A stretch of DNA of 64,000 nt from the NCBI GenBank assembly GCA_017507905.1, contig JAFWAA010000061.1:404-64403 (forward strand). The letters run 5' to 3'. This document shows positions 1 to 64,000 of this stretch, piece after piece. Numbering within the stretch: position 1 is the stretch's first letter; every line of letters begins with the position of its first letter. This stretch comes from Clostridia bacterium. Lineage in GTDB: Bacteria > Bacillota > Clostridia > Oscillospirales > CAG-272. Under the pieces are notes generated by a model. The model did no database searches, had not been told where the DNA came from, and saw nothing but the letters and a program-made list of their open reading frames with translations. A program made the translations under genes and the position numbers.

Positions 1-1
1 C

Positions 2-205
2 ACCTATTTTGAGGAGGACAACCGCCCGCAGGTAAAGCTTGACCGCGACATCTACGGCGGTATGGGCGTGACGGTGGGACGTCTGCGCGAGGATACCCTC
101 TTTGACTACAAGTTCGTCGGTCTCTCGCACAACACCCTGCGCGGAGCCGCAGGCGGCGCCGTGCTGATCGCGGAGCTGCTCTACCGCGAGGGCTACTTTG
201 ACTGA
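2..205 (+). CDS. asd: aspartate-semialdehyde dehydrogenase, C-terminal fragment (5' end outside window)
   Basis: Open frame from the window edge to TGA at 203-205. It translates to ...GRLREDTLFDYKFVGLSHNTLRGAAGGAVLIAELLYREGYFD, the conserved Asd C-terminus (NTLRGAAGGA). Confidence 0.8.
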   Translation, partial: TYFEEDNRPQVKLDRDIYGGMGVTVGRLREDTLFDYKFVGLSHNTLRGAAGGAVLIAELLYREGYFD

Positions 206-255
206 AAAAGCCCCGAAAAAACGGCAAAAGCGTGCGAAAAGATGCGACTTTGGCA

Positions 256-284
256 TTGACAAATCCGCACGCGCGTGATAAAAT
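256..284 (+). promoter_or_regulatory. sigma-A type promoter of the marR-ABC operon
   Basis: TTGACA at 256-261, 17-bp spacer, TAAAAT at 279-284. Confidence 0.65.
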
Positions 285-320
285 AGTTGCAGGCGCAACC
301 GTTGCGCCTGCAACTATTTT
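280..320. promoter_or_regulatory. perfect inverted repeat, probable MarR operator
   Basis: aaaatagttgcaggcgcaac (280-299), c, gttgcgcctgcaactatttt (301-320). The 20-nt arms are exact reverse complements. The repeat overlaps the -10 element and the transcription start. Confidence 0.7.
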
Positions 321-338
321 TGTTTGGAGGAAGAAAGC

Positions 339-782
339 ATGCCTTCCATCATGCGAAACATGAATACGATCGGCCGCTGTCAAGGGCTTTACCGCAGTCA
401 CAAAATGCCCGAGAGCGATCTTTGCCCGATCCATCATCCCTTCGTCTTTGCCATCTGCAACAATCCCGGCATGAGCCAGGATTGGCTGGCCAAGCATCTG
501 TCGCTCAACAAAAGCACCGTTGCCCGCTCGCTCTGCCAGCTGGAAAGCACGGGCTACGCCGAGCGGCGTCTGCACCCCGAGGACAAGCGCGTCACGCTCG
601 TCTACCCCACCGAGAAGATGCTCGGCATTCTCCCCACCGTGCGGCAGGTCGCCCGCGAGTGGACCGAGGAGATCAGCCGCGTGATCACTCCGGAGGAGAT
701 GGAGCAGTTCTGCGCCACGCTCGAAAAGCTGGCCGAGGAGGCCAAGCGCATCACCAAGGGCTTTGAGGAGAAGAAAAGCTGA
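339..782 (+). CDS. MarR family transcriptional regulator
   Basis: ORF 324-782. ATG at 339 is preceded by GGAGG (326-330). A winged-helix segment (MSQDWLAKHLSLNKSTVARSLCQLESTGYAERRLHPEDKRV) is typical of MarR. The stop overlaps the next start (TGATG). Confidence 0.85.
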   Translation: MPSIMRNMNTIGRCQGLYRSHKMPESDLCPIHHPFVFAICNNPGMSQDWLAKHLSLNKSTVARSLCQLESTGYAERRLHPEDKRVTLVYPTEKMLGILPTVRQVAREWTEEISRVITPEEMEQFCATLEKLAEEAKRITKGFEEKKS

Positions 783-2506
783 TGAAAACGATCCTGACCT
801 ATATCAAGCCCTATCGCCTGCGCATGGTGCTCGGCTTTTGCATCAAGGTGCTGGCCACGCTCTCCGAGCTGGTGCTGCCCATCATTCTGTCGCATATCCT
901 CAAGGAGGTCGTGGTCACGCAGGACATCTATCAGATCCTCTTCTGGGGTGCCATGATGATCCTGTTCTCGGCGGCGGCCTGCGTGCTGAACATCATCGCC
1001 AACCGCATGGCAACGCTGGTCGCGCGGAACTTTTCGGAGCATATCCGTAAGGATCTGTTCTCGGCCACGCTCCATCTCTCGGCGGCACAGACCGACCGCT
1101 TTACCATTCCCTCTCTGGAATCGCGCATCACCACGGACACCTACAACGTCCACCACTTCGTGGCCATGATCCAGCGTCTCGGCGTGCGCGCGCCCATTCT
1201 TCTGGTGGGCGGCATCGCCATTACCCTCTTTATGGACGCTTACCTCTCTCTGGCCATGCTCGCCGTGCTTCCCTTCATCTTTGTCACCGTATTCTTCATC
1301 TCGCGCAAGGGCGTTCCGCTCTACGCCCGCGTGCAGAAGGCGGTGGACGGCATGATCCGCGTGGTGCGCGAGGACGTGATGGGCATTCGCGTGATCAAGG
1401 CGCTCTCCAAGGAGGAATACGAGCATAAGCGCTACGACGACGTGAACGCCGCCCTTGCCCACAACGAGCAAAAGGCAGGCGTGATCATGAGCGCGGTCAA
1501 CCCGATCATGACCCTTCTGATGAATGGCGGCATCATCGCCGTCATTTCGCTGAGCGCATCGCGTGTGGCCAATCACCAATCGGATCCCGAGACCGTGATC
1601 GCCTTTATGCAGTACTTCACCCAGATCTCCATGGCCATGATGACCCTCTCCAGAATGTTCGTCATGTATACCAAGAGCGCCGCATCGGCCAAGCGCATCG
1701 GCGAGGTGCTGGACTCTCCCACAGAGCTGCCCGTGCTTGCGGAGGCCGAGCATCCGCCCGTCAACACCGAGGCGCACGTCTGCTTTGACAGCGTCTCCTT
1801 CTCCTATCTTGGCAAGCTCAACGATCTGGAGGATATCTCCTTCTCCCTTCCCCACGGCGGAAGCCTTGGCATCATCGGCGCAACGGGAAGCGGAAAGACC
1901 ACCCTCATCAAGCTCCTGCTCCGCTTCTACGACGTGGGCAGCGGATGCGTGCGCATCTCGGGCAGAGACGTTCGCACCATTCCGAAGGAGGAGCTTTACG
2001 GCGACCTCGGCATCGCCATGCAGCACGATTTCCTCTACGCCGACACGGTGGAGGAGAATATCCGCTTTGGCCGCGACCTCTCGCACGAGCAGATCGTCCG
2101 TGCGGCCAGGATCGCGCAGGCCGACGACTTTATCTCCGCCTTCCCCGAGGGGTACGGGCATATGCTCTCGCAAAAGGGCACGAACGTCTCGGGCGGACAA
2201 AAGCAGCGCATTCTGATCGCCCGCGCTTTAGCGGCAGACCCCTCCATTCTGATCCTGGACGACAGCTCCTCGGCGCTCGACTATAAGACCGACGCCAATT
2301 TGCGTACCGCTCTGCAAAAGGAGATGGCCGATACCACCCTGATCACGGTGGCACAACGCGTCAGCTCGGTCAAGGGCTGTGACCTGATCCTTGTGCTGGA
2401 TGAGGGGCGCATCATCGGTATGGGCGACCACGAGCATCTGCTCGAGACCTGCACCGAATACCGCGAGATCAGCAATTCACAGATGGGAGGTGCTTTCGTT
2501 GAATAG
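782..2506 (+). CDS. ABC transporter ATP-binding/permease protein (exporter half-transporter)
   Basis: 574 aa. N-terminal six-TM domain, then Walker A GATGSGKTT, signature VSGGQKQR and Walker B ILILDDSSSALD. Confidence 0.9.
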   Translation: MKTILTYIKPYRLRMVLGFCIKVLATLSELVLPIILSHILKEVVVTQDIYQILFWGAMMILFSAAACVLNIIANRMATLVARNFSEHIRKDLFSATLHLSAAQTDRFTIPSLESRITTDTYNVHHFVAMIQRLGVRAPILLVGGIAITLFMDAYLSLAMLAVLPFIFVTVFFISRKGVPLYARVQKAVDGMIRVVREDVMGIRVIKALSKEEYEHKRYDDVNAALAHNEQKAGVIMSAVNPIMTLLMNGGIIAVISLSASRVANHQSDPETVIAFMQYFTQISMAMMTLSRMFVMYTKSAASAKRIGEVLDSPTELPVLAEAEHPPVNTEAHVCFDSVSFSYLGKLNDLEDISFSLPHGGSLGIIGATGSGKTTLIKLLLRFYDVGSGCVRISGRDVRTIPKEELYGDLGIAMQHDFLYADTVEENIRFGRDLSHEQIVRAARIAQADDFISAFPEGYGHMLSQKGTNVSGGQKQRILIARALAADPSILILDDSSSALDYKTDANLRTALQKEMADTTLITVAQRVSSVKGCDLILVLDEGRIIGMGDHEHLLETCTEYREISNSQMGGAFVE

Positions 2507-4343
2507 AGGAGGCTTTGGGGGCGGACCCCGTGCAAACAATCCGAACCGAAACGCTCCCGGACAAAAGCTGGACAAGCGCACCGCAAGAAGCGTTTTCCTG
2601 CGCCTTTCCGGATACGTGCTTCGCCAATGGCCGCTCTTCCTTCTGGCCGTTGCCTTTACGCTGACCTCCAATCAGCTCTCGCTGATGGGGCCCGAATTTT
2701 CGGGCAACGCGCTTGACGCCATCGCCGCCGAGGGAGGCGTGGATTTTCCCACGGTGTGGGAAAACGTGCGCTGGATGATCCTGTGCTACGTGGCGTCTGC
2801 CGTTCTTTCCTACGCGTTGGCCGTGATCATGATCCTTCTGACCCGACGGATCGTTTACGGCATGCGGCGTCAGCTCTTTGAAAAGCTGACTACCCTTCCC
2901 GTATCCTATTTTGATACGCACGCGGTGGGAGACATCATCAGCCGCATCTCCTACGACATCGACACGGTCAACAGCTCGCTCTCGCATGACCTCGTGCAGG
3001 TCATGAGCAGCGTTTACGCCGTGGTGGGCTCCTTCCTCTTTATGCTCCGCATCTCGCCCCCCATGATCCTGGTCTTTGCCGTGACCCTGCCGATCTCCAT
3101 CGTCTTTACGCGCTACCGCTCCAAGAAGGTGCGTCCCCTCTTTCACAAGCGCTCCCATAAGCTTGGTGAATTGAACGGCTACGCCGAGGAAATGCTCTCG
3201 GGCTGCCGCACCATTCAGGCCTACGGCAAGGAGGAGGTCATCTGCGGCCGCTTCAACGCACGCAATAAGGACGCGATGGACGCCTACTACAACGCCGAAT
3301 ACTACGGCGCAACGCTCGGCCCCTCCATTAACTTCATCAACAACCTTTCCATCTCGCTGATCATGATCTTCGGCGGAATCCTGTATATGTTCTCCCAGAG
3401 CGGTGCCGTGGCCGCGACCTCGATGTTTTTCATCACGCTGGGCGGCGTTTCCAAGTTCGTGCAGTATTCCCGCAAGTTCTCAGGCCCCATCAACGAGTTT
3501 GCCAACATCATGCACGAGTTTCAATCCGCCTTTTCGGCCGCCGAGCGCGTCTTCCGCATTCTCGACGAGGAGCCCGAGCTAAAGGACGCCCCCGATGCCA
3601 AAGCCCCCGAGAGCGTTCGCGGCGACGTGACCTTCACCGACGTGCATTTCGGCTATTCTCCCGAGAAGGAGATCCTGCACGGCGTTTCGGTAACGGCAGA
3701 CGCGGGCAAGACCGTGGCCGTGGTTGGACCGACGGGTGCGGGAAAGACCACCATCATCAATCTGCTCATGCGCTTTTACGATCCCAATTCGGGAAGCATT
3801 CGCATCGACGGACAGGAAATCCGCTCCCTGCCGCGCAGAGATCTGCGCGCGGCCTTTACCATGGTCCTGCAGGACACCTGGCTCTTCCACGGAACCATTC
3901 GCGAGAACATCGTCTACGGACGTGAGGACGCCACCGACGAGGAGATCCGCGCGGCGGCAAAGGCGGCAAAGATCGACTCCTACATCATGCATCTGCCCGA
4001 GGGCTACGATACCCTTCTGTCGGACGACGGCGTGAACATCTCCAAGGGACAGCGGCAGCTCATCACCATCGCGCGCGCCTTCCTCTCCAAGGCACCGATG
4101 CTGATCCTGGACGAGGCCACCTCAAACGTCGACTCGCGCACCGAGATCAAGATCCAGGAGGCCATGGCCGATCTGATGCGCGGACGCACCTGCTTTGTGA
4201 TCGCCCACCGTCTCTCCACCATTCAGAATGCTGACTGCATTCTGGTCCTGCAGGACGGCAGGATCACCGAGCAAGGAAACCACGAGCAATTGCTCAGCCT
4301 GGGCGGATTTTACAGCACGCTCTACCATTCGCAATTCCAATAA
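2499..4343 (+). CDS. ABC transporter ATP-binding/permease protein (second half of heterodimeric exporter)
   Basis: ORF 2391-4343. TTG at 2499 is preceded by GGGAGG and overlaps the upstream stop. Walker A GPTGAGKTT, signature ISKGQRQL, Walker B LILDEATSNVD. Confidence 0.88.
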   Translation: MNRGGFGGGPRANNPNRNAPGQKLDKRTARSVFLRLSGYVLRQWPLFLLAVAFTLTSNQLSLMGPEFSGNALDAIAAEGGVDFPTVWENVRWMILCYVASAVLSYALAVIMILLTRRIVYGMRRQLFEKLTTLPVSYFDTHAVGDIISRISYDIDTVNSSLSHDLVQVMSSVYAVVGSFLFMLRISPPMILVFAVTLPISIVFTRYRSKKVRPLFHKRSHKLGELNGYAEEMLSGCRTIQAYGKEEVICGRFNARNKDAMDAYYNAEYYGATLGPSINFINNLSISLIMIFGGILYMFSQSGAVAATSMFFITLGGVSKFVQYSRKFSGPINEFANIMHEFQSAFSAAERVFRILDEEPELKDAPDAKAPESVRGDVTFTDVHFGYSPEKEILHGVSVTADAGKTVAVVGPTGAGKTTIINLLMRFYDPNSGSIRIDGQEIRSLPRRDLRAAFTMVLQDTWLFHGTIRENIVYGREDATDEEIRAAAKAAKIDSYIMHLPEGYDTLLSDDGVNISKGQRQLITIARAFLSKAPMLILDEATSNVDSRTEIKIQEAMADLMRGRTCFVIAHRLSTIQNADCILVLQDGRITEQGNHEQLLSLGGFYSTLYHSQFQ

Positions 4344-4354
4344 GACAAAGCAAC

Positions 4355-4392
4355 GCTGCCCGAATGCAAACGCATTCGGGCAGCTCTTTTTT
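4355..4392 (+). terminator. rho-independent terminator after the ABC operon
   Basis: gctgcccgaatgc (4355-4367) pairs with gcattcgggcagc (4372-4384), followed by tctttttt. Confidence 0.8.
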
Positions 4393-4403
4393 CGATCGTT
4401 GAT

Positions 4404-6932
4404 TTATTTGGCGTCAAACCAGGTCCTGCCCACGTGAATGTCCACGTCAAGAGGCACGGCACAGGTCATAGCGCGCTCCATCTCCTCCTTGAGCAAGCGT
4501 CTTGCCTCCTCGGCGCAGGAGTGATGCGCCTCAAGGAGCAGCTCGTCATGCACCTGCAGGATCAGACGGGCGTCAAGCCCTCTTTCCAGAAGCGCCCGAT
4601 GCACGCGCACCATGGCGATCTTGATGACGTCGGCCGCCGTGCCCTGAATGGGGCTGTTCATGGCCACGCGCTCGCCGAACTTCTGCTGCATCTTGTTGCT
4701 TGCCGAAAGCTCGGGAATGTAGCGCCTTCGGCCGAGGACGGTGGTAACGTAGCCCTGCTCGTAGGCCTTTTCGATGACCTCCTTAAGGTAGGCGTCAATG
4801 CGCGGATACCCTGCAAGATAGCGGTTGATAAAGCCCTGCGCCTCGGCAACCGAAACGCCGATGTCGTCCGAAAGCGAGAAGGCGCCGATGCCGTACATGA
4901 TGCCAAAGTTGACCGCCTTTGCGCGCTTGCGCATCTCGGAGGTGACCTCCTCCTCGGGCACGCCGAATACGGTAGCCGCCGTGGAGGTATGCACGTCCAC
5001 GCCCTCGCGGAAGGCACGGATCATGTTCTCGTCTCCCGAAACGTGCGCCAGAAGGCGAAGCTCGATCTGGGAATAGTCGGCGTCGATGATGACGTAGTCC
5101 TCCTTCTCGGGCAGGAAGAAGCGGCGCAGCTCGCGTCCGAGCTCGGTGCGAATGGGAATGTTCTGCAGGTTGGGCTCGGTGGAGGAAAGACGCCCCGTGG
5201 CCGTTCCCGTCTGCTTGAAGGTGGTATGCACGCGTCCATGCTCATCTGCCACCTTGAGCAATCCGTCGGCGTAGGTGCTCTTGAGCTTGGTGAGCTGACG
5301 GTAATCCAGGATCTCCTGAATGATGGGGTGGTAGGGACGAAGCTTGTCCAGGATCTCGGCGTTGGTCGAATATCCCGTCTTGGTCTTCTTGGCGTGCGGA
5401 AGCTTGAGGGTGTCAAAAAGCACCTCGCCAAGCTGCTTTGGCGAATTGACGTTAAACTCCTTCCCTGCGTGGAAGAAGATCTGTGCCTCGAGCGCCTTGG
5501 CTACGTCGCCAAGCTGCTCCCCGTAGGCACGAATGCCCTCGCGGTCAATGTAAAAGCCAACCGTCTCCATATCCGCCAACACGCGCGAGAGGGGCATCTC
5601 CAGATCGAGAAGAAGGCTTTCCTGCTCGCTCTCGCAAAGCTTTGCGCGGATCTCGGGATACAGACGCAGGAAATAGGAAATGGGCGGACGGCTCTCGTCA
5701 AGGATCTCGCAAAGGTAGTCCGAGACCAGGCGGTCAAGCGAGTAGACGCCCGAGGAATTGACCAGATAGGCCGCCAGCATCAGATCGTACAGCGGAAGCG
5801 CACGCAGCCACGCCGCGTCGGTTGCGCGGTAAAGGCGCTTGGCGTCGTGGCAAACCACGCGAGAGATCGTTTGCAAGGCCTCGGCCAGCGCGCCGCTTAC
5901 CTCCTCGGTGGAGAAGATGCACTCGCCATCCGAGAGAAGGATCCCCGTATCGGAAAGCTCCAGCGCCAAAAGTTCGCGTCCGCGAATGCGCTCTGCCAGA
6001 GCGTCGGGCGAGAGCGAAAGGATCTCGCAGGGGGCTTCTGCGCAAGGGGAAAGTGGCTCGGGCTCGGCGTTTTGCAGATCAAAGCGCTTGAGGAAGGCAG
6101 AAAACTCCAGGCGGAGGAAGAGCCTTCTCGCCTCGGCGCGGTCCATGCCCTTGCTTTGCAGATCGGAAAGGGCAAGACCGATGGGCGCCTCACGGCAGAT
6201 GCGGGCAAGCGTTCGGGAAAGATACGCGCTCTCCCGTCCGCTCTCCAGCTTGGCGCGCAGAGAGGGGGTATGCTTTGCCGTGGGAAGGGTCTCGTAGATA
6301 CCGTCGAGGCTGCCGTACTCCGCGATCAGACGCAGGGCGGTCTTCTCCCCGATGCCGGGAACGCCGGGAATGTTATCCGAGCTATCCCCCATCAGCGCCT
6401 TGACGTCCACGAACTGCGAGGAGCGAACGCCGTATTTGGCAAAGAAGGCCTCCTCGGACATATCCAGCGTCTCCTGATTGGTGGCCAGAAGCACGTGCAC
6501 GTTCTCGCTGATCAGCTGCAGGGCGTCGCGGTCTCCCGTAAGGAGATAGGCCTCGCAATCCTCGCGCTCGCACATTCCGGCAAGCGTGCCGAGAAGATCG
6601 TCGGCCTCGTAGCCCTCAAGCTCCAGCACGTGATAGCCCAGCGCACGCAAAAGCTCCTTGGCCACGGGCATCTGCTGTGCCAGCTCCTCGGGCATGGGCT
6701 TTCTTCCTGCCTTGTAGGCGTCGTACATACGATGACGGAAGGTGGGGGCCTTGAGGTCAAAGGCCACGGCGCAATAGGCGGGAGAAAGTGCCTCGACCTG
6801 GCGCGTGATCATGGTGACCATGCCGTACAGGGCGTTGGTGGGAAAGCCGTCCTTGGTGGTCAAGGGACGGATCCCGTAAAAGGCGCGGTTCAAGATGCTG
6901 TTGCCGTCTACGGCCAGCAGTTTCTGTTTCAT
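4404..6932 (-). CDS. polA: DNA polymerase I
   Basis: 842 aa. N-terminal 5'-nuclease (MKQKLLAVDGNSILNRAFYG...) and C-terminal family-A polymerase motifs (DYSQIELRLLAH, RRRAKAVNFGIMYG, QVHDELLLE). Confidence 0.95.
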   Translation of the reverse strand: MKQKLLAVDGNSILNRAFYGIRPLTTKDGFPTNALYGMVTMITRQVEALSPAYCAVAFDLKAPTFRHRMYDAYKAGRKPMPEELAQQMPVAKELLRALGYHVLELEGYEADDLLGTLAGMCEREDCEAYLLTGDRDALQLISENVHVLLATNQETLDMSEEAFFAKYGVRSSQFVDVKALMGDSSDNIPGVPGIGEKTALRLIAEYGSLDGIYETLPTAKHTPSLRAKLESGRESAYLSRTLARICREAPIGLALSDLQSKGMDRAEARRLFLRLEFSAFLKRFDLQNAEPEPLSPCAEAPCEILSLSPDALAERIRGRELLALELSDTGILLSDGECIFSTEEVSGALAEALQTISRVVCHDAKRLYRATDAAWLRALPLYDLMLAAYLVNSSGVYSLDRLVSDYLCEILDESRPPISYFLRLYPEIRAKLCESEQESLLLDLEMPLSRVLADMETVGFYIDREGIRAYGEQLGDVAKALEAQIFFHAGKEFNVNSPKQLGEVLFDTLKLPHAKKTKTGYSTNAEILDKLRPYHPIIQEILDYRQLTKLKSTYADGLLKVADEHGRVHTTFKQTGTATGRLSSTEPNLQNIPIRTELGRELRRFFLPEKEDYVIIDADYSQIELRLLAHVSGDENMIRAFREGVDVHTSTAATVFGVPEEEVTSEMRKRAKAVNFGIMYGIGAFSLSDDIGVSVAEAQGFINRYLAGYPRIDAYLKEVIEKAYEQGYVTTVLGRRRYIPELSASNKMQQKFGERVAMNSPIQGTAADVIKIAMVRVHRALLERGLDARLILQVHDELLLEAHHSCAEEARRLLKEEMERAMTCAVPLDVDIHVGRTWFDAK

Positions 6933-6986
6933 GGCAAGCTGCCTACCTTTCCCGATGGATGCTCCATCCTGATTACTCTGTCTATT

Positions 6987-7015
6987 ATTGTATCATACCG
7001 CACACCAAAAGTCAA
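6987..7015 (-). promoter_or_regulatory. sigma-A type promoter of polA
   Basis: On the minus strand: TTGACT (7015-7010), 17-bp spacer, TACAAT (6992-6987). Confidence 0.5.
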
Positions 7016-7036
7016 CGAAAGGCGAAAAAGAAAGGC

Positions 7037-7078
7037 AAAAAAAGATGGACCGTCCCCTCTTGCGTGCGGACGGTCCAT
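7037..7078 (-). terminator. rho-independent terminator of the rubredoxin gene
   Basis: On the minus strand atggaccgtcc and ggacggtccat form an 11-bp stem (7045-7055 / 7068-7078), followed by a U-run (plus-strand A-run 7037-7043). Confidence 0.8.
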
Positions 7079-7121
7079 TCTATGTGTATTCCACGGCGGA
7101 AAGCCGCTTATCAAAGGGGGG

Positions 7122-7307
7122 TCAGATGACCTCCTCATCCTCCTCGCGCTCCTCCTCGACGAAATCGTCCTTGGTGGCACCGCAGAGGGGGCAGACCCAA
7201 TCGGCGGGAAGATCCTCAAAGTCGGTGTTTTCGGCGATTCCGTTATCGGGATCTCCCGTGCGAGGATCGTACTCGTAGCCGCAAAGCTCACAAACGTAGA
7301 CAACCAT
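7122..7307 (-). CDS. rubredoxin
   Basis: 61 aa, [15 protein letters not shown]...[14 protein letters not shown]. Two CxxCG knuckles, plus an acidic C-terminal tail. GGAGA RBS. Confidence 0.92.
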
Positions 7308-7508
7308 AATCGTGCGTCTCCTTTTTCAAAGTGTAATCGAAGCAGTATCATCATATACCATATTGCCTCTATTGTCAATACCCTTTTTCGGATTTTTCCA
7401 CTTTTTTTCCCTTCGCCGCAAAAAGAACGCACGCCAAACGATAATTTTACCGTTCCTCTCATAGAATAGAAAAGCGTCGATCCCGGGACGCGCGAAAGGA
7501 GAATGCAT

Positions 7509-9149
7509 ATGCAAAAGCAGGCAAAACGGCTATTCTGGAACGCGCTCCTTCTTGGCGCGGCCTCTCTCTTTATGCGCACGGTGGGCGTAAGCTTTCAGGT
7601 GCTTCTGGCCGGGCGCATAGGGGCGGAGGCCATGGGACTTTATTCCCTGATGGGAGGCGTGTACGGCTTTGCTCTGACGCTTGCCACCTCGGGGATCGGG
7701 CTCGGGGTGACGCGGCGCGTGACCGAAAACGTGGGAGAGGGACACCCCGAGCGCGTGCGCCCCACCCTTCGGCGCGCAACGCTCTACGCCTCAGGCTTCG
7801 GTCTGCTTGCCGCCCTTCTGCTCCTCGGTACGGCAAAGCCAATAGGGCTCCTCTGGCTCAAGGACGCGCGAACGGTGCGTCCCTTGCGTCTTTTTGCCCT
7901 TACCCTGCCCCTGATCGCCCTCTCCTCGGTATGGAGCGGCTACTTTACGGCGGTCCGCCGCCCCTACAAGAGCGCCGCCGCGCAGGTGAGCGAGCAGATC
8001 TGCAAGGTGGCGGCCACGCTGCTGCTCCTCTCCCTGCTCTCCCCCTCCGACGTGGAGAGCGCCTGCTGTCTCTTGGTTCTTGGCGGCACGGTTGCGGAGC
8101 TGCTCTCCTTCCTTTTGCAGCTGCTCCTCTACCTGCCCGACCGACGGCGGCATTTTGCCCGTGCAGAGACGGAAAGTGACGGACGTGAGGGCAGACGTCT
8201 GCTTGGCATTACCCTGCCCATCGCCTTTGCCGCCTACATCCGCTCCGCCCTTCTGACCCTGGAGCATATCCTCATTCCCGAGGGTCTACGCAACAGCGGA
8301 CACTCACACAAGGACGCGCTCACCGCCTACGGAAGCATTCAGAGCATGGCTCTGCCCGTGATCCTCTATCCCGCCGCGATCATCTCGGCCTTCTCCGGCC
8401 TTTTGATCCCCGAGATGGCCGAAAGCCGCGTCCGAGGCGGGGAGAAGCGCATCTCCTATATGATCGGCAGGGTCTGGTCGCTCTCCCTGCTCTTTTCCAT
8501 CGGGGTGGCAGGGGTGCTGCTCTCCTTCTCGGGCACGGTCGGCGAGGCACTTTATCCTGGCACGCAGACCGCACATTACCTGCGCATTCTCGCGCCCCTG
8601 ATCCCCATTATGTACGTAGACACCGCCACCGACGCCATTCTCAAGGGGCTTGGCGAGCAGGTCTACTGCATGAAGGTGAACATCGCCGACGCCCTGCTCT
8701 CCGTGATCCTGGTCACCCTGCTCATTCCGCGCCTCGGGATCCTCGGCTACGTGGTGACCATCTACGTCTCCGAGCTTCTCAACACCGTGCTCAGCGTGCA
8801 CCGCCTGCTCTGCATCCGCCCCTTGCAGGTAAGGCTTTTCAAGTGGGTCTACAAGCCCCTTCTCTCCATCGTCGGAGCAACCGCCATGGCAAGGCTGCTG
8901 CTCTCGCGGATCGGTCAGCTTCCGACAAGCCCCTTCGCCGCGATCAGCCTTTGCTCGGCTCTTACCCTGGTCCTCTATCTGCTGCTTCTCCTCTTGACGG
9001 GAGGACTGGAGCGCGAGGACGTGCGCTGGCTGACCTCTCTGTTCCGTCCGCGGACGGAGGCGCCCTCAGAGGAAAAGCCTTCTGAACTGTCTGCCCTCAA
9101 GCGCCGCCGCAAGCGTGGGCTGAAGGAGGGTGACGTCCGCCACGAGTGA
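7509..9149 (+). CDS. spoVB: stage V sporulation protein B / MurJ-type (MOP family) flippase
   Basis: ORF 7503-9149. The second ATG (7509) has better spacing from AGGAG. Polytopic membrane protein with a SpoVB-like N-terminus (...LAGRIGAEAMGLYSLMGGVYGFALTLATSGIGLGVTRRVTE). Confidence 0.8.
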   Translation: MQKQAKRLFWNALLLGAASLFMRTVGVSFQVLLAGRIGAEAMGLYSLMGGVYGFALTLATSGIGLGVTRRVTENVGEGHPERVRPTLRRATLYASGFGLLAALLLLGTAKPIGLLWLKDARTVRPLRLFALTLPLIALSSVWSGYFTAVRRPYKSAAAQVSEQICKVAATLLLLSLLSPSDVESACCLLVLGGTVAELLSFLLQLLLYLPDRRRHFARAETESDGREGRRLLGITLPIAFAAYIRSALLTLEHILIPEGLRNSGHSHKDALTAYGSIQSMALPVILYPAAIISAFSGLLIPEMAESRVRGGEKRISYMIGRVWSLSLLFSIGVAGVLLSFSGTVGEALYPGTQTAHYLRILAPLIPIMYVDTATDAILKGLGEQVYCMKVNIADALLSVILVTLLIPRLGILGYVVTIYVSELLNTVLSVHRLLCIRPLQVRLFKWVYKPLLSIVGATAMARLLLSRIGQLPTSPFAAISLCSALTLVLYLLLLLLTGGLEREDVRWLTSLFRPRTEAPSEEKPSELSALKRRRKRGLKEGDVRHE

Positions 9150-9626
9150 ATGCGGCTTCTTCTCGGGATCGTCCTGCAGCATGGGGACGAAATAAACGCA
9201 CTTGCGCGAGAGAAGCGTGGCGATGTTGCGCAGATTGGCCGAGAGGGCGTCGTTTGAGGCAAGCGAAATGATCAGGGGCGCGTCACGCCGCAGATGCGCC
9301 TTTGCCGCCATGCAGACCGCCGTGTCGGTAATGCCGTTGGCGATCTTAGCAAGCGTATTCCCCGTGCAGGGCGCAAGGATCAGCGCCTCGAGCCGAATGG
9401 CAGGACCGAGCGGCTCGGCATCCACCACCGTGTGAATGATCTCCCTTCGGCAAAGCGTCTCCACGGCTCGGCGAAGCTCCTCGGCGCGTCCAAAGCGCGT
9501 GTCGGTGCGCCAGACCGTTTCGCTGAAGATGGGCTGGATCTCATATCCGCTCTGCACCAGACGCTCAAGCTCGCGAAGGGAGCTTGCGTGCGTGCAGAAG
9601 GATCCGCAAAAGGCATAGCCAAGCAT
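9066..9626 (-). CDS. dpaB: dipicolinate synthase subunit B (flavoprotein)
   Basis: MLGYAFCGSFCTH...LILAPCTGNTLAKIANGITDT matches the SpoVFB/DpaB flavoprotein family. ATG at 9626 follows AAAGGGGGG and lies 1 nt after the dpaA stop. Confidence 0.88.
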   Translation of the reverse strand: MLGYAFCGSFCTHASSLRELERLVQSGYEIQPIFSETVWRTDTRFGRAEELRRAVETLCRREIIHTVVDAEPLGPAIRLEALILAPCTGNTLAKIANGITDTAVCMAAKAHLRRDAPLIISLASNDALSANLRNIATLLSRKCVYFVPMLQDDPEKKPHSLVADVTLLQPTLAAALEGRQFRRLFL

Positions 9627-9627
9627 T

Positions 9628-18117: not shown

Positions 18118-20175
18118 TCATGCCTTGCGCATAAATTCCTTCAAGGAGTATTCCTCCTTGATCTGCTTGTTCTTGCGAATGATCAGCACGGCAAGGACCG
18201 CCGCAAAGAGGCCGACGATGGCCCAGCCGAGAATGGGCATCCAGAGAGAGCCAAACTCGCGCGTGGTAAAGAGCGTGCCAAAGAAGAAGACGAGAAATCC
18301 AACCGAATAGCCAACGCCCAGCTGCAGCCCAATGCCTGCAAAGAGCCACTTCTTGCTCTTGATCTCTGCGTTCATCGCACCGATGGCGGCAAAGCACGGA
18401 GGCGTAAAGAGGTTAAACATCAGATACGCCAGAGCGGCAACCTTGGTGATCGCCATAATGGCGGCCACCTCTCCTCCTCCGCCAACCATCTCCAGGGATT
18501 CGGCGTCGATCAGATGCTCAAGGCCGACAAAGCACACGGCCAGCGTTCCGACGACGTTCTCCTTGGCGATAAAGCCGGTGATGGCCGCGGCGGCAAGCTG
18601 CCAGGCAACCACGCCGACGATGGGAGCAAAGAGGTAGGCAAAGGGGGTAGCGACCGTGGCAAGAATGGAGTCCTTGGCGTTCTCCACGGGCTGGAAATTC
18701 CAGCCGAAGCTCTGCATCAGCTGGACGGCAAAGTTGCAGACCAGAATGATGGTTCCCGCCTTGACGATGTAGGCCCAGCCGCGCTGGCACATGGAGAGGA
18801 ACGCCTTTCCAAAGCTCGGCGCCTTGTACTCGGGAAGCTCAATGATAAAGAAGGATCTCTTTTTGCGGTTTCCGGTAATGGCGTTGACCAGCAGCGCGCC
18901 GAAGAAGATGATCGCAATACCGACGAAATACATCAGCGTGCCCACCCAGGAGGCCTCGCCAAAGAAGGCGCCTGCAAAAAGGGAGATCAGAGGAAGCTTT
19001 GCACCGCAGGGCATGAAGGGAGCGAGCATGGCCGTTGCCCTTCTCTCCCGCTCGTTGCGAATGGTGCGGCAGGCCATCACCCCGGGAACGGCACAGCCCG
19101 TGCCGATGATGAAGGGGATAACGGATTTGCCCGAAAGGCCGACCTTCTTGAAGATGGGGTCAAGCACCACGGTCACACGCGCCATGTATCCGCAATCCTC
19201 AAGCAGGGCCAGCAGGAAGTACATGACCATGACCAGGGGCAAAAAGCCAACGACCGCGCCGACACCGCCGATGATGCCGTCCACGATGATGGAAGCGAGC
19301 AAGGGGTTGGCGTTTTCCATAAGGCCTGCGACCCACTCGCCGAACAGATCAATAAAGGTAACCAGTCCCGGGATCGACCACTCGTTCTCCATTCCCTCGT
19401 TAAACACGTAGCCGTTGGCGATCCAATCGCCAAGCCATGCCTGCGAGATCTGGAACACCAGGAACATCACCACGGCAAAGATCGGAATACCAAGCCACTT
19501 GTTGGTCAGCACGGCGTCGATCTTATCCTGCGTGTTTTTCTCCTTGGTCAGGACCTTGCGGCTCTCCACCGTCTTGACGATGTCGTTGACAAAGGCAAAG
19601 CGTGCTCTGTCCGCGTGCTCCACTGCGTTCTTATCGGTCAGATCGATTTCTCCCTGCTCATAGGGGGCCTTCTGCCCTTTTCCAATAAGAGAGACTGCCG
19701 CGGCGACGACCTCCTTCATGCCCTTGGCAGAGGTGGAAACGGTATCCACGACCGGACAATTCAGCTTTTCCGCAAGCACCTTGGAGTCGATCCTGGTCTC
19801 CTTCTTTTTGTTGACGTCCGCCTTGTTCAAGGCGACCACCACGGGGATCCCAAGCTCCAGAAGCTGCGTGGTGAAGAAAAGACTGCGGCTGAGGTTGGTG
19901 GCGTCCACGATATTGATGATCACGTCGGGATGCTCGTTTTGCACGTAAGCACTGGTAATGCTCTCCTCCGACGTGAAGGGGGACATCGAATACGCGCCGG
20001 GAAGGTCCACCGCGATCAGCTCCTCGTTGCCGCTGTAAAGGCTTTTCCTGATGGGATGCTCCTTCTTCTCCACGGTAACCCCCGCCCAGTTGCCCACCTT
20101 TTCGTTGCTACCGGTCAGGGCATTATACATGGTCGTCTTACCGCTGTTCGGATTGCCGGTCAAAGCAATTCTCAT
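18118..20175 (-). CDS. feoB: ferrous iron transport protein B
   Basis: ATG at 20175 follows AGGAGG. N-terminal G-domain MRIALTGNPNSGKTTMYNALTG, DLPGAYS, NKAD, then a polytopic permease domain. Confidence 0.95.
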   Translation of the reverse strand: MRIALTGNPNSGKTTMYNALTGSNEKVGNWAGVTVEKKEHPIRKSLYSGNEELIAVDLPGAYSMSPFTSEESITSAYVQNEHPDVIINIVDATNLSRSLFFTTQLLELGIPVVVALNKADVNKKKETRIDSKVLAEKLNCPVVDTVSTSAKGMKEVVAAAVSLIGKGQKAPYEQGEIDLTDKNAVEHADRARFAFVNDIVKTVESRKVLTKEKNTQDKIDAVLTNKWLGIPIFAVVMFLVFQISQAWLGDWIANGYVFNEGMENEWSIPGLVTFIDLFGEWVAGLMENANPLLASIIVDGIIGGVGAVVGFLPLVMVMYFLLALLEDCGYMARVTVVLDPIFKKVGLSGKSVIPFIIGTGCAVPGVMACRTIRNERERRATAMLAPFMPCGAKLPLISLFAGAFFGEASWVGTLMYFVGIAIIFFGALLVNAITGNRKKRSFFIIELPEYKAPSFGKAFLSMCQRGWAYIVKAGTIILVCNFAVQLMQSFGWNFQPVENAKDSILATVATPFAYLFAPIVGVVAWQLAAAAITGFIAKENVVGTLAVCFVGLEHLIDAESLEMVGGGGEVAAIMAITKVAALAYLMFNLFTPPCFAAIGAMNAEIKSKKWLFAGIGLQLGVGYSVGFLVFFFGTLFTTREFGSLWMPILGWAIVGLFAAVLAVLIIRKNKQIKEEYSLKEFMRKA

Positions 20176-20227
20176 ATTGGATTTCCTCCTTATTCCGATC
20201 CTTTCGGATATAAACTGCATTCTTAAG

Positions 20228-20253
20228 CGTCGGTTAGCAATTGCTAACCGACG
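20228..20253. promoter_or_regulatory. 26-bp perfect palindrome between feoA and feoB, carrying a TTAGCA-N2-TGCTAA core
   Basis: cgtcggttagcaattgctaaccgacg is an exact reverse-complement palindrome. It has the same half-sites as the box at the feoA promoter. Confidence 0.6.
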
Positions 20254-20287
20254 GGAAAATAAAAAAGCAATTGGAAAAATTACTTTT

Positions 20288-20506
20288 TTATCCCTCGATC
20301 ACGATGGCCTCTGCCAGCCCGTTATCGATATTGTATCGGCCGTCCTTGATGGAGACCACGCAGCCGCCCCTGCGACGGGAAACGACCGTGATGGGCTCAC
20401 CGCTGTAGCAGCCCAAAGAAAACAGGAAGGCATCCAGCTCCTCGTCGTCGGTCTCGATCGCCTTGACGGTATATTCGATTCCTTCCGTTGCATCCAGCAA
20501 AGTCAT
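20288..20506 (-). CDS. feoA: ferrous iron transport protein A (FeoA, SH3-like)
   Basis: ATG at 20506 follows GGAG. The 72-aa product MTLLDATEGIEYTVKAIETDDEELDAFLFSLGCYSGEPITVV... is a typical FeoA. Confidence 0.85.
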   Translation of the reverse strand: MTLLDATEGIEYTVKAIETDDEELDAFLFSLGCYSGEPITVVSRRRGGCVVSIKDGRYNIDNGLAEAIVIEG

Positions 20507-20568
20507 TGTGCAATCTCCTGTATCGGTCACCTGCATTTTGCAGGTCCTTCGTGTTTCGCGCCTTCGAA

Positions 20569-20582
20569 TTAGCATATGCTAA
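20569..20582. promoter_or_regulatory. probable DtxR-family operator at the feoA transcription start
   Basis: Palindrome ttagcatatgctaa, 12 nt downstream of the -10 element on the minus strand. Confidence 0.6.
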
Positions 20583-20594
20583 CTCAACGGTAAG

Positions 20595-20623
20595 ATTATA
20601 CCACCCTTCTCTTTTTTTGTCAA
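20595..20623 (-). promoter_or_regulatory. sigma-A type promoter of feoAB
   Basis: On the minus strand: TTGACA (20623-20618), 17-bp spacer, TATAAT (20600-20595). Confidence 0.7.
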
Positions 20624-20686
20624 GACTTTTTTGCAAATTTTTTACCTTTTTCCCCTTTTCTCAACGAAAAAACCGAGAAAAAGCAC

Positions 20687-20715
20687 TTGCAATGCCGACG
20701 CGTCTATGATATAAT
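20687..20715 (+). promoter_or_regulatory. sigma-A type promoter of the DtxR-family repressor gene
   Basis: TTGCAA at 20687-20692, 17-bp spacer, TATAAT at 20710-20715. Confidence 0.6.
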
Positions 20716-20753
20716 GGAAGTGGAAAGACAAAACCGCAGGAAGGAGGGATCTC

Positions 20754-21134
20754 ATGCATATTCAGGAATCGGGAGAAATGTATCTGGAGAGCATTCTCGT
20801 GCTTTCCCGACAGAAGGGCTCGGTCCGCGCCATCGACGTGGGCGAATATCTGGGATACTCCAAGCCCTCCGTCAGCCGCGCCATGGGGCTTCTCAAGAAC
20901 GGCGGCTTTATCACCGTGGATAAGGACGGCTCCATTAAGCTGACCGAGGAGGGGTACGCGATCGCACAGAAGATCTACGACCGCCACACGCTCCTCTCTG
21001 CTCTCCTCGTGCGCCTTGGGGTGGATCCCGAGACGGCCTCGGGAGACGCCTGCCGCATGGAGCACGCCATCAGCGACACCTCCTACGAGGCCATTAAGGC
21101 ATTCGTGGAGGCACTTCCTCCCAAGGAGAGCTAA
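20754..21134 (+). CDS. DtxR/IdeR-family metal-dependent transcriptional repressor (no SH3 domain)
   Basis: 126 aa. N-terminus ESGEMYLESILVL..., wHTH YSKPSVSRAMGLLKNGGFI, and a metal-ligand pattern (DRH ... CRMEH) matching the Met/Cys/Glu/His set of iron-type DtxR. Confidence 0.88.
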   Translation: MHIQESGEMYLESILVLSRQKGSVRAIDVGEYLGYSKPSVSRAMGLLKNGGFITVDKDGSIKLTEEGYAIAQKIYDRHTLLSALLVRLGVDPETASGDACRMEHAISDTSYEAIKAFVEALPPKES

Positions 21135-21170
21135 GACCGCGCTCCCCAAAGGAGCAATCAACGCCATATC

Positions 21171-21206
21171 AGCAAGCCTGCAAGACACGCAGGCTTGCTT
21201 TTTTTG
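21171..21206 (+). terminator. rho-independent terminator of the repressor gene
   Basis: agcaagcctgc (21171-21181) pairs with gcaggcttgct (21189-21199), followed by a 7-nt T-run. Confidence 0.8.
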
Positions 21207-21302
21207 CTTTCCCCTCTCCCGCCTCTGGCGGTGTTGCCTCATATTTTGCGCACCTTTTTCATATAGTGAGGAAGAACGCACAAGGAAAGGCGGAGAGGGA
21301 CT

Positions 21303-23981
21303 ATGCAGGAATACAAGGCCGGATTGCACGAGAGGAATGGGCTTTCTAAAGGAGCGGTCGAGGAAAGCCGACGCCTGCACGGCGAAAACCGCCTCTCGCG
21401 CAAGAAAGGAAAATCCTTCGCCCGCCGTTTTCTCGGCAACCTCGCCGACCCCGTGATCCGCATTCTTCTCGGCGCGCTTCTGCTCAATCTGCTTCTTCTC
21501 CTGCGCGACGGCAGCTGGATGGAGACCGCAGGCATCGGTGCAGCGGTTCTGCTCGCCACCCTGATCTCCACCCTCTCCGAGCATACCTCGGCACGCGCCT
21601 TTGAGAGCCTTGCCGAGGAGGAGGGACTTGCGCGCTGTCGGGTGCGCCGTGCGGGAGAGGTGCGGGAGATCCCGGGCACCGAGGTGGTGGTTGGCGACCG
21701 CCTGCTCTTGAGTGCGGGGGATTGGATCGCGGCGGACGGTCTTTTGCTGGAGGGGAGCCTCTCCACCGACCAAGCCTCCCTTACGGGGGAAAGCCGCGAG
21801 GTGCAAAAGCGCCCTTCGGGCAATACCTCGCTTTCTCCCTCCGCGCCCTCCTCCCTCTTTCGGGGCTGTACGGTGGCTTCGGGAAGCGGTGAGATGCGCG
21901 TTTGTGCGGTGGGGGACGCCACCCTTATCGGCAAGATCTCGGGCGAGGTGCAGAGCGAGCAGCGCGACAGCCCCCTAAAGCTTCGACTCAGACGCCTGGC
22001 CCGCCAGATCAGCTACGTGGGATACGCCGCCGCTCTGCTCGTGGCGCTGGCTTACCTCATCAACGTCCTTCTCCTGGACAGCGGAATGCGCTGGGAGGTG
22101 ATCCGCCTGAAGCTGGAGAGCCCCGCCTTTCTGCTCTCCTCCCTCCTTCACGCCGTCACGCTCGGCCTTACCGTGCTGGTCGTGGCCGTTCCCGAGGGGC
22201 TGCCCATGATGATCGCCGTGGTGCTCTCGGCCAACAGTCGACGCATGGTGCGTGACCACGTTCTGGTGCGCAAGCCGGCAGGCATTGAGGCGGCGGGAAG
22301 CATGAATCTGCTCTTTACCGACAAGACGGGAACGCTGACCGAGGGCAATATGCGCGCCTGCCGCGTGCTGTTGTCCTCGGGGGATCACCGCACGCTGAGC
22401 GAGGCCGTTCGCCTCGGCCTCCGCCCCTCTCTCTATATGGCGCTCTGCTTTCGCTACGGGAACGACGCCCTGCTCGGGAAAGCTGAGGACGGCACGCTCA
22501 CGCCTCTTGGCGGAAGCGCCACCGAGCGCGCGCTTTTGCAGGCCGTGATCGGCGCCCCCCTTCCCGAGGGCTACCGCGTTCGCTCCCGCCTTCCCTTTGA
22601 CAGCGACAAAAAATATTCCGCCGTCACCCTTACGGGAAAGGATTCCCCCACCCTTCTTCTCGGCGCACCCGAGGTGCTTTTCCCCTTCGTGCAGAGCGTG
22701 ATGCGGGAGGACGGGAGCATTCTTCCCTTTTCCCCCGCGTCCTGGCAAGCCCGCATCGGGAGAGAGGCCGAGCGCGGCGGACGGGTCCTGGCCGTGGCCG
22801 CATCGCTTGAGGGGGCTGACGCATCGGTGCACGCACGCGGCATTCGCGGATCCCTCCTGCTCCTCGGCGCGATCACGCTGGAGGACCCCATTCGTCCCGA
22901 GGCCAAGCGCGCCGCCGGGGACCTGCAAAGCGCGGGGATCGGCGTGGTGATGATCACGGGGGACGGCGAAAAGACCGCCCGAAGCATTGCCGCGCGCTGC
23001 GGTCTGCTCACCCCCGAGCGAGATCTTGTGCTGACAGGTCAGGAGATGGCAGGACTTTCGGATCCTGAGCTTGCCGAGCGCCTTCCCCGTCTTGCGGCGG
23101 TCGCACGCGCCCTGCCGAGTGATAAGAGCCGCCTTGTCCGCCTGGCGCAGGAAAAGGGCCTCGTGGTGGGCATGACGGGAGACGGCATCAACGACGCCCC
23201 CGCGCTCCGCCACGCCGACATTGGCTTCGCCATGGGAAGCGGCACGCAGGTGGCCAAGGACGCAGGCGACATCCTGATCCTCGACGATAATCTCGCCTCC
23301 ATCGTGCGCGCCGTTCTTTACGGACGGACCGTGTTCAAAAGCATCCGCAAGTTCATCACCCTGCAATTGACCATGAACCTTTGTGCCGTTGGAGTGACGA
23401 TGATCGCCCCCTTCCTCGGCGTGGACTCCCCCGTCACCGTGATCCAGATGCTCTGGATCAACATCATCATGGACACCCTGGGAGGTCTCGCCTTTGCGGG
23501 GGAAGCACCGCTTGCCGACTATATGCGCGAAAAGCCGAAAAGACGCAACGAGGGTATCCTCAACCGCTATATGGTCAATCAGATCCTCTTTCTCGGCGGA
23601 TTCAGCGTGCTGCTCTTTCTGTTCTTCCTCAAATGCCCCCTGATCACCTCGCTCTTCCGCCACACCGAGGGAGACCTCTGCCATCTGACCGCCTTTTTCG
23701 GGCTCTTCATCTTTGCCTCGGTGCTCAACTGCTTCAACGCGCGCACCGACCGCCTCTCCCTTGTCGCAGGGCTGGGAAGGAACAAGACCTTCCTTGCGAT
23801 CATGGGCGCGATCCTTGCGATCCAGCTGGTCTTCCTCTATCTTGGCGGAAGCATTCTGCGCACCATGCCCCTGACGGCGCGCGAGCTTTGGATCACCTGG
23901 CTGCTCGCCCTCTCGGTCTTTCCCGCAGACCTGCTCCGCAAGGCCATTCTTCGCCTGCGCGGTAAGCATACGGGCTACTGA
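21303..23981 (+). CDS. calcium-translocating P-type ATPase (PMCA/SERCA-like, P2 type)
   Basis: 892 aa. Phosphorylation motif DKTGTLT, hinge motif MTGDGINDAPAL, TGES actuator motif, and 10-TM architecture. Confidence 0.9.
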   Translation: MQEYKAGLHERNGLSKGAVEESRRLHGENRLSRKKGKSFARRFLGNLADPVIRILLGALLLNLLLLLRDGSWMETAGIGAAVLLATLISTLSEHTSARAFESLAEEEGLARCRVRRAGEVREIPGTEVVVGDRLLLSAGDWIAADGLLLEGSLSTDQASLTGESREVQKRPSGNTSLSPSAPSSLFRGCTVASGSGEMRVCAVGDATLIGKISGEVQSEQRDSPLKLRLRRLARQISYVGYAAALLVALAYLINVLLLDSGMRWEVIRLKLESPAFLLSSLLHAVTLGLTVLVVAVPEGLPMMIAVVLSANSRRMVRDHVLVRKPAGIEAAGSMNLLFTDKTGTLTEGNMRACRVLLSSGDHRTLSEAVRLGLRPSLYMALCFRYGNDALLGKAEDGTLTPLGGSATERALLQAVIGAPLPEGYRVRSRLPFDSDKKYSAVTLTGKDSPTLLLGAPEVLFPFVQSVMREDGSILPFSPASWQARIGREAERGGRVLAVAASLEGADASVHARGIRGSLLLLGAITLEDPIRPEAKRAAGDLQSAGIGVVMITGDGEKTARSIAARCGLLTPERDLVLTGQEMAGLSDPELAERLPRLAAVARALPSDKSRLVRLAQEKGLVVGMTGDGINDAPALRHADIGFAMGSGTQVAKDAGDILILDDNLASIVRAVLYGRTVFKSIRKFITLQLTMNLCAVGVTMIAPFLGVDSPVTVIQMLWINIIMDTLGGLAFAGEAPLADYMREKPKRRNEGILNRYMVNQILFLGGFSVLLFLFFLKCPLITSLFRHTEGDLCHLTAFFGLFIFASVLNCFNARTDRLSLVAGLGRNKTFLAIMGAILAIQLVFLYLGGSILRTMPLTARELWITWLLALSVFPADLLRKAILRLRGKHTGY

Positions 23982-24001
23982 ACGAAAAAGAGCCTTCATA
24001 C

Positions 24002-24046
24002 AAAAAAATCGGCCTCAACCCAAACGGGTTGAGGCCGATCCTGTTT
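24002..24046. terminator. bidirectional rho-independent terminator
   Basis: atcggcctcaaccc (24008-24021) pairs with gggttgaggccgat (24026-24039). An A-run precedes it and a T-rich tail follows. Confidence 0.8.
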
Positions 24047-24052
24047 CATGCG

Positions 24053-24748
24053 TTATGCGTTTTCCCAGGCCTTCAGCAGGGATAAAAATGCGGGAAGCTC
24101 GCGGATCTCGGCATCGGGACGGATGTCCGCACGCCCTGCCTTCCCCTTCGGGTTAAACCAGCAGGTGCGGATCCCCGCGTGTATGCCGCCGAGAATATCC
24201 GAGGTCAGGCTGTCGCCGAGAATGACCGCCTCGCGCGGCGAAAAATTCGGAATGGCGGCAAAGCAGGCGTCAAAGAACTCCTTTTGCGGCTTGACGGCGC
24301 CCAGCTGCTCGGAGATAAAGATCCCGTCAAAGTAGCGCCCTACCCCCGAGTCGGCAATGCGCGGCGTTTGCACCGAAAGCGTGCCGTTGGAGGCAATATA
24401 CAGCTTGTAACGCCCGTAAAGCGCGTCGAGCAGCTCCTTTCCAAAGGGCATAAATCCATGCTCGCGCGAGAGCGCCAGCATATAGCCATCTCTCGCCGCC
24501 TCGGGAGAGGCCGAGCAGCCAAGCTCCCGAAAGAGGATCTCAAAGCGGCGCACCTGCACCTCCTCGCGCGTCAGCTCCCCTCGCTCCAGAGCCTCCCACT
24601 GCGCCTTGTTGATGGCGCTGTAGCGCGCCACCGTCCCGTCGGTGGGAGAGATCCCAAAGGAGGAAAGCGTCTTGCGAATGGCGGCGTCCTCCGCCTGCCC
24701 GAAATCCAGGATCGTATCGTCCAGATCAAGAAATATCCAGCGGATCAT
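24053..24748 (-). CDS. HAD-IA family hydrolase (YjjG-like nucleotidase type)
   Basis: MIRWIFLDLDDTILDF (DxDxT motif I) and a late GDSLTSDILGG motif. ATG at 24748 follows GAGGA, just after the dnaE stop. Confidence 0.8.
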   Translation of the reverse strand: MIRWIFLDLDDTILDFGQAEDAAIRKTLSSFGISPTDGTVARYSAINKAQWEALERGELTREEVQVRRFEILFRELGCSASPEAARDGYMLALSREHGFMPFGKELLDALYGRYKLYIASNGTLSVQTPRIADSGVGRYFDGIFISEQLGAVKPQKEFFDACFAAIPNFSPREAVILGDSLTSDILGGIHAGIRTCWFNPKGKAGRADIRPDAEIRELPAFLSLLKAWENA

Positions 24749-24758
24749 GCACACGTCC

Positions 24759-27700
24759 TCACTTCCAAATCACGTTTTCCGCGCCGAGAAGCGCGCGAAG
24801 CTGCTCCACGGCGTAGCGGCTGCGCTCCATGCCGAGCGCCTCGGTGCTGTAGGTCTTGGTGGAGGCATCGTAGAAATAGACGGGAAAATCTCCCTCAAAA
24901 AGCTCAACGATGTTCTTCGCCTTGCGGTAGCGCAGATCCTCCAGTGAGGGGACGCGCAGGAAAAGTCTTCTCGCCTGCGAAAGCCCCTCGATCGCAGGTG
25001 CAGAGGAGGGCTTTTCGGCAGACGCGCCTCGCTTTTCGACGCGCTCCTGCTCCGCAGGGAGGGCATTCTCGGTCTTGGGTCTGTCCTCGCCCCGATAACG
25101 GGCGTCCTCGATCAGCTCCTTTGCCAGGTTGACCAAAAGCTTTGGCGGCTCGTCCTCGCGGATCGACAGCGTGCCCGTGACGAACAGGCCGTTCTCCACG
25201 CGAAGCAGGTGCGAAAGCTCGCGGTACTGCCGTGCAAAAACGATGCACTCGATCTCGCCCATGCGGTCCTCCAGCGTGAAAAAGGCCATACGGTCACCGT
25301 TTTTGGTGCTTTTCGGTGTCACGGAGGTCACGATACCCGCAAAGGAGACGCGCGCCTTGTCGGCAGGATCGGCGTCCTCACCGACGTATTCCACGATGGA
25401 CTCGGGAGAAAGATCGGCCAGGTGCTTCGTGTATTCATCGAGAAGCTGACCCGAGAAATACATTCCCGCGGCCTCCTTCTCCATCAGCAGCTTTTCGCGG
25501 ATGCCGAATTCGGGAATATCGGGATACGTGCAGGAGGGGGTGCTTTGGAGCGTTCCCCCCATGGAGAACATATCCAGCTGCCCGTCCAGGTTGTTTCTTC
25601 CCTTTTCGGCGGCGCGGTCGATCATGCGCTCCGACACGGCCAGCATCTGACTGCGATAGAGTCCAAGACCGTCGAACGCGCCTGCACGCAAAAGCGACTC
25701 GACCATGCGCTTGTTCAGGTCTCCCGAGGGCATACGGTCGATGAACTCCTCAAAGGAGGCAAACGGACCGTTCTGCCGCTCGCGCAGGATCTGCTCGATG
25801 AACTGGCGCCCCACGTTCTTCAGCGCCAGAAGGCCGAAGCGGATATGCTTGCCCGACACCGAAAAGAGCATACGGCTCTCGTTGATGCTGGGCGGAAGCA
25901 CGCGAATGCCTCGCGAGGCGCATTCGGCAATATACTCCGCGATCTTGGTCTGATTGCCGAGAACGCTGGTGAGCAGGGCGGCAAAATACGCCCTTGGATG
26001 ATGGCATTTGAGATAGGCCGTGCGATAGGAAATGATCGCGTAGGCCGCGGCGTGCGATTTGTTGAAGGCGTAGTTGGCAAAGCTCTCCATATCGGTAAAG
26101 AGCGTTTCGGCAACCTCTCTCTCCACGCCTCGCTCGGCAGCCCCCGCAAGAAAGCTTTCTCTCTCGGCCAGAAGCACCGACGCCTTCTTCTTGGACATGG
26201 CGCGACGCACGACGTCGGCGTGCCCAAAGGTATATCCCGCGATCTCGCGGAAGATGCTCATGACCTGCTCCTGGTAGACCACGCAGCCGTAGGTGGAGCG
26301 CAGGATCGGCTCGAGAAGCGGCGTGGCGTAGGTCACCTTTTCGGGATGATGACGGCGCTCGATGAAGGCGGGAATGGAATCCATGGGTCCCGGGCGGTAG
26401 AGCGCGATGGCGGCGATGACGTCGTCCAGGCGCTCGGGTGCGAGATTGGAAAGCATCTGCCGCATTCCCGCGGACTCAAGCTGAAAGACGCCCGAGGTCT
26501 TGCCGGAGGAGATGAGGCGATAGGTTGCCGCATCGTCCAGCGGAATTTTTTCCACGTCAAAGTCGGGCTCCTCCTCGCGGATCTGCTTTTCGGCATCGTG
26601 AATGATGGTCAGGTATCGCAGAGCCAGAAAATCGAATTTTAAGAGACCGAGGCGCGCAACGGTGTCCATATCAAATTGCGTCACCACGGTTCCGTTGCTC
26701 AGGGCAAGAGGCACGTGATCGGCGATCGGTCGGTCGGTGATCACCACGCCTGCGGCGTGAATGGAGACGTTTCGCGGCATTCCCTCAAGTCCCATCGCCG
26801 TATCCACCAGCGTCTTTACGCGGTCCGAGCTTTCATAGAGCTGCTTGAGCGTGGGCTGGGCAAGGGCGTCGGCGATGGTGATGTTCAGCTCCTGCGGAAC
26901 GGCGCGTGCCACGGCGTCCACGTCCTGGTAGGACATTCCAAGCGCCCTTCCCACGTCGCGGATCGCGGCGCGTGCGGCAAGCGTGCCGAAGGTGATGATC
27001 TGCGACACGTGATCGGCGCCGTATTTGCGCGTGACGTAGTCGATGACCTCGTCGCGTCGGTTGTAGCAAAAGTCGATATCGATATCCGGCATACTGACGC
27101 GCTCGGGATTGAGGAAGCGCTCAAAGAGCAGGTCAAAGCGAATGGAATCCACGTCCGTAATGCCCAGAACGAAGGCCACGAGGCTTCCCGCCCCCGAGCC
27201 TCTGCCGGGTCCTACGGGAATGTCGCGCGACTTTGCAAAGGCAACGTAGTCCTGCACGATGAGAAAATAGTCGGCGTATCCCATCTGCCCGATGACCGAA
27301 AGCTCGTAGTCAATGCGGGCAAGGTATTCCTCTTTCGTGTGTCCGTCAAAGAGGATCTGTCCGCACGAGATGCGCGATTCAAGTCCCTCAAGCGCCAGAC
27401 GGCGAAGCGTTTGCTCGGCCGTCTCCCCCTTGGGACAGGGGAATTTCGGCAGATACGTGGTGGAAAAATCAAATTCCACGTTGCATCTCTCGGCAATACG
27501 GCAGGTGTTTTGGATCGCCTCGGGATAGGCACGGAAGAGCATCTCCATCTCGTTCGTATCCTTAAGGTAAAGCTCGTCCGTAGCAAAGGCGGCAGGACGT
27601 CCCGCATCCACGGTGGTCTGCGTCTGAATACACATCAGCACCGCCTGGGTCTGCGCGTCCTTCCGTCGGAGATAGTGACAGTCGTTGGTGGCCACCAGGG

Positions 27701-28298
27701 GAAGCCCCGTGGAGGCGGCCAGATCCGCAAGCATGGGCAGAATGGCCTTTTGCTCGGCCATGCCGTGATCCTGCAGCTCGATATAGAAATGATCCTTGCC
27801 AAACAGCTCGCCATAGCGCACAGCGGTGGCACGGGCGGCGGCAACGTCACCCTTGGAGAGCAGACGGGGGATCCTTCCGCCAAGGCAGGCCGAATGCGCG
27901 ATCAGCCCTTCCGCGTGCGTGCGCAAAAGCTCCTCGTCCACGCGCGGCTTGTTGTAAAAGCCCTCGGTATAGGAGCGCGAAACCATCTCGATCAGGTTTC
28001 GGTATCCCGTCATATTCTCACAGAGAAGCACCAGATGATCGGCGTATCCGTCCGCGCTCGGCGTCTTGTCAAAGCGCGAATTCGGCGCAACGTAGACCTC
28101 ACATCCGATGATGGGATGCACCCCTGCCTCGCGGCAGGCACGGTCAAAGGCGATCACGCCGTACATGGCACCGTGATCGGTAATGGCCACCGCCTCCTGT
28201 CCGCATTCCTTGACCCGTGCGGGGATCTCGGAGATCCGACACGCGCCGTCGAGCAGGCTGTATTCGCTGTGCAGGTGAAGATGAACGAAGCCGTGCAT
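24759..28298 (-). CDS. dnaE: DNA polymerase III subunit alpha (DnaE type)
   Basis: ATG at 28298 follows GGGAGGG. PHP domain MHGFVHLHLHSEYSLLDGA, polymerase core (PDIDIDF) and a C-terminal OB fold. Confidence 0.95.
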   Translation of the reverse strand: MHGFVHLHLHSEYSLLDGACRISEIPARVKECGQEAVAITDHGAMYGVIAFDRACREAGVHPIIGCEVYVAPNSRFDKTPSADGYADHLVLLCENMTGYRNLIEMVSRSYTEGFYNKPRVDEELLRTHAEGLIAHSACLGGRIPRLLSKGDVAAARATAVRYGELFGKDHFYIELQDHGMAEQKAILPMLADLAASTGLPLVATNDCHYLRRKDAQTQAVLMCIQTQTTVDAGRPAAFATDELYLKDTNEMEMLFRAYPEAIQNTCRIAERCNVEFDFSTTYLPKFPCPKGETAEQTLRRLALEGLESRISCGQILFDGHTKEEYLARIDYELSVIGQMGYADYFLIVQDYVAFAKSRDIPVGPGRGSGAGSLVAFVLGITDVDSIRFDLLFERFLNPERVSMPDIDIDFCYNRRDEVIDYVTRKYGADHVSQIITFGTLAARAAIRDVGRALGMSYQDVDAVARAVPQELNITIADALAQPTLKQLYESSDRVKTLVDTAMGLEGMPRNVSIHAAGVVITDRPIADHVPLALSNGTVVTQFDMDTVARLGLLKFDFLALRYLTIIHDAEKQIREEEPDFDVEKIPLDDAATYRLISSGKTSGVFQLESAGMRQMLSNLAPERLDDVIAAIALYRPGPMDSIPAFIERRHHPEKVTYATPLLEPILRSTYGCVVYQEQVMSIFREIAGYTFGHADVVRRAMSKKKASVLLAERESFLAGAAERGVEREVAETLFTDMESFANYAFNKSHAAAYAIISYRTAYLKCHHPRAYFAALLTSVLGNQTKIAEYIAECASRGIRVLPPSINESRMLFSVSGKHIRFGLLALKNVGRQFIEQILRERQNGPFASFEEFIDRMPSGDLNKRMVESLLRAGAFDGLGLYRSQMLAVSERMIDRAAEKGRNNLDGQLDMFSMGGTLQSTPSCTYPDIPEFGIREKLLMEKEAAGMYFSGQLLDEYTKHLADLSPESIVEYVGEDADPADKARVSFAGIVTSVTPKSTKNGDRMAFFTLEDRMGEIECIVFARQYRELSHLLRVENGLFVTGTLSIREDEPPKLLVNLAKELIEDARYRGEDRPKTENALPAEQERVEKRGASAEKPSSAPAIEGLSQARRLFLRVPSLEDLRYRKAKNIVELFEGDFPVYFYDASTKTYSTEALGMERSRYAVEQLRALLGAENVIWK

Positions 28299-28332
28299 CC
28301 TGCGCCCTCCCTTCTTCTCGTACAAATCTTCT

Positions 28333-29121
28333 TTAGTTCGCTTTTCCTACGCCGAGAGGATCCTCTCGCTCAAGCTCTTCAATAATGGCCGCGATCGCTC
28401 CCTCCGAGCAATCGACCGTAACGCGGTCGGCCACGGCCTTAAGCCAATCCGGGGCGTTGTCCACGGCATATCCGATATCTGCCGCCTGGATCAGGTCCAT
28501 GTCATTTTCATAATTGCCCACGCCAACGACCAGCTTTGCGCGGTCCCCAAGAAGCTCCTTGAGACGGCGGACGGAATCGCCCTTGCCCGTTCCCTTCTTC
28601 TGGATCTCAATGCCGTTGACCCAGCTGCGCATAACGATATATTCGTCCCCTGCGATCTCCTTGATCCGCGCGGTGTATTCGTCGCTGTATTCGGACGGAA
28701 CAACGTAAAGGCTTTTGTAGATCGGCGTATTCAGCACATCCTCGGAAAGCACCTCGCCCGGCATCTGGCGAATGTAGCCGGTCACAAGATCGTGTTCAAC
28801 CTGCTGAAGCATTGGACACTCCTCGAAGATGCGGGTCGCCATCTCCAAAAGCTCACGTCCCGAGGTCATGCTGAAGGCGATCTCCTTCTCCTCGGGATCG
28901 ATCAATACCGCTCCGTTGATCAAGGACACCCAGGTGTTCGGGAATACGGATTCCCGATGCTTGGAGATCCAGCCGGGGTTGCGTCCGCTGGCCAGGGTAA
29001 AGAGGCCGCCGTTCTCCTGAAAATAGCGAATGGCCTGGCAGTTTGCCTCCGGGATCGCTCCGCGATAGGCCAGCGTGCCGTCAAAATCCACGATCAATAC
29101 GATGCCTTCAAATGTTTTCAT
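28333..29121 (-). CDS. Cof-type HAD-IIB family hydrolase
   Basis: MKTFEGIVLIVDFDGTL, ...GKGDSVRRL..., GVGNYENDMDL. Confidence 0.8.
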   Translation of the reverse strand: MKTFEGIVLIVDFDGTLAYRGAIPEANCQAIRYFQENGGLFTLASGRNPGWISKHRESVFPNTWVSLINGAVLIDPEEKEIAFSMTSGRELLEMATRIFEECPMLQQVEHDLVTGYIRQMPGEVLSEDVLNTPIYKSLYVVPSEYSDEYTARIKEIAGDEYIVMRSWVNGIEIQKKGTGKGDSVRRLKELLGDRAKLVVGVGNYENDMDLIQAADIGYAVDNAPDWLKAVADRVTVDCSEGAIAAIIEELEREDPLGVGKAN

Positions 29122-29147
29122 CTTGGGAAAGTCTCCTTTTTTGGGGG

Positions 29148-30035
29148 TCAAAGCTCCTCTGCCTCGGCAAGGATCCGCTGCAAGCGGTGGTTCAGTCCGG
29201 ATTTGGAAATGGGCGGCTCGTGCAAAGCGGTAAGCTCGTCCAGTGAGGCGTCGGGGTTGCGGTAGCGGAGCATCGCCGTGATGCGCAGCCCCTCGGAAAG
29301 GTTTTCCAGGCGCCCCGACTCGATCAGACGCCCGATCGCCTCCATCTGCCGCGTGCCTGCGGAGATGGCTTTTTCGATATTCTTTGCCACGCAGTTGGTG
29401 GCGCGGTTTTCATTGTTGCGGATATCCCGCTCGATGCGGCTGTTGATGACCTCAAAGACGACGTGCTGTCCGCCCATGAGGGTGATCAGCTCCTCCACCG
29501 AGCCGCTGTCCTTAAAGTAAAGCCCTGTTCCGCCCGTCCGCACCATGCGGCGGGGGGGATAGCCGAGAGAGGTCAGAAACTCCTCCAGTGCGTCAGCCCC
29601 CCGTCCCTCGGGGAGCAAAAGCTCAAGGTGGAAGGACTTGTGCGGATCGTTGACCGTTCCGTAGGCCAGGAACGCACCGCGCAGAAGAGCCGCACCGCAG
29701 CCATCGCAAATTCCCTTCCCCTCGGTCACGGGAAGAACGCCCTCCTCCTGCACACCGTGCAAAAGCTTTGCCGCCGAGGGGGAGGAAAAGGAAATATCCC
29801 AAAAGCGATGTCCGCACGCTCCGCTTTGGCGGACGTCCGGGGCTTTCCCGTAAAGCGAGGACAACAGCGGGATCGCCAGCTCGGCCGTGCTTTCCTGCTT
29901 TAAGCGGAGCGCGATCTGCTTGCCCGGGAGCAGCTTGGCTCCCAAAAGCAGACCTGCGCCGAGCATACGCCGACAGCAGGGCTTTTTGACGTTGATTGCG
30001 GCAAGCTCACGCCGCACGTTCTCGGCAAAGGACAC
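29148..30035 (-). CDS. whiA: DNA-binding protein WhiA
   Basis: 295 aa. N-terminus SFAENVRRELAAINVKKPCCRRMLGAGLL and C-terminal HTH ...LDELTALHEPPISKSGLNHRLQRI. GTG start with GGAGGGA upstream. Confidence 0.9.
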   Translation of the reverse strand: MSFAENVRRELAAINVKKPCCRRMLGAGLLLGAKLLPGKQIALRLKQESTAELAIPLLSSLYGKAPDVRQSGACGHRFWDISFSSPSAAKLLHGVQEEGVLPVTEGKGICDGCGAALLRGAFLAYGTVNDPHKSFHLELLLPEGRGADALEEFLTSLGYPPRRMVRTGGTGLYFKDSGSVEELITLMGGQHVVFEVINSRIERDIRNNENRATNCVAKNIEKAISAGTRQMEAIGRLIESGRLENLSEGLRITAMLRYRNPDASLDELTALHEPPISKSGLNHRLQRILAEAEEL

Positions 30036-30093
30036 TCCCTATCCCTCCATTTCCTTCATCTTCTGCAAACGTCTTTTTTTCGTTCAAAAGTGC

Positions 30094-30990
30094 TTATAAA
30101 AAGCGGATCTCGCGCTCAAGCTCCACGCCGAATTCTCGGCGCACGCACTCCTGCACGTGGGAAACGAGTGCGCGAACGTCCCGAGCGGTCGCACCGCCCC
30201 GATTGACGATAAAGCCTGCGTGCTTCTCGGACACCTGCGCGCCTCCGATGGAAAATCCCTTCAGTCCGCAGTCCTCGATCAGCTTGCCCGCGTAGTGGCC
30301 GACGGGACGCTTGAATACGCTCCCCGCGCTGGGAAGATCCAGGGGCTGCGTGCTTCTCCGCTTGGCGGCAAGCTCACGCATCTGTGTCAGGATCTCCTCG
30401 GAGCTTCCCGGCTCCAGGCGAAGCGTGGCCTCAAGGATCACCGCCGAGGGAAGCGTCTGATAAACGCTTTTGCGCACGCCGAAGCCATGCTCCTCTCCGC
30501 GGAGCGTGCGGATCTCTCCGCTTTTGCGATCGTAATAGGAGGAGGACACCACGACCTGCTCCATGCAGCCGCCGTAGGCACCCGCGTTCATCAGAACGGC
30601 ACCGCCGAGCGTTCCCGGAATGCCGTGGGCAAACGCCAGGGAGCCAAGCGATTCCTCCTGCGCGCGCTTGGCCAGAGCCGAAAGCGAAGCACCTGCCGAG
30701 GCGCGAAGGGTATTTCCCTCGACCGTGATCTCACGCCACCCTCCCGTAAAGAGAACGGCGCCGTCAAGCCCCTCGTCGGGAAAGAGAAGGTTGCTGCCGT
30801 TGCCGATGACCCAGAGCGGAAGCTCGGCGCGGTCGATCAAGGAAAGCGAGAGGAGCAGCTGCTCCCGCGTTTTGGGAAAGAGGGCAAGGCGTGCCGGGCC
30901 GCCGATGCGGAAGGTGCTGTGCGCCGAAAGCGGACAGTGCTCCTCAAACGGAACCCCCGCCCGTGCAAGCTCTGACAAGACGGTTTTCAT
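30094..30990 (-). CDS. murB: UDP-N-acetylenolpyruvoylglucosamine reductase
   Basis: ATG at 30990 follows GGGGAGG. FAD-binding motif HSTFRIGGPA and C-terminal GGAQVSEKHAGFIVN. Confidence 0.92.
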   Translation of the reverse strand: MKTVLSELARAGVPFEEHCPLSAHSTFRIGGPARLALFPKTREQLLLSLSLIDRAELPLWVIGNGSNLLFPDEGLDGAVLFTGGWREITVEGNTLRASAGASLSALAKRAQEESLGSLAFAHGIPGTLGGAVLMNAGAYGGCMEQVVVSSSYYDRKSGEIRTLRGEEHGFGVRKSVYQTLPSAVILEATLRLEPGSSEEILTQMRELAAKRRSTQPLDLPSAGSVFKRPVGHYAGKLIEDCGLKGFSIGGAQVSEKHAGFIVNRGGATARDVRALVSHVQECVRREFGVELEREIRFL

Positions 30991-31083
30991 GCTCTGCACC
31001 TCCCCATTTCTCATTCTGCTTCTATTATACTCGATTCGCGGCAAAATTGCAATACGATTCTCTCGAAAAAACGCGAATACCCC

Positions 31084-31112
31084 TTGCAAAATTTTCTTTT
31101 TTGCTGTATAAT
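31084..31112 (+). promoter_or_regulatory. sigma-A type promoter of the oxidoreductase-coaE-slt unit
   Basis: TTGCAA at 31084-31089, 17-bp spacer, TATAAT at 31107-31112. Confidence 0.55.
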
Positions 31113-31171
31113 ATTATATTGGAAGTATATATAATTTTTCCAAACGGGAACGAAAGGAGTGCGGAACGCAC

Positions 31172-32317
31172 ATGAAGGAAAAAAAGATCCTGCGGATAGG
31201 CCTTCTCGGCTTTGGTTCTATGGGGCGTACGCACGCCTTTGCCATTCGGAATCTGCCCTTCTTTTATGGGGAGCTTCCCTTCACTGCGGAAATTCGCGGC
31301 CTTTGCACGGCACACCCCGAGAGTGCAAGGCAGGCGGCAGAGGAGTTTGGCATCCCGCTTGTGTTTGAGCGTGAGGACGAGCTGTTGGAGCATCCCGAGA
31401 TCGACGTGATCGACGTTTGCACGCCGAACCGCTATCATGCCGACACGCTTTGTCGGGCGATCGCCTGCGGCAAGCACGTCCTGTGCGAAAAGCCGCTCTG
31501 CACCTCCCCCGAGGAGGCACGGCGGATCCTTGCCGTTCCGCAAAGAGAAGGACAGGTCACGGGCATGGTCTTCAACAATCGCCATCTCGCCCCCGTCCTG
31601 CGCGCAAAGCAGCTGATCGACGAGGGACGCCTTGGGCGGATCCTGACCTTCCGCGGCGCGTACCTGCACAACAGTGCCACCGACCCCTCCCGCCCCGCAG
31701 GCTGGAAGCAGGACAGGACCGTTTGCGGCGGTGGCGTTCTGTTTGACCTCGGCTCGCACCTGATCGATCTTATCGGCTGGCTCTGCGGCGAGTTTCGCGC
31801 GGTCAGCGGACTTTCCCAAATCGCCTTCCCCACCCGTATCGGCATGGATCACACCTCCTGGCAGACCAACGCCGACGAGGGCTTTTCCCTGCTGGCCGTC
31901 ACGAAGGACGGCGCGCACGGAACACTGGAGGTCGGAAAGCTCCAGGTGGGAACGAACGACGATCTTTCTTTCGAGATCTACGGTGAGCGCGGCTCTCTCC
32001 GCTTCTCCCTGATGGATCCGAACCATCTCTTTTTCTACGATGCCACTTCTCCCGCCTCTCCCATCGGCGGTGAGCGCGGATACACCGCCATTGAATGCGT
32101 GGGACGCTATCCCGATCTTTGCTTCCCCTCGCCAAAGGCCCCCGCAGGCTGGCTTTACGGACACGTGCAAAGCATGTATTCCTTCCTCTCCGCCGTCAGC
32201 GAAGGAAGGCCGTTTGCACCCTCCCTTTCGGACGGTGCCTACGTGCAGGCCGTGATGGACGCCGCCTATCGCTCGGCCGAGCAGGAGAGCCGCCTTACGG
32301 AGGTGACCCCATGTTAG
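31172..32317 (+). CDS. Gfo/Idh/MocA family oxidoreductase
   Basis: N-terminal Rossmann fold MKEKKILRIGLLGFGSMGRTHA and the EKP motif (HVLCEKPL). Confidence 0.85.
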   Translation: MKEKKILRIGLLGFGSMGRTHAFAIRNLPFFYGELPFTAEIRGLCTAHPESARQAAEEFGIPLVFEREDELLEHPEIDVIDVCTPNRYHADTLCRAIACGKHVLCEKPLCTSPEEARRILAVPQREGQVTGMVFNNRHLAPVLRAKQLIDEGRLGRILTFRGAYLHNSATDPSRPAGWKQDRTVCGGGVLFDLGSHLIDLIGWLCGEFRAVSGLSQIAFPTRIGMDHTSWQTNADEGFSLLAVTKDGAHGTLEVGKLQVGTNDDLSFEIYGERGSLRFSLMDPNHLFFYDATSPASPIGGERGYTAIECVGRYPDLCFPSPKAPAGWLYGHVQSMYSFLSAVSEGRPFAPSLSDGAYVQAVMDAAYRSAEQESRLTEVTPC

Positions 32318-32913
32318 TCATCGGTCTTACCGGTCCGAGCGGCGCGGGAAAGGGCGAGGTCAGCCGTATGCTCCTTGCGCTTGGCATTCCCGTGATCGAT
32401 GCGGACGAGGTCTACCACGCCCTGCTCGTCCCCCCCTCCCCCTGCCTTGACGCCATCGCAAGCGCCTTTGGCAAGCAGGTCCTGCGTGCCGACGGCACGC
32501 TTGACCGCAAGGCCCTCTCGGCGATCGTCTTTTCGGATGCCGCACAGCTGCAAAACCTCAACCGCATCACCCACGGCTTTGTGATGGAGCGTATCCGTCA
32601 GGAGCTGGAGGTGCTTCGGAAGAAGGGATACGCCGCGGCCGCCATAGACGCCCCTCAGCTCTTTGAGGCAGGGGCTGACGCCGACTGCGAGATCACGCTG
32701 GCGGTGCTTGCCGACCGCGAGCTTCGCCTGCACCGCATCATGCAACGCGACGGCCTGGACGCCGAAAGCGCCGCACGGCGCGTGGACGCTCAACGGAGCG
32801 ACGACTTTTTCCGTCGGCACGCCGACTACGTGCTGGAGAACAACGGCGCCCCCGAGATGCTTCGTCCGAGCCTTCTTCGCATTCTAGAGGAAGTGGGGGT
32901 GCTACGCACATGA
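32311..32913 (+). CDS. coaE: dephospho-CoA kinase
   Basis: ATG at 32311 overlaps the upstream stop. MLVIGLTGPSGAGKGEV P-loop, about 200 aa. Confidence 0.9.
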   Translation: MLVIGLTGPSGAGKGEVSRMLLALGIPVIDADEVYHALLVPPSPCLDAIASAFGKQVLRADGTLDRKALSAIVFSDAAQLQNLNRITHGFVMERIRQELEVLRKKGYAAAAIDAPQLFEAGADADCEITLAVLADRELRLHRIMQRDGLDAESAARRVDAQRSDDFFRRHADYVLENNGAPEMLRPSLLRILEEVGVLRT

Positions 32914-33494
32914 AGTTCAATTCCCGCCGTCTGATCGCCCTGCTCCTTCTGGTCCTCCTCTCGGTCGGCTTCGGCTTTGCCTTTGACGCCGTGGCCACCG
33001 CCATTGAAAAGCATCAGTATCCCATGCCACGGGAGCTTGCGGAGTACGTCAGCTCCGCGGCCGAGGAATTCGGTCTTCCCGAGACCGTGCTTTGGGCATT
33101 CGTCCGCACCGAGAGCCGCTTTGCCAGCGACCTCGTCTCCCCCGACGGTGCGATCGGCCTCTTGCAGCTGACCCCCGAGACCTTTTCCATGATCTGCACC
33201 GAAATCCTCGGTGAGGAGGAAAAAAGCAGCGAGCTGCTCTACGCCCCCGCAACCAATCTGCATTACGGCGCGGCGCTGATCTCCTCCCTCTACGAGCGCT
33301 ACGGCGTGTGGGAGACCGCCTACGCCGCCTACTTTGCCGGACGGGAGACCGTGGACGCATGGCTTCGCGATCCCGAGCTCGTCACGCCCCAAGGCAGGCT
33401 CAGCATTCCCGATCCCGATACCGCCGCCTACGTGGAGGATCTCCTCCGCGCGGTCGAGCGCTACGGCGAGCTCTACTTCAGCCGTACCCCATAA
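32910..33494 (+). CDS. lytic transglycosylase (SLT domain) protein with N-terminal membrane anchor
   Basis: Signal anchor, then the SLT catalytic region VRTESRFASDLVSPDGAIGLLQLTPETF. The start overlaps the coaE stop. Confidence 0.85.
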   Translation: MKFNSRRLIALLLLVLLSVGFGFAFDAVATAIEKHQYPMPRELAEYVSSAAEEFGLPETVLWAFVRTESRFASDLVSPDGAIGLLQLTPETFSMICTEILGEEEKSSELLYAPATNLHYGAALISSLYERYGVWETAYAAYFAGRETVDAWLRDPELVTPQGRLSIPDPDTAAYVEDLLRAVERYGELYFSRTP

Positions 33495-33538
33495 CCGAAA
33501 AACCATATTCTGTGAACCATAATAAAGGAGAAATCATT

Positions 33539-34918
33539 ATGTCCGACGCAAGAAAGAATCTGGTCTACGAAAAGAAGACCGTCTATGAGAAGGCCGGCGA
33601 GAAGATTGTTGCAAAGGCTTACGAATACGCCAAGGGCTACGTCAACTTCCTTGACGCCGCCAAGACCGAAAGAGAGGCCGTTTGCGAGGGCGTGAAGCTC
33701 GCCGAGGCGGCAGGCTACCGTCCCTACACCTTCGGTGACCCCATCAAGGCAGGCGACAAGCTCTATTACAACAACCGCGGCAAGAATATCTTCTTGTTCC
33801 GCATCGGTACCGAGGACATCAACAACGGCATCCGCATCACCGCCGCACACATCGACTCCCCGCGCCTTGACCTGAAGCAGGTTCCCCTCTACGAGGACAA
33901 CGGCATGTGCTTCCTCAAGACGCACTACTACGGCGGCATTCGCAAGTATCAGTGGCTCGCCATGCCTCTGGCCCTGCACGGCGTGGTGGTCAAGCAGGAC
34001 GGCGAGGTGCTTGACGTGGTCATCGGCGAGCGCGACGAGGATCCCGTTATGTATATCACCGATCTTCTTCCCCACCTGGCGGCCGCCTATAACGAAAAGC
34101 CCCTCGGCAAGGCCGTGACGGGTGAGCAGCTCAACATTCTCGTGGGCAGCCGTCCCCTCGCCGACGAGGACAAGGACGCCGTAAAGCTTGGCGTTCTGCA
34201 GTATCTCTACGACACCTACGGCATCACCGAGGAGGACTTCCTCTCGGCAGAGCTTTCCATCGTTCCCGCAGGCAAGGCACGCGACGTTGGCTTTGACCGC
34301 TCCATGATCAGCGGCTACGGACACGACGACCGCGTTTGCGCATATCCCTCCATCACCGCCATGATCGACGCGGACGAGAAGGTCCACACCACCATGTGCC
34401 TGCTCGTGGATAAGGAGGAGACCGGAAGCGACGGCGTGACCGGTATGCAGAGCAGTCTGATCACCGATCTGATCACCGAGATCGCCAAGGCCCTTGGCGG
34501 AAACGAGGCCACCGTGCGTGCAAACTCCAAGTGCCTCTCGAGCGACGTGACCGCGATCTACGATCCCACCTTCCCCGACGTCTACGAGTATCGCAACTCC
34601 GCCCTTCTCGGCTGCGGCGTTGGTATGTGCAAGTTCACCGGCTCGCGCGGAAAGGGCGGCACGTCGGACGCAAGCGCAGAGCTTGTTGCCTGGGTGCGCC
34701 GTTGCCTGAATGAGGCAGGCGTCGTTTGGCAGACCTGCGAGCTTGGCAAGATCGACGTTGGCGGCGGCGGAACGGTGGCAAAATTCATGGCCAACCACAA
34801 CATCGACACCGTGGATCTCGGCGTTGGCGTGCTTTCCATGCACGCGCCCTACGAGCTGATCTCCAAGGTGGATCTCTACGAGAGCTACCGCGCCTTCAAG
34901 GCCTTCTACGCATTCTGA
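33539..34918 (+). CDS. M18 family aminopeptidase
   Basis: ATG at 33539 follows AGGAGA. MSDARKNLVYEKK..., AAHIDSPRLDLK, GYGHDDRVCAY, DKEETGS, SMHAPYE: the M18/M42-like metal-site pattern. Confidence 0.85.
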   Translation: MSDARKNLVYEKKTVYEKAGEKIVAKAYEYAKGYVNFLDAAKTEREAVCEGVKLAEAAGYRPYTFGDPIKAGDKLYYNNRGKNIFLFRIGTEDINNGIRITAAHIDSPRLDLKQVPLYEDNGMCFLKTHYYGGIRKYQWLAMPLALHGVVVKQDGEVLDVVIGERDEDPVMYITDLLPHLAAAYNEKPLGKAVTGEQLNILVGSRPLADEDKDAVKLGVLQYLYDTYGITEEDFLSAELSIVPAGKARDVGFDRSMISGYGHDDRVCAYPSITAMIDADEKVHTTMCLLVDKEETGSDGVTGMQSSLITDLITEIAKALGGNEATVRANSKCLSSDVTAIYDPTFPDVYEYRNSALLGCGVGMCKFTGSRGKGGTSDASAELVAWVRRCLNEAGVVWQTCELGKIDVGGGGTVAKFMANHNIDTVDLGVGVLSMHAPYELISKVDLYESYRAFKAFYAF

Positions 34919-34980
34919 AATCCCCGTTCGGGACACCGATCCCGTCCATTCCCTGACCACGAAGAAGAAAGGAGTGCCCT

Positions 34981-36045
34981 ATGCTAAGCAAGCTGCAAGC
35001 GGCAGAGGAAAAATATCTTCACCTGGAAGCCTCGCTTTCGGACCCCGCCGTGATGGCAGACCCTGCACGCTGTGCGCAGATCATGCGCGAGCATAAGCTC
35101 CTTTCCCCCATCATGGAGCAATACCGCCTCTACCGCGAGAACGAGGTCCGCATTGCGGACGCACTTGCGCTCCTCGAGGAGGAGAGCGATCCCGAGCTTC
35201 GTGCTCTTGCCTCCGAGGAGCTTAAGGAGGCACGCGAGACGGCCGAGAGCCTGCTTCACGAGCTGACCCTGCTTCTCCTTCCGCGCGACCCGAACGACGA
35301 TAAAAACGTCATTGTGGAGATCCGCGCGGGAGCGGGTGGCGAGGAGGCCGCCCTCTTTGCGGCGGTTCTTTACCGCATGTATACCATGTATGCCACGACG
35401 CGTGGCTTCCGCTGCTCACTCGTCAATCAAAATCCCACCGAGCTTGGCGGCTTTCGGCAGATCGCCTTCCAGATCGAGGGAGAGGGCGCGTATTCACGCT
35501 TCAAGTTTGAGAGCGGCGTGCATCGCGTCCAGCGCGTTCCCGAAACCGAATCCCAAGGACGCATCCAGACCTCTACCGCCACCGTGGCGGTGCTTCCCGA
35601 GGTTGAGGAGGTCTCGGTGGAGATCAACCCCGCAGACCTGCTCTTTGAATCCTGCAAATCCAGTGGCGCGGGCGGTCAGCACATCAACAAGACCGAGTCC
35701 GCCGTTCGTCTGACGCACAAGCCCACGGGAATCGTGGTCGAGTGCCAGGAGGAGCGTAGCCAATTCAAGAATAAAGACAAGGCGCTCCGTATGCTCCGCG
35801 CGATCCTCTACGACCAAAAGCAGAGGGAGCAGACCGAGCAGATCGCCTCCGACCGCCGTGCCCAGGTGGGAACGGGCGACCGCAGCGAGCGCATCCGCAC
35901 CTACAACTATCCGCAGGGACGCGTCACCGATCACCGCATCGGGCTGACGCTCTATTCCCTTGACCGCTTCGTCAACGGCGAGCTGGACGGCATGATCAAC
36001 GCCCTCGCCACCGCCGAAACGGCCGAAAAGCTCAAGCAACAGTAA
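34981..36045 (+). CDS. prfA: peptide chain release factor 1
   Basis: 354 aa. PxT-type decoding region and the GGQ motif (SSGAGGQHINKTESAVRLTH). Confidence 0.95.
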   Translation: MLSKLQAAEEKYLHLEASLSDPAVMADPARCAQIMREHKLLSPIMEQYRLYRENEVRIADALALLEEESDPELRALASEELKEARETAESLLHELTLLLLPRDPNDDKNVIVEIRAGAGGEEAALFAAVLYRMYTMYATTRGFRCSLVNQNPTELGGFRQIAFQIEGEGAYSRFKFESGVHRVQRVPETESQGRIQTSTATVAVLPEVEEVSVEINPADLLFESCKSSGAGGQHINKTESAVRLTHKPTGIVVECQEERSQFKNKDKALRMLRAILYDQKQREQTEQIASDRRAQVGTGDRSERIRTYNYPQGRVTDHRIGLTLYSLDRFVNGELDGMINALATAETAEKLKQQ

Positions 36046-36059
36046 TTTGGGAGGCCCTT

Positions 36060-37103
36060 ATGGCTTTGCAGACCGAATACATCACCGTTACCGATCCTGC
36101 GTCGCAGGATGCGGAGCTTCGCCACGCGGCCGAGATCCTTCGCCGCGGAGGGCTCGTGGTCTTTCCCACCGAGACCGTCTACGGTCTTGGAGGCGACGCC
36201 ACCGACGCCGAGGCTTCAAAACGCATCTACGCCGCAAAGGGGCGTCCCTCGGACAACCCCCTCATCATTCATCTGGCCCATCCCGAGGAGGCCGAGGCCT
36301 ACGCCCACACCTCCCCGCTCTATTACCGTCTGGCCAAGGCCTTTATGCCGGGGCCCTTGACGGTCATTCTTCCCAAGAAGGACACCGTTCCCCTCTCGAC
36401 CACGGGAGGGCTTGATACGGTCGCCGTGCGATGCCCCTCGCATCCCGTGGCGCACCGCCTGATCGAGCTTTTGGGACGTCCCATCGCCGCCCCCTCCGCC
36501 AACCTTTCGGGAAAGCCCTCCCCCACCAACGCCCGCCACGTGGCCGAGGATATGGACGGACGGGTGGACATGATCCTGGACGGAGGCGAGAGCGAGATCG
36601 GGCTTGAATCCACCATCGTTAAGCTGGACGGCGACACCGCCACGCTTCTGCGCCCCGGCGGGATCACCTACGACGCGCTTTGCTTGGTCCTGGATCACGT
36701 TTTCGTGGCCGACGCCGTGACGCACCGTCTGGCCGAAAATGAGCGTCCCCTTTCCCCCGGCATGAAATACCGCCATTACGCCCCCACGGCCCCCCTCGTG
36801 TTGCTTTCGGGCGAGCGTGAGCGCGTTTTGGACTTTCTCCGTCGGGAGCAAAAGGAAAACGATTGCGCCATTCTTTGCTACGAGGAGGACGTCCCCTTCC
36901 TCGACCAACGCAACCTCTTTCCCATCGGCGCACGCGATGACCTTGACGCACAGGCGCACAGCCTCTTTCGCACGCTTCGGCAGGCGGATCGCGCAAGCAC
37001 AGCGTGCATCTACGCGCCCCTCCCCCCGACCGAGGGACTTGGCCTGGCTCTCTACAACCGCATGATCCGCGCCGCCGCCCATACGGTCAAGCACATCGAC
37101 TGA
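36060..37103 (+). CDS. tsaC: L-threonylcarbamoyladenylate synthase (Sua5/YwlC type, with SUA5 C-terminal domain)
   Basis: VVFPTETVYGLGGDA, KGRPSDNPLIIH, SANLSGKPSPT. Confidence 0.92.
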   Translation: MALQTEYITVTDPASQDAELRHAAEILRRGGLVVFPTETVYGLGGDATDAEASKRIYAAKGRPSDNPLIIHLAHPEEAEAYAHTSPLYYRLAKAFMPGPLTVILPKKDTVPLSTTGGLDTVAVRCPSHPVAHRLIELLGRPIAAPSANLSGKPSPTNARHVAEDMDGRVDMILDGGESEIGLESTIVKLDGDTATLLRPGGITYDALCLVLDHVFVADAVTHRLAENERPLSPGMKYRHYAPTAPLVLLSGERERVLDFLRREQKENDCAILCYEEDVPFLDQRNLFPIGARDDLDAQAHSLFRTLRQADRASTACIYAPLPPTEGLGLALYNRMIRAAAHTVKHID

Positions 37104-37134
37104 CAACAAAACAGAAAGGATCACGATCCAAGCT

Positions 37135-39327
37135 ATGGCTAAAAAGCAGAACAAAGGCAAAAAGGAGCTTGTCTACGCTCCCATCGTCTACCAGCCCATT
37201 ACGGAGACCATCGAGAAGAACTACATGCCCTACGTCATGAGCGTTATCGTTTCGCGTGCGATCCCCGAGATCGACGGCCTCAAGCCCTCGCACCGAAAGC
37301 TGCTCTACACAATGTATAAGATGGGTCTTCTGACGGGTCCTCGGACGAAAAGTGCCAACATCGTGGGACAAACCATGAAGCTCAATCCCCACGGTGATGC
37401 CTCCATCTACGAGACCATGGTCCGCCTCACCCGCGGCAACGCCACCCTGCTCCACCCCCTGGTGGACTCCAAGGGCTCCTTTGGTAAGCAGTATTCCTCC
37501 GAGATGAAGTACGCCGCCTCCCGTTACACCGAATGTAAGCTGGATGCGATCTGTGCGGAGCTGTTTGCCGGCATCGACAAGAATGCCGTGGACATGATCG
37601 ACAACTACGACGCTACCATGAAGGAGCCCGTTCTCCTTCCCACCACCTTCCCCAACATTCTCGTCATGCCCAACATGGGTATCGCCGTTGGCATGGCCTC
37701 CAACATCTGCTCCTTCAATCTTGCCGAGATCTGCGACGGCACCATTGCGCTCCTGCGCAAGCCCAACCTCTCGGTGGACAAGATGATGGAGCTGGTCAAG
37801 GCTCCCGACTTCTCGGGCGGCGGCGTCCTGCTCTACGATGAGGAGCAGATCCGCCAGATCTACACCACGGGCCAGGGCTCGGTGCGCCTGCGCGGACGCT
37901 ACGTCTACGACAAGACGCACAACTGCATTGAGATCCTCCAGATCCCCTACTCCACCACCGTGGAGATCATCATGGCAAAGCTGGATACGATGTTCAAGGA
38001 GGGCAAGCTCAAGGAGGTCAGCGACTACCGCGACGAGACCGACCTGAGCGGTCTTAAGCTGACACTGGATCTGCGCCGCGGCGTTGATCCCGAAAAGCTG
38101 ATGGCCAAGCTCTTTAAGATGACCGCGCTTGAGGACAGCTTCAAGTGCAACTTCAACGTCCTCATCGACAGCGTGCCGCGCACCATGGGCATCATTGAGC
38201 TTCTCTCCGAGTGGATCAAGTTCCGTCTCGTCTGCCTGCGCCGCGAGATCGCCTTTGACCTCAAGAAAAAGAAGGACAAGCTCCACCTGCTCTTAGCGCT
38301 CGGCAAGATCCTGCTGGACATCGACAAGGCCATTCGCATCATTCGCCACACCGAAAAGGAATCCGACGTTGTGCCCAACCTGATGAAGGGATTTGGCATT
38401 GACGAGATCCAGGCAAACTATATCGCCGAGATCAAGCTGCGCAACCTCAACCGCGAGTATATCATCAACCGCATCTCCGAGATCGAGGATCTCCAGGCCG
38501 AGATCGCCGACATGGAGGAAACGCTCAAGGACGAGCTCAAGCAAAAGGCACTCATCATCAAGCAGCTGACCGAGATCAAAAAGAAATACGGCCAGCCCAG
38601 ACGCACCCAGATCGTTGCGGCCAACGCCGTGAAGGTCTACAAGGAGGAGGAGCATACCGAGGATTACCCCGCCCGCTTCGTGCTGACGCGTGAGGGCTAC
38701 TTCAAAAAGATCACCTTCCAATCCCTGCGCGGAAACGACGAGCAAAAGTGCAAGGAGGGTGACGAGATCCTGAGCCTCTTTGACGGCTCGAACACCGATA
38801 CGCTGGTCTTCGTGACCGACAAGCAGCAGATCTACAGAGCCAAGGCAGACGACTTTGACACCACCAAGGCAAGCGCGCTTGGCGAGTATCTCCCCGTAAA
38901 GCTCCATATGGATCCCGAGGAGAAGCCCGTGCTGATGACGGTGCAAAACAAGTTCCCCGCCAAGGAAAGCTTCGTCTTCCTCTTTGCCAACGGCAAGGGC
39001 GTGCGCATATCCGCCGCAAACTACGAGGCTCTGGCAGGACGCCGCAGACTGACCTCGGCCTACTCCAAGACCTCGCCCATCGTGGCCGCCTTCTACGAAA
39101 AGGCACCGATGGACATTCTACTGGTCTCCTCGGACAATCGCGCCATCATCATCAAGTCCTCGCTGATCCCGCAGATGGCCACCCGTACCTCGGGCGGTGT
39201 CACGCTGATGACGCTCAAGCCGGGACAGACCGTTGTGCGTGCTTCTCTGGACACGGAGAGCATTGCCGACGGCGGCAAGAGCCTCAAAAAGATCAAGATC
39301 CCCGCAACCGGCGTTCTCCTGCCCTGA
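37135..39327 (+). CDS. type IIA DNA topoisomerase subunit A (ParC/GyrA-like)
   Basis: 730 aa. YMPYVMSVIVSRAIPEIDGLKPSHRKLLY, HPHGDASIYETMVRL, and the catalytic Tyr context AASRYTECKL. Confidence 0.88.
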   Translation: MAKKQNKGKKELVYAPIVYQPITETIEKNYMPYVMSVIVSRAIPEIDGLKPSHRKLLYTMYKMGLLTGPRTKSANIVGQTMKLNPHGDASIYETMVRLTRGNATLLHPLVDSKGSFGKQYSSEMKYAASRYTECKLDAICAELFAGIDKNAVDMIDNYDATMKEPVLLPTTFPNILVMPNMGIAVGMASNICSFNLAEICDGTIALLRKPNLSVDKMMELVKAPDFSGGGVLLYDEEQIRQIYTTGQGSVRLRGRYVYDKTHNCIEILQIPYSTTVEIIMAKLDTMFKEGKLKEVSDYRDETDLSGLKLTLDLRRGVDPEKLMAKLFKMTALEDSFKCNFNVLIDSVPRTMGIIELLSEWIKFRLVCLRREIAFDLKKKKDKLHLLLALGKILLDIDKAIRIIRHTEKESDVVPNLMKGFGIDEIQANYIAEIKLRNLNREYIINRISEIEDLQAEIADMEETLKDELKQKALIIKQLTEIKKKYGQPRRTQIVAANAVKVYKEEEHTEDYPARFVLTREGYFKKITFQSLRGNDEQKCKEGDEILSLFDGSNTDTLVFVTDKQQIYRAKADDFDTTKASALGEYLPVKLHMDPEEKPVLMTVQNKFPAKESFVFLFANGKGVRISAANYEALAGRRRLTSAYSKTSPIVAAFYEKAPMDILLVSSDNRAIIIKSSLIPQMATRTSGGVTLMTLKPGQTVVRASLDTESIADGGKSLKKIKIPATGVLLP

Positions 39328-39340
39328 GCGGAGGAAAAAG

Positions 39341-39387
39341 AAAAAAAACAAACCGCCGCAGATGCATCGCATCTGCGGCGGTTTTTT
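39341..39387. terminator. bidirectional rho-independent terminator
   Basis: ccgccgcagatgc (39353-39365) pairs with gcatctgcggcgg (39369-39381), flanked by an A-run and a T-run. Confidence 0.85.
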
Positions 39388-39401
39388 CGTCTTGTGTAAA
39401 A

Positions 39402-41453
39402 TTAGTCTGCCTTATTCTCGGCGATCACCTTGGCGGTAATGTTGCCGGGAACAACGTCGTAGCCGGTCACCTTGAACTCGAAGGAGCCGCGGCCCTGCGT
39501 CATTGCGCGCAGCGTGGTGGGATAATCGGCGAGCTCGGCCTTCGGAGCGATCGCCTGGACGGTGGTATAGCCCTTCTTCTGTGCGGGCTCCATGCCCATT
39601 ACACTTCCGCGACGCTTGTTGAGGTCGCCCATAACGTCACCGACCAGTGCCTCGGGAACGGTGATGCTCAGGTCTCCCACAGGCTCAAGCAGCACGGGGG
39701 CAGCCAGCTCGAGGGCCTTCTTGTAGGCCAGGGATGCGGCCGTCTTGAAGGAAAGCTCATCCGAGTCAACGGCGTGATAAGAGCCGTCGTACAGATCTGC
39801 GGCCAGGCAGGTCATCGGGTATCCGTAGGCACCCTTGACCATGGAATCCTGCACGCCCTTCTCCACTGCGGGATAGAAGTTCTTCGGCACGGTTCCGCCA
39901 ACGACCGAGATGGTGAAGGTCAGGCCCTCCTCCTCGCCGGGAGCGAAGCGCATCTTGACGTGACCGTACTGACCGGAGCCGCCGTTCTGCTTCTTGTGCT
40001 TGCCTTCCACGTCAACTGACTTTGTGATCTTCTCGCGGTAAGCCATCTTGGGAACGTCAAAGCGAACGTTAAGCCCAAAGCGGCTCTTCAGTCTTGCAGC
40101 AAGGACAGACAGATGCATCTCGCCAAGGCCGTAGATCAGAAGCTGTCTGGTCTCGGCGTCATTCTCGAAGCGAATGGTGAAGTCCTCCTCGGTCATTCTG
40201 GCGATGGACTGCGAGATCTTGCCCTCGTCGCCCTTGGAGACGGGGATCATGACCTTGGTCAGATAAGGCGTGGGATATTCGATCTTGGAGTAAGAAAATT
40301 CCTTATTCCAGGTAAGGGTATCGTTGGTGTTGGTGTTGGAGAGCTTTGCGACCATACCGATGTCACCGCAGCACAGCTCGTCAACCTCGGTCTGCTTCTT
40401 GCCCTTCATCACGTAGATGTGTGCGAGCTTCTCGCTGTCACCCGAGGTATTGTTGCGCAGGAGCATATCCTTGCGCACGGTACCGTTCATGACCTTGAAG
40501 AAGGACATCTTGCCAACAAAGGGGTCGGCAACCGTCTTGAAGACGAAGAGTGCGGGCTCGCCTTCGGGCTGGATCTCCATATCGTCGCCGTTGTCGAGCG
40601 TCTCGCTCTTCTTGGCCGTGTGACGGGGGAAGGACTCGGCGATCTTGTCAAGCAGGGTCCAAACGCCCCAGAGCTTGCTGGCAGCGCCGCAGAATACGGG
40701 AACGATATCGCCGTGAATGATGCCCTCGTGAACGGCGTTGATCGCCTCCATGTGCGTGATCTCCTCGCCCTCGAAGTACTTCATCATCAGCTCCTCGTCG
40801 GTACTGGCAACGGCCTCCATGAGCATATCGCGGTACTTGGCAACCGCCTCCTTGGACTCCTCGGGAATGATCTCCACGCTGTGGCGTCCGTTCTTATCGA
40901 ACACGTGTGCGGACTCGTCGATCAGATCGATCGCGCCGACCACCTCGCCGTCCTTGACCATCGGAATGGTTAAGGGGCAGACGTGCTTACCGAAGGTGGT
41001 ATGCAATTCGTCCAGAACGCGGCCGAAGCGTGCCTCGTTGTCGTCAAACTTATTGATAAAGAATGCGCGGGGCAGTCCTGCATTCTCGGCTGCATCCCAA
41101 GCCAGCTCGGTTCCAACCTCAATGCCTGCCTTGCCGTCCACCAGGATCACGGCACTGTCCGCCACGCGGAGCGCCTGTGCGACCTCACCCGTGAAATCCA
41201 GATAACCGGGCGTGTCGATCACGTTGATCTTGATGTCCTTCCAGACCATCGGAGCCATTGCCGCGGAGATTGAGATCTTTCTCGCGTTCTCCTCGGGATC
41301 GTAGTCACAAACGGTATTGCCCGCCGTGACGTTTCCCAGACGGTCGGTCTCGCCGGTGATGTAGAGCATTGCCTCTGCCAGAGAGGTCTTTCCGGAGCCG
41401 CCGTGACCGAGCAACGCGATATTTCTGATGTTCTTGGTTTCAATCTTCGCCAT
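39402..41453 (-). CDS. elongation factor G paralogue (EF-G2-like translational GTPase)
   Basis: ATG at 41453. G1 GHGGSGKTS, G3 DTPGY, G4 NKFD, followed by EF-G domains II-V. Not located in an rpsL-rpsG-fusA-tuf context. Confidence 0.85.
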   Translation of the reverse strand: MAKIETKNIRNIALLGHGGSGKTSLAEAMLYITGETDRLGNVTAGNTVCDYDPEENARKISISAAMAPMVWKDIKINVIDTPGYLDFTGEVAQALRVADSAVILVDGKAGIEVGTELAWDAAENAGLPRAFFINKFDDNEARFGRVLDELHTTFGKHVCPLTIPMVKDGEVVGAIDLIDESAHVFDKNGRHSVEIIPEESKEAVAKYRDMLMEAVASTDEELMMKYFEGEEITHMEAINAVHEGIIHGDIVPVFCGAASKLWGVWTLLDKIAESFPRHTAKKSETLDNGDDMEIQPEGEPALFVFKTVADPFVGKMSFFKVMNGTVRKDMLLRNNTSGDSEKLAHIYVMKGKKQTEVDELCCGDIGMVAKLSNTNTNDTLTWNKEFSYSKIEYPTPYLTKVMIPVSKGDEGKISQSIARMTEEDFTIRFENDAETRQLLIYGLGEMHLSVLAARLKSRFGLNVRFDVPKMAYREKITKSVDVEGKHKKQNGGSGQYGHVKMRFAPGEEEGLTFTISVVGGTVPKNFYPAVEKGVQDSMVKGAYGYPMTCLAADLYDGSYHAVDSDELSFKTAASLAYKKALELAAPVLLEPVGDLSITVPEALVGDVMGDLNKRRGSVMGMEPAQKKGYTTVQAIAPKAELADYPTTLRAMTQGRGSFEFKVTGYDVVPGNITAKVIAENKAD

Positions 41454-41560
41454 GATAATAAACCTTTTGTAACCTTTCGTTTGATTTTCCGATCCGAAAA
41501 GGATCCCGTGGGCGGGAATTTCGCGGCCGATCAAGGTCTCGCACGGATCGCCTTTCTTCT

Positions 41561-41589
41561 ATTATACATGATTGAAAAAATTTTTTCAA
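41561..41589 (-). promoter_or_regulatory. sigma-A type promoter of the EF-G paralogue
   Basis: On the minus strand: TTGAAA (41589-41584), 17-bp spacer, TATAAT (41566-41561). Confidence 0.55.
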
Positions 41590-41658
41590 GCGATTTTGCA
41601 AACTTTATCACGATAGAACGTAGAAATCCGCGCCCGTTTTTTGGTTATCTTGCACAAA

Positions 41659-42477
41659 TCAATGCGCAAAAAAGAGGTTTTTGCCGTTTTGAGCGGTAAT
41701 GGCGGCGGCCTCCTCGGGGGTGCAGCCCCAAAGCTCGGCCAGCGCGGAAAGCGTGTGGATCAGCAGGCCGGAATGGTTGAGCCTTCCCCGCATCGGGTGG
41801 GGCGCAAGATAGGGAGCGTCGGTCTCCACGAGCAGGCGGTCACGCGGAACGGCAAGCGCCGCCTCGCGCACGCGGGTTGCATTCTTGAAGGTCAGCGTGC
41901 CCGAAAAGGAGATATACCAACCCCGACGCGTCAGCTCGCGTGCCATCTCCGCGCTTCCGCTGTAGCTGTGAAAGACGCCGCGGATGCCCGGATGGCGCAG
42001 GACGGTCTCAAAGCAGTCACCGTGCGCCTCGCGATCGTGAATGATCACGGGAAGCCCCAGCTCCTCGGCAAGGCGCATCTGCGCCTCAAAGAAGTAGGCC
42101 TCCTTCTCGCGGTCAAGCGCGATCTCGCCGTAATTTTCGTAGTGATAATCCAAGCCGATCTCTCCAAGGGCAAGGATCTTATCCCGCTCTCGGGAGGCGG
42201 CGTCCCCAAGCATACCCCGAAGCTCGTCTAAGGCCTTGTCGGGATCGGCGATCCAATGGGAGTCCTCGGGATGAATGCCGACGGCGGCGTACATTCCCTC
42301 ATGCTTTGCCGCCTGCTCGATGCAGAGGCGCGAGGTCTCGGGATTGGTGCCGACGTTGAGAATGAGAGACACGGGCGCGGGCAGGATCGCCGAAAGGATC
42401 GCCTCCGCTCCCCCCTCGGCCTCCCGATCGAAGCGACGGTCAAAATAATGGGCGTGGGTATCAAAAATTCCGTTCAT
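41659..42477 (-). CDS. tatD: TatD family metal-dependent hydrolase
   Basis: ATG at 42477 follows AGGAGA. MNGIFDTHAHY..., ALGEIGLDYH, VIIHDREAH, ETDAPYL. Confidence 0.9.
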   Translation of the reverse strand: MNGIFDTHAHYFDRRFDREAEGGAEAILSAILPAPVSLILNVGTNPETSRLCIEQAAKHEGMYAAVGIHPEDSHWIADPDKALDELRGMLGDAASRERDKILALGEIGLDYHYENYGEIALDREKEAYFFEAQMRLAEELGLPVIIHDREAHGDCFETVLRHPGIRGVFHSYSGSAEMARELTRRGWYISFSGTLTFKNATRVREAALAVPRDRLLVETDAPYLAPHPMRGRLNHSGLLIHTLSALAELWGCTPEEAAAITAQNGKNLFFAH

Positions 42478-42490
42478 ATGCATTTCTCCT

Positions 42491-42539
42491 GAAATAAAGG
42501 GAGCGCTCCGCAGGATCTTTTCCCGAAAAGCGCTCCCTT
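42491..42539 (-). terminator. probable terminator after metG
   Basis: aagggagcgct (42497-42507) pairs with agcgctccctt (42529-42539). A T-rich tail follows on the minus strand. Confidence 0.55.
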
Positions 42540-42580
42540 GAATGAGCGAATGTAAGGTCTGCGCGTTTATCCGAGAGGCC

Positions 42581-44542
42581 TTAGCGCACTCTCTCACCCA
42601 GAGGCGTATCCTCCGCGAGGAAGACCACGCGCACGGTCTCCTCACCCGAAGCAAGGATCATACCGTTGGACTCGATGCCGCACAGCGTGGCAGGCTTGAG
42701 GTTTGCCACCACGATGATCGTTTTGCCGATCAGGTCCTCGGGAGCATACCACTTGGCAATTCCCGAGACCACCTGTCTCTGCTCATAGCCCAGATCGATC
42801 TGCAGCTTGAGCAGCTTCTTGGCCTTGGGAACCTTCTCGCAAGACAGGATCTTTGCCGTGCGAAGCTCAACGTTCATAAAGTCCTCAATGCCGATCAAGG
42901 CACAGCCCTCGGGCTTCTCCACGGGGGCGTTGGCCTTTGCCTCGGCCTCGGCAGCTGCGATCAGAGCCTTTCTCTCCTCCTCAAACTCGGCCAGCTTCTT
43001 CTCCTCGTCAATGCGGGCAAAGAGCACCTTGGAATCGCAGACCTCACGTCCTGCCTCCATGCCGTCAAAGGTGGCAAGAGAAGCAAAATCGCGGCGGTCG
43101 GTGTTCAGCTCGTCCAGGATCTCCTTGGCGGTTGCGGGAATGAAGGGCGTCAGCATGACGGCACCCTGACGGATCGCCTCCATCAAATTGTAGAGGACCG
43201 TGCCAAGGCGTTCGCGGTTGGCCTCGTCCTTTGCCAGAGTCCAGGGAGTGGTCTCGTCGATATACTTATTGGCACGGCTCAGCATCTCAAAGACGCCCTC
43301 CAGCGCGTCGGCCACGCGGTAGTCGTCCATGCAGGCAACGAGCGTGTCAAACGCCTTCCTGCAGGCAGCCTTCAGCTCGGCGTCGGTTCCCTCCTCCGCG
43401 GCGGGTGCGGGAACGATCTTGCCAAAGTACTTCTTTTCCATATCCAGCGTTCTCTTGACCAGGTTACCAAGATTGTTGACAAGGTCTGTGTTGAAGCGCT
43501 TGATGACGTTTTCGTAGGTAATGGAGCCGTCGTTTGCATAGGGCATCTCGGAGAGGGCGTAGTAGCGCACGCCGTCCACGCCAAAATGCTCTGCCAGCTT
43601 GTCGGCGTAGATCACGTTGCCGCGCGACTTGGACATCTTATCCATGCCAAAGTTGAACCACGGATGCGCGAACACCTTCTTGGGCAGGGGCAGATCCAGG
43701 GCCATGAGGAAGATGGGCCAGTAGATGGTGTGGAAGCGAATGATGTCCTTGCCGATGATGTGCACGTCGGCAGGCCAGTACTTCTTGAACTTCTCGCTCT
43801 GCTCCTCAAAGCTCTTGTCGGGATCGTAGCCGATGGCGGTGATATAGTTGGTCAGCGCGTCAAGCCAGACGTAGGTGACGTGCTTGGGATCGATCTCCAC
43901 GGGAATGCCCCAGGTAAAGGAGGTACGGGATACGCAAAGATCCTGCAGTCCTGCCTTGAGGAAGTTGTTGACGATCTCCTTCTTGCGGCTCTCGGGCTCG
44001 ATGAAGCCGGGATGCGCGTCGATATACTCCATCAGTCGGTCGGCGTATTTCTTCATGTTGAAGAAGTAGGCCTCCTCGCTTGCACGCTGGACCTCGCGTC
44101 CGCAATCGGGGCACTTGCCCTCGGCCGCCTGCGTGTCGGTGAAAAAGGACTCGCAGGGCACGCAGTACCAGCCCTCGTAGCGGCTCTTATAAATATCCCC
44201 CTGATTGTAGAAGCGGGTAAACATCTTCTTCACGGCAGCCTCGTGATAATCGTCGGTGGTGCGGATGAAGTGATCGTAATCCACGTTCATGCCGTCCCAG
44301 AGCTTGCGGATCTCCCCCGCAACGCCGTCCACGTAGGCCTTCGGCGTAACGCCCGTCTCCTTGGCCAGATCCTCGATCTTCTGTCCGTGCTCGTCCGTGC
44401 CGGTGCAGAAAAAGACGTCGTAGCCGCGTGCCTTGCGGTAGCGCGCAACGGCATCGGTCATGATCGCCTCGTAGGTGTTGCCGAAGTGCGGCTTCTTGGA
44501 CGCGTAGGCGATGGCCGTTGTCAAATAAAACTTCTCACTCAT
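42581..44542 (-). CDS. metG: methionine--tRNA ligase (with C-terminal tRNA-binding domain)
   Basis: ATG at 44542 follows GGAGG. A HIGH-type region (...PHFGNTYEAI), KMSKS and a zinc knuckle (CVPCESF...CPDCG). Confidence 0.95.
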   Translation of the reverse strand: MSEKFYLTTAIAYASKKPHFGNTYEAIMTDAVARYRKARGYDVFFCTGTDEHGQKIEDLAKETGVTPKAYVDGVAGEIRKLWDGMNVDYDHFIRTTDDYHEAAVKKMFTRFYNQGDIYKSRYEGWYCVPCESFFTDTQAAEGKCPDCGREVQRASEEAYFFNMKKYADRLMEYIDAHPGFIEPESRKKEIVNNFLKAGLQDLCVSRTSFTWGIPVEIDPKHVTYVWLDALTNYITAIGYDPDKSFEEQSEKFKKYWPADVHIIGKDIIRFHTIYWPIFLMALDLPLPKKVFAHPWFNFGMDKMSKSRGNVIYADKLAEHFGVDGVRYYALSEMPYANDGSITYENVIKRFNTDLVNNLGNLVKRTLDMEKKYFGKIVPAPAAEEGTDAELKAACRKAFDTLVACMDDYRVADALEGVFEMLSRANKYIDETTPWTLAKDEANRERLGTVLYNLMEAIRQGAVMLTPFIPATAKEILDELNTDRRDFASLATFDGMEAGREVCDSKVLFARIDEEKKLAEFEEERKALIAAAEAEAKANAPVEKPEGCALIGIEDFMNVELRTAKILSCEKVPKAKKLLKLQIDLGYEQRQVVSGIAKWYAPEDLIGKTIIVVANLKPATLCGIESNGMILASGEETVRVVFLAEDTPLGERVR

Positions 44543-44651
44543 GTTGCTCATCCTCCAATCGAACCGCGGCACGGTCAAGCCCTGACCGCGGCATATGAAG
44601 GCGCACGTGCGGACGGCAAAGCGTCGCCGCGCTTCCTTCTGATCTTTCTTT

Positions 44652-44680
44652 ATTATAACAAATCCTTTTGGAATTTACAA
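44652..44680 (-). promoter_or_regulatory. sigma-A type promoter of metG
   Basis: On the minus strand: TTGTAA (44680-44675), 17-bp spacer, TATAAT (44657-44652). Confidence 0.5.
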
Positions 44681-44794
44681 TAGATTTTTGAATTTTTTTC
44701 CCTTTTTCGGCACACAATGAGGATGTTACGCGCAAAAGCAGCGAAAAAAAGCAAAAACGAACGGGGATCGCCCCCGCGAAGGGAGGAATACGGA

Positions 44795-45220
44795 ATGGAA
44801 GGACGCCGCACGCCGGAGGAGCATATCCAGCATCTGGCCGAGCTTCCCCTGCTCTTGCTGACGGGAGGAGTGGGCTACTACGCCCTGGAGCTGCTCTGGC
44901 GGGGGCGCTCACACTGGAGCATGGCCGTTTGCGGCGCGGTCTGCTTTCTCTTTATCTACCGCCTCAACCAGACCTATCCGCACGCGCGCCTCTGGGTGTG
45001 CGCGCTGCAATCCGCCCTTTTCATCACCGCCGTGGAGCTTGCGGCAGGGTGCCTGCTCAACCTTTGGCTGGGGCTTGGCATCTGGGATTACAGCAGCCTG
45101 CCCTGCCAGTTTCTCGGGCAGATCTGCCTTCCCTACACCGCGCTTTGGTTTGCGCTCAGTCTTCCGCTCTGCCTCCTTTGCCGTCTGATGGGACGGCTGA
45201 TCTTCCTTGAGAAGGACTGA
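44795..45220 (+). CDS. small polytopic membrane protein, CmpB-like ('putative ABC-transporter type IV' family)
   Basis: ATG at 44795 follows GGGAGG. Four TM helices and a GIWDYSSLP motif. Confidence 0.6.
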   Translation: MEGRRTPEEHIQHLAELPLLLLTGGVGYYALELLWRGRSHWSMAVCGAVCFLFIYRLNQTYPHARLWVCALQSALFITAVELAAGCLLNLWLGLGIWDYSSLPCQFLGQICLPYTALWFALSLPLCLLCRLMGRLIFLEKD

Positions 45221-45284
45221 TCCGCGCCCCTCCGTCTCCGCGCGCGCGGAGGAGCTTTGGCAGAGAGCTGAGGGAAATCGCCGC

Positions 45285-45836
45285 ATGACCGCGCACCGCT
45301 TTTTTCTGGGATACCTGCACAGCCTGGTCACCGAGGCGCCGCTCTACGTGCAGGTCAACCGCTTTTTGCGCTACGTCCGCCGCTTCCGCACGGTCACCCT
45401 CGTCCTTCGCCTGATCGGGATCGCCGCCGCCATTTTGCAAACGGGAACGCTCGTGCTTCTCGGCACCGCGCTCTTTCTGGTGCTTCTCCCCTTGGGAGGC
45501 GCGTTTCTGCTCGGCCTGCTCCTGACGGCGCTTCTCGAATCCCGACGCTCCAACCGCTATTTGGAGAAATGCCTTGCCGGTCGGCGCGTGACCGTTCTGT
45601 TCCTCTCTTCCGAGAAAAGCCCGTTCTTTTGTGCCAACCTCCGCGATCTCAAGGCGCGAGGACAGGCCGTGATCGCCGTGTCCCCCTTCCTCATCTCCTC
45701 CGAGGGACTTCGCAAGGGACGCTTCTACTGCACCCTGCGTGAGGAGGAAAAGGACGTCTTTCTGGTCCGCAAATACTATTTCTTCAGCCTGCGCAAGCAC
45801 GTGCTCTCCAAGACGAGGCTCACCCTGCTCTACTGA
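45285..45836 (+). CDS. hypothetical membrane protein
   Basis: ATG at 45285 follows GAGGGAAA. Two central TM helices and a basic C-terminal region. No family recognised. Confidence 0.5.
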   Translation: MTAHRFFLGYLHSLVTEAPLYVQVNRFLRYVRRFRTVTLVLRLIGIAAAILQTGTLVLLGTALFLVLLPLGGAFLLGLLLTALLESRRSNRYLEKCLAGRRVTVLFLSSEKSPFFCANLRDLKARGQAVIAVSPFLISSEGLRKGRFYCTLREEEKDVFLVRKYYFFSLRKHVLSKTRLTLLY

Positions 45837-45915
45837 AAAAAAGGGACAACCTCTGCCGCATCGGCATCACCTAGGTAAGACTTAACTCCATCGAATAAGC
45901 GCAGATCCGCACAGA

Positions 45916-45956
45916 GAAAAAGCCCGACCGAGCAATTGACACTCGGTCGGGTTTTC
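45916..45956. terminator. bidirectional rho-independent terminator
   Basis: cccgaccgag (45923-45932) pairs with ctcggtcggg (45942-45951). An A-run precedes it and TTTT follows. Confidence 0.8.
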
Positions 45957-45968
45957 GTTATGCGTATG

Positions 45969-47186
45969 TCAGTCCAGAACGGGCAGGCAGAAGACCGCCT
46001 CAAGCCCGGTCGCAGAAAGTGCCTCTCTTGCTTCTCCGCCCGACATGGGACGGCTCACCACGAAGAATGCGCCCTCGCGAATAAACGCGCAGATCTCTCC
46101 GCCCAGAGCGGCCTTGGCCTTCTCTGCGCAACGGGGGCAGCCCTCGATGAGGTAGCAGCGGCGGCAGACGAGCGCGTCTGCATCGGCCACGTCCTCCGCC
46201 TTGGCGCGGCGCCAAACGGGAGCAAGACGCTCGCTCTCCTTGTGCGAGAGAATGTCGAGAATATCGGCAACCACCGCGCTTGCGGTGGGCAGCTTGCCCG
46301 CACCCGCTCCGTAGAAGAGCGCGCGGCCAAGCATATTGGCGTCCACCAGAATGCCGTTAAAGACGCCGTCCACGTGGCAAACGGGATTGCCTGCGGGGAT
46401 CAGGAAGGGCGAGACCATGGCCAGCACCCGACCGTCTACGCGCTCGGTATGCCCGATCAGCTTGATCGCGCCGCCAAGCTTGTCCGCAACGGCGGTATGG
46501 TCGGCGGTGATGCCCGTGATTCCCGTGGTGGAAATGCTCTTGGGATCCAGAAGAACGCCGTAGGCCAGCGCCGCCAGGATCACGATCTTGCGTGCCGCGT
46601 CGATGCCCTCCACGTCGGCGGTGGGATCGGCCTCGGCGTATCCGCGCGCCTGCGCCTCCTTGAGCACGGTGGCAAAGTCCGCGCCCTCGTTCTTCATCTT
46701 GGTCAGGATAAAATTGGTCGTGCCGTTGAGAATGCCGCTGATGCCGAGGATCTCGTTGGACGCCAGATCGGTCTGCAGAGGACGAATGATCGGAATACCG
46801 CCGCCCACGCTGGCCTCAAAATAGTAGGACACGTGATGCTCGCGTGCGATCTCCAGAAGCTCGTCGCCAAAGGTGGAGACGACCTCCTTGTTGGAGGTGA
46901 CCACGCTCTTGCCTGCGCGCAGAGCCGCCACGGTAAACTCGTAGGCGGGGTGCGAGCCGCCCATCATCTCGGCCACGAGGACCACCTCGGGATCCGCAAG
47001 GATCACGTTGATGTCGTGCACCACGCGGTCTCCCAGCGGATGGTCAGGGAAATCGCGCAGATCAAGAATATATTTGACGTTCACTTCCTCGCCGCAATGC
47101 TTGGCGATGCGCGCGCGGTTTTCCTGCAGGACCTCTGCCGTGCCGCTGCCAACGACGCCAAAGCCCAAAATTGCAATCTGAAGCAT
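45969..47186 (-). CDS. hom: homoserine dehydrogenase (with C-terminal ACT domain)
   Basis: MLQIAILGFGVVGSGTAEVL Rossmann fold, and GILNGTTNFILTKM. Confidence 0.92.
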   Translation of the reverse strand: MLQIAILGFGVVGSGTAEVLQENRARIAKHCGEEVNVKYILDLRDFPDHPLGDRVVHDINVILADPEVVLVAEMMGGSHPAYEFTVAALRAGKSVVTSNKEVVSTFGDELLEIAREHHVSYYFEASVGGGIPIIRPLQTDLASNEILGISGILNGTTNFILTKMKNEGADFATVLKEAQARGYAEADPTADVEGIDAARKIVILAALAYGVLLDPKSISTTGITGITADHTAVADKLGGAIKLIGHTERVDGRVLAMVSPFLIPAGNPVCHVDGVFNGILVDANMLGRALFYGAGAGKLPTASAVVADILDILSHKESERLAPVWRRAKAEDVADADALVCRRCYLIEGCPRCAEKAKAALGGEICAFIREGAFFVVSRPMSGGEAREALSATGLEAVFCLPVLD

Positions 47187-47341
47187 ATCTGTAAAATCCT
47201 TTCGTCATGGGTTTTCGCTCTTACCCTTATATCATAACATAAAATTCTCCGAAATGCAAACAAAACTATTGAAAAAATAAAAAAAATATGCTATACTGAG
47301 TACGTTAAACACCGTATTCTAAGGAAAGGGGGCAGATCCTC

Positions 47342-47899
47342 ATGCCATCATCCTCCATCGGGAGCAAAAACACCGTCAAGATCTTCGTGCTCTACCTGAT
47401 GCGAAATATCAATTATCCCATGGATTTTGTAACCATCAACGACATCGTGATGCAGAACGACTACGTCATGTACCTGGATTTTGCCGAATCCTTCCACGAA
47501 ATGCTGGACCAGGACCTCATCATGCAGGACGGCGTCAGCGAGCTTGGCGATCCGCTCTATTCGGTCACGCGGAAGGGCGCGCTCGTTGCCGAGCAGCTCC
47601 GCAGCGATATCCGCGCATCGGTTCTGGACAAGAGCCTGACCTGTGCCCTGCGCTATCTGGATTTCAAGAAGCGCAACATCACCCTGGATTGCTCCTGGCA
47701 GCATCTGGCCGACGCCACCTACGACGTGACCTTCTGGATCCGCGAGGAGGGCAAGGAAACGCTCAGCGTCAAGATCAACGTGGATTCCGAATACCGCTGT
47801 CAGCAGATCCGCCGCAACTTCCGCGAGCGCCCCGAGGTCATGTACCGCGGGATCATGGCGCTTTTGTGCGGAAAAGTGGATTATTTGTTCGATCGTTGA
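47342..47899 (+). CDS. DUF4364-like protein of unknown function
   Basis: 185 aa. AAGGGGG RBS. Resembles the Clostridia-restricted DUF4364 family by eye (VKIFVLYLMRN...DFVTINDIV). Confidence 0.55.
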   Translation: MPSSSIGSKNTVKIFVLYLMRNINYPMDFVTINDIVMQNDYVMYLDFAESFHEMLDQDLIMQDGVSELGDPLYSVTRKGALVAEQLRSDIRASVLDKSLTCALRYLDFKKRNITLDCSWQHLADATYDVTFWIREEGKETLSVKINVDSEYRCQQIRRNFRERPEVMYRGIMALLCGKVDYLFDR

Positions 47900-47943
47900 C
47901 CTTTTTGTTCTATTTTCACAAAATAAAAACCACCAATATTTTT

Positions 47944-48018
47944 CCTCTCGCTCTGTTCAATTTATCCAAAAGCAAGCGCGCAAGTTGGAATGTTGAACAA
48001 AAGGCGAGAGGATTTTTT
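47944..48018 (+). terminator. long compound hairpin followed by a T-run (probable terminator)
   Basis: Outer stem cctctcgc (47944-47951) / gcgagagg (48004-48011). Inner stems tgttcaa/ttgaaca and ccaa/ttgg. Followed by attttttg. Confidence 0.6.
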
Positions 48019-48082
48019 GTGCAAAACGACTTCAAATCATAAAATATGTAAAATTTCTACAAGATACGTGTAAAAATTCCTA

Positions 48083-48110
48083 TTGACATTTGTCAAATTT
48101 ATGGTATAAT
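48083..48110 (+). promoter_or_regulatory. sigma-A type promoter (extended -10) of the sigma factor gene
   Basis: TTGACA at 48083-48088, 16-bp spacer, TGgTATAAT ending at 48110. The -35 element is half of the palindrome ttgacatttgtcaa. Confidence 0.65.
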
Positions 48111-48135
48111 GGTATTCAGAATAGTGTAAACCGCC

Positions 48136-48777
48136 ATGAGAATGGCAAATCCCGAAGGAAAAATCCACCGGAAAGGTACGCATCAACCCATGAGTCATCA
48201 GCAAAGCACCCCCGATCCCCTGCTTCTCTCCCTGCTCGCAGACGCGCAGGGCGGCAGCCAATCTGCCTTTGAAGCATTGCTTGGGCGCTATGCTCCGCTG
48301 ATCGATTCCATGACCGCGCGCTTCTCCCTTCCCTCCCTCTCCCTGCAGGACCGCGAGGATCTGCACCAGGAGGCCGTGGTGGCGTTCTATCGCGCACTGA
48401 TGCGCTACGACACCGCAAGGGAGCAGATCCCCTTCGGCTACTTTGCCAAGGAATGCATCCGCAACCGCTTGATCTCGCACCTGCGTACCCTCAAGCATCT
48501 GGAGCATACCGTTTCTCTGGAGGAGGAGCCTATCCCCAACGAGAGCGAGCCTTCTGCCAATCCCGCCGAGCATCTGGTGGAGCAGGAGAACTACTCGGCG
48601 CTTTGCCAACAGGTTTGCGGCATCCTTTCGGAGTACGAAAACCGCGTGTGGTGGCTCTATCTTGCCGGACGCACCGCCAAGGAGGTTGCCTCCCTGCTCG
48701 GAACCGACGAGAGGAGCGTGCAAAACGCCATCTATCGCATTCGCAAAAAGCTGAGGTCGGAGCTTCCCTATTCCTGA
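48136..48777 (+). CDS. sigma-70 family RNA polymerase sigma factor, SigH-like
   Basis: Region 2 (DLHQEAVVAFYRALMRYD...FGYFAKECIRNRLISHLR) and region 4 HTH (LAGRTAKEVASLLGTDERSVQNAIYRIRKKL). The start is uncertain: ATG at 48136, or ATG at 48190. Confidence 0.8.
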   Translation: MRMANPEGKIHRKGTHQPMSHQQSTPDPLLLSLLADAQGGSQSAFEALLGRYAPLIDSMTARFSLPSLSLQDREDLHQEAVVAFYRALMRYDTAREQIPFGYFAKECIRNRLISHLRTLKHLEHTVSLEEEPIPNESEPSANPAEHLVEQENYSALCQQVCGILSEYENRVWWLYLAGRTAKEVASLLGTDERSVQNAIYRIRKKLRSELPYS

Positions 48778-48880
48778 CACGCCCACATAGTTTAAGAAGA
48801 ACGTTGTTTCAAAGGTGACGGTTGAAATCCGTCTGGGGCGAAATCTTCATTTTACATGAACAAAAGAGAGAGGTACTACC

Positions 48881-49201
48881 ATGTTCCAAGACGAAACCTA
48901 CGGTGCAGTAGAAGAAAAAGAATTTGTCGACGAGACCATTGTCTGCAAGGATTGCGGCAATGAATTTGTCTTCACGGCCGGCGAGCAGAGATTCTATGCA
49001 GAAAAGGGCTTTATGAACAAGCCCAAGGCCTGCAAGGCTTGCCGCGATGCCAAGAAGAACGCCGGCAGAGCTCCCCGTGAGTATTTCACGGCAGTTTGCG
49101 CCGACTGCGGTGGAGAGGCAAGAATCACCTTCCAGCCCTCCAACGACAGACCCGTATACTGCAGTGCTTGCTTTGAACTGAGAAAGAAGGCACAGGAGTA
49201 A
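48881..49201 (+). CDS. CxxC-x17-CxxC zinc-ribbon domain protein
   Basis: 106 aa with two ribbons: CKDCGNEF...CKACRD and CADCGGEA...CSACFE. Confidence 0.75.
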   Translation: MFQDETYGAVEEKEFVDETIVCKDCGNEFVFTAGEQRFYAEKGFMNKPKACKACRDAKKNAGRAPREYFTAVCADCGGEARITFQPSNDRPVYCSACFELRKKAQE

Positions 49202-49257
49202 TCTATCTGTATCAAATTGTCTTTACATGTCTAACTTGATATAAATAGAGTTCTGAA

Positions 49258-49290
49258 CAAAAGGTCCGATGCTTCGGGCCTTTTGTTTTT
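49258..49290 (+). terminator. rho-independent terminator of the zinc-ribbon gene
   Basis: caaaaggtccga (49258-49269) pairs with tcgggccttttg (49274-49285) with one G-U pair, followed by ttttt. Confidence 0.8.
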
Positions 49291-49310
49291 CTCCCCTTCC
49301 CTTGGGAAAA

Positions 49311-49356
49311 GCCAAAAATAAAGAGCAGACAGAAGATCTCTGTCTGCTCTTTATTT
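49311..49356 (-). terminator. rho-independent terminator of rplS
   Basis: Perfect 18-bp stem (49316-49333 / 49339-49356). A U-run follows on the minus strand. Confidence 0.85.
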
Positions 49357-49374
49357 TGAGCTCGGCGATGCCGA

Positions 49375-49716
49375 TCAGATCTGCTCCTTAACCTTGGAAG
49401 CCTTGCCGACTCTGCCGCGCAGGTAGTAGAGCTTTGCGCGACGGACCTTACCGACGCGGAGAACGTCTACCTTCTCTACGTTGGGGGAGTGGATCGGGAA
49501 GGTCTTTTCCACGCCTACGCCGTAGGAAATACGTCTTACGGTGAAGGTCTCGGAAATGCCGCCGCCGTGCTTTGCGATGACGGTACCCTCGAACATCTGG
49601 ATTCTCTCTCTGTTGCCCTCTTTGATGCGGTTGTGCACACGGATGGTGTCACCGATGCGGATAGTGGGCAGCTCCTTCTTCAATTGCTCGTTCGTAAAAG
49701 CCTCAATCAGATTCAT
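49375..49716 (-). CDS. rplS: 50S ribosomal protein L19
   Basis: 113 aa. [44 protein letters not shown]... AGGAGG RBS. Confidence 0.97.
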
Positions 49717-49801
49717 TGTTTGGCCCTCCTCTGTACCGGGTGTTCATGCGAGCATAGCAGCGGACCACCCTAAAATTCATTTGCGCATGCGCAACACGAG
49801 T

Positions 49802-49830
49802 ATTATAACACACTTTTTTCTCTTTTGCAA
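49802..49830 (-). promoter_or_regulatory. sigma-A type promoter of rplS
   Basis: On the minus strand: TTGCAA (49830-49825), 17-bp spacer, TATAAT (49807-49802). Confidence 0.6.
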
Positions 49831-49861
49831 GAGCTTTTTGCAAAAATATGAAAAAACTTTT

Positions 49862-50602
49862 TCACTTCTTCAGGATCACGTAAGGCTCGTCATCCGTGAT
49901 CTTGCGCACGTGCGGACAGGTGGGTCGCACGCGATAGGTGGGCGTCAGGAAGCGCACGGCGTTGCGAATGACCGACTGCACGTTGGGATCCTTATAGGTC
50001 GGGAAGGTCTCGTGCCCCGGCTGGAAGTAGAGGATCTTTCCGTTCCCGCGCTCGTAGAGGCAGGCAGAGCGGAAGACCTCGCCGCCCGAATAGTTGCCGA
50101 TCAGCAGGACCTTATCGGGATTGGGAACGACAAAGGGCTCGCCGTAGGTCTCCTCGGCCGGAAGGACGAAATAGCGGTCAACGTCGCGCGTGATGGGATG
50201 TGCGGGATCAATGACCCAGAGCACCTCGCGGTCCGCCGATTCCCGCCAGGTCAGATGGCAGGGTGTGCCCATCAGCAAACGGAAGGGCTTGGAATGATGC
50301 GCCGAGTGCAAGAAGATCGCACCCATACCGTCGAGCACGGCGTCACGCACCAGCTCGGCGATCTCGTCCGGCACCTCTCCGTGCTTGGCATGTCCCCACC
50401 AAAGCAGGACGTCGGTCTCCTCCAAGATCTCCTTGGTGATGCCGCAATTCTCATCGTAGAGCGTAGCCGTGCGCACGGTGATATCCTCCTCGGCGCCGAG
50501 AAAGTCCGCAAGCGCGCGATGGATCCCCTCGGGATACACCTGCTTGACCGTCCTCTGAAATTGCTCGTGATAAAACTCGTTCCAAATCAATACTCGGATC
50601 AT
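49862..50602 (-). CDS. ThuA domain-containing protein
   Basis: 246 aa. MIRVLIWNEFYHE..., DVLLWWGHAKHGEV, IFLHSAHHSKPF. GGAGG RBS. Confidence 0.8.
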   Translation of the reverse strand: MIRVLIWNEFYHEQFQRTVKQVYPEGIHRALADFLGAEEDITVRTATLYDENCGITKEILEETDVLLWWGHAKHGEVPDEIAELVRDAVLDGMGAIFLHSAHHSKPFRLLMGTPCHLTWRESADREVLWVIDPAHPITRDVDRYFVLPAEETYGEPFVVPNPDKVLLIGNYSGGEVFRSACLYERGNGKILYFQPGHETFPTYKDPNVQSVIRNAVRFLTPTYRVRPTCPHVRKITDDEPYVILKK

Positions 50603-50800
50603 GTCCCAGTCCTCCGCTTTTTCCCGTTTTGAACAGATGTATTATAGCATACCCTTCCCGTGAAGTCAACCGCTTTCAAAAAATATCCACAAAAGAACTT
50701 GACAAAGATGCGCTTTTCCAGTATACTGAACTATTGGACGGATACGCAAAACAGGATCAGGAAAGGACGCTTTCGCTCGGCGAAGGCAAGGGATTTGGAC

Positions 50801-51931
50801 ATGAAATTGGTAGCAACCTGCCTCTTTGGACTGGAAAAGCTGCTCGGCAGCGAGATCGACGCCCTGGGGCTTCGCCGCATCGAAACGATGGACGGCCGCG
50901 TGATCTTTGAGGGGGAGCCTCGGGATATTCCGCGCGCCAACATCGCCCTGCGCTGCGCCGAGCGTGTGTATATTCTGCTCGGCTCCTTCCCCGCAAAAAG
51001 CTTTGCTGAGCTGTTTGACGGCACGAGAGCCCTCCCCTTTGAAGATTGGATCGGCAAGGATGATCTTTTTCCCGTCAAGGGACACGCCATCAAAAGCAAG
51101 CTCTATTCCCTGCCCGATTGCCAGAGCATTGTGAAAAAGGCCGTGGTTGAGCGGCTTTCCGAAACGTACGGCTGTCGCTGGTTCTCCGAGAGTAGCGGCG
51201 TCAAATACCAGATCGAGTTTTTCCTCTTCAAGGACGTGGCGCACCTGATGATCGACACCAGCGGCGTTGCTCTGCACAAGCGCGGATACCGCCCCGAGGC
51301 AGGTGCCGCTCCCATTCGCGAGACGCTTGCCGCCGCCATCGCCATGACCGCACGCGTCAAGGAGGACACGCTCCTCTGGGATCCCTTCTGCGGCTCGGGC
51401 ACCATTCCGATCGAGGCCGCCCTTCTGGCCACCAACCGCGCGCCAGGCCTTGGCCGCTCCTTTGCGGGCGAAGCCTTTGCCAACCTCCCCGCAAGGCTTT
51501 GGGAGGAGGCACGCGAGGCAGCACGGGGCGCGATCCGCAAAGGCTCTCCCTTTGAGGCCTACGCCTCGGACATTGACGAGGATATTCTTGACCTGGCCTA
51601 CGAAAGCGCACTCCGCGCAGGCGTGGAGGAGCACATCAACATCTTTCAGGCCGACGCACGCAGGATCAAGCGTGAGGACCGCCGCGGCACGATCGCCTGC
51701 AATCCGCCCTACGGCGAGCGGCTGATGACGCCTGCCGAGGTGGCCAAGCTCTACGCCGAGATCGGACGCACCTTTGACGCGCTCTACCCCTGGCAGATCT
51801 ACGTCATCACCTCCTGCGAGGACTTTGAGCGCCTCTACGGACGCCGTGCCGACAAGGCCAAAAAGCTCTACAACGGCATGATCCCCTGCCATCTCTACGA
51901 ATACTTCCGCCCCCGTGAGGCGAAAAAATAA
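50801..51931 (+). CDS. THUMP-domain class I SAM-dependent RNA methyltransferase (RlmL/YpsC-like)
   Basis: ATG at 50801. THUMP N-terminus, then DPFCGSGTIPIEAA and the catalytic NPPYGER motif. Confidence 0.85.
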   Translation: MKLVATCLFGLEKLLGSEIDALGLRRIETMDGRVIFEGEPRDIPRANIALRCAERVYILLGSFPAKSFAELFDGTRALPFEDWIGKDDLFPVKGHAIKSKLYSLPDCQSIVKKAVVERLSETYGCRWFSESSGVKYQIEFFLFKDVAHLMIDTSGVALHKRGYRPEAGAAPIRETLAAAIAMTARVKEDTLLWDPFCGSGTIPIEAALLATNRAPGLGRSFAGEAFANLPARLWEEAREAARGAIRKGSPFEAYASDIDEDILDLAYESALRAGVEEHINIFQADARRIKREDRRGTIACNPPYGERLMTPAEVAKLYAEIGRTFDALYPWQIYVITSCEDFERLYGRRADKAKKLYNGMIPCHLYEYFRPREAKK

Positions 51932-51941
51932 GAATGCAAAC

Positions 51942-51979
51942 AGAGGACTTCTCCAAAAGGAAGAAGCCCTCTTTTTTTC
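51942..51979 (+). terminator. rho-independent terminator of the methyltransferase gene
   Basis: agaggacttc pairs with gaagccctct (one mismatch), followed by a 7-nt T-run. Confidence 0.65.
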
Positions 51980-51980
51980 T

Positions 51981-52793
51981 TTATTCTGCGATCGAAAATA
52001 CCTTCTTGGCGTTCTCGGCAAGCATCCGTCGCATATCCTCCTCGGAAAAGCCGAGCGACAAAAGGGACGCAAGCTCCTCCCTGGGATGCCACATGGGGTA
52101 GTCCGTGCCGAACAGGACGCGATCCGTGCCAAAGCGCAGGATCAGCTCCCGCACGCGCTCGGGCGGCAAAAAGCCGAAGCAGGAGGAGGAATCCACGTAA
52201 AAATTCGGTGCCCCAGCGAGCATCCGCTCCGCGTCCTCCCAGACCGACCAGCCGCCAAGGTGCGCCCCCACGACGGTAAGCCCCTCAAAGATCTCGAGAA
52301 TGGGAAGCATCCGATTGGGATTGGAAAAATCGTAGCGGCGGTCGCCCGTGTGCATCAGAATGGGCAGTCCCTCCTCCTCGCAAAGCTCGTAGATGCGCAG
52401 GAAGCGGAAATCGTCGATCTTGAAGCGCTGAATGTCGGGGTGCAGCTTGACCCCGTGCAGACCGAGGCGCACGATCCTGCGGACGTCGCCCGTAAGGTCC
52501 TCGCTCTCGGGATGAAGCGTGCCAAGACCGGTCAGGCAACCCTTTCCCTGTGCAACCTCCTCGGCAATAAACTCGTTGATGCCCGTGACCTGCTTTGGTG
52601 TGGTGGCGACCGACTGGATCACGAAATGATCCACGCCGTGCGCAAGCCCCTCCTCCATCAGATCCTGCACCGTGCCGCGGCAGACCGAGTGCAGACCGTA
52701 AAAGGTATCCGTGCCCTCTACCGCGCGCGCCGCGATCTTTTCGGGGTAAACGTGGCAGTGCGCGTCAACGACCGCATAGCCTTGGCCGACCAT
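51981..52793 (-). CDS. amidohydrolase_2 (TIM-barrel metal-dependent hydrolase/decarboxylase) family protein
   Basis: 270 aa. VVDAHCHVYP (HxH), GVKLHP, ILMHTG, GTDYPMW. The ATG overlaps the upstream stop (TGATG). Confidence 0.8.
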   Translation of the reverse strand: MVGQGYAVVDAHCHVYPEKIAARAVEGTDTFYGLHSVCRGTVQDLMEEGLAHGVDHFVIQSVATTPKQVTGINEFIAEEVAQGKGCLTGLGTLHPESEDLTGDVRRIVRLGLHGVKLHPDIQRFKIDDFRFLRIYELCEEEGLPILMHTGDRRYDFSNPNRMLPILEIFEGLTVVGAHLGGWSVWEDAERMLAGAPNFYVDSSSCFGFLPPERVRELILRFGTDRVLFGTDYPMWHPREELASLLSLGFSEEDMRRMLAENAKKVFSIAE

Positions 52794-55327
52794 CAGGCAG
52801 TCACCACGCGGCTCGCCTTGTGCAGACCGAGCTTTTCGATGGCCTCCTCACGCATCTTGTACTTGAGGATCTTGCCTGCGGCATTCATCGGGAAGCCCTC
52901 GACGAAGTCCACGTACTTCGGCACCTTGTGGCGCGCCATGTGGTCGCCGACATACTTCTTCATCTCCTCGGCCGTCATGCTCTCGCCATCCTTGAGGACG
53001 ATGCAGGCCATGATCTCCTCGCCGTACTGCTCGTCGGGCACGCCGATGACCTGCACGTCGCGGACCTTGGGATGCGTGTAGATAAACTCCTCGATCTCCT
53101 TGGGATAGATGTTCTCGCCGCCGCGAATGATCATGTCTTTGAGGCGTCCCGTAATGCGGAAGTTTCCGTCCTTGGTGCGACAGGCAAGGTCACCCGTATG
53201 GAGCCAGCCCTCAGCATCAATGGCGGCCGCGGTGGCCTCGGGCATCTTGTAGTAGCCCTTCATCAGGTTGTAGCCGCGTGCCACGAATTCACCCGTGACC
53301 TCGTCGGGGCAATCCTCTCCCGTTTCGGGATTGACGATCTTGCACTCGATCTCGGGCAGGGGACGTCCGACCGTGCCCACGCGGACCTCGATGGGATCGT
53401 CCGTGGAGCTCATGGTGCAGCCCGGGGAGGCCTCGGTCTGGCCGTAAACGATGGTGATCTCCTTCATGTTCATCTTCTCGACCACGTCCTTCATCGTGGA
53501 GATGGGACAGGGGCTTCCCGCCATGATGCCCGTGCGCATATGCGCAAAGCTGGTCTTCTCAAAATCGGGATGCTCCAGGAGCGCGATAAACATGGTGGGC
53601 ACGCCGTGGAAGGCGGTGATGTGCTCGTTGTGAATGCAGGCAAGCGCGGGCTTGGGGGAGAAATACGGCAGGGGCAGAATGGTGCCTCCGTGCGTCATGG
53701 TCGCCGTCATGGCCAGCACCATGCCAAAGCAATGGAACATGGGCACCTGGATCATCATGCGGTCCGCGGTGGAGAGATCCATGCGGTCGCCGATGCATTT
53801 TCCGTTATTGACGATATTATAGTGCGTGAGCATAACGCCCTTGGGGAATCCCGTCGTGCCCGAGGTGTACTGCATATTGCAAACGTCGTCCTTGTTGACG
53901 GCGGCGGCCATGCGGTAGACCTCACGCAGAGGAACGCGTGCGGCTCTCTCGAGTGCCTCGTTCCAATCCATGCAGCCCCTCTGACGGAAGCCGACGGTGA
54001 TGACGTTGCGCAAAAAGGGCAAACGCTTGCTGTGCAGAGGAGAGCCCGTCTTGGTCTCAGCAAGCTCGGGGCAAAGCTCGGCAATGATCTTGCCGTAATG
54101 CGTATCCTTCGAGCCCTCGGTCAAGATCAAGGTATGCGTATCCGACTGCTTGAGCAGGTACTCGGCCTCGTGGATCTTGTAGGCCGTGTTGACCGTGACC
54201 AGCACCGCGCCAAGCTTTACCGTTGCCCAGAAGGCAATATACCACTGCGGCACGTTGGAGGCCCAGACCGCCACGTGCGATCCCGCCTTGACGCCAAGAG
54301 CGATCAGCGCGCGGGCAAATTCGTCCACGTCGTCGCGGAATTCGCTATACGTGCGCGTATAATCCAGCGTCGTATACTTGAAGGCGTACTGGTCGGGAAA
54401 TTCCTCGACCATGCGGTCAAGCACCTGCGAGAAGGTCGCGTCGATGAGCGCCTCCTTCTTCCAGACGTACTTGCCCGTGTGGGCCTTGTTATAGTAAAGC
54501 GCAGGCTCCTTGCGGGAGGTGTCGCTATACTGCTTCATGTAGTTGACGAACTGGGAGAAGATGATCTCCATGTCGTCCAGCTCCTCGCACCAGCGCGGAT
54601 CCCAGACCAGGGAGAGGAAGCCGTCGTAATTGACCGAGCGGAGCGCCAGCATCATGGACTTCAGGGGCAGCTCCCCTTCTCCGACCAGGCAATACTCGAG
54701 GCCGTCCTCGGTCATGCGCGCATCGCTGACGTGCACGTGACGGACGTAAGCGCCCAGATGCTTGATGACCTGCTCGGCGCTCTCGCCGCCTCCAAAGTAA
54801 GCGGCAGACAAATTCCAGAGTGCGCCCAGAAAGTCGCAGGCAAAGCGCTCGAGAAGCGTGCGCAGCGTCTCGGCACGGCAGAACAGACCAAAGGTCTCAA
54901 TCAGCAGAGTGATCCCCTTCTCCTCGGCCACCGGCAAAAGCGTTTCCAAGAGCCCTGCGATGCGCTCGATCGCCGCGGCGTTTTTCTCCGCACTGCCGGC
55001 GTCGCTCGCCTTGAGGCGGATAAAGGGAATGTGCAGATTGGAGGCGACCTCCATGCAGGAGAGGATCTCCTGCACGTCACGCTCTCCGTCCTGTGCCTTG
55101 CCAAGATCGCAAACGGTGTCCATGCAGACCACCGTCAGCTTCTTCTCGTACAGGCGCCGCAGAGTTGCCGCGCTGGCATAGCCGTGGAAGGCGCCGTCGC
55201 GGTCGGTGAACATCGCATTATAAATATTGTGCAGCTCGATGCCCTCAAATTTCAGATCCTCGGCAACGTCGCAAAACTCCTCAAAGCTGCGTCCGTGCCA
55301 GCCCTTGGTGGAAAAGGAAAGCTTCAT
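52793..55327 (-). CDS. fusion protein: xylose-isomerase-like TIM barrel plus AMP-forming acyl-CoA synthetase/ligase
   Basis: 844 aa. The first ~280 aa match the AP-endonuclease-2 / sugar-phosphate-isomerase fold (KFEGIELH, LLIETF, VRHVHVSD, YDGFLSLVWDP). The rest is an adenylate-forming enzyme (MQYTSGTTGFPKGV, WLHTGDLA, GRLKDMIIRGGENIYP, GKILK). GGAGG RBS. The ATG overlaps the upstream stop (ATGA). Confidence 0.85.
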   Translation of the reverse strand: MKLSFSTKGWHGRSFEEFCDVAEDLKFEGIELHNIYNAMFTDRDGAFHGYASAATLRRLYEKKLTVVCMDTVCDLGKAQDGERDVQEILSCMEVASNLHIPFIRLKASDAGSAEKNAAAIERIAGLLETLLPVAEEKGITLLIETFGLFCRAETLRTLLERFACDFLGALWNLSAAYFGGGESAEQVIKHLGAYVRHVHVSDARMTEDGLEYCLVGEGELPLKSMMLALRSVNYDGFLSLVWDPRWCEELDDMEIIFSQFVNYMKQYSDTSRKEPALYYNKAHTGKYVWKKEALIDATFSQVLDRMVEEFPDQYAFKYTTLDYTRTYSEFRDDVDEFARALIALGVKAGSHVAVWASNVPQWYIAFWATVKLGAVLVTVNTAYKIHEAEYLLKQSDTHTLILTEGSKDTHYGKIIAELCPELAETKTGSPLHSKRLPFLRNVITVGFRQRGCMDWNEALERAARVPLREVYRMAAAVNKDDVCNMQYTSGTTGFPKGVMLTHYNIVNNGKCIGDRMDLSTADRMMIQVPMFHCFGMVLAMTATMTHGGTILPLPYFSPKPALACIHNEHITAFHGVPTMFIALLEHPDFEKTSFAHMRTGIMAGSPCPISTMKDVVEKMNMKEITIVYGQTEASPGCTMSSTDDPIEVRVGTVGRPLPEIECKIVNPETGEDCPDEVTGEFVARGYNLMKGYYKMPEATAAAIDAEGWLHTGDLACRTKDGNFRITGRLKDMIIRGGENIYPKEIEEFIYTHPKVRDVQVIGVPDEQYGEEIMACIVLKDGESMTAEEMKKYVGDHMARHKVPKYVDFVEGFPMNAAGKILKYKMREEAIEKLGLHKASRVVTA

Positions 55328-56706
55328 GCCTGGACCTCCTCGTAAACGATCTTATTGATCGCGTTGATGTATGCACGGATGCTTGCACCGATGATGTCGG
55401 TGGAGATCCCGTTGCCCGAATAGAGCTTGCCGTCGGCGCGGAGCTTGACCAGAGCCGATCCCATGGCCTCCTTGCCCTCGGTGACCGCCTGGATCTGGAA
55501 ATCGTCCAGCTCGTAGCGGTGTCCGACGATCTGCTCGATGGCGCGGAAGGCGGCGTCGATCGGACCGTCACCGATGGAAATCCCCTGCATGGTCTCTCCG
55601 TTCTTCTCCATCGTGATCTGTGCGGTGGAGGAGATGACGTTGCCGTTGTTGACGACGTAAGCCTTGATCTGATAGGTCGCGGGGACCTGCAGAGCCACGC
55701 TCGCGATCACGGCCTCCAGCTCCTTGGAGCCGACCTGGCGGTTGCGGCTGACGCGGCAGAACTCCTCGTAGACCTTTGCGCGGTCCTCCTCGGAGAGATC
55801 GTAGCCAAGCTGTACGGCGGCCGCATCCACGGCCTCGCGCCCGTCGTTGGCGTCCAGACGGATCTCGGCCTGCTCGGCGGCAGGAGAGAGCACGAGCTTC
55901 TCGCTCTTTGCGCCGTCAATGATCCAACGGATCTGCTTGACGTTGCGGTGCAGCTCGGTCGCGCGGACGGCCGTGCAGAGCTCGTAGGTGTTTCCGCAAT
56001 TCTTGATCATATCCACGAAGGCCTCAAGCGAGACGGCCTCGCCCAAAACCGCCGTCTTGACGCCGTCAACGCCTGCACGGACGGCCAGAGCAGCCGATGC
56101 CGCGGCCATGCCGTTCTTATCGTTGCAGCGCACGTAAACGGGAACGGAGATGCGCTTGGCGATCTCCCCTGCAAAGGCGGCAAAATCGTCGGGCATCATC
56201 TCGGCGGCACTGTCGCAAAGGGTGACCGAGGTCGCGCCCGCGCCGATAGCGGCCTGCAAAGCGGCCTCAAGCACCTCGCGCTCGGCGCGCGTGGCGTCCA
56301 CGGCGCAAAGCTCCACGTCGGGGCAGGCCTGCTTTGCCTCGGCCACGCAGGCAGCGATCCACTCGATCATCTTGGGTGCCTTCTTGTGGCAGGCATACTC
56401 CATTCCCACGGGAGAGACGGGCAGCTCGATGCGGATACGGGGATGGGCGGCACCCGAAAGCGCCGCGGCCGCCAGGGCCACGCTTCCCGCTGCCATACCT
56501 GCGCCAACCGAAAGCACGCTTCCCTTAACGAAGGAGGAAACCGTGCGCACGAGCAGGGAGTCGGTCTTGGCATTGGTGATCTCGGGGAGCTCGATGGCGT
56601 CCACGTTCAGCTTCTCCAGCTGACGGGCGATCTCGATGCGCTCCTTGAAGCTGAGGGCGCCCTCAGCGCTCAAAAGCGTTGTGTCTGCAATTCTGATCTG
56701 TTTCAT
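55324..56706 (-). CDS. 2-isopropylmalate synthase-like protein with degenerate catalytic motifs and an intact LeuA regulatory domain
   Basis: ATG at 56706 follows AAAGGAGAGG. HMGL-like barrel in which DTTLRDGEQ is DTTLLSAEG and H-x-H-D-D-L-G is VRCNDKNG. C-terminal LeuA-dimer domain (GDGPIDAAFRAIEQI...GISTDIIGASIRAYINAINK). Confidence 0.75.
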   Translation of the reverse strand: MKQIRIADTTLLSAEGALSFKERIEIARQLEKLNVDAIELPEITNAKTDSLLVRTVSSFVKGSVLSVGAGMAAGSVALAAAALSGAAHPRIRIELPVSPVGMEYACHKKAPKMIEWIAACVAEAKQACPDVELCAVDATRAEREVLEAALQAAIGAGATSVTLCDSAAEMMPDDFAAFAGEIAKRISVPVYVRCNDKNGMAAASAALAVRAGVDGVKTAVLGEAVSLEAFVDMIKNCGNTYELCTAVRATELHRNVKQIRWIIDGAKSEKLVLSPAAEQAEIRLDANDGREAVDAAAVQLGYDLSEEDRAKVYEEFCRVSRNRQVGSKELEAVIASVALQVPATYQIKAYVVNNGNVISSTAQITMEKNGETMQGISIGDGPIDAAFRAIEQIVGHRYELDDFQIQAVTEGKEAMGSALVKLRADGKLYSGNGISTDIIGASIRAYINAINKIVYEEVQA

Positions 56707-56751
56707 GTTACCTCTCCTTTTTCTGTGTTCTCGTCGGAGACGGGGAATGCC

Positions 56752-57020
56752 GAAAATAAACAAGCCCCCGGGATCGGCCAATACCGATCCCGGGGACGAA
56801 AAAACACTTTCGCGGTACCACCCCGGTTGCTGCCATAGCAGCCACCTTTTTCCGAATTCCAACAAATTCTCTGCCATGATAACGGGGCAAGCCGTAGACG
56901 CTTACTGGACTTCAGCACCTCTGCTCCGGAATGAGACTTCCCTTCTCGCTCACGCCGACTCGCACCTACCGTCGGCTCTCTGAGGTGAGGAATGAAAAGC
57001 GGAATAATTCCTTCAACGCA
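56752..57020 (-). promoter_or_regulatory. T-box riboswitch leader, specifier CUC (Leu)
   Basis: Minus strand. Stem I (57020-56922) has a K-turn UGC-GUUGA...GGA-GCA, AG bulge AGAGAG, distal loop GGUAGGUGCGA, and specifier CUC-A at 56935-56932. F-box-like CCGUUA is present. T-box core GGGGUGGUACCGCG lies at 56824-56811. The terminator is a 12-bp stem (56766-56777 / 56784-56795) followed by a U-run. Confidence 0.85.
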
Positions 57021-57043
57021 TTTACATTTGAATGATGGAAATG

Positions 57044-57072
57044 ATTATAGCACGCTTTTCCCCTTTTGTCAA
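57044..57072 (-). promoter_or_regulatory. sigma-A type promoter of the Leu T-box operon
   Basis: On the minus strand: TTGACA (57072-57067), 17-bp spacer, TATAAT (57049-57044). Confidence 0.7.
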
Positions 57073-57134
57073 GGGCTTTTGCAAATTTTTCTTGAAATCC
57101 GCAAAAAATCAGGCGTTTTACCAAAGGTGTGGGA

Positions 57135-57674
57135 TCAGGCCTCGTAATCCGCGCCCAGCTGCATTGCCTTGAGGTTGACCTCAAGCATATCCGCGCGCTT
57201 GGCGGAAATGACCTTCCTCAGTGCGGCCTCGACCTTTTCCACGTCGAACTGTCCAAGCTCCTTGAGGATCTTGCCCAGAAGGATCATGTTGGCAAGCGTG
57301 GGCGTGCCGTTGTCGCTCGCCATCTGCGTGGCGGGGATCTTGACCAGCTTGACGTCTTTTCTCTCGATGTCTCTTGCGATCAGCGTGGAGTCGGCAAAGA
57401 TGATGCCGCCCGGCACCACCGCAGACTCAAAGCGATCGAGGGACGGAAGGTTCATGGCCACCAGAACGTCGGGATTGGAGACGATGGGAGAGCCCACGGG
57501 CGTGTCGCTGACGATCACGCTGCAGCTCGCCGTTCCGCCGCGCATCTCGGGACCGTAGGAAGGAAGCCAGCTGACCTGCTTATCCTCGGTCAATCCCTTA
57601 TACGCCATCAGCTTTCCGACGAACAGAATGCCCTGTCCGCCAAAGCCGGAGAACAAAAACTTGGTTGTACTCAT
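57135..57674 (-). CDS. 2-oxoacid:ferredoxin oxidoreductase, gamma subunit
   Basis: 179 aa. [22 protein letters not shown]... AGGAGG RBS. The start overlaps the beta-subunit stop. Confidence 0.88.
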
Positions 57675-58426
57675 TTCTCTGCCTCCTGACTTGCCGATCT
57701 GTCCTTATAGACACCCAAGGGGTAATACGGCAGCATTTTTTCGTCGATCCACTCCAGCGCCTGCTTGGGCGTCATGCCCCAGTTGGTGGGACAGGAGGAA
57801 ACGACCTCGACCAGAGAAAAGCCCTTGCCGTCGATCTGATTCTGGAAGGCCTTCTTGATGGCCTTCTTGGCGTTCTTGACGTTCTTGACGTTATTGACGG
57901 TCACACGCTCAAGATACTCGGGGCCCTCAAGCTCGGAGAGCAGTTCGCAAACGCGAATGGGGTATCCGCAATGCTTGACGTCGCGTCCGTAGGGCGAGGT
58001 CTGCGTGACCTGGCCGGGGAGCGAGGTGGGAGCCATCTGTCCGCCCGTCATGCCGTAGATCGCATTGTTGACGAAGATGACCGTGATGTTCTCGTTGCGC
58101 GCGGCGGCGTGCACCGTCTCGGCCATACCGATGGACGCGAGGTCACCGTCACCCTGATAGGTGAAGACCACGTTCTCGGGATTGGCGCGCTTAACGCCCG
58201 TAGCGACTGCGGGAGCGCGTCCGTGCGCCGCCTCGATCATGTCGCAGTTGAAGTAATCGTAAGCCATGACCGAGCAGCCGACCGGTGCGATACCGACCGT
58301 CTTGCCCTCAATGCCAAGCTCATCCATGACCTCGGCCACCAGGCGGTGAATGATGCCGTGGGTGCAGCCGGGGCAATAATGCAGAGGAAGATCTGCCAAT
58401 GCGTTAGGCTTCTGAAAAACGATCAT
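57671..58426 (-). CDS. 2-oxoacid:ferredoxin oxidoreductase, beta (TPP-binding) subunit
   Basis: 251 aa. [10 protein letters not shown] and GDGDLASIG (TPP motif). GGAGG RBS. Confidence 0.9.
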
Positions 58427-59496
58427 TCGTTCTTACCTCCATTCTTTGCAGCCTTAAGGATCGCGTCAAGCACCTGCTCGGGGGACGGGATCATTCCGCC
58501 CACGCGATTGCACAGGGTGACGGGAACGCGGCACTCGGTGGCCAAACGAACGTCCTCGATCATCTGTCCCATGGACAGCTCTACCGAAATGACCTCCTTG
58601 ACCTGCTCTGCCGCGCGGCGGAAGGGTGCCTTCGGGAAGGGCCAAAGCGTGATGGGACGGATCATACCGACCTTAATGCCCATCGCTCTTGCCTCGTCGA
58701 TGGCGTTCTTCGATACGCGAGCGGCAATACCGAAGGCGGCAATGCAGATCTCTGCATCCTCCATGCGGTATTCCTCGTACATCGTTTCCTTCTCCTCGAT
58801 CACGCGATAGCGATCGTAGCGCTCAAAGTTGGTCTCTTCGAGCTTTTCGGGAGAGAGGAACAGAGAGTTAATCACGTTATGCGGACGCTTCATGCCCGTT
58901 CCCGTCACGGCCCAAGGCTTCTCGGGCATGGGGGTCACGGGGAGATCGTCCAGGGCCACGGGCTCCATCATCTGTCCCATGGTTCCGTCGGCCAGGATCA
59001 TGGCCGTCATGCGATAGGTATCCGCCAGAGCAAAGCCCTTTACGGTCAGCTCTGCCATCTCCTGCACCGAGGAGGGGGCAAGAACGATCATGCGGAAGTC
59101 GCCGTGTCCGCCGCCCTTGGTGGCCTGGAAATAATCCGACTGGCTGGGCTGAATGCCGCCAAGTCCCGGGCCGCCGCGCTGGACGTTGACCACAAGCGAG
59201 GGCAGGTCCGCACCGGCAAGGTAGGAAAGTCCCTCACTCTTGAGCGAAATTCCGGGGCTGGAGGAGGAGGTCATCACGCGGCGTCCTGCCGCTGCAACGC
59301 CGTAGACCATGTTAATGGCCGCGATCTCACTCTCGGCCTGCAGAAACACGCCGCCGATCTTGGGCATTCTCTTGGCCATGTAGGCCGCGATCTCGGTCTG
59401 GGGAGTAATGGGATAGCCGAAGTAGTGGCGGCAGCCTGCACGAATGGCCGCTTCCGCGATGGCTTCGTTTCCCTTCATCAAAACCTTATCTGCCAT
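58423..59496 (-). CDS. 2-oxoacid:ferredoxin oxidoreductase, alpha subunit (VorB/KorA-like)
   Basis: [36 protein letters not shown]...[17 protein letters not shown] at 59496 follows AAGGTGA (a GTG at 59505 is also possible). Confidence 0.88.
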
Positions 59497-59505
59497 ATTC
59501 TTCAC

Positions 59506-59712
59506 TCACCTTTCCACTTCAATGATGCAGTCGGGGCACATGGTCGCGCAGAAGGCGCAGCCGATGCAGGCCTCCTCGTTGGCGGCCTCCACGGGGTGGT
59601 GTCCCTTTTGGTTGATCTTGTCGGGGGACAGACGAAGGACCTGCTTGGGGCAGGCGTCAACACAAAGCCCACAGCCCTTGCATTTGTCGGTCTTAAAGGT
59701 TAATTTTGCCAT
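59506..59712 (-). CDS. 2-oxoacid:ferredoxin oxidoreductase, delta subunit (2x[4Fe-4S] ferredoxin)
   Basis: 68 aa. CKGCGLCVDACP and CIGCAFCATMCP. Confidence 0.9.
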   Translation of the reverse strand: MAKLTFKTDKCKGCGLCVDACPKQVLRLSPDKINQKGHHPVEAANEEACIGCAFCATMCPDCIIEVER

Positions 59713-59738
59713 ATGTCATTCTCCTTTTCTTAGGATCT

Positions 59739-60398
59739 TTAACAAATTTTTTCTTGCAGGTCAAGGGGGAAAAGCCCCTCGATCTGCTCCTTGAGCGTCT
59801 CGTAAAGAGATGCGCGCACGGTCGTCATGCGTACGGGAAGCCCCGATGCGCGGCTGACCTCCTCGGCGTACCGGAGGGAGGCAAGCACGTCCTCGGGAGA
59901 GGTCATCTCACCGAGATTGGAATTGTTGACCAGGCCCGTAAAGCGCATTCCGCAAGCGGTCTCGATCTCCCCAAGCACCTCAAGCGTGGAGGGGACGTCC
60001 TGCGTCAGCGGGCGGTAGCAATTGATGACCGCCAGCATTTCGTAGTTCCCTTCCTCGCGCAGTGCGGGAGAAATGCGTCCCAGCGCCAGCGCGCCGCGAT
60101 CGTCGCCGCCAACGTCGATCACCGCAGAGCGGCTCTTATCGTCCGTGATGGCGTAAAGGTCGGCCGGGAGCGCGGGAATATCCAGATTGGTGTTGGCGTA
60201 TTCCGAGCAGATCAGGCGAATGCCTGCCGCCTCCAGCTCCTTGCGGCTGTCCTTGGTTCGGAAATAGGGATTGACGATGTCCAGGTCTGCGACCGTGACC
60301 TCCTCCCCGCTCCGCCGAAGATGAAGGGCATAATTGACGGCAATATTGGTCTTGCCGCTACCGTAATGCCCGCAAAAAAGCGTTACCCGTTTTTTCAT
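59739..60398 (-). CDS. P-loop NTPase (MinD/ParA/CooC-like) of unknown role
   Basis: About 219 aa. Walker A CGHYGSGKTN, DLDIVNPYF, VIDVGGDD. Sits between the acyl-CoA synthetase and the oxidoreductase genes. Confidence 0.7.
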   Translation of the reverse strand: MKKRVTLFCGHYGSGKTNIAVNYALHLRRSGEEVTVADLDIVNPYFRTKDSRKELEAAGIRLICSEYANTNLDIPALPADLYAITDDKSRSAVIDVGGDDRGALALGRISPALREEGNYEMLAVINCYRPLTQDVPSTLEVLGEIETACGMRFTGLVNNSNLGEMTSPEDVLASLRYAEEVSRASGLPVRMTTVRASLYETLKEQIEGLFPLDLQEKIC

Positions 60399-60410
60399 AC
60401 ACAAAAAGCC

Positions 60411-62702
60411 TCAAAGCATATTGCGGCGGATCTTGCCGCTGGTGGTCTTGGGAAGCTCGTCGCGGAAGACGACCAGACGCGGATACTTGTAGGGAGCGGT
60501 ATGCTCCTTGACGTAGCGCTGGATCTCCTTCTTGAGCTCCTCGGTGGGCTCGGTGCCGGGCGTCAGAACGATGCTCGCCTTGACGATCTGTCCGCGCACC
60601 TCGTCGGGAGCGGCCGAAACGCCGCACTCGAGAACGTAAGGAAGCTCCATGATGACGCTCTCGATCTCAAAGGGACCGATGCGGTAGCCCGAGGACTTGA
60701 TGACGTCGTCCACGCGGCCGACGTACCAGTAGAAGCCGTCCTCATCGCGCCACGCGGTGTCTCCCGTATGGTAGTAGCCGTCGTGCCAAGCCTCGGCGGT
60801 CTTCTCAGGATCGTTGTAGTAGCCCACGGAAAGTCCGCAGGGATAGCCGTTTTTGAGGCTGACGACGATCTCGCCCGTCTCACCCACGGCCACGGGATTG
60901 CCCTCGGCGTCCACCAGCTCCACGTCGTAGATCGGTGCGGGCTTGCCCATCGAGCCGATCTTATGCGGCGCACCCGTCATGTTTCCGATGATCATGGTGC
61001 TCTCGGATTGACCAAAGCCCTCGAGGATCTGCAATCCCGTTGCCTTCTCGAACTGACGGTAGACCTCGGGGTTGAGTGCCTCGCCCGCCGTGGTCATGTG
61101 CTGGACCGAGGAGAAATCGTACTTGGAAATATCCTGCTTGATCATCATGCGCAGCATCGTGGGAGGTGCGCAGAAGGTGGTGATGCCGTACTTGGCAAAC
61201 ATGGGAAGGATATCCGAGGCGTCGAAGCGGTCGAAATCGTAAACGAAGGTGGCCGCCTCGCAGAGCCACTGGCCGTAGAACTTGCCCCACATGGATTTTG
61301 CCCAGCCCGTATCCGAGATGGTAAAGTGCAGGCCGTCGGGATCCACGTTGTGCCAGTATTTTGCCGTATGGAAATGTCCAAGCGGATACTTGTAGTTATG
61401 TGCGGCAATCTTGGGATAGCCCGAGGTGCCCGACGTAAAGAACATCAGCATCAGATCGTCGCCGCCCGGTGCATTCTCCGGACGCTTGTAGTGCGTGCTG
61501 TAAAGCGTGTATTCCTCGTCAAAGCTTCTCCAGCCCTCGCGCTCGCCGCCAACCAGCATCTTGTGCTTGAGGGTGGGAGAGGAGGCGGCGGCAAGCTCCA
61601 CCTGCTCTGCCACGCCGTCGTCGGCGGTGCAGATGATGGCAGAGATGCCTGCGCTCTTGAAGCGATACTCAAAATCGTGCGCCTGGAGCTGGTTGGTGGC
61701 GGGAATGCCGATGGCACCCAGCTTGTTCAGTCCGAGCATGGCGGCCCAGAACTGGTAATGCCGCTTGAGCACCAGCATCACGCGGTCGCCCTTCTTGATG
61801 CCGAGCGACTTGAAGTAGTTGGCACACTGGGCAGACATCTTCTTCATGTCCTTGAAGGTGAAGCGACGCTCGGTCTTGTCCTTGGAGACGTGCAGCATGG
61901 CCAGACGGTCAGGCTCGCGCTCGGCGAGGGCGTCGATCAGATCAAAGGCGAAGTTGAAGTTGTCGATATTCTGGAATTGGATCGAGGTAGGCGTGCCGTT
62001 CTCGTCGACCTCGGTCTTGATAAAGCGGTGATAGATGCGCTCGCGATCGTCCCTCTTGGGTGCGCGCGCAGGCTCGCGAATGGCCTTGGTGGGGGTCAAT
62101 TCGGGAATGGGCTCGCCCGTGGGATTGAGAACGATGGCGTAGAATACGCAATCCTTTCCGCCAACGGCGATCATGCCGTGCGGCGTGTCACTGTCAAAGT
62201 AGATGCTGTCACCGGGGCCCAGCACCTCGCGATGCTCGCCCACCTGCACCATCAGCTGTCCCTCCACGACGAGGTCGCATTCCTGGCCTGCGTGCGTGGT
62301 CAGCTCAATGTCCCTTTGCTGTGCCTCGGGATCATAGGTGCTGCGCACGTACAGCGGCTCGGCAATACGGTTCTGGAAGGCGTAGGCCAGGTTGTAGTAG
62401 GTCATGCCGTGCGCCTGTGCGATCTTCTGTCCCGCACCCGCACGGGTGACGGTAAAGGATTTCAGCGTCGGGCTCTGACCCTCGATGATATCGGTAACGT
62501 TGACGTTGAGCGTCATGGCGCAGCGATAGATGAACGCAAAGTTCAGATCGCTCTCGCCCGACTCACAGCGAATGTATTCGGCAACGTCCACACCCGTCTT
62601 CTGCGCCATCTCCTCGGGGGAAAGCCCCTCGATCTCGCGCAGCTCGCGGATACGCGCCGCCATTTCCCGGATCTTAAAATCCAGTCCCTTCATTTGTTCC
62701 AT
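60411..62702 (-). CDS. fusion protein: XRE-type HTH plus cupin plus medium-chain-type AMP-forming acyl-CoA synthetase
   Basis: ATG at 62702 follows AAAGGGGA. HTH (IRELREIEGLSPEEMAQKTGVDVAEYIRCESGES), cupin (GQECDLVVEGQL...GDSIYFDSDTPHG), then the ACS (FFTSGTSGYPK, YHTGDTAWRDEDGFYWYVGRVDDVIKSSGYRIGPFEIES, SGKIRR). Confidence 0.85.
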   Translation of the reverse strand: MEQMKGLDFKIREMAARIRELREIEGLSPEEMAQKTGVDVAEYIRCESGESDLNFAFIYRCAMTLNVNVTDIIEGQSPTLKSFTVTRAGAGQKIAQAHGMTYYNLAYAFQNRIAEPLYVRSTYDPEAQQRDIELTTHAGQECDLVVEGQLMVQVGEHREVLGPGDSIYFDSDTPHGMIAVGGKDCVFYAIVLNPTGEPIPELTPTKAIREPARAPKRDDRERIYHRFIKTEVDENGTPTSIQFQNIDNFNFAFDLIDALAEREPDRLAMLHVSKDKTERRFTFKDMKKMSAQCANYFKSLGIKKGDRVMLVLKRHYQFWAAMLGLNKLGAIGIPATNQLQAHDFEYRFKSAGISAIICTADDGVAEQVELAAASSPTLKHKMLVGGEREGWRSFDEEYTLYSTHYKRPENAPGGDDLMLMFFTSGTSGYPKIAAHNYKYPLGHFHTAKYWHNVDPDGLHFTISDTGWAKSMWGKFYGQWLCEAATFVYDFDRFDASDILPMFAKYGITTFCAPPTMLRMMIKQDISKYDFSSVQHMTTAGEALNPEVYRQFEKATGLQILEGFGQSESTMIIGNMTGAPHKIGSMGKPAPIYDVELVDAEGNPVAVGETGEIVVSLKNGYPCGLSVGYYNDPEKTAEAWHDGYYHTGDTAWRDEDGFYWYVGRVDDVIKSSGYRIGPFEIESVIMELPYVLECGVSAAPDEVRGQIVKASIVLTPGTEPTEELKKEIQRYVKEHTAPYKYPRLVVFRDELPKTTSGKIRRNML
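61137..61223. repeat. 87-nt block identical to 63816-63902 (inside paralogous acyl-CoA synthetase genes)
   Basis: cttgatcatcatgcgcagcatcgtgggaggtgcgcagaaggtggtgatgccgtacttggcaaacatgggaaggatatccgaggcgtc occurs in both copies. The flanking sequence is clearly diverged. Confidence 0.9.
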
Positions 62703-62747
62703 TCCGTGTCCCCTTTCTGATGCGCAGATCCCTGCACATCGGCGGGC

Positions 62748-63010
62748 AAATACAAAACGCACTCGCCCCAAAGTTCGTTGCTTTGAGACGAGTGCGAAAT
62801 CACCCGCGGTACCACTCAAATTACGGCTCTCGCCGTCACTCCGGATCTGACAATCCTTATGCCTTGACGCAGCAATCACGGGAAGGTTCTACGGCCGCGA
62901 GGCTTTCTTCCTTCCGACTCGGGAGCTACAAGCAAACACCCTCTCCTATGGCTCGCACCGTCCGCCATTTCTCTGTAAGGATCCGATCAATGCCCTTCTC
63001 CGTCACCGTC
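62748..63010 (-). promoter_or_regulatory. T-box riboswitch leader, specifier GUA (Val)
   Basis: Minus strand. Stem I (63010-62916) has a K-turn GAC-GGUGA...GA-GUC, AG bulge AGAGA, distal loop GGACGGUGCGA, and specifier GUA-G at 62929-62926. T-box core GAGUGGUACCGCGGG lies at 62817-62803. The terminator stem is cgcactcg.../...cgagtgcg (62758-62796), followed by UUUUGUAUUU. Confidence 0.82.
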
Positions 63011-63028
63011 TTTCCTATGAATGAAACT

Positions 63029-63057
63029 ATTTTAGCACAACTTTGTCTTTTTGTCAA
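63029..63057 (-). promoter_or_regulatory. sigma-A type promoter of the Val T-box operon
   Basis: On the minus strand: TTGACA (63057-63052), 17-bp spacer, TAAAAT (63034-63029). Confidence 0.7.
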
Positions 63058-63089
63058 TAGTTTTTTTGGTTTTTTCTCAGGCCGCGCGA

Positions 63090-64000
63090 TCAAAGCTTGT
63101 TTCTCTGGATCTTTCCGCTGATGGTCTTGGGAAGCTCATCGCGGAAGACGACGATACGCGGATACTTGTAAGGCGCGGTATGTTCCTTGACGTACTGCTG
63201 GATCTCCTTCTTGAGTGCCTCGGTGGGCTCGGTTCCCTTGACCAGCACGACGCTGGCCTTGACGACCTGTCCGCGCACCTCGTCGGGGGCTGCGGAGACG
63301 CCGCACTCAAGGACGTAGGGCAGCTCCATGATGACGCTCTCGATCTCAAAGGGCCCAATGCGGTAGCCCGAGGACTTGATGACGTCATCCACGCGGCCAA
63401 CGTACCAGAAGAAGCCGTCCTCGTCACGCCACGCGGTGTCGCCCGTGTGGTAGAGGCCATCATGCCATACCTCGTCGGTCTTTTCCTGATTTTTGTAGTA
63501 TCCCGCAAACAGCCCACAGGGGATCTTCTTGTCGGTGTGAATGACGATCTCGCCGACCTCACCCACGGGAACGGGGTTGCCGTCGGGATCGACCAGATCC
63601 ACGTCGTAGAAGGGCACGGGACGGCCCATCGAGCCGAGCTTGTGTGCGCCTCCCATAAGGTTGGCGATGGTAAGGGTGGTCTCGGTCTGTCCGAAGCCCT
63701 CCATGGTCTGCAGGCCCGTGGCCTCCTCAAACTTGCGGTAGACCTCGGGGTTGAGTGCCTCGCCTGCCGTGGTCATGTGACGAATGGAGGAAAGATCGTA
63801 CTTGCTGATGTCCTCCTTGATCATCATGCGCAGCATCGTGGGAGGTGCGCAGAAGGTGGTGATGCCGTACTTGGCAAACATGGGAAGGATATCCGAGGCG
63901 TCAAAGCGATCAAAGTCATAGGTAAAGACCGCACCCTCGCAGAGCCACTGGCCGTAGAGCTTGCCCCAGAGGGCCTTGCCCCAGCCCGTATCCGAGATGG
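63090..64000 (-). CDS. medium-chain-type AMP-forming acyl-CoA synthetase, paralogue (N-terminus outside window)
   Basis: The frame is open to the window edge (...ISDTGWGKALWGKLYGQWLCEGAVFTYDFDRFDASDILPMFAKYG...SGKIQRNKL). It is closely related in protein and DNA sequence to the C-terminal part of 60411-62702. Confidence 0.88.
   Translation of the reverse strand, partial: ISDTGWGKALWGKLYGQWLCEGAVFTYDFDRFDASDILPMFAKYGITTFCAPPTMLRMMIKEDISKYDLSSIRHMTTAGEALNPEVYRKFEEATGLQTMEGFGQTETTLTIANLMGGAHKLGSMGRPVPFYDVDLVDPDGNPVPVGEVGEIVIHTDKKIPCGLFAGYYKNQEKTDEVWHDGLYHTGDTAWRDEDGFFWYVGRVDDVIKSSGYRIGPFEIESVIMELPYVLECGVSAAPDEVRGQVVKASVVLVKGTEPTEALKKEIQQYVKEHTAPYKYPRIVVFRDELPKTISGKIQRNKL
63816..63902. repeat. 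87-nt block identical to 61137-61223
   Basis: See the 61137-61223 repeat entry. Confidence 0.9.

Follow-up and report, generated by a model that had tools for sequence, protein, structure and literature searches.

The locus analysed here raises the question of why a xylose-isomerase-like TIM barrel should be joined to an acyl-CoA ligase under leucine control, and what such a protein would activate. The open reading frame at 52793..55327 of the window (the whole 64,000-nucleotide stretch of DNA that was analysed; features below lie on the minus strand unless stated otherwise) begins with ATG and encodes 844 amino acids. Pfam resolves three domains, AP_endonuc_2 (PF01261, residues 20-242, 6e-22), AMP-binding (PF00501, residues 304-693, 5e-94) and AMP-binding_C (PF13193, residues 744-819, 2e-19), in agreement with the first-pass annotation, which had described a TIM barrel and a full AMP-forming ligase in one protein and whose quoted motifs were all recovered (IELH, LLIETF, HVHVSD, GFLSLVWDP, TSGTTGFPKGV, GRLKDMIIRGGENIYP and GKILK). 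We place the barrel at residues 1-265 (54533..55327), the ligase at residues 300-844 with the stop codon (52793..54430), and between them a conserved linker (residues 266-299, 54431..54532), which has low pLDDT in models and contains the invariant residues N280, T284, G285, W289, K291, L294, T298 and F299. The coupling proposed on both sides is also present, with an ATGA overlap to a LeuA-like gene, here termed pLeuA, and a TGATG overlap to an Amidohydro_2 gene. GC3 is 0.82 against a GC2 of 0.39, as in neighbouring real genes, and a 916-residue frame on the plus strand (52595..55345) is taken to be a shadow ORF.

We dismiss with near certainty the possibility that an assembly error or a frameshift has joined two separate genes. 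The same ligase and barrel do occur as adjacent separate genes in other Bacillota, and at three loci (L087, L088 and L093) the gene is split in two on some long-read metagenome contigs. However, a survey of the best 120 protein clusters, all independent, found the same three domains in 832-844 residues in 120/120, and the barrel runs into the ligase in one frame at 80/80 genome loci; these data come from a wide range of studies and assemblers. Invariant positions occur in the linker, and the domain order of the fusion (barrel-ligase) is the reverse of that in the unfused pairs, where the ligase precedes the barrel; the split genes represent the opposite artefact, frameshifts inside a fused gene. 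The protein was originally called unusual, which holds in comparison with characterised enzymes only. Among Oscillospirales of the gut and rumen the architecture is common, occurring in at least 120 protein clusters and 227 genomes at species level, its hosts being rumen and hindgut metagenome-assembled genomes. Ligase plus barrel, with or without Amidohydro_2, is an old and recurrent Bacillota gene module.

In the window, the fusion is the second gene of a three-gene, attenuator-controlled operon consisting of a Leu T-box, pLeuA, the fusion and the Amidohydro_2 gene. A sigma-70 promoter (57044..57072; TTGACA, 17 nt spacer, TG-n-TATAAT, 12/12 consensus with an extended -10) precedes a T-box leader (56789..57025; RF00230, 120.4 bits, gathering score 93), whose specifier loop GAA-GU-CUC-A presents a Leu codon. 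An intrinsic terminator (56764..56797; 15-bp stem followed by a T-run) overlaps the 3' helix of the T-box. Of 69 related loci, 66 have the T-box core ahead of pLeuA; the specifier is CUC in most and CUG in five, a change that we read as synonymous covariation. Leu T-box control, as first proposed, is thus upheld by the RF00230 match and by its conservation in dozens of species, where either of two synonymous Leu codons serves as specifier. Three sister-clade fusions, L087 (CUG), L088 (CUC) and L092 (CUC), have a Leu T-box directly upstream and lack pLeuA; the fusion itself is therefore the target of control.

The first gene, pLeuA (55324..56706, 460 aa), starts at the ATG at 56706, preceded by AAAGGAGAGG; a start at 56877 was rejected as impossible, because this position falls within the T-box. 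The protein shares with 2-isopropylmalate synthase LeuA a three-part build of barrel (residues 1-260), linker subdomain and LeuA_dimer regulatory domain (residues ~326-460, nt 55327-55731), as well as its position behind a Leu T-box, and Pfam detects both HMGL-like (5.9e-24) and LeuA_dimer (1.8e-31). Compared with Listeria LeuA (3ewb), however, RDGEQ is replaced by LSAEG and HCH by RCN (HxH to R-C-N), and PED has become AVD relative to LeuA. NCBIfam models for LeuA, CimA and NifV all score far under their cutoffs (LeuA, for example, 257 against 532). The description of this neighbour as LeuA-like therefore stands for the fold, but not for function as a working LeuA, since the residues with which isopropylmalate synthase binds metal and carries out catalysis are gone, and its sequence marks it as a probable non-catalytic LeuA derivative. 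Selection on it is purifying (dN/dS 0.07-0.15 in the barrel; 0.006-0.08 in the regulatory domain, its best-conserved part). In NCBI annotation the family goes under 'hypothetical protein'.

A comparable loss is seen in the barrel of the fusion. Its AF2 model (pLDDT 86.7) best matches Art22, SCO6571, AsbF and UlaE in Foldseek (TM 0.70-0.77), and the PF01261 fold is common to the Art22 isomerase (8z1i/9koj), the AsbF 3-dehydroshikimate dehydratase (3dx5), UlaE, ketose 3-epimerases and IolI. While such relatives retain a Glu-Asp-His-Glu metal site, the fusion barrel is only 13-24% identical to xylose-isomerase-like barrels, carries an attached ligase and, in the clade of the window, has lost two of the four canonical ligands. 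All four are invariant elsewhere in the family, as are the basic residues R33, K201 and R245 in the broad barrel family; in the window clade, the β8 Glu is Val in 117/120 clusters, the β6 Asp is variable, and so are five further family-invariant positions. GFLSLVWDP, quoted as a barrel signature, is indeed there, but its SLVWDP portion marks this very exchange of the metal-binding Glu for Val. Meanwhile, His33, His197 and Glu217 have become newly fixed on the catalytic face, the remaining conserved residues are E31, H33, E144, H197, H199 and D202, and the domain is under purifying selection (dN/dS 0.05-0.11). The suggestion that an isomerase/dehydratase-type barrel is joined to adenylation is sound as to fold, but the window clade lacks the canonical isomerase/epimerase metal site, and such coupled chemistry may describe the ancestor better than the window protein.

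By contrast with the barrel, the ligase is the most constrained part of the fusion (79-98% identity, dN/dS 0.007-0.03), and all of its ANL core motifs are invariant. The full motif set is shared with ACSF2/YngI-type AMP-forming acyl-CoA synthetases ('fatty-acyl-CoA synthase' in KEGG style), from which the fusion differs in its N-terminal barrel, its coupling to a dead LeuA and its Leu T-box. The closest NCBIfam model, PRK12583, aligns end to end over residues 290-835 and scores 684 bits, below its cutoff of 832, and the unfused orthologues (553-554 aa) are 55-60% identical to the ligase domain. To our knowledge, no substrate has been characterised for this ACSF2/YngI-type subfamily, and a literature search for one found none. 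A functional parallel is offered by MbcS of Staphylococcus aureus, which activates exogenous short branched-chain acids to CoA esters with ATP, although it is only ~26% identical to the ligase domain and has neither barrel nor T-box. MbcS is a methylbutyryl-CoA synthetase that primes fatty-acid synthesis, and the purified enzyme favours 2-methylbutyrate and isobutyrate, isovalerate being a poor substrate (PMC10026030).

Directly upstream of the operon lies a 2-oxoacid:ferredoxin oxidoreductase block (57135..59712) of VorD (ferredoxin, 59509-59712), VorA (58423-59505), VorB (57671-58426) and VorG (57135-57674), with the Pfam domains POR_N/PFOR_II, TPP_enzyme_C, POR and Fer4 and an alpha subunit that passes the VorB-type model PRK07119 (543 bits, cutoff 399). 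VorA/B/G precede the fusion operon in about 55/80 loci, and relatives usually carry a branched-chain aminotransferase (IlvE) gene between VorG and the T-box, a class-IV enzyme in L004, L010, L016, L020 and L043. Further upstream, an HTH_3 and cupin sensor continues in frame, uninterrupted by a stop codon, into an MbcS-like short-chain acyl-CoA ligase (60411..62702; Pfam HTH_3, Cupin_2 and AMP-binding), and a second MbcS-like ligase (63090-64000) runs off the window end; the two score 432 and 295 bits with the NCBIfam MbcS model, under its cutoff of 850. In Ruminiclostridium, an MbcS-like and HTH-cupin pair adjoins the unfused ligase/barrel/amidohydrolase trio. This synteny lends comparative support to the earlier idea of isovalerate activation feeding the adjacent oxidoreductase, but VorDABG, being upstream of the T-box promoter, is itself outside T-box control.

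Our leading explanation, which we consider about evenly balanced between right and wrong, is that leucine starvation induces the ligase, and that isovalerate or a close analogue is activated for reductive carboxylation to leucine. Uncharged tRNA-Leu would stabilise the antiterminator and let the operon be read through. The ligase domain, as catalytic core, would most likely convert isovalerate from outside the cell, or a short branched acid closely resembling it, with ATP and CoA to isovaleryl-CoA, which the adjacent VorDABG would carboxylate reductively to 2-oxoisocaproate and a branched-chain aminotransferase convert to leucine. The two nearby MbcS-like ligases might serve 2-methylbutyrate and isobutyrate, for isoleucine and valine, so that each of the three branched-chain amino acids would have a ligase of its own and all would share one Vor. 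Since both have lost canonical residues and both are under purifying selection, we infer that the window-clade barrel and pLeuA are accessory, docking or regulatory modules, a second chemical step appearing unlikely; leucine feedback on the ligase is one conceivable role, leucine binding by pLeuA being purely conjectural. Isovalerate is expected to be plentiful in the rumen and hindgut. The overall route would be the classical isovalerate carboxylation pathway of rumen bacteria, described as established physiology for leucine synthesis (Allison 1966, as cited in PMC7356843); ligase, VorDABG, IlvE in relatives and the rumen and hindgut hosts fit it, while the classical pathway needs no TIM barrel, LeuA-like protein or amidohydrolase. 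Our literature search found no paper tying its activating enzyme to a gene; the fusion is the best candidate yet for the isovalerate-activating enzyme of leucine-making rumen and gut anaerobes.

Several observations run against isovalerate as the substrate. PRK12583 denotes a generic 'fatty acid CoA ligase family protein', there is no Vor within 4.6 kb upstream in about 25/80 loci, and the T-box fusions of the sister clade do not adjoin Vor. Sister-clade fusions also keep an intact barrel metal site under Leu control, which suggests that the barrel can add chemistry superfluous to plain isovalerate activation. The ancestral ligase/barrel pair and trio have no T-box, so the ancestral substrate may have nothing to do with leucine. 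Finally, the amidohydrolase (51981..52793, 270 aa; PF04909, 2.6e-35) has no place in a simple isovalerate model, yet it keeps its metal ligands, D10, H12 and H14 being invariant in 42 orthologues; its closest PDB entry is BB4693, an uncharacterised protein (3irs, 3.8e-16).

A multi-step route is possible but on balance unlikely. In it, the barrel, acting as isomerase, epimerase or dehydratase, would combine with the ligase and with Amidohydro_2 as decarboxylase, hydratase or lactonase to turn another compound related to leucine into isovaleryl-CoA or 2-oxoisocaproate; the ligase substrate would then be not isovalerate but perhaps a hydroxy-, unsaturated or carboxylated C5-C7 acid. The recurrence of the module in Bacillota, the intact-barrel fusions behind Leu T-boxes and the retained amidohydrolase HxH motif fit this route, the family-wide metal ligands and basic residues would suit a real enzyme with an anionic substrate, and the newly fixed His33, His197 and Glu217 could form a re-tooled site. 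It is weakened by the β8, β6 and five other changes in the window clade, by the amidohydrolase gene, which follows the fusion in only about 60% of loci and is missing in about 35-40% of operons, by sister-clade operons that seem to contain the fusion only, and by neighbourhoods that yield no candidate substrate. A less probable role is leucine sparing, in which external isovalerate would supply isovaleryl-CoA as a primer for iso-branched fatty acids and so save scarce leucine from being broken down to make it. T-box logic suits any function that eases demand on the leucine pool, and Vor is reversible and may run in either direction; MbcS provides the precedent of primers made from exogenous branched acids in Staphylococcus (PMC10026030). 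The conserved neighbouring aminotransferase nevertheless points to amino-acid formation, and genes of fatty-acid synthesis, such as FabH, are absent from the neighbourhoods inspected. Sparing and synthesis of leucine are not mutually exclusive.

We regard as very improbable a catabolic or secondary-metabolic unit without any leucine link, for instance an AsbF-like dehydratase making an aromatic acid for activation by the ligase and decarboxylation by the amidohydrolase, behind a T-box left over from a former leuA leader. In petrobactin synthesis AsbF is partnered by an adenylating enzyme, the barrel-family profile finds AsbF at 7e-13 (fourth in the Foldseek ranking), PF04909 includes hydroxybenzoate decarboxylases, and pLeuA does resemble a leuA relic. 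Generic ketose epimerases, however, resemble the barrel at least as much as AsbF does, the window clade has lost the AsbF-type metal site, and the parallel with AsbF and AsbC, a separate enzyme that adenylates the barrel product, is a resemblance rather than a demonstrated pathway homology. Specifier, T-box core and terminator are all intact in the 66/69 window-clade loci, with synonymous specifier changes, the sister-clade T-boxes occur without pLeuA, and pLeuA is itself under purifying selection, all of which disfavours a relic.

The operon ends at an intrinsic terminator (51942..51972; 13-bp stem and T-run), beyond which lies a convergent gene for an RlmL-type methyltransferase.

The fusion gene occupies 52793–55327 on the minus strand, starts with ATG and encodes 844 residues, with a codon-position GC content (GC3 0.82, GC2 0.39) like that of the surrounding genes. 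Pfam places the barrel domain at residues 20–242 (PF01261, 6e-22, 79 bits against a cutoff of 31), an AMP-binding domain at residues 304–693 (PF00501, 5e-94, profile positions 2–384 of 384) and an AMP-binding_C domain at residues 744–819 (PF13193, 2e-19, profile positions 1–76 of 76). Every motif quoted in the first-pass annotation was found on reading the translation, and the translational coupling that it described is present on both sides, as ATGA with the stop of the upstream gene and TGATG with the start of the downstream gene. A plus-strand ORF of 916 aa (52595–55345) spans the entire fusion gene; we regard it as a shadow ORF of the sort that GC-rich coding sequence typically produces.

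A survey of this domain architecture across genomes, which had been proposed as a check, returned the same three domains in all of the 120 best protein clusters (75–93% identity, all 832–844 aa), whose names, where given, read only 'AMP-binding protein'. In each of 80 fetched loci, barrel and ligase are continuous in a single frame; all 80 come from gut or rumen metagenome-assembled genomes (MAGs) labelled Acutalibacteraceae, Oscillospiraceae, Eubacteriales or 'Clostridia', and the window itself is 97% identical to a MAG from dairy-cattle caecum. These counts refute an assembly artefact, to which we assign practically no probability. The fusion is thus genuine, as had been proposed, but unusual only beside characterised enzymes; when each species was represented by a single genome, scanning with the barrel domain detected it in at least 227 species-level genomes.

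By domain and motif criteria, the C-terminal part is a full-length AMP-forming acyl-CoA synthetase of the ANL superfamily, and an ordinary member of it. The core motifs (tested as TSGTTGxPKG, YGxTE, TGD, GRxKDxxxxxGxxxxP and the catalytic A10 Lys in GK) occur as YTSGTTGFPKGV (A3), YGQTE (A5), HTGD (A7), GRLKDMIIRGGENIYP (A8) and AAGKILK (A10), and are invariant in 57 sequences. No carrier-protein gene was found in a Pfam and ORF survey of the operon. The top-scoring of 111 NCBIfam ligase models was PRK12583 (fatty acid CoA ligase family), with 684 bits over model positions 11–556 of 558, under its curated cutoff of 832. The model for MbcS (NF047394, cutoff 850 bits) is absent from the 25 best NCBIfam models of the fusion, which is also distinct from its MbcS-like neighbour, at ~26% identity. 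Sequence matches in the PDB cover mainly residues 475–827, with no close homologue among them, and the full-length AF2 model (mean pLDDT 66, pTM 0.43), built on a shallow alignment of 76–86% identical sequences, is uninformative as to a fixed interface between barrel and ligase.

Upstream of the operon lies a perfect match to a sigma-70 promoter (57072–57044, minus strand; TTGACA, 17 nt, TG-n-TATAAT), followed by a T-box leader at 57025–56789 (RF00230, 120.4 bits against a gathering threshold of 93), the sole Rfam T-box in the window. Its core reads GGUGGUACCGCG, its specifier loop GAA-GU-CUC-A presents a leucine codon, and its terminator has a 15-bp stem (56797–56764). The true start of the first gene is the ATG at 56706, preceded by AAAGGAGAGG; a mechanically called start at 56877 was rejected, as it falls within the T-box. 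A second terminator (51972–51942) closes the operon, and beyond it lies a convergent gene for an RlmL-type methyltransferase. Together, the promoter, the leucine T-box, the two terminators and the corrected start define a unit of three genes, which encode pLeuA (a LeuA-like protein of 460 aa), the fusion (844 aa) and an Amidohydro_2 protein of 270 aa. In 66 of 69 loci of the window's clade, the T-box core precedes pLeuA, which, with the Rfam score and the CUC specifier, bears out the leucine T-box control assumed by the first-pass annotation. The specifier is CUC in most loci and CUG in five, a synonymous change that argues for selection on leucine specificity. We predict that the operon is induced by read-through in response to uncharged tRNA-Leu.

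pLeuA (55324–56706, minus strand) is encoded upstream of the fusion in 79/80 loci and belongs to a family named 'hypothetical protein' at NCBI. Its description as LeuA-like is apt for the C-terminal regulatory domain, LeuA_dimer, which is complete (PF08502, 1.8e-31, profile positions 2–130 of 131) and is the best conserved part of the protein: column identity averages 86% there and 72% in the pLeuA barrel. The description fails for the catalytic and metal-binding motifs: in an alignment of high posterior probability, DTTLRDGEQ of Listeria LeuA (3ewb) is replaced by DTTLLSAEG and HCHDD by RCNDK, and a PED-ATR motif is changed to AVD-ATR. The LSAEG and R-C-N replacements hold across 72 orthologues. 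Through these substitutions the DRE-TIM metallolyase site has lost its Arg, the Asp that binds metal and both of its metal-ligating His residues. The NCBIfam models for LeuA, CimA and NifV all score far under their cutoffs (best 257 bits against 532). Judged from its sequence, pLeuA is not an isopropylmalate synthase, and it is probably a pseudoenzyme.

Remodelling is seen in the barrel of the fusion, too. Pfam and structural matching of the AF2 barrel-domain model (pLDDT 86.7) identify its fold as a xylose isomerase-like TIM barrel: Foldseek returned the Art22 isomerase, SCO6571, AsbF, UlaE and ketose 3-epimerases (TM 0.70–0.77, 13–24% identity), with a probability of 1.00 to Art22, AsbF and UlaE, and a barrel profile matched Art22 (1e-14) and AsbF (7e-13) in the PDB. 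A literature search found nothing on the reaction of Art22, the closest solved barrel. The earlier isomerase-type assignment therefore stands as regards the fold, but not as regards the canonical Glu-Asp-His-Glu metal site, which in the AF2 model lies at the ends of successive strands β5 to β8. A search with the barrel, run against 1.8 billion cluster representatives, gave 781 relatives at E ≤ 1e-10, including many standalone proteins of 265–280 aa and more distant fusions. All four ligands, Glu (IET), Asp (LWDxxH), His (HxH) and Glu (SLEW), are kept in two distant fusions, P0202 and P0186, and are invariant (119/119) in a set of P0202 relatives that consists chiefly of standalone proteins and includes some fusion fragments. 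The window barrel retains E144 and H199, with N172 at the Asp position and V241 at the last Glu position. Across the window's clade, Val replaces the last Glu in 117/120 sequences, the Asp position is occupied by N (70), Q (25), E (13), D (7) or H (5), and the His that follows it is Ser. Five further family-invariant positions (S71, D108, N146, K201, R245) are relaxed, R33 of the family is replaced by a fixed His, and H197 and E217 have become newly invariant. The ancestral active site of the barrel has therefore been taken apart, and the new His and Glu residues may form a different one.

Relatives outside the clade suggest a likely order of events, in which gene pairing was followed by fusion, acquisition of the leucine T-box, recruitment of pLeuA and, last, loss of the barrel metal site. 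A Ruminiclostridium contig (L081) carries separate adjacent genes for, in this order, an Amidohydro_2 protein, a ligase 60% identical to that of the window and a barrel, adjoined by an MbcS-like ligase with an HTH-cupin regulator. Ligase-then-barrel gene pairs also occur on a JGI contig and in Vulcanibacillus, and in other loci the barrel gene stands on its own. At the locus of the distant fusion P0202, whose ligase is 58% identical to that of the window, no T-box was found. In a sister clade, which includes L087, L088, L092 and L093, the ligase is 72–79% and the barrel 36–38% identical to the window, and the metal site is intact in the fused relatives checked. Here, L087, L088 and L092 have a leucine T-box directly upstream of the fusion, with pLeuA absent; that of L092 lies ~340 nt further upstream than the other two. 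The L087 T-box (CUG specifier) scores 99.9 bits with Rfam; those of L088 and L092 (CUC) were missed at the Rfam gathering threshold and are weaker evidence, located by a pattern match to the T-box core and interpreted by eye. Given the ligase identity of these three loci, a single T-box origin in a common ancestor is simpler, and we do not claim two independent origins. In L089 and L090 (barrel 40% identical), dead pLeuA overlaps the fusion start and the Asp and Glu of the barrel are kept, which rules out a strict rule that presence of pLeuA means loss of the barrel site.

Several of these loci have further features of note. No T-box was found near the fusion of L093, where an rve-family integrase/transposase gene (4795–5745) lies directly upstream, at the place of the leucine T-box in L087 and L088. 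In L087 (11838–13247 and 16438–19149), a LigB + AMMECR1 fusion protein is encoded downstream of the T-box-led fusion, convergent to LeuB-, LeuD- and LeuC-type genes (Iso_dh, Aconitase_C, Aconitase), so that this lineage, at least, also has part of the canonical leucine pathway. In L081, a SIR2-family deacylase gene (4480–5259) lies immediately upstream of the unfused amidohydrolase-ligase-barrel trio. Deacetylation of the A10 lysine is how sirtuins regulate acyl-CoA synthetases of the AMP-forming type, so the deacylase and the trio may be functionally linked.

Pairwise dN/dS estimates for the ligase, the fused barrel and the two parts of pLeuA indicate purifying selection throughout, with the ligase most constrained (79–98% identity to the window, dN/dS 0.007–0.03). 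The fused barrel is 61–68% identical (dN/dS 0.05–0.11), pLeuA 60–69% (0.07–0.15 in its barrel, 0.006–0.08 in its regulatory domain) and the amidohydrolase 50–65%. When 51981–55327 of the window is compared with L002 (MAG RGIG438), the ligase domain and amidohydrolase are 96–98% identical (dS ~0.35), and the barrel and pLeuA 81–82% (dS ~1.2), a step that looks like the trace of recombination with its breakpoint close to the domain junction or right at it.

On the same strand, before the T-box promoter, lie genes for VorD, VorA, VorB and VorG, the subunits of a Vor-type 2-oxoacid:ferredoxin oxidoreductase. The alpha subunit matches PRK07119 (VorB subfamily) with 543 bits against a cutoff of 399, the beta and gamma subunits have Pfam matches yet fall under specific NCBIfam cutoffs, and delta is a 2x[4Fe-4S] ferredoxin. 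VorA/B/G precede the operon in ~55/80 loci, and unrelated genes do so in ~25/80. Between VorG and the T-box, five inspected loci (L004, L010, L016, L020, L043) encode a class-IV (branched-chain) aminotransferase at ~3100–4250; the window, L001 and L002 are without it, and VorG is ~110 nt from the T-box. In L048, Vor is replaced by a leucyl-tRNA synthetase-like ORF (leuS, 1137–3542), identified by its N-terminal sequence only. The amidohydrolase at the other end of the operon (PF04909, 123 bits) has D10, H12 and H14 (D-x-H-x-H) invariant where it is present; its nearest structure is the uncharacterised protein BB4693, no NCBIfam family was returned for it, and ~35–40% of operons lack it and stop after the fusion. 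Among the ORFs scanned in the rest of the window, there are no leu or ilv genes and the sole amino-acid-biosynthesis gene encodes homoserine dehydrogenase, the others being housekeeping genes (PolA, DnaE, MetRS, EF-G, RF1 and others).

The most economical reading of this arrangement, already put forward in outline by the first-pass annotation and now with comparative support, is that leucine starvation would induce the fusion ligase, which would activate isovalerate; Vor would carboxylate the resulting isovaleryl CoA ester to 2-oxoisocaproate, and IlvE would turn this into leucine. In the rumen, leucine synthesis through isovalerate carboxylation is physiologically established (Allison 1966, cited in PMC7356843). 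Purified MbcS activates 2-methylbutyrate and isobutyrate, and isovalerate poorly (PMC10026030), which is consistent with the cluster's three ligases sharing the task between them. We hold our confidence in this reading evenly balanced, because some loci have no linked Vor, the ancestral module is without leucine control, the sister clade has an intact barrel under a leucine T-box, and the amidohydrolase has no part in the simple scheme.

The last two points would suit a multi-step route in which barrel and amidohydrolase supply chemistry too; beside them stand the lost metal ligands of the window's clade and the operons that end with the fusion, and we regard such a route as a possible but clearly lesser candidate. 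Leucine sparing, through the supply of fatty-acid primers, would share the leucine-responsive leader with isovalerate activation, has the neighbouring branched-chain aminotransferase genes of relatives on the other side, and seems to us unlikely. That the genes form a catabolic module unrelated to leucine, with a relic leader in front, would agree with the AsbF match of the barrel profile; the synonymous specifier changes speak against it, and we consider it very improbable.

Within the isovalerate reading, we also entertain, as a doubtful extension, that dead pLeuA, left with only its leucine-sensing regulatory domain, docks on the remodelled, noncatalytic fusion barrel and shuts off the isovalerate-CoA ligase at high leucine. 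If so, two controls would act on leucine supply from isovalerate, one through the RNA, set by the charging of tRNA-Leu, and one through the protein, set by free leucine, and the salvage enzyme would be built from two TIM-barrel enzymes that no longer serve as catalysts. In this salvage route, the allosteric subunit would be a pseudoenzyme descended from the very biosynthetic enzyme which the route replaces, a possible pseudoenzyme-based feedback mechanism.

Isovalerate carboxylation to leucine in rumen and gut anaerobes has been known since the 1960s. Our literature search found no assignment of a gene for the isovalerate-activating enzyme of this pathway, a mention of isovaleryl-CoA synthetase solely in one plant paper, and nothing relevant on a bacterial isovalerate-CoA ligase, on the barrel, ligase and amidohydrolase trio or on T-box-regulated acyl-CoA synthetases. 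The locus offers a concrete, widespread gene candidate, carried by Oscillospirales of herbivore and human-type guts in at least 227 species-level genomes, and its built-in leucine T-box makes the isovalerate hypothesis directly testable. As far as we found, the barrel-ligase architecture, its leucine T-box control, its conserved association with a LeuA that is catalytically dead yet retains the regulatory domain, and the stepwise loss of the barrel active site are undescribed. The operon would provide two examples of enzyme-to-accessory evolution, a LeuA without catalysis that retains its regulatory domain, and an isomerase-type barrel that lost its metal site only after fusion and recruitment of the LeuA-like protein, with intermediate stages persisting in sister clades. 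In practice, a better annotation than the present 'AMP-binding protein' and 'hypothetical protein' would improve gut-community models of branched-chain amino-acid and fatty-acid exchange.

Upstream of VorD, the window encodes a 221-aa P-loop protein (59739–60404, minus strand) with only weak ParA/CbiA-type ATPase matches (E ~2e-4), which separates VorD from an MbcS-like ligase; a second MbcS-like ligase is interrupted by the window end. The former ligase is in frame, with no stop, with an HTH_3 and cupin region (60411–62702, minus strand; ~764 aa), whereas in Ruminiclostridium (L081, 8869–11138) HTH-cupin and MbcS-like ligase are separate adjacent genes. A DNA-binding domain joined to an acyl-CoA synthetase is odd, and the fusion may couple branched-acid sensing to activation.

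Follow-up and report, generated by a model that had tools for sequence, protein, structure and literature searches.

Rumen bacteria reportedly carboxylate isovalerate, isobutyrate and 2-methylbutyrate reductively to leucine, valine and isoleucine via 2-oxoacid:ferredoxin oxidoreductases, as is said to have been established by Allison and co-workers in the 1960s to 80s. This classical work was biochemical, and we know of no genes named in it. Exogenous branched-chain acids are activated to CoA thioesters by MbcS of Staphylococcus aureus and Macs of Methanosarcina acetivorans (PDB 3etc), and in some bacteria the gene for LeuA lies, like the gene discussed here, behind a Leu T-box. The set required by the rumen pathway (acid activation, ferredoxin-dependent carboxylation and transamination) is what the present locus encodes. 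Not part of the described pathway, however, are the T-box gating, the three dedicated ligases, the LeuA-derived partner, the TIM fusion and the amidohydrolase, and no account of such a set of genes turned up in the papers searched.

The window, i.e. the whole stretch of 64,000 nucleotides that was analysed, contains on its minus strand an operon that we tentatively read, at somewhat under an even chance, as the leucine branch of a system of three T-box-gated modules that converts branched-chain volatile fatty acids to branched-chain amino acids, with a LeuA-like protein as feedback sensor. Taken separately, the pathway role, salvage of isovalerate to leucine, is fairly probable, and the sensor role, suggested by sequence, is a possibility held with clear reserve. 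From 5' to 3', a promoter and a Leu T-box are followed by genes for a 460-aa LeuA-like protein, an 844-aa fusion of a TIM barrel with an acyl-CoA synthetase (TIM-ACS) and a 270-aa Amidohydro_2 protein, and by a hairpin:

57044..57072, minus strand: promoter-like site of the Leu operon (TTGACA, 17 nt, TG-TATAAT; 12/12 of the sigma-70 consensus with TG extension)
56789..57025, minus strand: T-box leader, RF00230 (120.4 bits against a gathering score of 93, E = 4e-26)
56764..56797, minus strand: T-box terminator hairpin (15 pairs, 11 of them G-C, then a T-rich tail), overlapping the 3' end of the T-box match
55324..56706, minus strand: LeuA-like protein, 460 aa (HMGL-like and LeuA_dimer domains in Pfam)
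52793..55327, minus strand: TIM-ACS fusion, 844 aa (AP_endonuc_2, residues 20-242; AMP-binding and AMP-binding_C, 304-819)
54473..55327, minus strand: xylose-isomerase-like TIM-barrel domain of the fusion, residues 1-285 (PF01261)
52793..54472, minus strand: acyl-CoA synthetase (ANL) domain of the fusion, residues ~286-844 (AMP-binding 315.7 bits, AMP-binding_C 70.6 bits)
51981..52793, minus strand: Amidohydro_2 (PF04909) protein, 270 aa (123.1 bits against a gathering score of 26.4)
51942..51972, minus strand: terminator-like hairpin closing the Leu operon, between convergent genes

The leader covers the full RF00230 covariance model (positions 1-219) and carries CUC, for leucine, at the specifier position (56935-56933), followed by an A (56932). 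Related Leu leaders have CUC at the same place, or CUG in three cases, and the Rfam gathering score was exceeded by the leaders of 16 of 20 short loci. With its conserved T-box sequence GGGUGGUACCGCG and a competing terminator, the leader is predicted to act as an antitermination switch, and a TTGACA...TATAAT pair is found at the equivalent place in most related leaders. Compared to known T-box riboswitches of RF00230, the RNA itself is ordinary, and the controlled genes are the unusual part. The true start of the LeuA-like gene is MKQIRIADTT with the ribosome-binding site AAAGGAGAGG ahead of it; the LeuA-like and TIM-ACS genes overlap by 4 nt (ATGA), and the TIM-ACS and amidohydrolase genes by 1 nt (TGATG), with the amidohydrolase start over the stop codon of the fusion. 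An earlier note on this DNA had described the trio as a single coupled unit that follows a Leu T-box and differs from canonical leuABCD. Both statements were confirmed, the coupling being translational, and all elements it had named lie on the minus strand where it placed them.

Related loci, all from ruminant or gut Oscillospirales metagenome-assembled genomes, showed the LeuA-like gene followed by TIM-ACS in 80 out of 80 cases, a conservation of gene order far beyond chance. The Leu operon is real and widely conserved in rumen and gut Clostridia. Among the loci seen, leuBCD was never paired with the LeuA-like gene, the partner always being the TIM-ACS fusion. A Leu T-box precedes the pair in ~73/80 loci, and in five loci ilvE directly adjoins the LeuA-like gene and no T-box separates the two; the constant linkage to a Leu T-box that the earlier note had proposed to check is thus frequent but not universal.

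Judged from its sequence, the product of the first gene is a degenerate HMGL-type TIM barrel joined to an intact LeuA_dimer regulatory domain. The two-domain fold (HMGL-like plus LeuA_dimer) and the regulatory motifs are those of LeuA, and LeuA and MAM synthase came first when the fold was searched with Foldseek. The LeuA_dimer profile (PF08502) was matched with 109.5 bits over positions 2-130 of 131, and the protein fell under every NCBIfam LeuA equivalog cut-off (TIGR00973, NF002086 and others; 256.8 versus 532 and 228.9 versus 598.7), reaching less than half of each. In contrast to LeuA, the Arg and Asp of RDGEQ and both histidines of HxH are replaced (LSAEG and RCN in the window), and ~29 residues including HSSGIHQDG in subdomain I are missing when compared to E. 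coli LeuA, both being the case in all family members examined. The positions replacing the metal ligands vary within the family (81 aligned sequences; 13 is R/K/S/N, 193 is K/R/S/Y and 195 is D/S/E/N). The absence of these LeuA catalytic residues agrees with the earlier note, which had called the protein a pseudoenzyme. In the NCBI annotation, members of the family are listed as 'hypothetical protein'.

Mean identity within the family is 79% for the regulatory domain and 61% for the barrel. Invariant in the regulatory domain are GxGPxDA, GK(D/E)A(L/M)G and GxG(I/L)(S/A)TDI, including a Gly aligned with E. coli G462, and leucine binding is predicted from this motif conservation only. Domains of citramalate synthase that are homologous to LeuA_dimer bind isoleucine. 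We propose that catalysis by condensation was probably lost and that this LeuA descendant may have been retained on account of its regulatory domain, which would bind leucine. Several positions of the former active site are conserved in the family (E94, C134, C164, D165 and N198), so that the barrel could contain a new site for a ligand and be more than a scaffold.

The loss of the LeuA catalytic motifs might also be taken to indicate a functionless, decaying remnant of a T-box-leuA operon, carried along between T-box and ACS; T-box(Leu)-leuA arrangements are indeed found in other bacteria (PMC2494555), and the 'hypothetical protein' label would suit such a gene. However, all complete copies that were examined (81 aligned) and the top database matches have an intact frame of 458-461 aa, and a dN/dS of ~0.12 implies purifying selection. 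The gene also persists in a lineage where the identity is 49%, and the high conservation and invariant motifs of the regulatory domain are hard to reconcile with decay. A decaying remnant is therefore disfavoured and appears highly improbable.

In the fusion, PF01261 was matched by the TIM domain with 79 bits against a gathering score of 31.1. A model of the domain (pLDDT 90) was closest to the isomerase Art22, to AsbF and to ketose epimerases, with TM values of 0.74-0.77 to Art22, AsbF and IolI. The Glu-Asp-His-Glu set of metal ligands that is canonical for the PF01261 family, with positions located by alignment to Art22, is incomplete in the window, where E144 and H197 are kept and D172N and E241V are found. 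The same two replacements occur in most of the 68 close fusions. Divergent members keep the Asp and the Glu and hence all four ligands, so the domain, which is under purifying selection, may be or may have been catalytic.

The best NCBIfam family for the ACS domain was PRK12583 (684 bits). The ANL core motifs that were sought (YTSGTTGFPKG, GRxKD..GGENIYP and the C-terminal catalytic Lys) are found in the translation as YTSGTTGFPKGV, GRLKDMIIRGGENIYP and AAGKILK. The domain is 77-89% identical between loci. No close characterised relative was found; the best solved structures were feruloyl-, malonyl- and fatty-acyl-CoA ligases, which match only the C-terminal two thirds. It belongs to another ANL subfamily than MbcS and Macs. 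Characterised MbcS accepts 2-methylbutyrate and isobutyrate and handles isovalerate only very poorly (PMC10026030), which would account for the use of a PRK12583-like family in the Leu module.

The LeuA-like protein and the TIM domain, itself partly degenerate, co-evolve. Their pairwise distances correlate with r = 0.85 and a partial r of 0.77 given the ACS domain, the partial r of LeuA-like versus ACS distances given TIM being 0.03, although this mirror-tree correlation is confounded in two ways, since the ACS domain evolves slowly and the recombination history is shared. Compared to one related locus (L001), the LeuA-like gene and the TIM domain form one recombination block with dS of 1.05 and 1.12, as against 0.34-0.45 for flanking genes. 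The adjacency also persists in a lineage with 43% TIM identity that has neither the amidohydrolase nor a nearby oxidoreductase. We infer from these sequence relationships that the two may be in contact and that the contact may have a regulatory effect. A comparable logic is known from histidine biosynthesis, where HisZ, a catalytically dead HisRS paralog, is the histidine-sensing regulatory subunit of the HisG(S) ATP-phosphoribosyltransferase. The resemblance would be one of analogy only, with no homology, in that a pseudoenzyme, descended from an enzyme recognising the end-product amino acid, would regulate the first committed enzyme in the supply of this amino acid; here, however, the partner would be an ANL ligase reached via a fused TIM barrel.

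Upstream of the Leu operon lie further modules on the same strand:

63090..64000, minus strand: 3' part of a further MbcS-like ACS gene (C-terminal half of AMP-binding), running off the window
63057-63029, minus strand: promoter-like site of the Val operon
62781..63015, minus strand: Val T-box leader (GUA at specifier position 62929-62927)
62796-62758, minus strand: terminator of the Val leader
60411..62702, minus strand: HTH(XRE)-cupin-ACS fusion of the Val module (HTH_3, Cupin_2, AMP-binding; start taken at MEQMKGL)
59739..60404, minus strand: P-loop (CbiA/ParA/Mrp-like) ATPase, between the Val ACS and the oxidoreductase (weak Pfam and NCBIfam matches)
57135..59712, minus strand: four-subunit 2-oxoisovalerate:ferredoxin oxidoreductase (VorB NF005507 and subunit domains)
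59506-59712, minus strand: its delta subunit (ferredoxin), 68 aa (two CxxCxxCxxxCP motifs, 2x[4Fe-4S])
58423-59505, minus strand: its alpha subunit (VorB NF005507, 543.4 bits against a cut-off of 399; POR_N/PFOR_II)
57671-58426, minus strand: its beta subunit (TPP_enzyme_C among the subunit domain matches)
57135-57674, minus strand: its gamma subunit (POR among the subunit domain matches)

The gene order in the window is thus T-box(Val), HTH-cupin-ACS, P-loop ATPase, ferredoxin and VorB-type alpha, beta and gamma subunits, and the position of the ATPase is conserved in related loci. The Val leader scored 72.9 bits with E = 2e-14, below the gathering score, the neighbouring Val and Ile leaders falling short of it with 73-86 bits, and homologous Val leaders carry GUA or GUC at the specifier. 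For the Val-module ACS, MbcS was the best NCBIfam family, with 577 bits to PDB 3etc, and the Ile-module enzyme falls into the same MbcS/Macs family by synteny. MbcS itself has neither N-terminal HTH-cupin nor TIM domains, whereas the modules here have them, together with T-box gating. By synteny, the partial ACS gene is assigned to an Ile-T-box module, the upstream ACS copy in related loci being preceded by a T-box with AUC; such an Ile-T-box ACS is added in many loci. The adjacent Val-T-box operon and the modular character of the locus, both recognised in the earlier note, were upheld, T-boxes with AUC, GUA/GUC and CUC each standing ahead of a different ACS in related loci. In 33 out of 47 loci, the cluster from Val ACS to oxidoreductase shares the strand of the Leu operon and lies at most 6 kb upstream of it, and no oxidoreductase was found within 6 kb upstream in the other 14. 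In ~34 loci, a branched-chain aminotransferase gene (Aminotran_4) separates the gamma subunit from the Leu T-box. The earlier note had left the oxidoreductase and this aminotransferase unconnected to the Leu operon.

The ACS modules might instead supply acyl-CoA primers for branched-chain fatty acids when amino acids are scarce, as MbcS does in Staphylococcus aureus, with the oxidoreductase working oxidatively. Amino-acid limitation would presumably starve primer supply too, but known T-boxes sense tRNA charging and control genes of amino-acid supply (PMC2494555), and an oxidative oxidoreductase with an aminotransferase would waste valine under valine starvation. For these two enzymes behind a Val-starvation switch, the biosynthetic direction would be the only sensible one. 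A leucine-binding domain would also be hard to rationalise in primer supply, and isovaleryl-CoA could serve both outputs side by side. We consider a dedicated primer function improbable.

The third gene was matched to Amidohydro_2 and has the motifs DAHCH, KLHP, MHTG and GTDYP, with H12, H14, H148, H178 and D231 at least 90% conserved among 55 sequences. It fits no characterised subfamily, the nearest structure being the uncharacterised BB4693 (PDB 3irs). It follows the LeuA-like/TIM-ACS pair in ~51/61 loci and is absent from ~10/61 operons with room for it; it is also missing from the divergent L088/L089 version of the operon, and a 68%-identical ortholog sits in an unrelated context. Since it follows the pair in only part of the loci and occurs elsewhere, we propose that it is probably an active but accessory enzyme. 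Conservation of the trio thus held in full for the first two genes and in part for the third. The idea of the earlier note that amidohydrolase_2 could be a (de)carboxylase at the core of the pathway was not supported, this being the least tightly linked gene, and the upstream 2-oxoisovalerate:ferredoxin oxidoreductase is a far more plausible candidate for the carboxylation.

A simple salvage pathway needs neither the TIM barrel nor the amidohydrolase, which leaves two of four domains unexplained. Alternatively, and in line with the earlier note, all three proteins could be catalysts in a novel route of several steps that leads to leucine or to its keto acid, in which the ACS activates a precursor that is transformed by the TIM domain, the LeuA-like barrel and the amidohydrolase, acting as hydrolase or reversible decarboxylase. 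Such a route would give work to all the parts that simple salvage leaves unaccounted for, the LeuA-like barrel included, and would agree with the catalytic HxH, His and Asp residues of the amidohydrolase, the full E-D-H-E set of divergent TIM domains, the newly conserved barrel positions and the purifying selection on LeuA-like protein and TIM domain. It is nevertheless unlikely, as the amidohydrolase is dispensable, TIM domains of the window clade miss two of four ligands, the replaced metal-ligand positions of the LeuA-like protein vary freely and a complete and sufficient carboxylation and transamination set lies next door.

In the salvage pathway that we prefer, uncharged tRNA-Leu would let the CUC T-box permit transcription, and the ACS domain of the 844-aa protein would convert isovalerate, ATP and CoA to isovaleryl-CoA. 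The oxidoreductase just upstream would form 4-methyl-2-oxopentanoate by reductive carboxylation and the branched-chain aminotransferase would yield leucine; both the use of isovalerate by this ACS and the direction of the oxidoreductase are what we infer. The LeuA-like protein would dock on the degenerate TIM barrel of the fusion and place the first committed salvage step under feedback by free leucine. All three T-box-gated modules together would activate 2-methylbutyrate, isobutyrate and isovalerate for isoleucine, valine and leucine, respectively. Somewhat doubtful, as the most far-reaching form of this proposal, is that a LeuA-derived leucine-sensing subunit sits on the TIM adaptor of an isovalerate-CoA ligase under double control by tRNA-Leu charging and leucine allostery, and that the Ile/Val/Leu triad comprises the genes behind the isoacid requirement. 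If true, this would provide the genetic basis, missing for so long, of the need of fibre-degrading Clostridia in the rumen for isoacids.

The Leu operon of the window was found to be a single transcription unit, and the earlier note, which had described it from the sequence alone, was correct in all particulars. Promoter, T-box, three genes, overlaps and end hairpin were located as follows.

51942–57072, minus strand: Leu transcription unit, a single unit
57072–57044, minus strand: sigma-70-type promoter, 12/12 consensus, with a TG extension
56789–57025, minus strand: Leu T-box leader (RF00230, full-length, 120.4 bits versus a gathering score of 93, E = 4e-26)
56935–56932, minus strand: specifier CUC, a leucine codon, with the following A, at the specifier position of the RF00230 model
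56797–56764, minus strand: terminator of the Leu leader, a 15-pair hairpin with T-tail
55324–56706, minus strand: LeuA-like gene, 460 aa, HMGL-like and LeuA_dimer domains
52793–55327, minus strand: TIM-ACS gene, 844 aa, AP_endonuc_2, AMP-binding and AMP-binding_C domains
51981–52793, minus strand: amidohydrolase gene, 270 aa, Amidohydro_2 domain

The LeuA-like gene starts with the ATG at 56706 (MKQIRIADTT), which is preceded by AAAGGAGAGG; a longer open reading frame (55324–56877) begins within the T-box leader and is not the real start of this gene. The genes overlap by ATGA and then by TGATG, and a hairpin between convergent genes closes the operon.

Directly upstream on the same strand lies a second operon, and no terminator was found between the two. 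Its oxidoreductase context had been left unused in the earlier note. It begins with the following features.

63057–63029, minus strand: promoter of the Val operon
62781–63015, minus strand: Val T-box leader with GUA at the specifier position (72.9 bits, E = 2e-14, below the gathering score)
60411–62702, minus strand: HTH(XRE)-cupin-ACS fusion of the Val module
59739–60404, minus strand: P-loop ATPase with weak CbiA/ParA/Mrp-like matches

The ATPase is followed by a 68-aa two-cluster ferredoxin and by the alpha, beta and gamma subunits of a 2-oxoacid:ferredoxin oxidoreductase, of which alpha passes the curated VorB model (543 versus a cut-off of 399). The ATPase is conserved in this position, after the Val ligase and ahead of the ferredoxin subunit, and may serve the oxidoreductase as an Fe-S or assembly factor. 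At the edge, the window ends inside another ACS gene of the same type as the Val-module ligase.

The remaining genes of the window are chromosomal housekeeping genes (PolA, DnaE, MurB, WhiA, RF1, ParC/GyrA, EF-G, MetRS, homoserine dehydrogenase and DpaA), and no ilv, leu or tRNA genes were found in the 64 kb. One T-box above and one below the gathering score are present, both in the branched-chain locus; the methionyl-tRNA synthetase gene (42581–44578, minus strand) has none at the Rfam gathering score. Matches to miRNA, rimP and fluoride-riboswitch families were discarded as chance hits on terminator hairpins or coding sequence. At 49263–49362, where a zinc-finger gene and rplS converge, two strong hairpins followed by T-runs are ordinary terminators for both directions; the spurious microRNA and rimP matches of the Rfam scan by E-value arose from them.

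A scan of one genome per species identified at least 500 genomes encoding a relative of the LeuA-like protein. The best 80 loci, all from Oscillospirales MAGs (Acutalibacteraceae, Oscillospiraceae and Ruminococcus) of ruminant or other guts, were compared, with synteny counted by tblastn. A check raised in the earlier note was whether the three genes are conserved together and always linked to a Leu T-box. This held for the first two genes, as TIM-ACS follows the LeuA-like gene after 0–38 nt in 80/80 loci, but less strictly for the amidohydrolase, which comes immediately next in about 51 of the 61 loci with room for it, and for the T-box core, which in 73/80 precedes the LeuA-like gene by 70–290 nt. 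A lineage with 43% TIM-domain identity keeps the T-box(CUC), the LeuA-like gene and TIM-ACS, with no amidohydrolase or oxidoreductase nearby, and a 68%-identical amidohydrolase ortholog follows an Fe-ADH gene in an unrelated setting. From the synteny of the related loci, the conserved core is therefore T-box(Leu), LeuA-like gene and TIM-ACS, and the amidohydrolase is accessory. Downstream of it, no genes are conserved across related loci. Upstream, the oxidoreductase cluster lies within 6 kb on the same strand in 33/47 loci, and about 34 loci have a branched-chain aminotransferase (Aminotran_4) placed after the gamma subunit and ahead of the Leu leader.

Specifiers were read by direct inspection of Stem I segments together with Rfam alignments. 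In the Leu leaders of related loci the specifier is CUC, with CUG in three, and the Rfam gathering score was reached by 16 of 20 short loci, the other four being cut by a contig end or having ilvE abutting the LeuA-like gene. Many loci carry two more T-boxes ahead of two HTH-cupin-ACS paralogs, the first with AUC (Ile) and the second with GUA or GUC (Val), an order confirmed by Rfam alignments of the related locus L008. The Val and Ile leaders (window 62781–63015; L008 1–237 and 2613–2861) score 73–86 bits against the gathering score of 93, with E-values of 1e-14 to 1e-18, and would be overlooked by default annotation. In the related loci L002, L003, L015, L017 and L077 the aminotransferase gene abuts the LeuA-like gene without a Leu T-box, and their Leu module appears to be read from the Val-T-box operon. 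In the leader of L006, another related locus, a promoter-like site is present, and neither a T-box core nor an AGAGA element could be identified.

The amidohydrolase had been suggested as a possible (de)carboxylase within the pathway. It retains the HxH, His and Asp residues, and in a PDB sequence search its best match and only close structure was the uncharacterised BB4693; neither this search nor that of the TIM domain gave a functional lead. A carboxylase role as core step was rejected because of the loose linkage, so this part of the earlier note was not borne out. A true multi-enzyme pathway, with the operon's proteins acting as successive enzymes, is a rival reading on which the state of the LeuA-like protein also bears.

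This protein belongs to a large family (458–461 aa), and all NCBI-named proteins among the top 120 matches are MAG proteins labelled 'hypothetical protein' by PGAP. Its predicted fold matches LeuA in the structure model, and its score is less than half of every LeuA equivalog cut-off. Compared with LeuA from Listeria, Neisseria and E. coli, RDGEQ is replaced by LSAEG and HxH by RCN, and about 29 residues including HSSGIHQDG are absent. The former catalytic positions vary freely across 81 family members, as expected from sequence if catalysis has been lost. Mean identity in the family is 79% in the C-terminal domain versus 61% in the barrel. The C-terminal domain retains GxGPxDA, GK(D/E)A(L/M)G and GxG(I/L)(S/A)TDI, including the Gly that aligns with E. 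coli G462 (position verified by alignment). Substitution of G462 relieves leucine feedback in E. coli LeuA. A functionless relic would be a further explanation for the degraded active site; a dN/dS of 0.12 against the nearest relative and the conserved reading frame speak against it, and a decaying pseudogene was rejected on these grounds. Residue 12 is Leu in the window and Cys in 75/81 family members, and Cys134, Cys164 and Cys194 are also highly conserved.

A confident structure model of the TIM domain (pLDDT 90) shows a xylose-isomerase-like barrel. Its nearest structures are the isomerase Art22, AsbF and ketose 3-epimerases, and Art22 was also the best match in the PDB sequence search (E = 9e-9). 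In the window's clade, N and V occupy two of the four canonical metal-ligand positions, and more divergent TIM domains retain all ligands (LWD..HH, SLEW). Two subtypes are thereby seen (for example on comparing P0495, P0505 and P0243 with the window), ligand-complete and the N/V type of the window's clade; in three sequences Lys replaces the first Glu (LLIKTSG). The ACS domain carries all ANL core motifs, is the most conserved part (77–89% identity across loci) and is nearest to the uncharacterised PRK12583 subfamily.

Standalone TIM-barrel relatives (26–32% identity) were traced in two genomes. In Anaerotruncus colihominis (locus L084, 4253–8816), the TIM relative has a standalone ACS two genes away, with a PASTA Ser/Thr kinase in between. 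This ACS shares 55% identity with the ACS domain of the window, and together the two may represent an unfused counterpart of the pair. Neither a LeuA-like gene nor a T-box was found there; the 445-aa protein encoded next to them is not LeuA-like (E = 1.7), and a sub-threshold 'Leu_leader' match is probably a mere terminator. In the second genome the context is unrelated.

A link between the LeuA-like protein and the TIM domain is suggested by comparison with the closest relative, L001. dS is 0.34–0.45 for oxidoreductase gamma, the ACS domain and the amidohydrolase, and 1.05–1.12 for the LeuA-like gene and the TIM domain. The latter two form a mosaic block (54604–56703) with 67–82% DNA identity, surrounded by VOR gamma, ACS domain and amidohydrolase at about 90–99%. 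The breakpoint falls near the TIM/ACS domain junction, which means that the LeuA-like gene and TIM domain were exchanged as one block. Pairwise distances of the LeuA-like protein and the TIM domain, taken over 52 loci, correlate with r = 0.85 (partial r given ACS = 0.77), and LeuA-like and ACS distances, given TIM, with a partial r of 0.03. These sequence distances suggest co-adaptation of the LeuA-like protein and the TIM domain, the correlation being confounded by evolutionary-rate differences and shared recombination.

The simplest account of the whole locus is reductive carboxylation of branched-chain volatile fatty acids to branched-chain amino acids. Three dedicated ligases would share one oxidoreductase and one aminotransferase, each ligase being gated by a T-box for its own end product. 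MbcS, a characterised relative, takes 2-methylbutyrate and isobutyrate and isovalerate only very poorly (PMC10026030), which would explain why the Leu module's ligase comes from another subfamily. Alternatively, the ligases might supply primers for fatty-acid synthesis; the biosynthetic direction is favoured by the location of oxidoreductase and aminotransferase downstream of a switch that responds to valine starvation. Within the proposed amino acid route, the LeuA-like protein would be a LeuA relic that owes its retention to its leucine sensor and regulates the ligase via the fused TIM barrel. By analogy, its regulatory role may resemble that of HisZ, and we infer the mechanistic part. The Val and Ile ligases (window 60411–62702; L008 310–2541 and 2919–5201) carry N-terminal HTH(XRE) and cupin domains on an MbcS/Macs-like ACS. 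DNA-binding modules of this type typically respond to small molecules, and the fusion of one to an enzyme suggests that these ligases have a BirA-like dual role as enzyme and transcription regulator, on top of the T-box.

A full-text literature search (reductive carboxylation, T-box, ACS, oxidoreductase) retrieved no description of this cluster, nor of the T-box-gated ligase triad, the LeuA-derived partner, the TIM-ACS fusion or the HTH-cupin-ACS fusions, and a T-box survey from 2008 names neither CoA ligases nor oxidoreductases (PMC2494555). RNA, ligase chemistry and pathway are all of known kinds. For fibre-degrading bacteria of the rumen, branched-chain volatile fatty acids ('isoacids') are growth factors, and they are also given as feed additives. 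The conversion of isovalerate to leucine was worked out biochemically decades ago, and no description of its genes or regulation was found in the full-text search. For this old physiological observation the locus supplies a defined set of genes that can be tested: three T-box-gated ligases with one oxidoreductase of the ferredoxin type and one aminotransferase, found in at least 500 species-level genomes. It also offers a new candidate regulatory pseudoenzyme. Prediction of amino-acid auxotrophy from gut and rumen MAGs would change, because isoacids may still allow genomes without ilv and leu genes to produce these amino acids. A LeuA relic with only its sensor domain kept, tied to TIM-ACS, would add a new case to the pseudoenzymes that have taken on regulatory roles.

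Follow-up and report, generated by a model that had tools for sequence, protein, structure and literature searches.

The locus lies near one end of a 64-kb stretch of DNA (referred to here as the window), and all features described below are on the minus (-) strand. A promoter-like site, TTGACA-17-TATAAT with a TG extension (57044-57072), was identified by consensus match alone, agreeing at 12 of 12 positions. It is followed by a full-length T-box leader (56789-57025; RF00230, scoring 120.4 bits where the gathering score is 93) with a CUC (Leu) specifier at 56933-56935, and by an intrinsic terminator (56764-56797; a 15-pair stem and then a T-run) that shares bases with the 3' end of the T-box hit. 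The gene directly downstream (55324-56706; 460 aa plus stop) encodes a LeuA-like pseudoenzyme, here called pseudo-LeuA. It starts with the ATG at 56706, which is preceded by the Shine-Dalgarno sequence AAAGGAGAGG, and ends with a stop codon at 55324-55326; its place as the first gene under a Leu T-box, pointed out in an earlier sequence-only reading of this DNA, was verified. A longer ORF reaching up to 56877 was rejected as the gene, as it overlaps the T-box and homologues begin at MKQI. Of 78 related loci, 65 had a T-box motif upstream of pseudo-LeuA. Parsing yielded 31 specifiers, each of them CUC, and three more, read by eye, were CUG.

Two further genes complete the operon. The second (52793-55327) encodes a xylose-isomerase-like TIM barrel (residues ~1-285; Pfam AP_endonuc_2, 6e-22) fused to an AMP-forming acyl-CoA ligase (~290-844; AMP-binding, 5e-94). 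The best NCBIfam match of the fusion protein was PRK12583, a generic 'fatty acid CoA ligase' model, with 684 bits, which falls short of the cutoff of 832. The pseudo-LeuA stop and the fusion-gene start overlap as ATGA, and the Shine-Dalgarno sequence for the fusion gene is located inside the conserved YEE codons of pseudo-LeuA. The third gene (51981-52793), whose start overlaps the fusion-gene stop, encodes a 270-aa Amidohydro_2 protein (PF04909, 2.6e-35). Its nearest solved structure (3irs) is uncharacterised, and direct reading of the sequence indicated that the HxH...D signature is retained. A terminator-like hairpin (51942-51972) ends the operon. The link between pseudo-LeuA and the downstream fusion enzyme is very strong: the fusion gene was found directly 3' of pseudo-LeuA in 82 of 83 related loci, 72 of 81 junctions measure between -4 and +6 nt, and the pair is kept even in a family member at 30% identity. 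The Amidohydro_2 gene was present in 60 of the 63 loci with enough room for it.

It had been proposed that pseudo-LeuA has the LeuA fold and a preserved C-terminal regulatory domain. Both were recovered as Pfam matches (HMGL-like, 3e-24; LeuA_dimer, PF08502, 1.5e-31). Alignments and an AlphaFold2 model define a degenerate DRE-TIM barrel (residues 1-245; 55972-56706), then a linker and helical subdomain II (residues 246-340; 55687-55971), where subdomain I is deleted, and finally the LeuA_dimer regulatory (R) domain (55327-55686), which was aligned to M. tuberculosis LeuA and LiCMS. Two R-domain motifs, GDGPIDAAF (residues 379-387; 55546-55572) and GISTDIIGASIRAY (residues 433-446; 55369-55410), are nearly invariant across the family. 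Structure prediction, suggested earlier as a check, gave a barrel domain with pLDDT >90 that superposes on the LeuA barrels 3ewb and 3rmj at 1.9 A rmsd; the linker at 268-279 was of low confidence and is followed by three helices. Pseudo-LeuA has in common with LeuA (barrels 3rmj and 3ewb; full length 1sr9 and 3fig) the DRE-TIM barrel followed by helical subdomain II and a pair of beta-beta-beta-alpha LeuA_dimer units, as well as the core motifs of the R domain and, often, leucine-responsive leader control.

The active site, on the other hand, is gone. The protein was aligned with LeuA and MAM synthase from the PDB (phmmer), with E. coli LeuA (MAFFT) and with 106 family representatives (L-INS-i). 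These three independent alignments agreed on every motif loss that had been reported, and careful alignment did not restore the catalytic Arg, Asp and His. The RDGEQ of DTTLRDGEQ is replaced by L12-S13-A-E-G, so that L12-S13 stand in place of Arg-Asp; the H-x-H site reads R193-C-N195; and only a shortened loop remains of GIGERAGN. Two losses had been missed: the equivalent of Glu227 is V136, and a deletion of ~28 residues takes out subdomain I (Pfam HCS_D2, motif HSSGIHQDG), the carrier of the general-base His and the stacking Tyr. HCS_D2 is found in a true LeuA and absent from the pseudo-LeuA family, with subdomain I a gap in 106 of 106 representatives; pseudo-LeuA is in all ~50 residues shorter than LeuA. 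None of the nine active-site residues of the enzyme class (PMC11532901) is kept, eight being replaced or deleted and Thr257 conservatively changed to Ser. In BjMAMS/IPMS the metal ligands are Asp90, His288 and His290. Most mutants altered at Arg89, Gln93 or the general-base His388 had no detectable activity, and only E227Q, H388N, T257S and Y399F retained some (PMC11532901). Across the pseudo-LeuA family these positions vary freely. H-x-H was found in 0 of 106 representatives, the metal-ligand Asp in 8 and Arg together with Asp in 3; at the first His position E, Q, S, R, C and A prevail, and at the Asp position E, Q, N, S and K. The NCBIfam LeuA, CimA and NifV models all scored far under their cutoffs (best LeuA equivalog 257 bits against 532). 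Its residues are incompatible with isopropylmalate, citramalate or homocitrate synthase activity, and the case for a non-catalytic LeuA-like protein is confirmed and is stronger than first reported.

The family comprises at least 106 clusters at 50% identity. Among gut Oscillospirales, at least 570 species genomes carry an intact orthologue, and therefore this is not a decaying gene. The host lineages include Ruminococcus, Acutalibacteraceae and Oscillospiraceae from ruminant and other guts. Mean pairwise identity within the family is 58% in the R domain and 33% in the barrel, and the R domain was the more conserved of the two in 5565 of 5565 pairs. In three pairs of true LeuA the gradient is the reverse (barrel 43-45%, R domain 33-44%). 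Of the 117 R-domain positions, 30 reach at least 90% conservation; E. coli LeuA has the identical residue at 18 of these 30. This pattern indicates that the R domain is the functional core of pseudo-LeuA, under strong purifying selection. Fifteen barrel positions also reach 90% conservation, including the polar residues D8, S98, D137, R140 and D165 of the catalytic face, where ligand binding or new chemistry may take place.

The neighbouring genes place the operon in a metabolic context that helps to explain it and that the sequence-only reading did not note. Upstream lies a cluster for 2-ketoisovalerate:ferredoxin oxidoreductase (VOR; 57135-59712), with genes for the gamma (57135-57674), beta (57671-58426) and alpha subunits (VorB, 58423-59505; NF005507, 543 bits against a cutoff of 399) and a 2x[4Fe-4S] ferredoxin (59506-59712). 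Further upstream lie genes for a CbiA/ParA-like P-loop protein (59739-60404) and for an HTH-Cupin-AMP-binding ligase (60411-62699; best NCBIfam MbcS, 432 bits, under the equivalog cutoff of 850). This ligase/VOR operon is controlled by a second T-box (62781-63015) with a GUA (Val) specifier at 62927-62929. It scored 72.9 bits (E 5e-15), short of the 93 bits of the Rfam gathering score; its orthologue at a related locus (L004) reached 95.7 bits and also has a GUA specifier. The 3' part of another cupin-type MbcS-like ligase (63090-64000) is cut by the window end; it is 89% identical to L004 279-2546, and the L004 orthologue has a T-box with an AUC (Ile) specifier. VOR was found within 4 kb upstream of the pseudo-LeuA module in 29 of 52 loci, and the three genes lie away from VOR in the other 23. 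The module often adjoins Ile- and Val-T-box-controlled MbcS-like ligases, VOR and IlvE; IlvE and VorB both exceed their NCBIfam cutoffs. No IlvE was detected inside the 64-kb window. Canonical leuABCD genes were found neither in the window nor in flanking sequence totalling ~1.2 Mb. Taken together, the neighbouring genes resemble a route by which branched-chain acids are turned into branched-chain amino acids.

Such a route, from isovalerate to leucine by carboxylation, has been established in rumen bacteria (Allison 1962, 1966, as cited in PMC7356843). MbcS of S. aureus activates 2-methylbutyrate and isobutyrate, and hardly isovalerate (PMC10026030); the leucine branch therefore needs a different ligase. 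Our guess is that the fusion ligase is this isovalerate-CoA ligase. It would convert isovalerate to isovaleryl-CoA, the neighbouring VOR would yield 2-ketoisocaproate by reductive carboxylation, and IlvE would form leucine by transamination, as in the classical 'isovalerate carboxylation' scheme. Since a leucine-sensing RNA switch governs pseudo-LeuA and the acyl-CoA ligase that follows it, the most likely role of pseudo-LeuA appears to be that of a feedback sensor. We tentatively propose, at slightly less than an even chance, that it is a HisZ-like, leucine-sensing regulatory subunit of the isovalerate-activating ligase. The LeuA-derived barrel has lost Claisen condensation chemistry and the R domain was retained; the protein would dimerise via the R domain, as LeuA does, hold leucine between two conserved helices at their N-termini (GDGPIDA and GISTDI) and act in trans on the downstream fusion enzyme, within a putative physical complex. 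Control would then be two-tiered, as in canonical leuA: uncharged tRNA-Leu would switch transcription on through the T-box, and in leucine-replete cells pseudo-LeuA would shut the ligase down, a direction of regulation that we presume. The earlier interpretation of the gene is partly supported: this holds for the loss of catalysis, the conserved R domain and the link to the fusion enzyme, and its leucine-sensing and regulatory parts stay conjectural. If correct, the proposal supplies a feedback sensor for a little-studied gut-bacterial route. A sensor role by itself leaves the fused TIM barrel and the co-transcribed Amidohydro_2 enzyme unaccounted for, and the module may have a role beyond isovalerate activation.

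A purely structural role, without ligand sensing, is possible though unlikely. The dead LeuA dimer could scaffold the ligase, or tether it to VOR for acyl-CoA channelling, with the R domain kept for dimerisation or partner contact and not for leucine binding. DRE-TIM barrels do form channelling complexes with CoA-dependent partners, DmpG/DmpF-type aldolase-dehydrogenases (1nvm, 4jn6, 4lrs) were among the structural matches, LeuA_dimer doubles as a dimerisation domain, and the tight coupling to the fusion gene would suit such an arrangement. However, the most conserved residues are small (G, P, D, S and T) and sit at helix N-termini that form the ligand site in LeuA (PMC11057210), not on a broad hydrophobic surface, and the frequent distance of the three genes from VOR argues against a tether.

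Leucine as the ligand of pseudo-LeuA is suggested by the same helices. For the leucine pocket of M. tuberculosis LeuA we relied on what we take to be its residue numbering, together with an alignment to the pseudo-LeuA R domain; by this alignment, the two best-conserved R-domain motifs are the two helix N-termini of the pocket. In MtIPMS these hold the leucine carboxylate (PMC11057210). The R domain with subdomain II matched the bacterial LeuA equivalog NF002086 at 3e-76 and CimA models at only 1e-7 to 1e-10, and the family has the LeuA-type GP[IV]DA motif, where LiCMS has GGYDA. PF08502 binds Leu in LeuA. In CimA it binds Ile, and the isolated domain, which functions as an autonomous amino-acid sensor, has been used as an Ile biosensor (PMC13381585). 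Homology is therefore no proof of ligand identity. Another effector (2-ketoisocaproate, isoleucine, valine or an acyl-CoA) might be sensed in the R domain or in a remnant barrel pocket; M. tuberculosis LeuA crystallised with ketoisocaproate (3hps) was among the structural matches, and the conserved polar residues of the barrel are still at the former substrate site. We consider this quite unlikely, given the model scores, the LeuA-type motif and the conserved Leu-specific T-box.

The same barrel residues, some of them invariant, would also fit a neo-functionalised, metal-independent enzyme acting with the fused TIM barrel and the Amidohydro_2 protein in a leucine-related conversion, the R domain giving feedback in cis. 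Three TIM-barrel-type proteins and a ligase are co-transcribed and conserved together, and the HxH...D signature of the Amidohydro_2 protein is in keeping with this. Nevertheless, the family varies most at the positions lining the LeuA active site, opposite to the behaviour of an active site, in every pair the barrel has diverged much further than the R domain, and the amidohydrolase is missing in three of 63 loci while the pseudo-LeuA/ligase pair is almost always kept; we regard such an enzyme as improbable. A merely divergent 2-isopropylmalate or citramalate synthase, as suggested by the LeuA fold and domain order and by one JGI annotation of a family member ('2-isopropylmalate synthase'), or a decaying pseudogene, is refuted as far as can be read from the DNA by the active-site losses, the equivalog score, the lack of leuBCD nearby and the intact ORF with its highly conserved domain, and we give it almost no credence.

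A close parallel to the proposed leucine-sensing subunit is HisZ, a catalytically dead HisRS paralogue that serves as the histidine-sensing regulatory subunit of the short-form ATP-phosphoribosyltransferase HisG. Both are paralogues of an enzyme in the metabolism of the same amino acid that have lost catalysis and kept the amino-acid-binding part, and in-trans allosteric sensing of the end product by a subunit of the pathway entry enzyme is the role proposed here. They differ in fold and ancestry and in the partner, a phosphoribosyltransferase for HisZ and an adenylate-forming ligase for pseudo-LeuA; the HisZ-HisG complex and its inhibition by histidine are experimentally established, whereas for pseudo-LeuA both complex and ligand are inferred. 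In acetohydroxyacid synthase, the ACT small subunits IlvN/IlvH likewise bind a branched-chain amino acid on a separate polypeptide and relay feedback, but the ACT fold differs from PF08502. We know of no natural PF08502 protein described as a stand-alone regulator that acts in trans. The isolated CimA regulatory domain shows that PF08502 can be a self-contained sensor (PMC13381585); unlike this domain and IlvN/IlvH, pseudo-LeuA carries a full inactive barrel besides. It also differs from LeuA in adjoining the TIM-barrel/ligase fusion instead of leuBCD.

The neighbourhood supplies the acyl-CoA ligases, VOR with ferredoxin and IlvE of the isovalerate carboxylation route, which was defined by labelling and not by genes. 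The two cupin-fused ligases resemble the branched short-chain acyl-CoA synthetase MbcS (PMC10026030), whereas the putative leucine-branch ligase belongs to another ACS subfamily and is fused to a TIM barrel; this fusion, pseudo-LeuA and an amidohydrolase beside the ligase are not predicted by the textbook scheme.

The LeuA-like gene (55324-56706, minus strand) encodes a protein of 460 aa, here called pseudo-LeuA. Its real start is the ATG at 56706 and not 56877, from which the longest minus-strand open reading frame ending at 55324 can be read, since this ATG is preceded by AAAGGAGAGG, all homologues open with MKQI, and the extension crosses an RNA leader. The leader (56789-57025, minus strand) matches the full-length T-box model RF00230 with 120.4 bits (gathering score 93), carries a CUC (Leu) specifier at 56933-56935 (minus strand), and has a 15-pair terminator (56764-56797, minus strand) directly upstream of the gene. 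A promoter-like site that matches the consensus perfectly (TTGACA-17-TATAAT) lies 5' of the T-box. The mechanical reading frame beyond the true start (56707-56877, minus strand) adds 57 codons and passes through the T-box terminator; gene callers could generate over-long products by such read-through, and a homologue of 507 aa (P0096) may be an example.

Three genes form the operon, which is closed by a hairpin at 51942-51972. The second (52793-55327, minus strand) encodes an 844-aa fusion of an AP_endonuc_2 xylose-isomerase-like TIM barrel with an AMP-forming acyl-CoA ligase (TIM-ACS), and its ATG overlaps the pseudo-LeuA stop codon (ATGA). The third (51981-52793, minus strand) encodes an Amidohydro_2 protein of 270 aa with a start overlapping the stop of the fusion gene. 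The ligase gene has its Shine-Dalgarno sequence, GAGGAGG, within the conserved C-terminal YEE codons of pseudo-LeuA (55324-55345, minus strand). Part of the C-terminal conservation of the protein may thus reflect a nucleotide-level constraint, from the Shine-Dalgarno sequence in the Y-E-E codons and the ATGA overlap.

Pseudo-LeuA contains an HMGL-like (beta/alpha)8 barrel (PF00682, 3e-24). In an AlphaFold2 model the barrel was predicted with pLDDT above 90 (whole-model mean 84) and superposed on the LeuA barrels 3ewb and 3rmj with an rmsd of 1.9 A over about 270 residues (Foldseek); the best full-length structural matches were MAM synthase and Mycobacterium tuberculosis LeuA. Alignment was carried out in three ways, against solved LeuA and MAM synthase chains, against E. 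coli LeuA, and in a 109-sequence L-INS-i alignment, and all gave the same picture. The R-D-G-E-Q motif of LeuA is replaced by L12-S13-A-E-G, H-x-H by R193-C-N195, and the loop GIGERAGN is shortened. The sequence-only reading had claimed that these hallmark motifs are replaced, and it was correct: none of the alignments restored the catalytic Arg, Asp or His residues. The loss is larger than first reported, with V136 in place of the 'CED' Glu and a deletion of about 28 residues that removes subdomain I (HSSGIHQDG, Pfam HCS_D2). The HCS_D2 model (PF22617) has no match in the family and is present in the true LeuA P0268.

The functional weight of these positions is known from mutants in the 2-isopropylmalate synthase enzyme class. 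Its metal ligands are Asp90, His288, and His290; Q93A and Q93N have no detectable activity; E227Q and H388N alone among the mutants of Glu227 and His388 retain some; and Tyr399 stacks on the general base, with Y399S inactive and Y399F barely active (PMC11532901; PMC10464499). In pseudo-LeuA the metal ligands correspond to S13, R193, and N195, the invariant DRE-TIM Arg to L12, the RDGEQ Gln to G16 or a gap, depending on the alignment, and the Glu227 equivalent to V136; the general-base His and stacking Tyr are lost with subdomain I. None of the nine class-defining residues is kept as such; Ser is a conservative substitution for Thr257, and the other eight are replaced or deleted. Misalignment hiding the catalytic residues was ruled out by the three independent alignments and by a local H.H pattern search, which found no H-x-H near strand 7 in any of 106 family representatives. 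The best of the NCBIfam matches, NF002086, scored 256.8 bits versus an equivalog cutoff of 532, and all 21 matching models (LeuA, CimA, NifV, and others) scored far below their curated cutoffs. With the active-site residues lost and the model superposing on LeuA barrels, pseudo-LeuA is, as judged from sequence and predicted structure, a LeuA fold without LeuA chemistry.

The family is broad. More than 120 clusters came from a word-indexed search, with about 65% identity and lengths of 457-461 aa (507 aa for one entry); they are labeled 'hypothetical protein' at NCBI and, in one case, '2-isopropylmalate synthase' at JGI. Among 50%-identity representatives, searched exhaustively, 106 full-length members of 453-497 aa were identified, reaching down to 31% identity before true LeuAs appeared, and a scan of species-representative genomes yielded at least 570 confirmed pseudo-LeuA loci. 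Almost all carriers among the listed loci are MAGs of Acutalibacteraceae, Oscillospiraceae, or Ruminococcus recovered from guts, those of ruminants included. The family lacks a Pfam or NCBIfam model of its own, and no prior description of it, or of the T-box/ligase arrangement, was found in the literature searched.

Across the 106 representatives neither H-x-H nor subdomain I was kept in a single member (the latter was deleted in all 106). The Arg of RDGEQ was kept in 34, the Asp in 8, both together in 3, and the Gln in 5; the Glu227 equivalent was kept in 25. These former active-site positions rank among the most variable of the protein. The C-terminal regulatory (R) domain shows the reverse: 90% conservation or more is reached at 30 of its 117 positions versus 15 of 245 for the barrel, pairwise identity averages 58% versus 33%, and the R domain exceeds the barrel in every one of 5565 pairs. 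In true LeuAs (three pairs available) the barrel, at 43-45%, is equally or more conserved than the R domain, at 33-44%. A pseudogene or a one-off degeneration is ruled out by this breadth and conservation; the family is, as HisZ is, an enzyme paralogue without catalytic residues under purifying selection. Very probably, then, pseudo-LeuA is a functional protein but not a synthase, with the R domain as its core. Because the 15 near-invariant barrel residues include D8, S98, D137, R140, and D165, which were assigned to the catalytic face, the barrel might conceivably have kept some ligand binding or gained a new activity.

The R domain matches LeuA_dimer (PF08502) at 1.5e-31 over model positions 2-130 of 131, as a full-length C-terminal double beta-beta-beta-alpha domain, and the DSSP pattern of the model is concordant. 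The nearly invariant motifs GDGPIDAAF and G(I/L)STDIIGASIRAY open the two helices. They correspond to the helix-N-terminus motifs GxGPxDA and GxSTD; nearly every position of GDGPIDAAF and GISTDIIG shows 90% conservation or more, and both motifs occur also in E. coli LeuA, which is identical to the family at 18 of the 30 invariant R-domain positions. The family-invariant L400, F403, and A414 align to leucine-pocket positions of M. tuberculosis LeuA that we take to be V551, Y554, and A565. The earlier description of a well-preserved LeuA regulatory domain therefore stands: its motifs are kept and it is the best-conserved part of the protein. In leucine-bound M. tuberculosis IPMS, leucine occupies a hydrophobic pocket with its carboxylate between two helix N-termini (PMC11057210), and an isolated PF08502 domain is an autonomous amino-acid sensor (PMC13381585). 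On its sequence, pseudo-LeuA lacks the defining catalytic features of LeuA, CimA, and HCS and is a bona fide member of the LeuA_dimer domain family only.

The partnership with the ligase is close to obligate, as scored from the pseudo-LeuA loci, in line with the HisZ paradigm. TIM-ACS lies directly 3' of pseudo-LeuA in 82 of 83 related loci, the exception reaching the contig end, with -4 to +6 nt between the two genes in 72 of 81. Even a family member with 30% identity is followed, with overlap, by a TIM-ACS orthologue (46% identical). The Amidohydro_2 gene comes next after the fusion gene in 60 of the 63 loci with room for it, and appears more dispensable than the pseudo-LeuA/ligase pair; the three loci without an Amidohydro_2 match are probably L030, L040, and L041. 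A T-box motif was found upstream of pseudo-LeuA in 65 of 78 loci. All 31 parsed specifiers were CUC, and three more were read by eye as CUG. In T-box-less loci, such as L002, pseudo-LeuA may be found inside a longer operon, here 125 bp after IlvE. The most divergent member examined, P0250 (31% identity; L086, 1030-4026), adjoins a tRNA and RhuM/HTH-type mobile-element genes without a ligase and may have been displaced or orphaned.

In the window and in 29 of the 52 loci with enough upstream sequence, the three genes lie directly downstream of a second operon. It encodes a 762-aa HTH-cupin-AMP-binding ligase (60411-62699, minus strand), a CbiA/ParA-like P-loop protein of 221 aa (59739-60404, minus strand), a 2x[4Fe-4S] ferredoxin, the alpha, beta, and gamma subunits of a 2-oxoacid:ferredoxin oxidoreductase and, in most relatives, an aminotransferase. 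The alpha subunit scores above the NCBIfam cutoff for VorB (543 bits versus 399), pointing to 2-ketoisovalerate:ferredoxin oxidoreductase (VOR), and the aminotransferase of the relatives passes IlvE models. For the cupin-fused ligases the best model is MbcS, the branched short-chain acyl-CoA synthetase of Staphylococcus aureus, with 432 and 426 bits, under the equivalog cutoff. The second operon is preceded by a Val T-box (62781-63015, minus strand; GUA specifier), which a default Rfam scan misses because its 72.9 bits are below the gathering score; the orthologue in a related locus, L004, scores 95.7 bits. Further upstream in L004 is another cupin-ligase with a T-box in front that has an AUC (Ile) specifier, and the last gene fragment of the window is the orthologue of this gene. 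The neighborhood thus holds three branched-chain T-boxes, for Ile (AUC), Val (GUA), and Leu (CUC) (window; L004, 1-218 and 2629-2874).

The substrates of S. aureus MbcS are 2-methylbutyrate and isobutyrate, which correspond to Ile and Val; isovalerate is activated only very poorly (PMC10026030). The Leu-T-box ligase belongs to a different ACS subfamily (PRK12583-like), and its context suggests that it is the isovalerate-specific one. On the simplest reading of the same context, each of the three amino acids would have a ligase module of its own, and all three modules would supply one VOR and IlvE. Leucine synthesis by carboxylation of isovalerate is classical in ruminococci and rumen contents (Allison 1962, 1966, as cited in PMC7356843), and in recent work the carboxylation step was assigned only hypothetically to EC 1.2.7.7 (PMC7709123). 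A tblastn search with E. coli LeuA, LeuB, LeuC, and LeuD, which covered the window together with some 1.2 Mb of flanking sequence from related loci, returned pseudo-LeuA itself and no canonical leu gene.

We propose that pseudo-LeuA could be a leucine-sensing regulatory subunit of the downstream putative isovalerate ligase. The R domain would bind leucine as in LeuA, where bound leucine makes the accessory and regulatory domains more rigid relative to the partner chain's barrel (PMC9860122), and the dead barrel with subdomain II would pass a comparable change on to the ligase. The arrangement would parallel HisZ-HisG. Control of leuA is known to be two-tier, by leader RNA and by end-product allostery, and the carboxylation route would gain the same. 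Comparative support for classing pseudo-LeuA as a putative pseudoenzyme regulatory subunit derived from LeuA is unusually good; the full model, with leucine sensing and the isovalerate ligase as partner, is put forward tentatively, as possible and not far short of probable. A wider reading, which we regard as rather doubtful, combines a trans-acting, HisZ-like leucine sensor that gates the isovalerate-activating ligase with the surrounding supercluster as the source of the long-missing genes, and their control, for a 60-year-old pathway by which ruminococci and other gut Oscillospirales make Ile, Val, and Leu through carboxylation of branched-chain acids. Each of the three parts of the supercluster has its own T-box: the one for Ile goes with a cupin-MbcS ligase, the one for Val with an HTH-cupin-MbcS ligase, VOR, and IlvE, and the one for Leu with pseudo-LeuA, TIM-ACS, and the amidohydrolase.

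To our knowledge, no natural case of a LeuA regulatory domain acting in trans on an unrelated enzyme has been known before; if the model is true, this would be the first, and an enzyme would have turned into a dedicated allosteric subunit in parallel to HisZ. Pseudo-LeuA also offers a testable link to a long-known, genetically undefined pathway, and a handle on isovalerate carboxylation at the level of genes and regulation. Isovalerate carboxylation underlies the requirement of fibre-degrading rumen bacteria for branched-chain volatile fatty acids, a requirement of practical interest for ruminant nutrition. The family is at the same time an annotation trap: it occurs in hundreds of gut species as a 'hypothetical protein' or, wrongly, as '2-isopropylmalate synthase', and where it is counted as LeuA, metabolic reconstructions would wrongly infer an isopropylmalate pathway. 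As a putative, naturally autonomous leucine-binding module, it could serve as a biosensor part.

Simple isovalerate activation explains neither the fused TIM barrel nor the Amidohydro_2 protein, and the two may add a further chemical step specific to the leucine branch. The ligase-fused barrel (54473-55327, minus strand) has a partial metal-site pattern, E...WNxSAAY...HVHxxD, in which the Glu of 'IET' and the HVHxxD motif are kept and WN.SAAY takes the place of the usual D..H motif; WN.SAAY is conserved in 70 orthologues, and catalysis may be altered in this barrel too. By contrast, the catalytic features of the Amidohydro_2 protein look intact, and it resembles only uncharacterised structures. 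The closest solved structures for the two are Art22 (8z1i), MJ1311, and 3irs, which are uncharacterised or uninformative; Art22 is the closest chain to the fused barrel, and no description of it was found in the literature searched.

The N-terminal fusion of an XRE-type HTH and a Cupin_2 domain to an MbcS-like short-chain acyl-CoA ligase (60411-62699, minus strand) is an unusual architecture; a paralogue (63090-64000, minus strand) has the cupin and no clear HTH. The cupin of these ligases could be the Ile/Val counterpart of the pseudo-LeuA sensor. The P-loop protein (59739-60404, minus strand) has no NCBIfam match, and its position separating the ligase from the VOR ferredoxin is conserved in most loci; it might serve VOR as an Fe-S or maturation factor. 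Two proteins considered as evolutionary intermediates between LeuA and pseudo-LeuA were rejected as belonging to other lineages: P0268 has HCS_D2 and GIGERAGN, and P0261 has a second full-length LeuA/CimA as its neighbor in an ilv-leu operon. A kind of LeuA duplication different from pseudo-LeuA is seen in the unrelated lineage of L088 (6001-9115), where an ilv-leu operon contains a 516-aa LeuA paralogue next to a full 528-aa LeuA/CimA; this paralogue has intact RDG and HxH, a near-intact loop (GLGDRAGN for the GIGERAGN of LeuA), and no Pfam HCS_D2 match.

Follow-up and report, generated by a model that had tools for sequence, protein, structure and literature searches.

The window, i.e., the whole stretch of 64,000 nucleotides that was analyzed, contains two T-box leaders in series on the minus strand, to which all positions of genes and leaders given below refer. 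The upstream leader, leader A (62758 to 63057 from promoter to terminator), controls a gene for an XRE-HTH/cupin/MacS-type acyl-CoA ligase (60411 to 62708; Pfam) and a gene for a P-loop protein (59739 to 60404; Pfam). The best match of the ligase in the PDB was 3ETC (630 bits, E 4e-188), the Macs of M. acetivorans, which prefers 2-methylbutyrate (PMC10455477). The best NCBIfam match was MbcS, with 432 bits and thus below the cutoff of 850; MbcS activates 2-methylbutyrate and isobutyrate and handles isovalerate poorly (PMC10026030). Next, genes for the subunits of a 2-ketoisovalerate:ferredoxin oxidoreductase (VOR) follow (57135 to 59712; NCBIfam, Pfam, motifs). They encode the delta subunit (59506 to 59712), a protein of 68 aa with two CxxCxxCxxxCP motifs for two [4Fe-4S] clusters, the alpha subunit (58423 to 59505), the TPP-dependent beta subunit (57671 to 58426; Pfam), and the gamma subunit (57135 to 57674; Pfam), and the Pfam domains found were POR_N, TPP_enzyme_C, and POR. 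The alpha subunit matched the NCBIfam model VorB (NF005507) with 543 bits (exceeding the cutoff, 399), and beta, gamma, and delta are encoded together with it, and thus the enzyme is predicted to be a VOR. A tblastn search of the window did not reveal an ilvE gene, although ilvE is present in most relatives, where its product scored above the NCBIfam cutoff.

The genes downstream of the second leader form a trio that is almost invariant across 80 loci. The first gene (55324 to 56706) encodes a LeuA-like protein with an HMGL-like TIM barrel (PF00682, 86 bits) and a LeuA_dimer domain (PF08502, 110 bits). The start codon of the second gene (52793 to 55327) overlaps with its stop codon (ATGA). The second gene encodes a protein of 844 aa in which a xylose-isomerase-like TIM barrel is fused to an AMP-forming acyl-CoA ligase (Pfam). 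The best NCBIfam match of the fusion was PRK12583, a fatty acid CoA ligase family (684 bits, cutoff 832), and its ligase domain did not reach the curated cutoff of any NCBIfam model. A PDB sequence search with the TIM-barrel domain gave no functional lead; the best match was 8z1i, "Art22" (E 9e-9), and a literature search with this name retrieved only unrelated papers. The third gene (51981 to 52793) again overlaps with its predecessor (TGATG) and encodes a protein of 270 aa of the Amidohydro_2 family (PF04909, 123 bits). It retains the HxH and Asp motifs usually seen in active members of the family, and some of its relatives are reversible decarboxylases. The PDB search gave no functional lead for this protein either, the best match being 3irs, an uncharacterised protein. 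An operon-end terminator with a 13-bp stem (51942 to 51972) was found by the terminator scan 9 nt after the stop codon of the amidohydrolase gene.

The gap between the stop codon of the gamma-subunit gene (57135) and the next start codon (56706) indeed comprises 428 nt, and the initial annotation had placed a second, leucine-specific T-box leader in it. Judged from its sequence, this leader B (57072 to 56754) is a canonical transcription-attenuating T-box with specificity for tRNA-Leu(GAG). The covariance model RF00230 matched the region from 57025 to 56789, i.e., from Stem I to the antiterminator, over its full length (model positions 1-219) with 120.4 bits (E 4.2e-26). This is well above the curated gathering score of 93 bits, and it was the only match above that score in the 64-kb window. 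A sigma-70-type promoter (57044 to 57072) precedes the RNA; it consists of TTGACA (57072 to 57067), a spacer of 17 nt, and TATAAT (57049 to 57044), which is extended by an upstream TG (TG-n-TATAAT). All 12 of its 12 positions match the consensus, and its placement in the initial annotation was correct. The same was true for the parts of Stem I that had been proposed, namely the K-turn base (UGC-GUUGA ... GGA-GCA), the AG bulge AGAGAG (56981 to 56976; model consensus AGAGA), and the distal loop GGUAGGUGCGA (56970 to 56960; model consensus GgUUGGUGaaA), as well as for the F-box CCGUUA in the Stem IIA/B region (56885 to 56880) and the T-box core GGGGUGGUACCGCG (56824 to 56811). The K-turn base, the F-box, and the core were localized by sequence and covariance model.

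The RNA fold was verified with an alignment of 64 homologous leaders. In total, 94.9% of the cells were paired, versus 40-48% with slid partners, and compensatory changes were found in 36 of 51 base pairs; the observed values were not reached by any of 500 shuffles. The helices of Stem I covaried, and the columns of the AG bulge and the distal loop were nearly invariant. The F-box and a short helix (columns 163-165/175-177) were present but invariant, and, thus, they are uninformative with respect to pairing. Between the F-box and Stem III an extra hairpin, GAAUUU-GUUG-GAAUUC (56854 to 56869), was seen, which represents a lineage-specific insertion of 22 nt in the alignment with RF00230. It is helix 9 of the leader alignment (columns 190-207), with 97.5% of the cells paired and compensatory changes in five of its seven pairs. 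The covariance-model match and the covariation together establish the identity of leader B as a T-box RNA.

The specifier was localized by the covariance-model alignment as CUC (56935 to 56933), as had been proposed. It is embedded in the context GAAGU-CUC-A and is followed by A (56932) and the helix strand UUCC (56931 to 56928). The corresponding columns 110-112 of the leader alignment contain CUC in 59 and CUG in 5 leaders, i.e., a leucine codon in all 64, and the next base is a purine in 63 of them. A wider motif count of leucine leaders yielded 67 CUC and 5 CUG specifiers. The proposal that the UGGU bulge matches A73 of tRNA-Leu was supported by relatives: UGGUACC is present in 64/64 leaders, and the tRNA-Leu(GAG) genes at two related loci (L024 and L033), both of which bear the same CUC/UGGU leader as the window, end with ...CACUCGC-A-CCA and thus have A73. 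No tRNA genes were found in the 64-kb window itself.

The UGGU bulge (56820 to 56817) lies within the T-box core and is the predicted partner of the tRNA 3' end ACCA. The antiterminator was well conserved in the 64 leaders: in its helix A1 89.8% of the cells were paired and the pair 248-283 covaried (AU 53, GC 10), and helix A2 was paired in 100%. The terminator partner changes together with the pair 248-283, and the terminator stem covaries as well (columns 280-290 with 304-314). The intrinsic terminator (56754 to 56797) has a 15-bp stem (56797 to 56764), the loop UAUU, and the U-rich tail UUGUUUAUUU. The hairpin and the U-run had been recognized in the initial annotation, but the stem of 15 pairs detected by the terminator scan is longer than the perfect 12-bp core that had been described. 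The 5' arm of the terminator, GUCCCCG..., doubles as the 3' strand of the antiterminator, and the computed stabilities were -33.4 kcal/mol for the terminator and -17.2 kcal/mol for the antiterminator. From its membership in the T-box family it is expected that leader B binds tRNA, acts by antitermination, and responds to leucine. Transcription would start at the strong promoter of leader B, the specifier CUC would pair with the GAG anticodon of tRNA-Leu, and the platform of AG bulge and distal loop would dock to the elbow of the tRNA. The free ACCA end of an uncharged tRNA would pair with UGGU and stabilize the weak antiterminator; otherwise the far stronger terminator would form, and transcription would stop 58 nt before the first gene.

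The initial annotation had also implied a first T-box further upstream and had concluded that two T-boxes of different specificity are arranged in series. The first T-box was found at 63015 to 62781, but its RF00230 score of 72.9 bits (E 2.8e-14) is below the gathering score. It has a promoter with 11/12 consensus matches (63057 to 63029), the specifier GUA for valine (62929 to 62927; GUA/GUC in relatives), a UGGU bulge (62814 to 62811), and a terminator with a 16-bp stem (62796 to 62758; terminator scan). Leaders A and B therefore differ in specificity, as claimed. Relatives bear a third leader further upstream, which is specific for isoleucine (AUC). The specifiers above MacS/MbcS-type ligases were AUC at 29 loci for isoleucine, and GUA at 45 and GUC at 17 loci for valine. 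The acyl-CoA ligase downstream differs from leader to leader, and the leucine leader heads a ligase of a class that differs from the MacS/MbcS-type ligases under the isoleucine and valine leaders. These ligases flank a shared VOR and, in most relatives, IlvE, and the gene cluster is widespread in Oscillospirales.

Based on this gene content, the trio most likely represents the leucine arm of a gene cluster for the synthesis of branched-chain amino acids from branched short-chain fatty acids. A ligase would convert the acid to the acyl-CoA, VOR would form the 2-oxoacid from the acyl-CoA, CO2, and reduced ferredoxin, and IlvE would convert the 2-oxoacid to the amino acid. Isovalerate would be the substrate of the leucine-controlled ligase, with the LeuA-like protein serving as a leucine-sensing, non-catalytic partner. 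The carboxylation of isovalerate to leucine is a classical physiological trait of ruminococci (Allison et al. 1962, 1966, as cited in PMC7356843), and both the VorB match and the IlvE proteins of the relatives are above the curated cutoffs. The tRNA response, the substrates, and the roles of the three trio proteins are predictions in this scheme. A tRNA-Leu(GAG)-specific T-box leader together with a presumed leucine-arm role of the trio is the best overall explanation, and we have high confidence in it. A more detailed version is tentative, and we give it slightly less than an even chance: the T-boxes for Ile (AUC), Val (GUA/GUC), and Leu (CUC/CUG) would split the Oscillospirales cluster into three arms, each of which contributes one ligase to the common VOR/IlvE core, and the leucine module would comprise either a leucine-sensor pseudoenzyme similar to HisZ or a new chemistry leading to 2-oxoisocaproate. 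In this case, the specifier codons would label the enzymes for 2-methylbutyrate, isobutyrate, and isovalerate.

Several other explanations were considered, two of which concern the leader. The sequence GUCUCA contains the overlapping codons GUC (Val), UCU (Ser), and UCA (Ser), and a second valine leader is conceivable next to the valine-specific leader A, so that leader B could sense another tRNA. In the 64 leaders, however, the register -1 yields Ser/Pro, -2 yields Val/Ala/Phe/Ile, and +1 yields Ser/Trp, and only CUC/CUG encodes a single amino acid; this codon immediately precedes the conserved purine and the closing helix. The alignment thus rules out the GUC, UCU, and UCA registers, and a different specificity is extremely improbable. 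Much more weight is due to the idea that leader B is mainly an intercistronic attenuator, i.e., that the ligase and VOR genes and the trio form one valine-initiated unit with an internal leucine checkpoint. The window scan detected no terminator-like site between the gamma-subunit stop codon (57135) and the promoter of leader B, in agreement with the initial annotation. One related locus (L007) likewise lacks a terminator in the 22-nt gap between ilvE and leader B, and at six loci the trio immediately follows VOR/ilvE, to which it is fused without a leader of its own. Yet a near-consensus promoter (11-12 of 12 matches, extended -10) is located just 5' of Stem I in 64/64 homologous leaders, and at many loci the trio and leader B lie away from any VOR operon, which makes a function mainly as attenuator rather unlikely. 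Because no terminator follows the oxidoreductase genes, transcripts of the valine operon also run into leader B; its own conserved promoter makes leader B an independent leader as well as an end-point of the upstream operon. Arriving transcripts would be ended or extended depending on the leucine signal. The roles as operon leader and as internal attenuator probably coexist, and leader B is more than an internal attenuator.

The other two explanations concern the trio. The first gene could encode a working 2-isopropylmalate synthase and the operon could serve ordinary leucine biosynthesis, as with ilv-leu in B. subtilis and leuA in Geobacter. The protein has both domains of this enzyme, LeuA models were its best NCBIfam matches, and one cluster is named "2-isopropylmalate synthase" by JGI. 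But a comparison with the LeuA structures 3ewb and 3rmj revealed DTTLLSAEG instead of DTTLRDGEQ and RCNDK instead of HxH(N/D)D. In the family alignment the substrate-binding Arg is replaced by Cys in 23 of 24 proteins, the metal-binding Asp by Arg/Lys in 22 of 24, and the two metal-binding His positions vary freely (R/K/S/C/G/A/F and N/S/D/E/Y/T, respectively). The best LeuA equivalog, NF002086, reached 256.8 bits against a cutoff of 532, and the others were further below; the members are named "hypothetical protein" by NCBI, and neither the window nor any related locus with which its proteins were compared has leuB, leuC, or leuD next to the LeuA-like gene. Catalytic residues and curated cutoffs thus rule out a canonical LeuA function, and an ordinary leucine operon is very unlikely. 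The LeuA-like protein, which lacks the catalytic metal site, is predicted to be a pseudoenzyme, and its LeuA_dimer domain, the leucine-regulatory domain, is highly conserved. A second LeuA homologue was not found in the window by tblastn. A stronger competitor is an undescribed multi-step route to a leucine precursor, which the trio would run without VOR and in which the substrate of the ligase would not be isovalerate; other carboxylation or salvage chemistry could take place in the active sites of the TIM barrel and the amidohydrolase. The activation of isovalerate requires only a ligase, and three TIM-barrel-type proteins in addition exceed this need, so that the TIM-barrel domain, the amidohydrolase, and the LeuA-like protein are left unexplained by the carboxylation pathway. 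The motifs retained in the amidohydrolase and its decarboxylase relatives would fit such a route, as does the absence of a neighboring VOR at many loci, at several of which the trio is far from any VOR. The leucine-controlled operon also has no oxidoreductase of its own, and, under starvation for leucine only, VOR and IlvE would have to come from leaky or valine-dependent upstream expression or from copies elsewhere. On the other hand, the gene set fits no known pathway, the PDB searches with the TIM-barrel domain and the amidohydrolase yielded weak matches or uncharacterised proteins, and the frequent linkage to VOR and ilvE, with direct fusion at six loci, argues for a shared pathway. A separate route is therefore less probable than the role of the trio as leucine arm, but it deserves to be taken seriously.

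The leader itself has no essential difference from other RF00230 leaders, e.g., those of tyrS and glyQS. It shares with them Stem I with K-turn, specifier loop, AG bulge, and distal loop, Stem II, the F-box, Stem III, the T-box sequence of 14 nt, the UGGN bulge, and the competing terminator, and it differs by the inserted 22-nt hairpin. Its targets are unusual and do not belong to the aminoacyl-tRNA synthetases, biosynthetic enzymes, or transporters. A tandem arrangement is known from B. subtilis thrZ, where T-boxes with the same specificity lie within one leader. In both cases RNA polymerase meets several T-boxes serially on one strand, but in the present cluster the elements differ in specificity (Val and Leu in the window; Ile, Val, and Leu in relatives), have their own promoters, and are separated by genes, so that amino-acid-specific arms are formed instead of one signal being multiplied. 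The closest precedent for the specificity is the B. subtilis ilv-leu leader, to which the initial annotation had rightly referred, as it has a CUC specifier (Marta, Ladner, and Grandoni 1996, cited in PMC2494555). It is also leucine-specific, operates by termination/antitermination, and controls a LeuA-family product for leucine supply. In contrast, the LeuA homologue described here lacks the catalytic residues, it is accompanied by an acyl-CoA-ligase fusion and an amidohydrolase instead of ilv or leuBCD genes, and leader B carries an additional hairpin with covariation ahead of Stem III and lies directly behind a valine-controlled operon without an intervening terminator.

A model for the LeuA-like protein could be HisZ, a catalytically dead paralogue of HisRS. 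In the HisZ-HisG(S) ATP phosphoribosyltransferase, HisZ has a regulatory function, enhances catalysis, and mediates the feedback inhibition by histidine (PMC9734150). Like HisZ, the LeuA-like protein would have arisen from an enzyme, have lost catalysis, have kept the amino-acid-binding module, and be co-expressed with a catalytic partner; by analogy, it may be a regulatory partner of this type. A literature search for LeuA pseudoenzymes retrieved nothing relevant. The reductive carboxylation of isovalerate and isobutyrate to leucine and valine was described for rumen bacteria (Allison et al. 1962, 1966; Allison and Peel 1971; as cited in PMC7356843). CoA ligases for branched acids, VOR, IlvE, and control by amino acid starvation fit this process, and the hosts of the cluster, Ruminococcus and Oscillospirales from rumen and gut, fit it as well. 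The process is known from labelling experiments, and the classical scheme has no roles for the LeuA-like protein, the TIM-barrel domain, and the amidohydrolase. In the literature searched, no paper was found that links rumen carboxylation to genes of the cluster or to T-box control, or T-boxes to VOR or reductive carboxylation in general, but Vitreschak et al. 2008 or TBDB may list such targets. The regulon of leader B looks undescribed and seems to point to the classical carboxylation of isovalerate to leucine.

The riboswitch itself brings nothing new to T-box biology. However, the amino acid of a T-box can be read directly from its sequence, and, thus, the three leaders assign three ambiguous acyl-CoA ligases to the supply of Ile, Val, and Leu. 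They also link a ferredoxin-dependent 2-oxoacid oxidoreductase to biosynthesis, not to degradation. The cluster provides testable candidates for the genes behind the need of Ruminococcaceae from rumen and gut for branched-chain fatty acids, which has a bearing on fibre digestion and on the supplementation of ruminants with branched-chain fatty acids. If true, the division into three arms would be the first gene-level account of the isovalerate-carboxylation route to leucine of the 1960s. In addition, a large family of proteins is flagged as a putative LeuA-derived pseudoenzyme under leucine control; it occurs in at least 574 reference species, and most members bear the name "hypothetical protein". 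An exact T-box core was present in 75 of 81 leaders upstream of genes for LeuA-like proteins.

The Rfam search of the window yielded two further sets of matches, both far below the gathering scores. Matches to miRNA models at 49310 to 49362 were attributed to a plain hairpin, and a match to the fluoride riboswitch at 51677 to 51741 to chance.

The initial annotation had proposed, from the sequence alone, a T-box leader with CUC as leucine specifier immediately downstream of the oxidoreductase genes, and both its observation and its interpretation were supported. All T-box elements that it had described were present, at the positions that it gave, in this leader (leader B, 57072..56754, minus strand). 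The covariance model RF00230 (T-box) matched 57025..56789 over model positions 1-219 with 120.4 bits (E 4.2e-26; gathering score 93 bits), and this was the sole match above the gathering score when the whole 64-kb window was compared with all 4227 Rfam families. The promoter, TTGACA-17-TATAAT at 57072..57044 (-), had 12 of 12 matches, and its -10 box was extended by TG. The terminator was located at 56797..56764 (-) with a 15-bp stem, followed by the tail UUGUUUAUUU. The coordinates of the 428-nt gap were also right, and its downstream start codon at 56706 has AAGGAGAGG just before it. As far as sequence analysis can reach, the identity, the specificity, and the switch architecture of leader B are secure. 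The RNA is a known kind of element, and the interest lies in its regulon, not in the RNA itself.

In the covariance-model alignment the 3' side of the specifier loop reads GAAGU-CUC-A-UUCC, so that the codon CUC occupies 56935..56933 (-), followed by A and then by the closing helix. For a test of the register independent of the model, relatives of the gene downstream of leader B were gathered from reference genomes. An exact T-box core was present in 75 of 81 regions upstream of the LeuA-like relatives. In an alignment of 64 homologous leaders the codon columns held CUC in 59 cases and CUG in five, i.e., leucine throughout. The three neighbouring registers were rejected, because they gave mixtures of amino acids (Ser/Pro, Val/Ala/Phe/Ile, and Ser/Trp). 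The nucleotide directly 3' of the codon was a purine in 63 of the 64 leaders, and the bulge UGGUACC was found in all of them. Two related loci, L024 and L033, carry a gene for tRNA-Leu(GAG) just 3' of the operon (L024:12820-12903 and L033:12804-12887), where it has its own consensus promoter and follows the amidohydrolase gene at a distance of about 110-125 nt. With its 3' end ...CACUCGC-A-CCA, this tRNA has a discriminator (A73) that is complementary to the U in UGGU, as had been proposed. The CUC leader of that operon is predicted to sense this tRNA. The cited precedent also exists: CUC is the codon of the B. subtilis ilv-leu leader (Marta et al. 1996, as listed in PMC2494555).

The structure was analyzed on the same 64-leader alignment. 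RNAalifold detected compensatory changes at 41 of 60 pairs. For a second count, an explicit T-box structure including the antiterminator was written and scored; 94.9% of the cells paired, versus 40-48% when the partners were slid by 1-3 columns, both sides changed in 36 of 51 pairs, and none of 500 shuffles attained the observed values. The antiterminator pair 248-283 was A-U in 53 and G-C in 10 leaders, and the terminator partner of column 283 covaried with it, which is the expectation for a strand shared by alternative helices. The terminator of the window (-33.4 kcal/mol) is more stable than the antiterminator (-17.2 kcal/mol) and GUCCCCG is common to both folds; thus, termination is the default. 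The Rfam model lacks a hairpin that leader B has after the F-box and before Stem III, GAAUUU-GUUG-GAAUUC at 56869..56854 (-). Its presence as a 22-nt insertion and its covariation among family members indicate a lineage-specific addition, in which loop and flanking bases (UUG...GA) are conserved.

Each of the 64 aligned leaders is preceded by a promoter of its own (11-12 of 12 matches, TG in nearly all). As the initial annotation had stated, no terminator-like site was seen between the stop codon of the gamma subunit (57135) and this promoter. A terminator of the upstream operon was found neither in the window nor in the related locus L007, in which the end of ilvE is 22 nt from the leader B promoter. 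Leader B therefore starts a unit and also decides the fate of incoming upstream transcripts. In six further loci (L002, L003, L005, L072, L098, and L138) the LeuA-like gene lies directly behind ilvE or VOR-gamma, with gaps of about 20-120 nt. These loci have no Leu leader, and their LeuA-like operon is thus under the valine leader alone.

The relatives usually have three units, the order of which is permuted in some loci: an Ile leader with ligase-1; a Val leader with ligase-2, a P-loop protein, VOR delta-alpha-beta-gamma (2-ketoisovalerate:ferredoxin oxidoreductase), and IlvE; and the Leu leader with the LeuA-like gene, a fusion ligase, and an amidohydrolase. Leader A (62758..63057, minus strand) has a promoter with 11 of 12 matches, a 16-bp terminator, and UGGU at 62814..62811; its RF00230 match at 63015..62781 (-) scored 72.9 bits (E 2.8e-14), below the gathering score of 93. 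The specifier is GUA at 62929..62927 (-), followed by G at 62926, and is GUA or GUC, both valine, in relatives. Two T-boxes of different amino acid specificity are thus arranged in series, as had been claimed. Further upstream, an incomplete MacS-type ligase paralogue (63093..64000, minus strand, 80% identical over residues 464-765) runs off the window edge. Since a third T-box with AUC (isoleucine) precedes the equivalent ligase in 29 loci of metagenome relatives, confirmed by the covariance model (e.g., L089:619-859, 101 bits), an Ile leader probably lies just beyond the edge.

Leader A is followed by a MacS-type acyl-CoA ligase (60411..62708, minus strand), which matched PDB 3ETC with 630 bits and MbcS as best NCBIfam model, the latter below its cutoff (432 versus 850). 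3ETC is the Macs of Methanosarcina acetivorans, which prefers 2-methylbutyrate (PMC10455477), and MbcS activates 2-methylbutyrate and isobutyrate, with isovalerate as a poor substrate (PMC10026030). This range fits a usage of this ligase type by the Ile and Val arms and of another class by the Leu arm. The N-terminus of the ligase carries an XRE-type helix-turn-helix and a cupin domain, as does the paralogue in relatives; this part resembles a transcription regulator of the kind that responds to small molecules, here fused with the ligase. A conserved MinD/ParA/NUBPL-like P-loop protein (59739..60404, minus strand), which had no NCBIfam match, always lies between ligase-2 and the VOR genes. 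VOR-alpha scored 543 with the VorB model (curated cutoff 399), and VOR-delta (59506..59712, minus strand), a 68-aa 2x[4Fe-4S] ferredoxin, had been missed by the 80-aa ORF list. In most relatives the next gene after VOR-gamma, preceding leader B, is ilvE (branched-chain aminotransferase model 476, cutoff 307); no homologue of it was found anywhere in the 64-kb window. The ilvE-free interval is 56707..57134.

The LeuA-like protein (55324..56706, minus strand) has HMGL-like and LeuA_dimer domains, which would fit an isopropylmalate synthase. This identity was rejected, because the catalytic Arg/Asp/His/His are lost and every LeuA model scored far below its own cutoff. Compared with LeuA structures, DTTLLSAEG replaces DTTLRDGEQ and RCNDK replaces HCH(D/N)D. 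Of 24 aligned family members, 23 have Cys in place of the Arg and 22 have Arg or Lys in place of the Asp, and both catalytic His positions vary freely. Column identity is highest in the C-terminal regulatory domain (88%, versus 75% in the barrel). Together with the NCBI name of most members, "hypothetical protein", the lost residues and low scores led us to read the protein as a putative pseudoenzyme, the family of which occurs in at least 574 reference species. The window protein is 81-82% identical to its nearest relatives, versus 93-98% to locus L001 for the flanking genes, and is an outlier at positions 12-13 (L,S versus C,R/K); faster evolution or recombination may have affected 55324..56706.

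The second gene (52793..55327) encodes a xylose-isomerase-like TIM barrel fused to an acyl-CoA ligase and the third (51981..52793) an Amidohydro_2 protein. Neither the TIM domain nor the amidohydrolase had a PDB match that was informative on function. The genes overlap by ATGA at 55324..55327 and TGATG at 52791..52795 (-), which suggests that they are translationally coupled and that their products may form a complex, and the three stay together in almost all of 80 reference loci.

It has long been known that ruminococci incorporate isovalerate into leucine, and an incorporation of isobutyrate into valine is likewise an old finding (Allison et al., cited in PMC7356843); no paper tying this physiology to the cluster genes or to T-boxes was found in the literature searched. 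The reading of the cluster as a pathway that makes branched-chain amino acids from branched-chain fatty acids has good support in the Val arm and is likely for the whole cluster. It is conceivable, if somewhat doubtful, that isovalerate is the acid activated in the Leu arm and that the LeuA-like protein is a leucine-sensing partner there. This reading leaves the TIM domain and the amidohydrolase without a role, and it explains neither VOR/IlvE expression under leucine-only starvation nor the ilvE-free window.

Elsewhere in the window, a fluoride-riboswitch match at 51677..51741 (+) was attributed to chance (18.6 bits, gathering score 34, E 0.48, within a coding region). Matches to miRNAs on both strands of 49310..49362 were spurious (about 30 bits versus gathering scores of 82-100). 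A near-perfect 25-bp hairpin is located there, between rplS and a zinc-ribbon gene, and is probably a bidirectional terminator.
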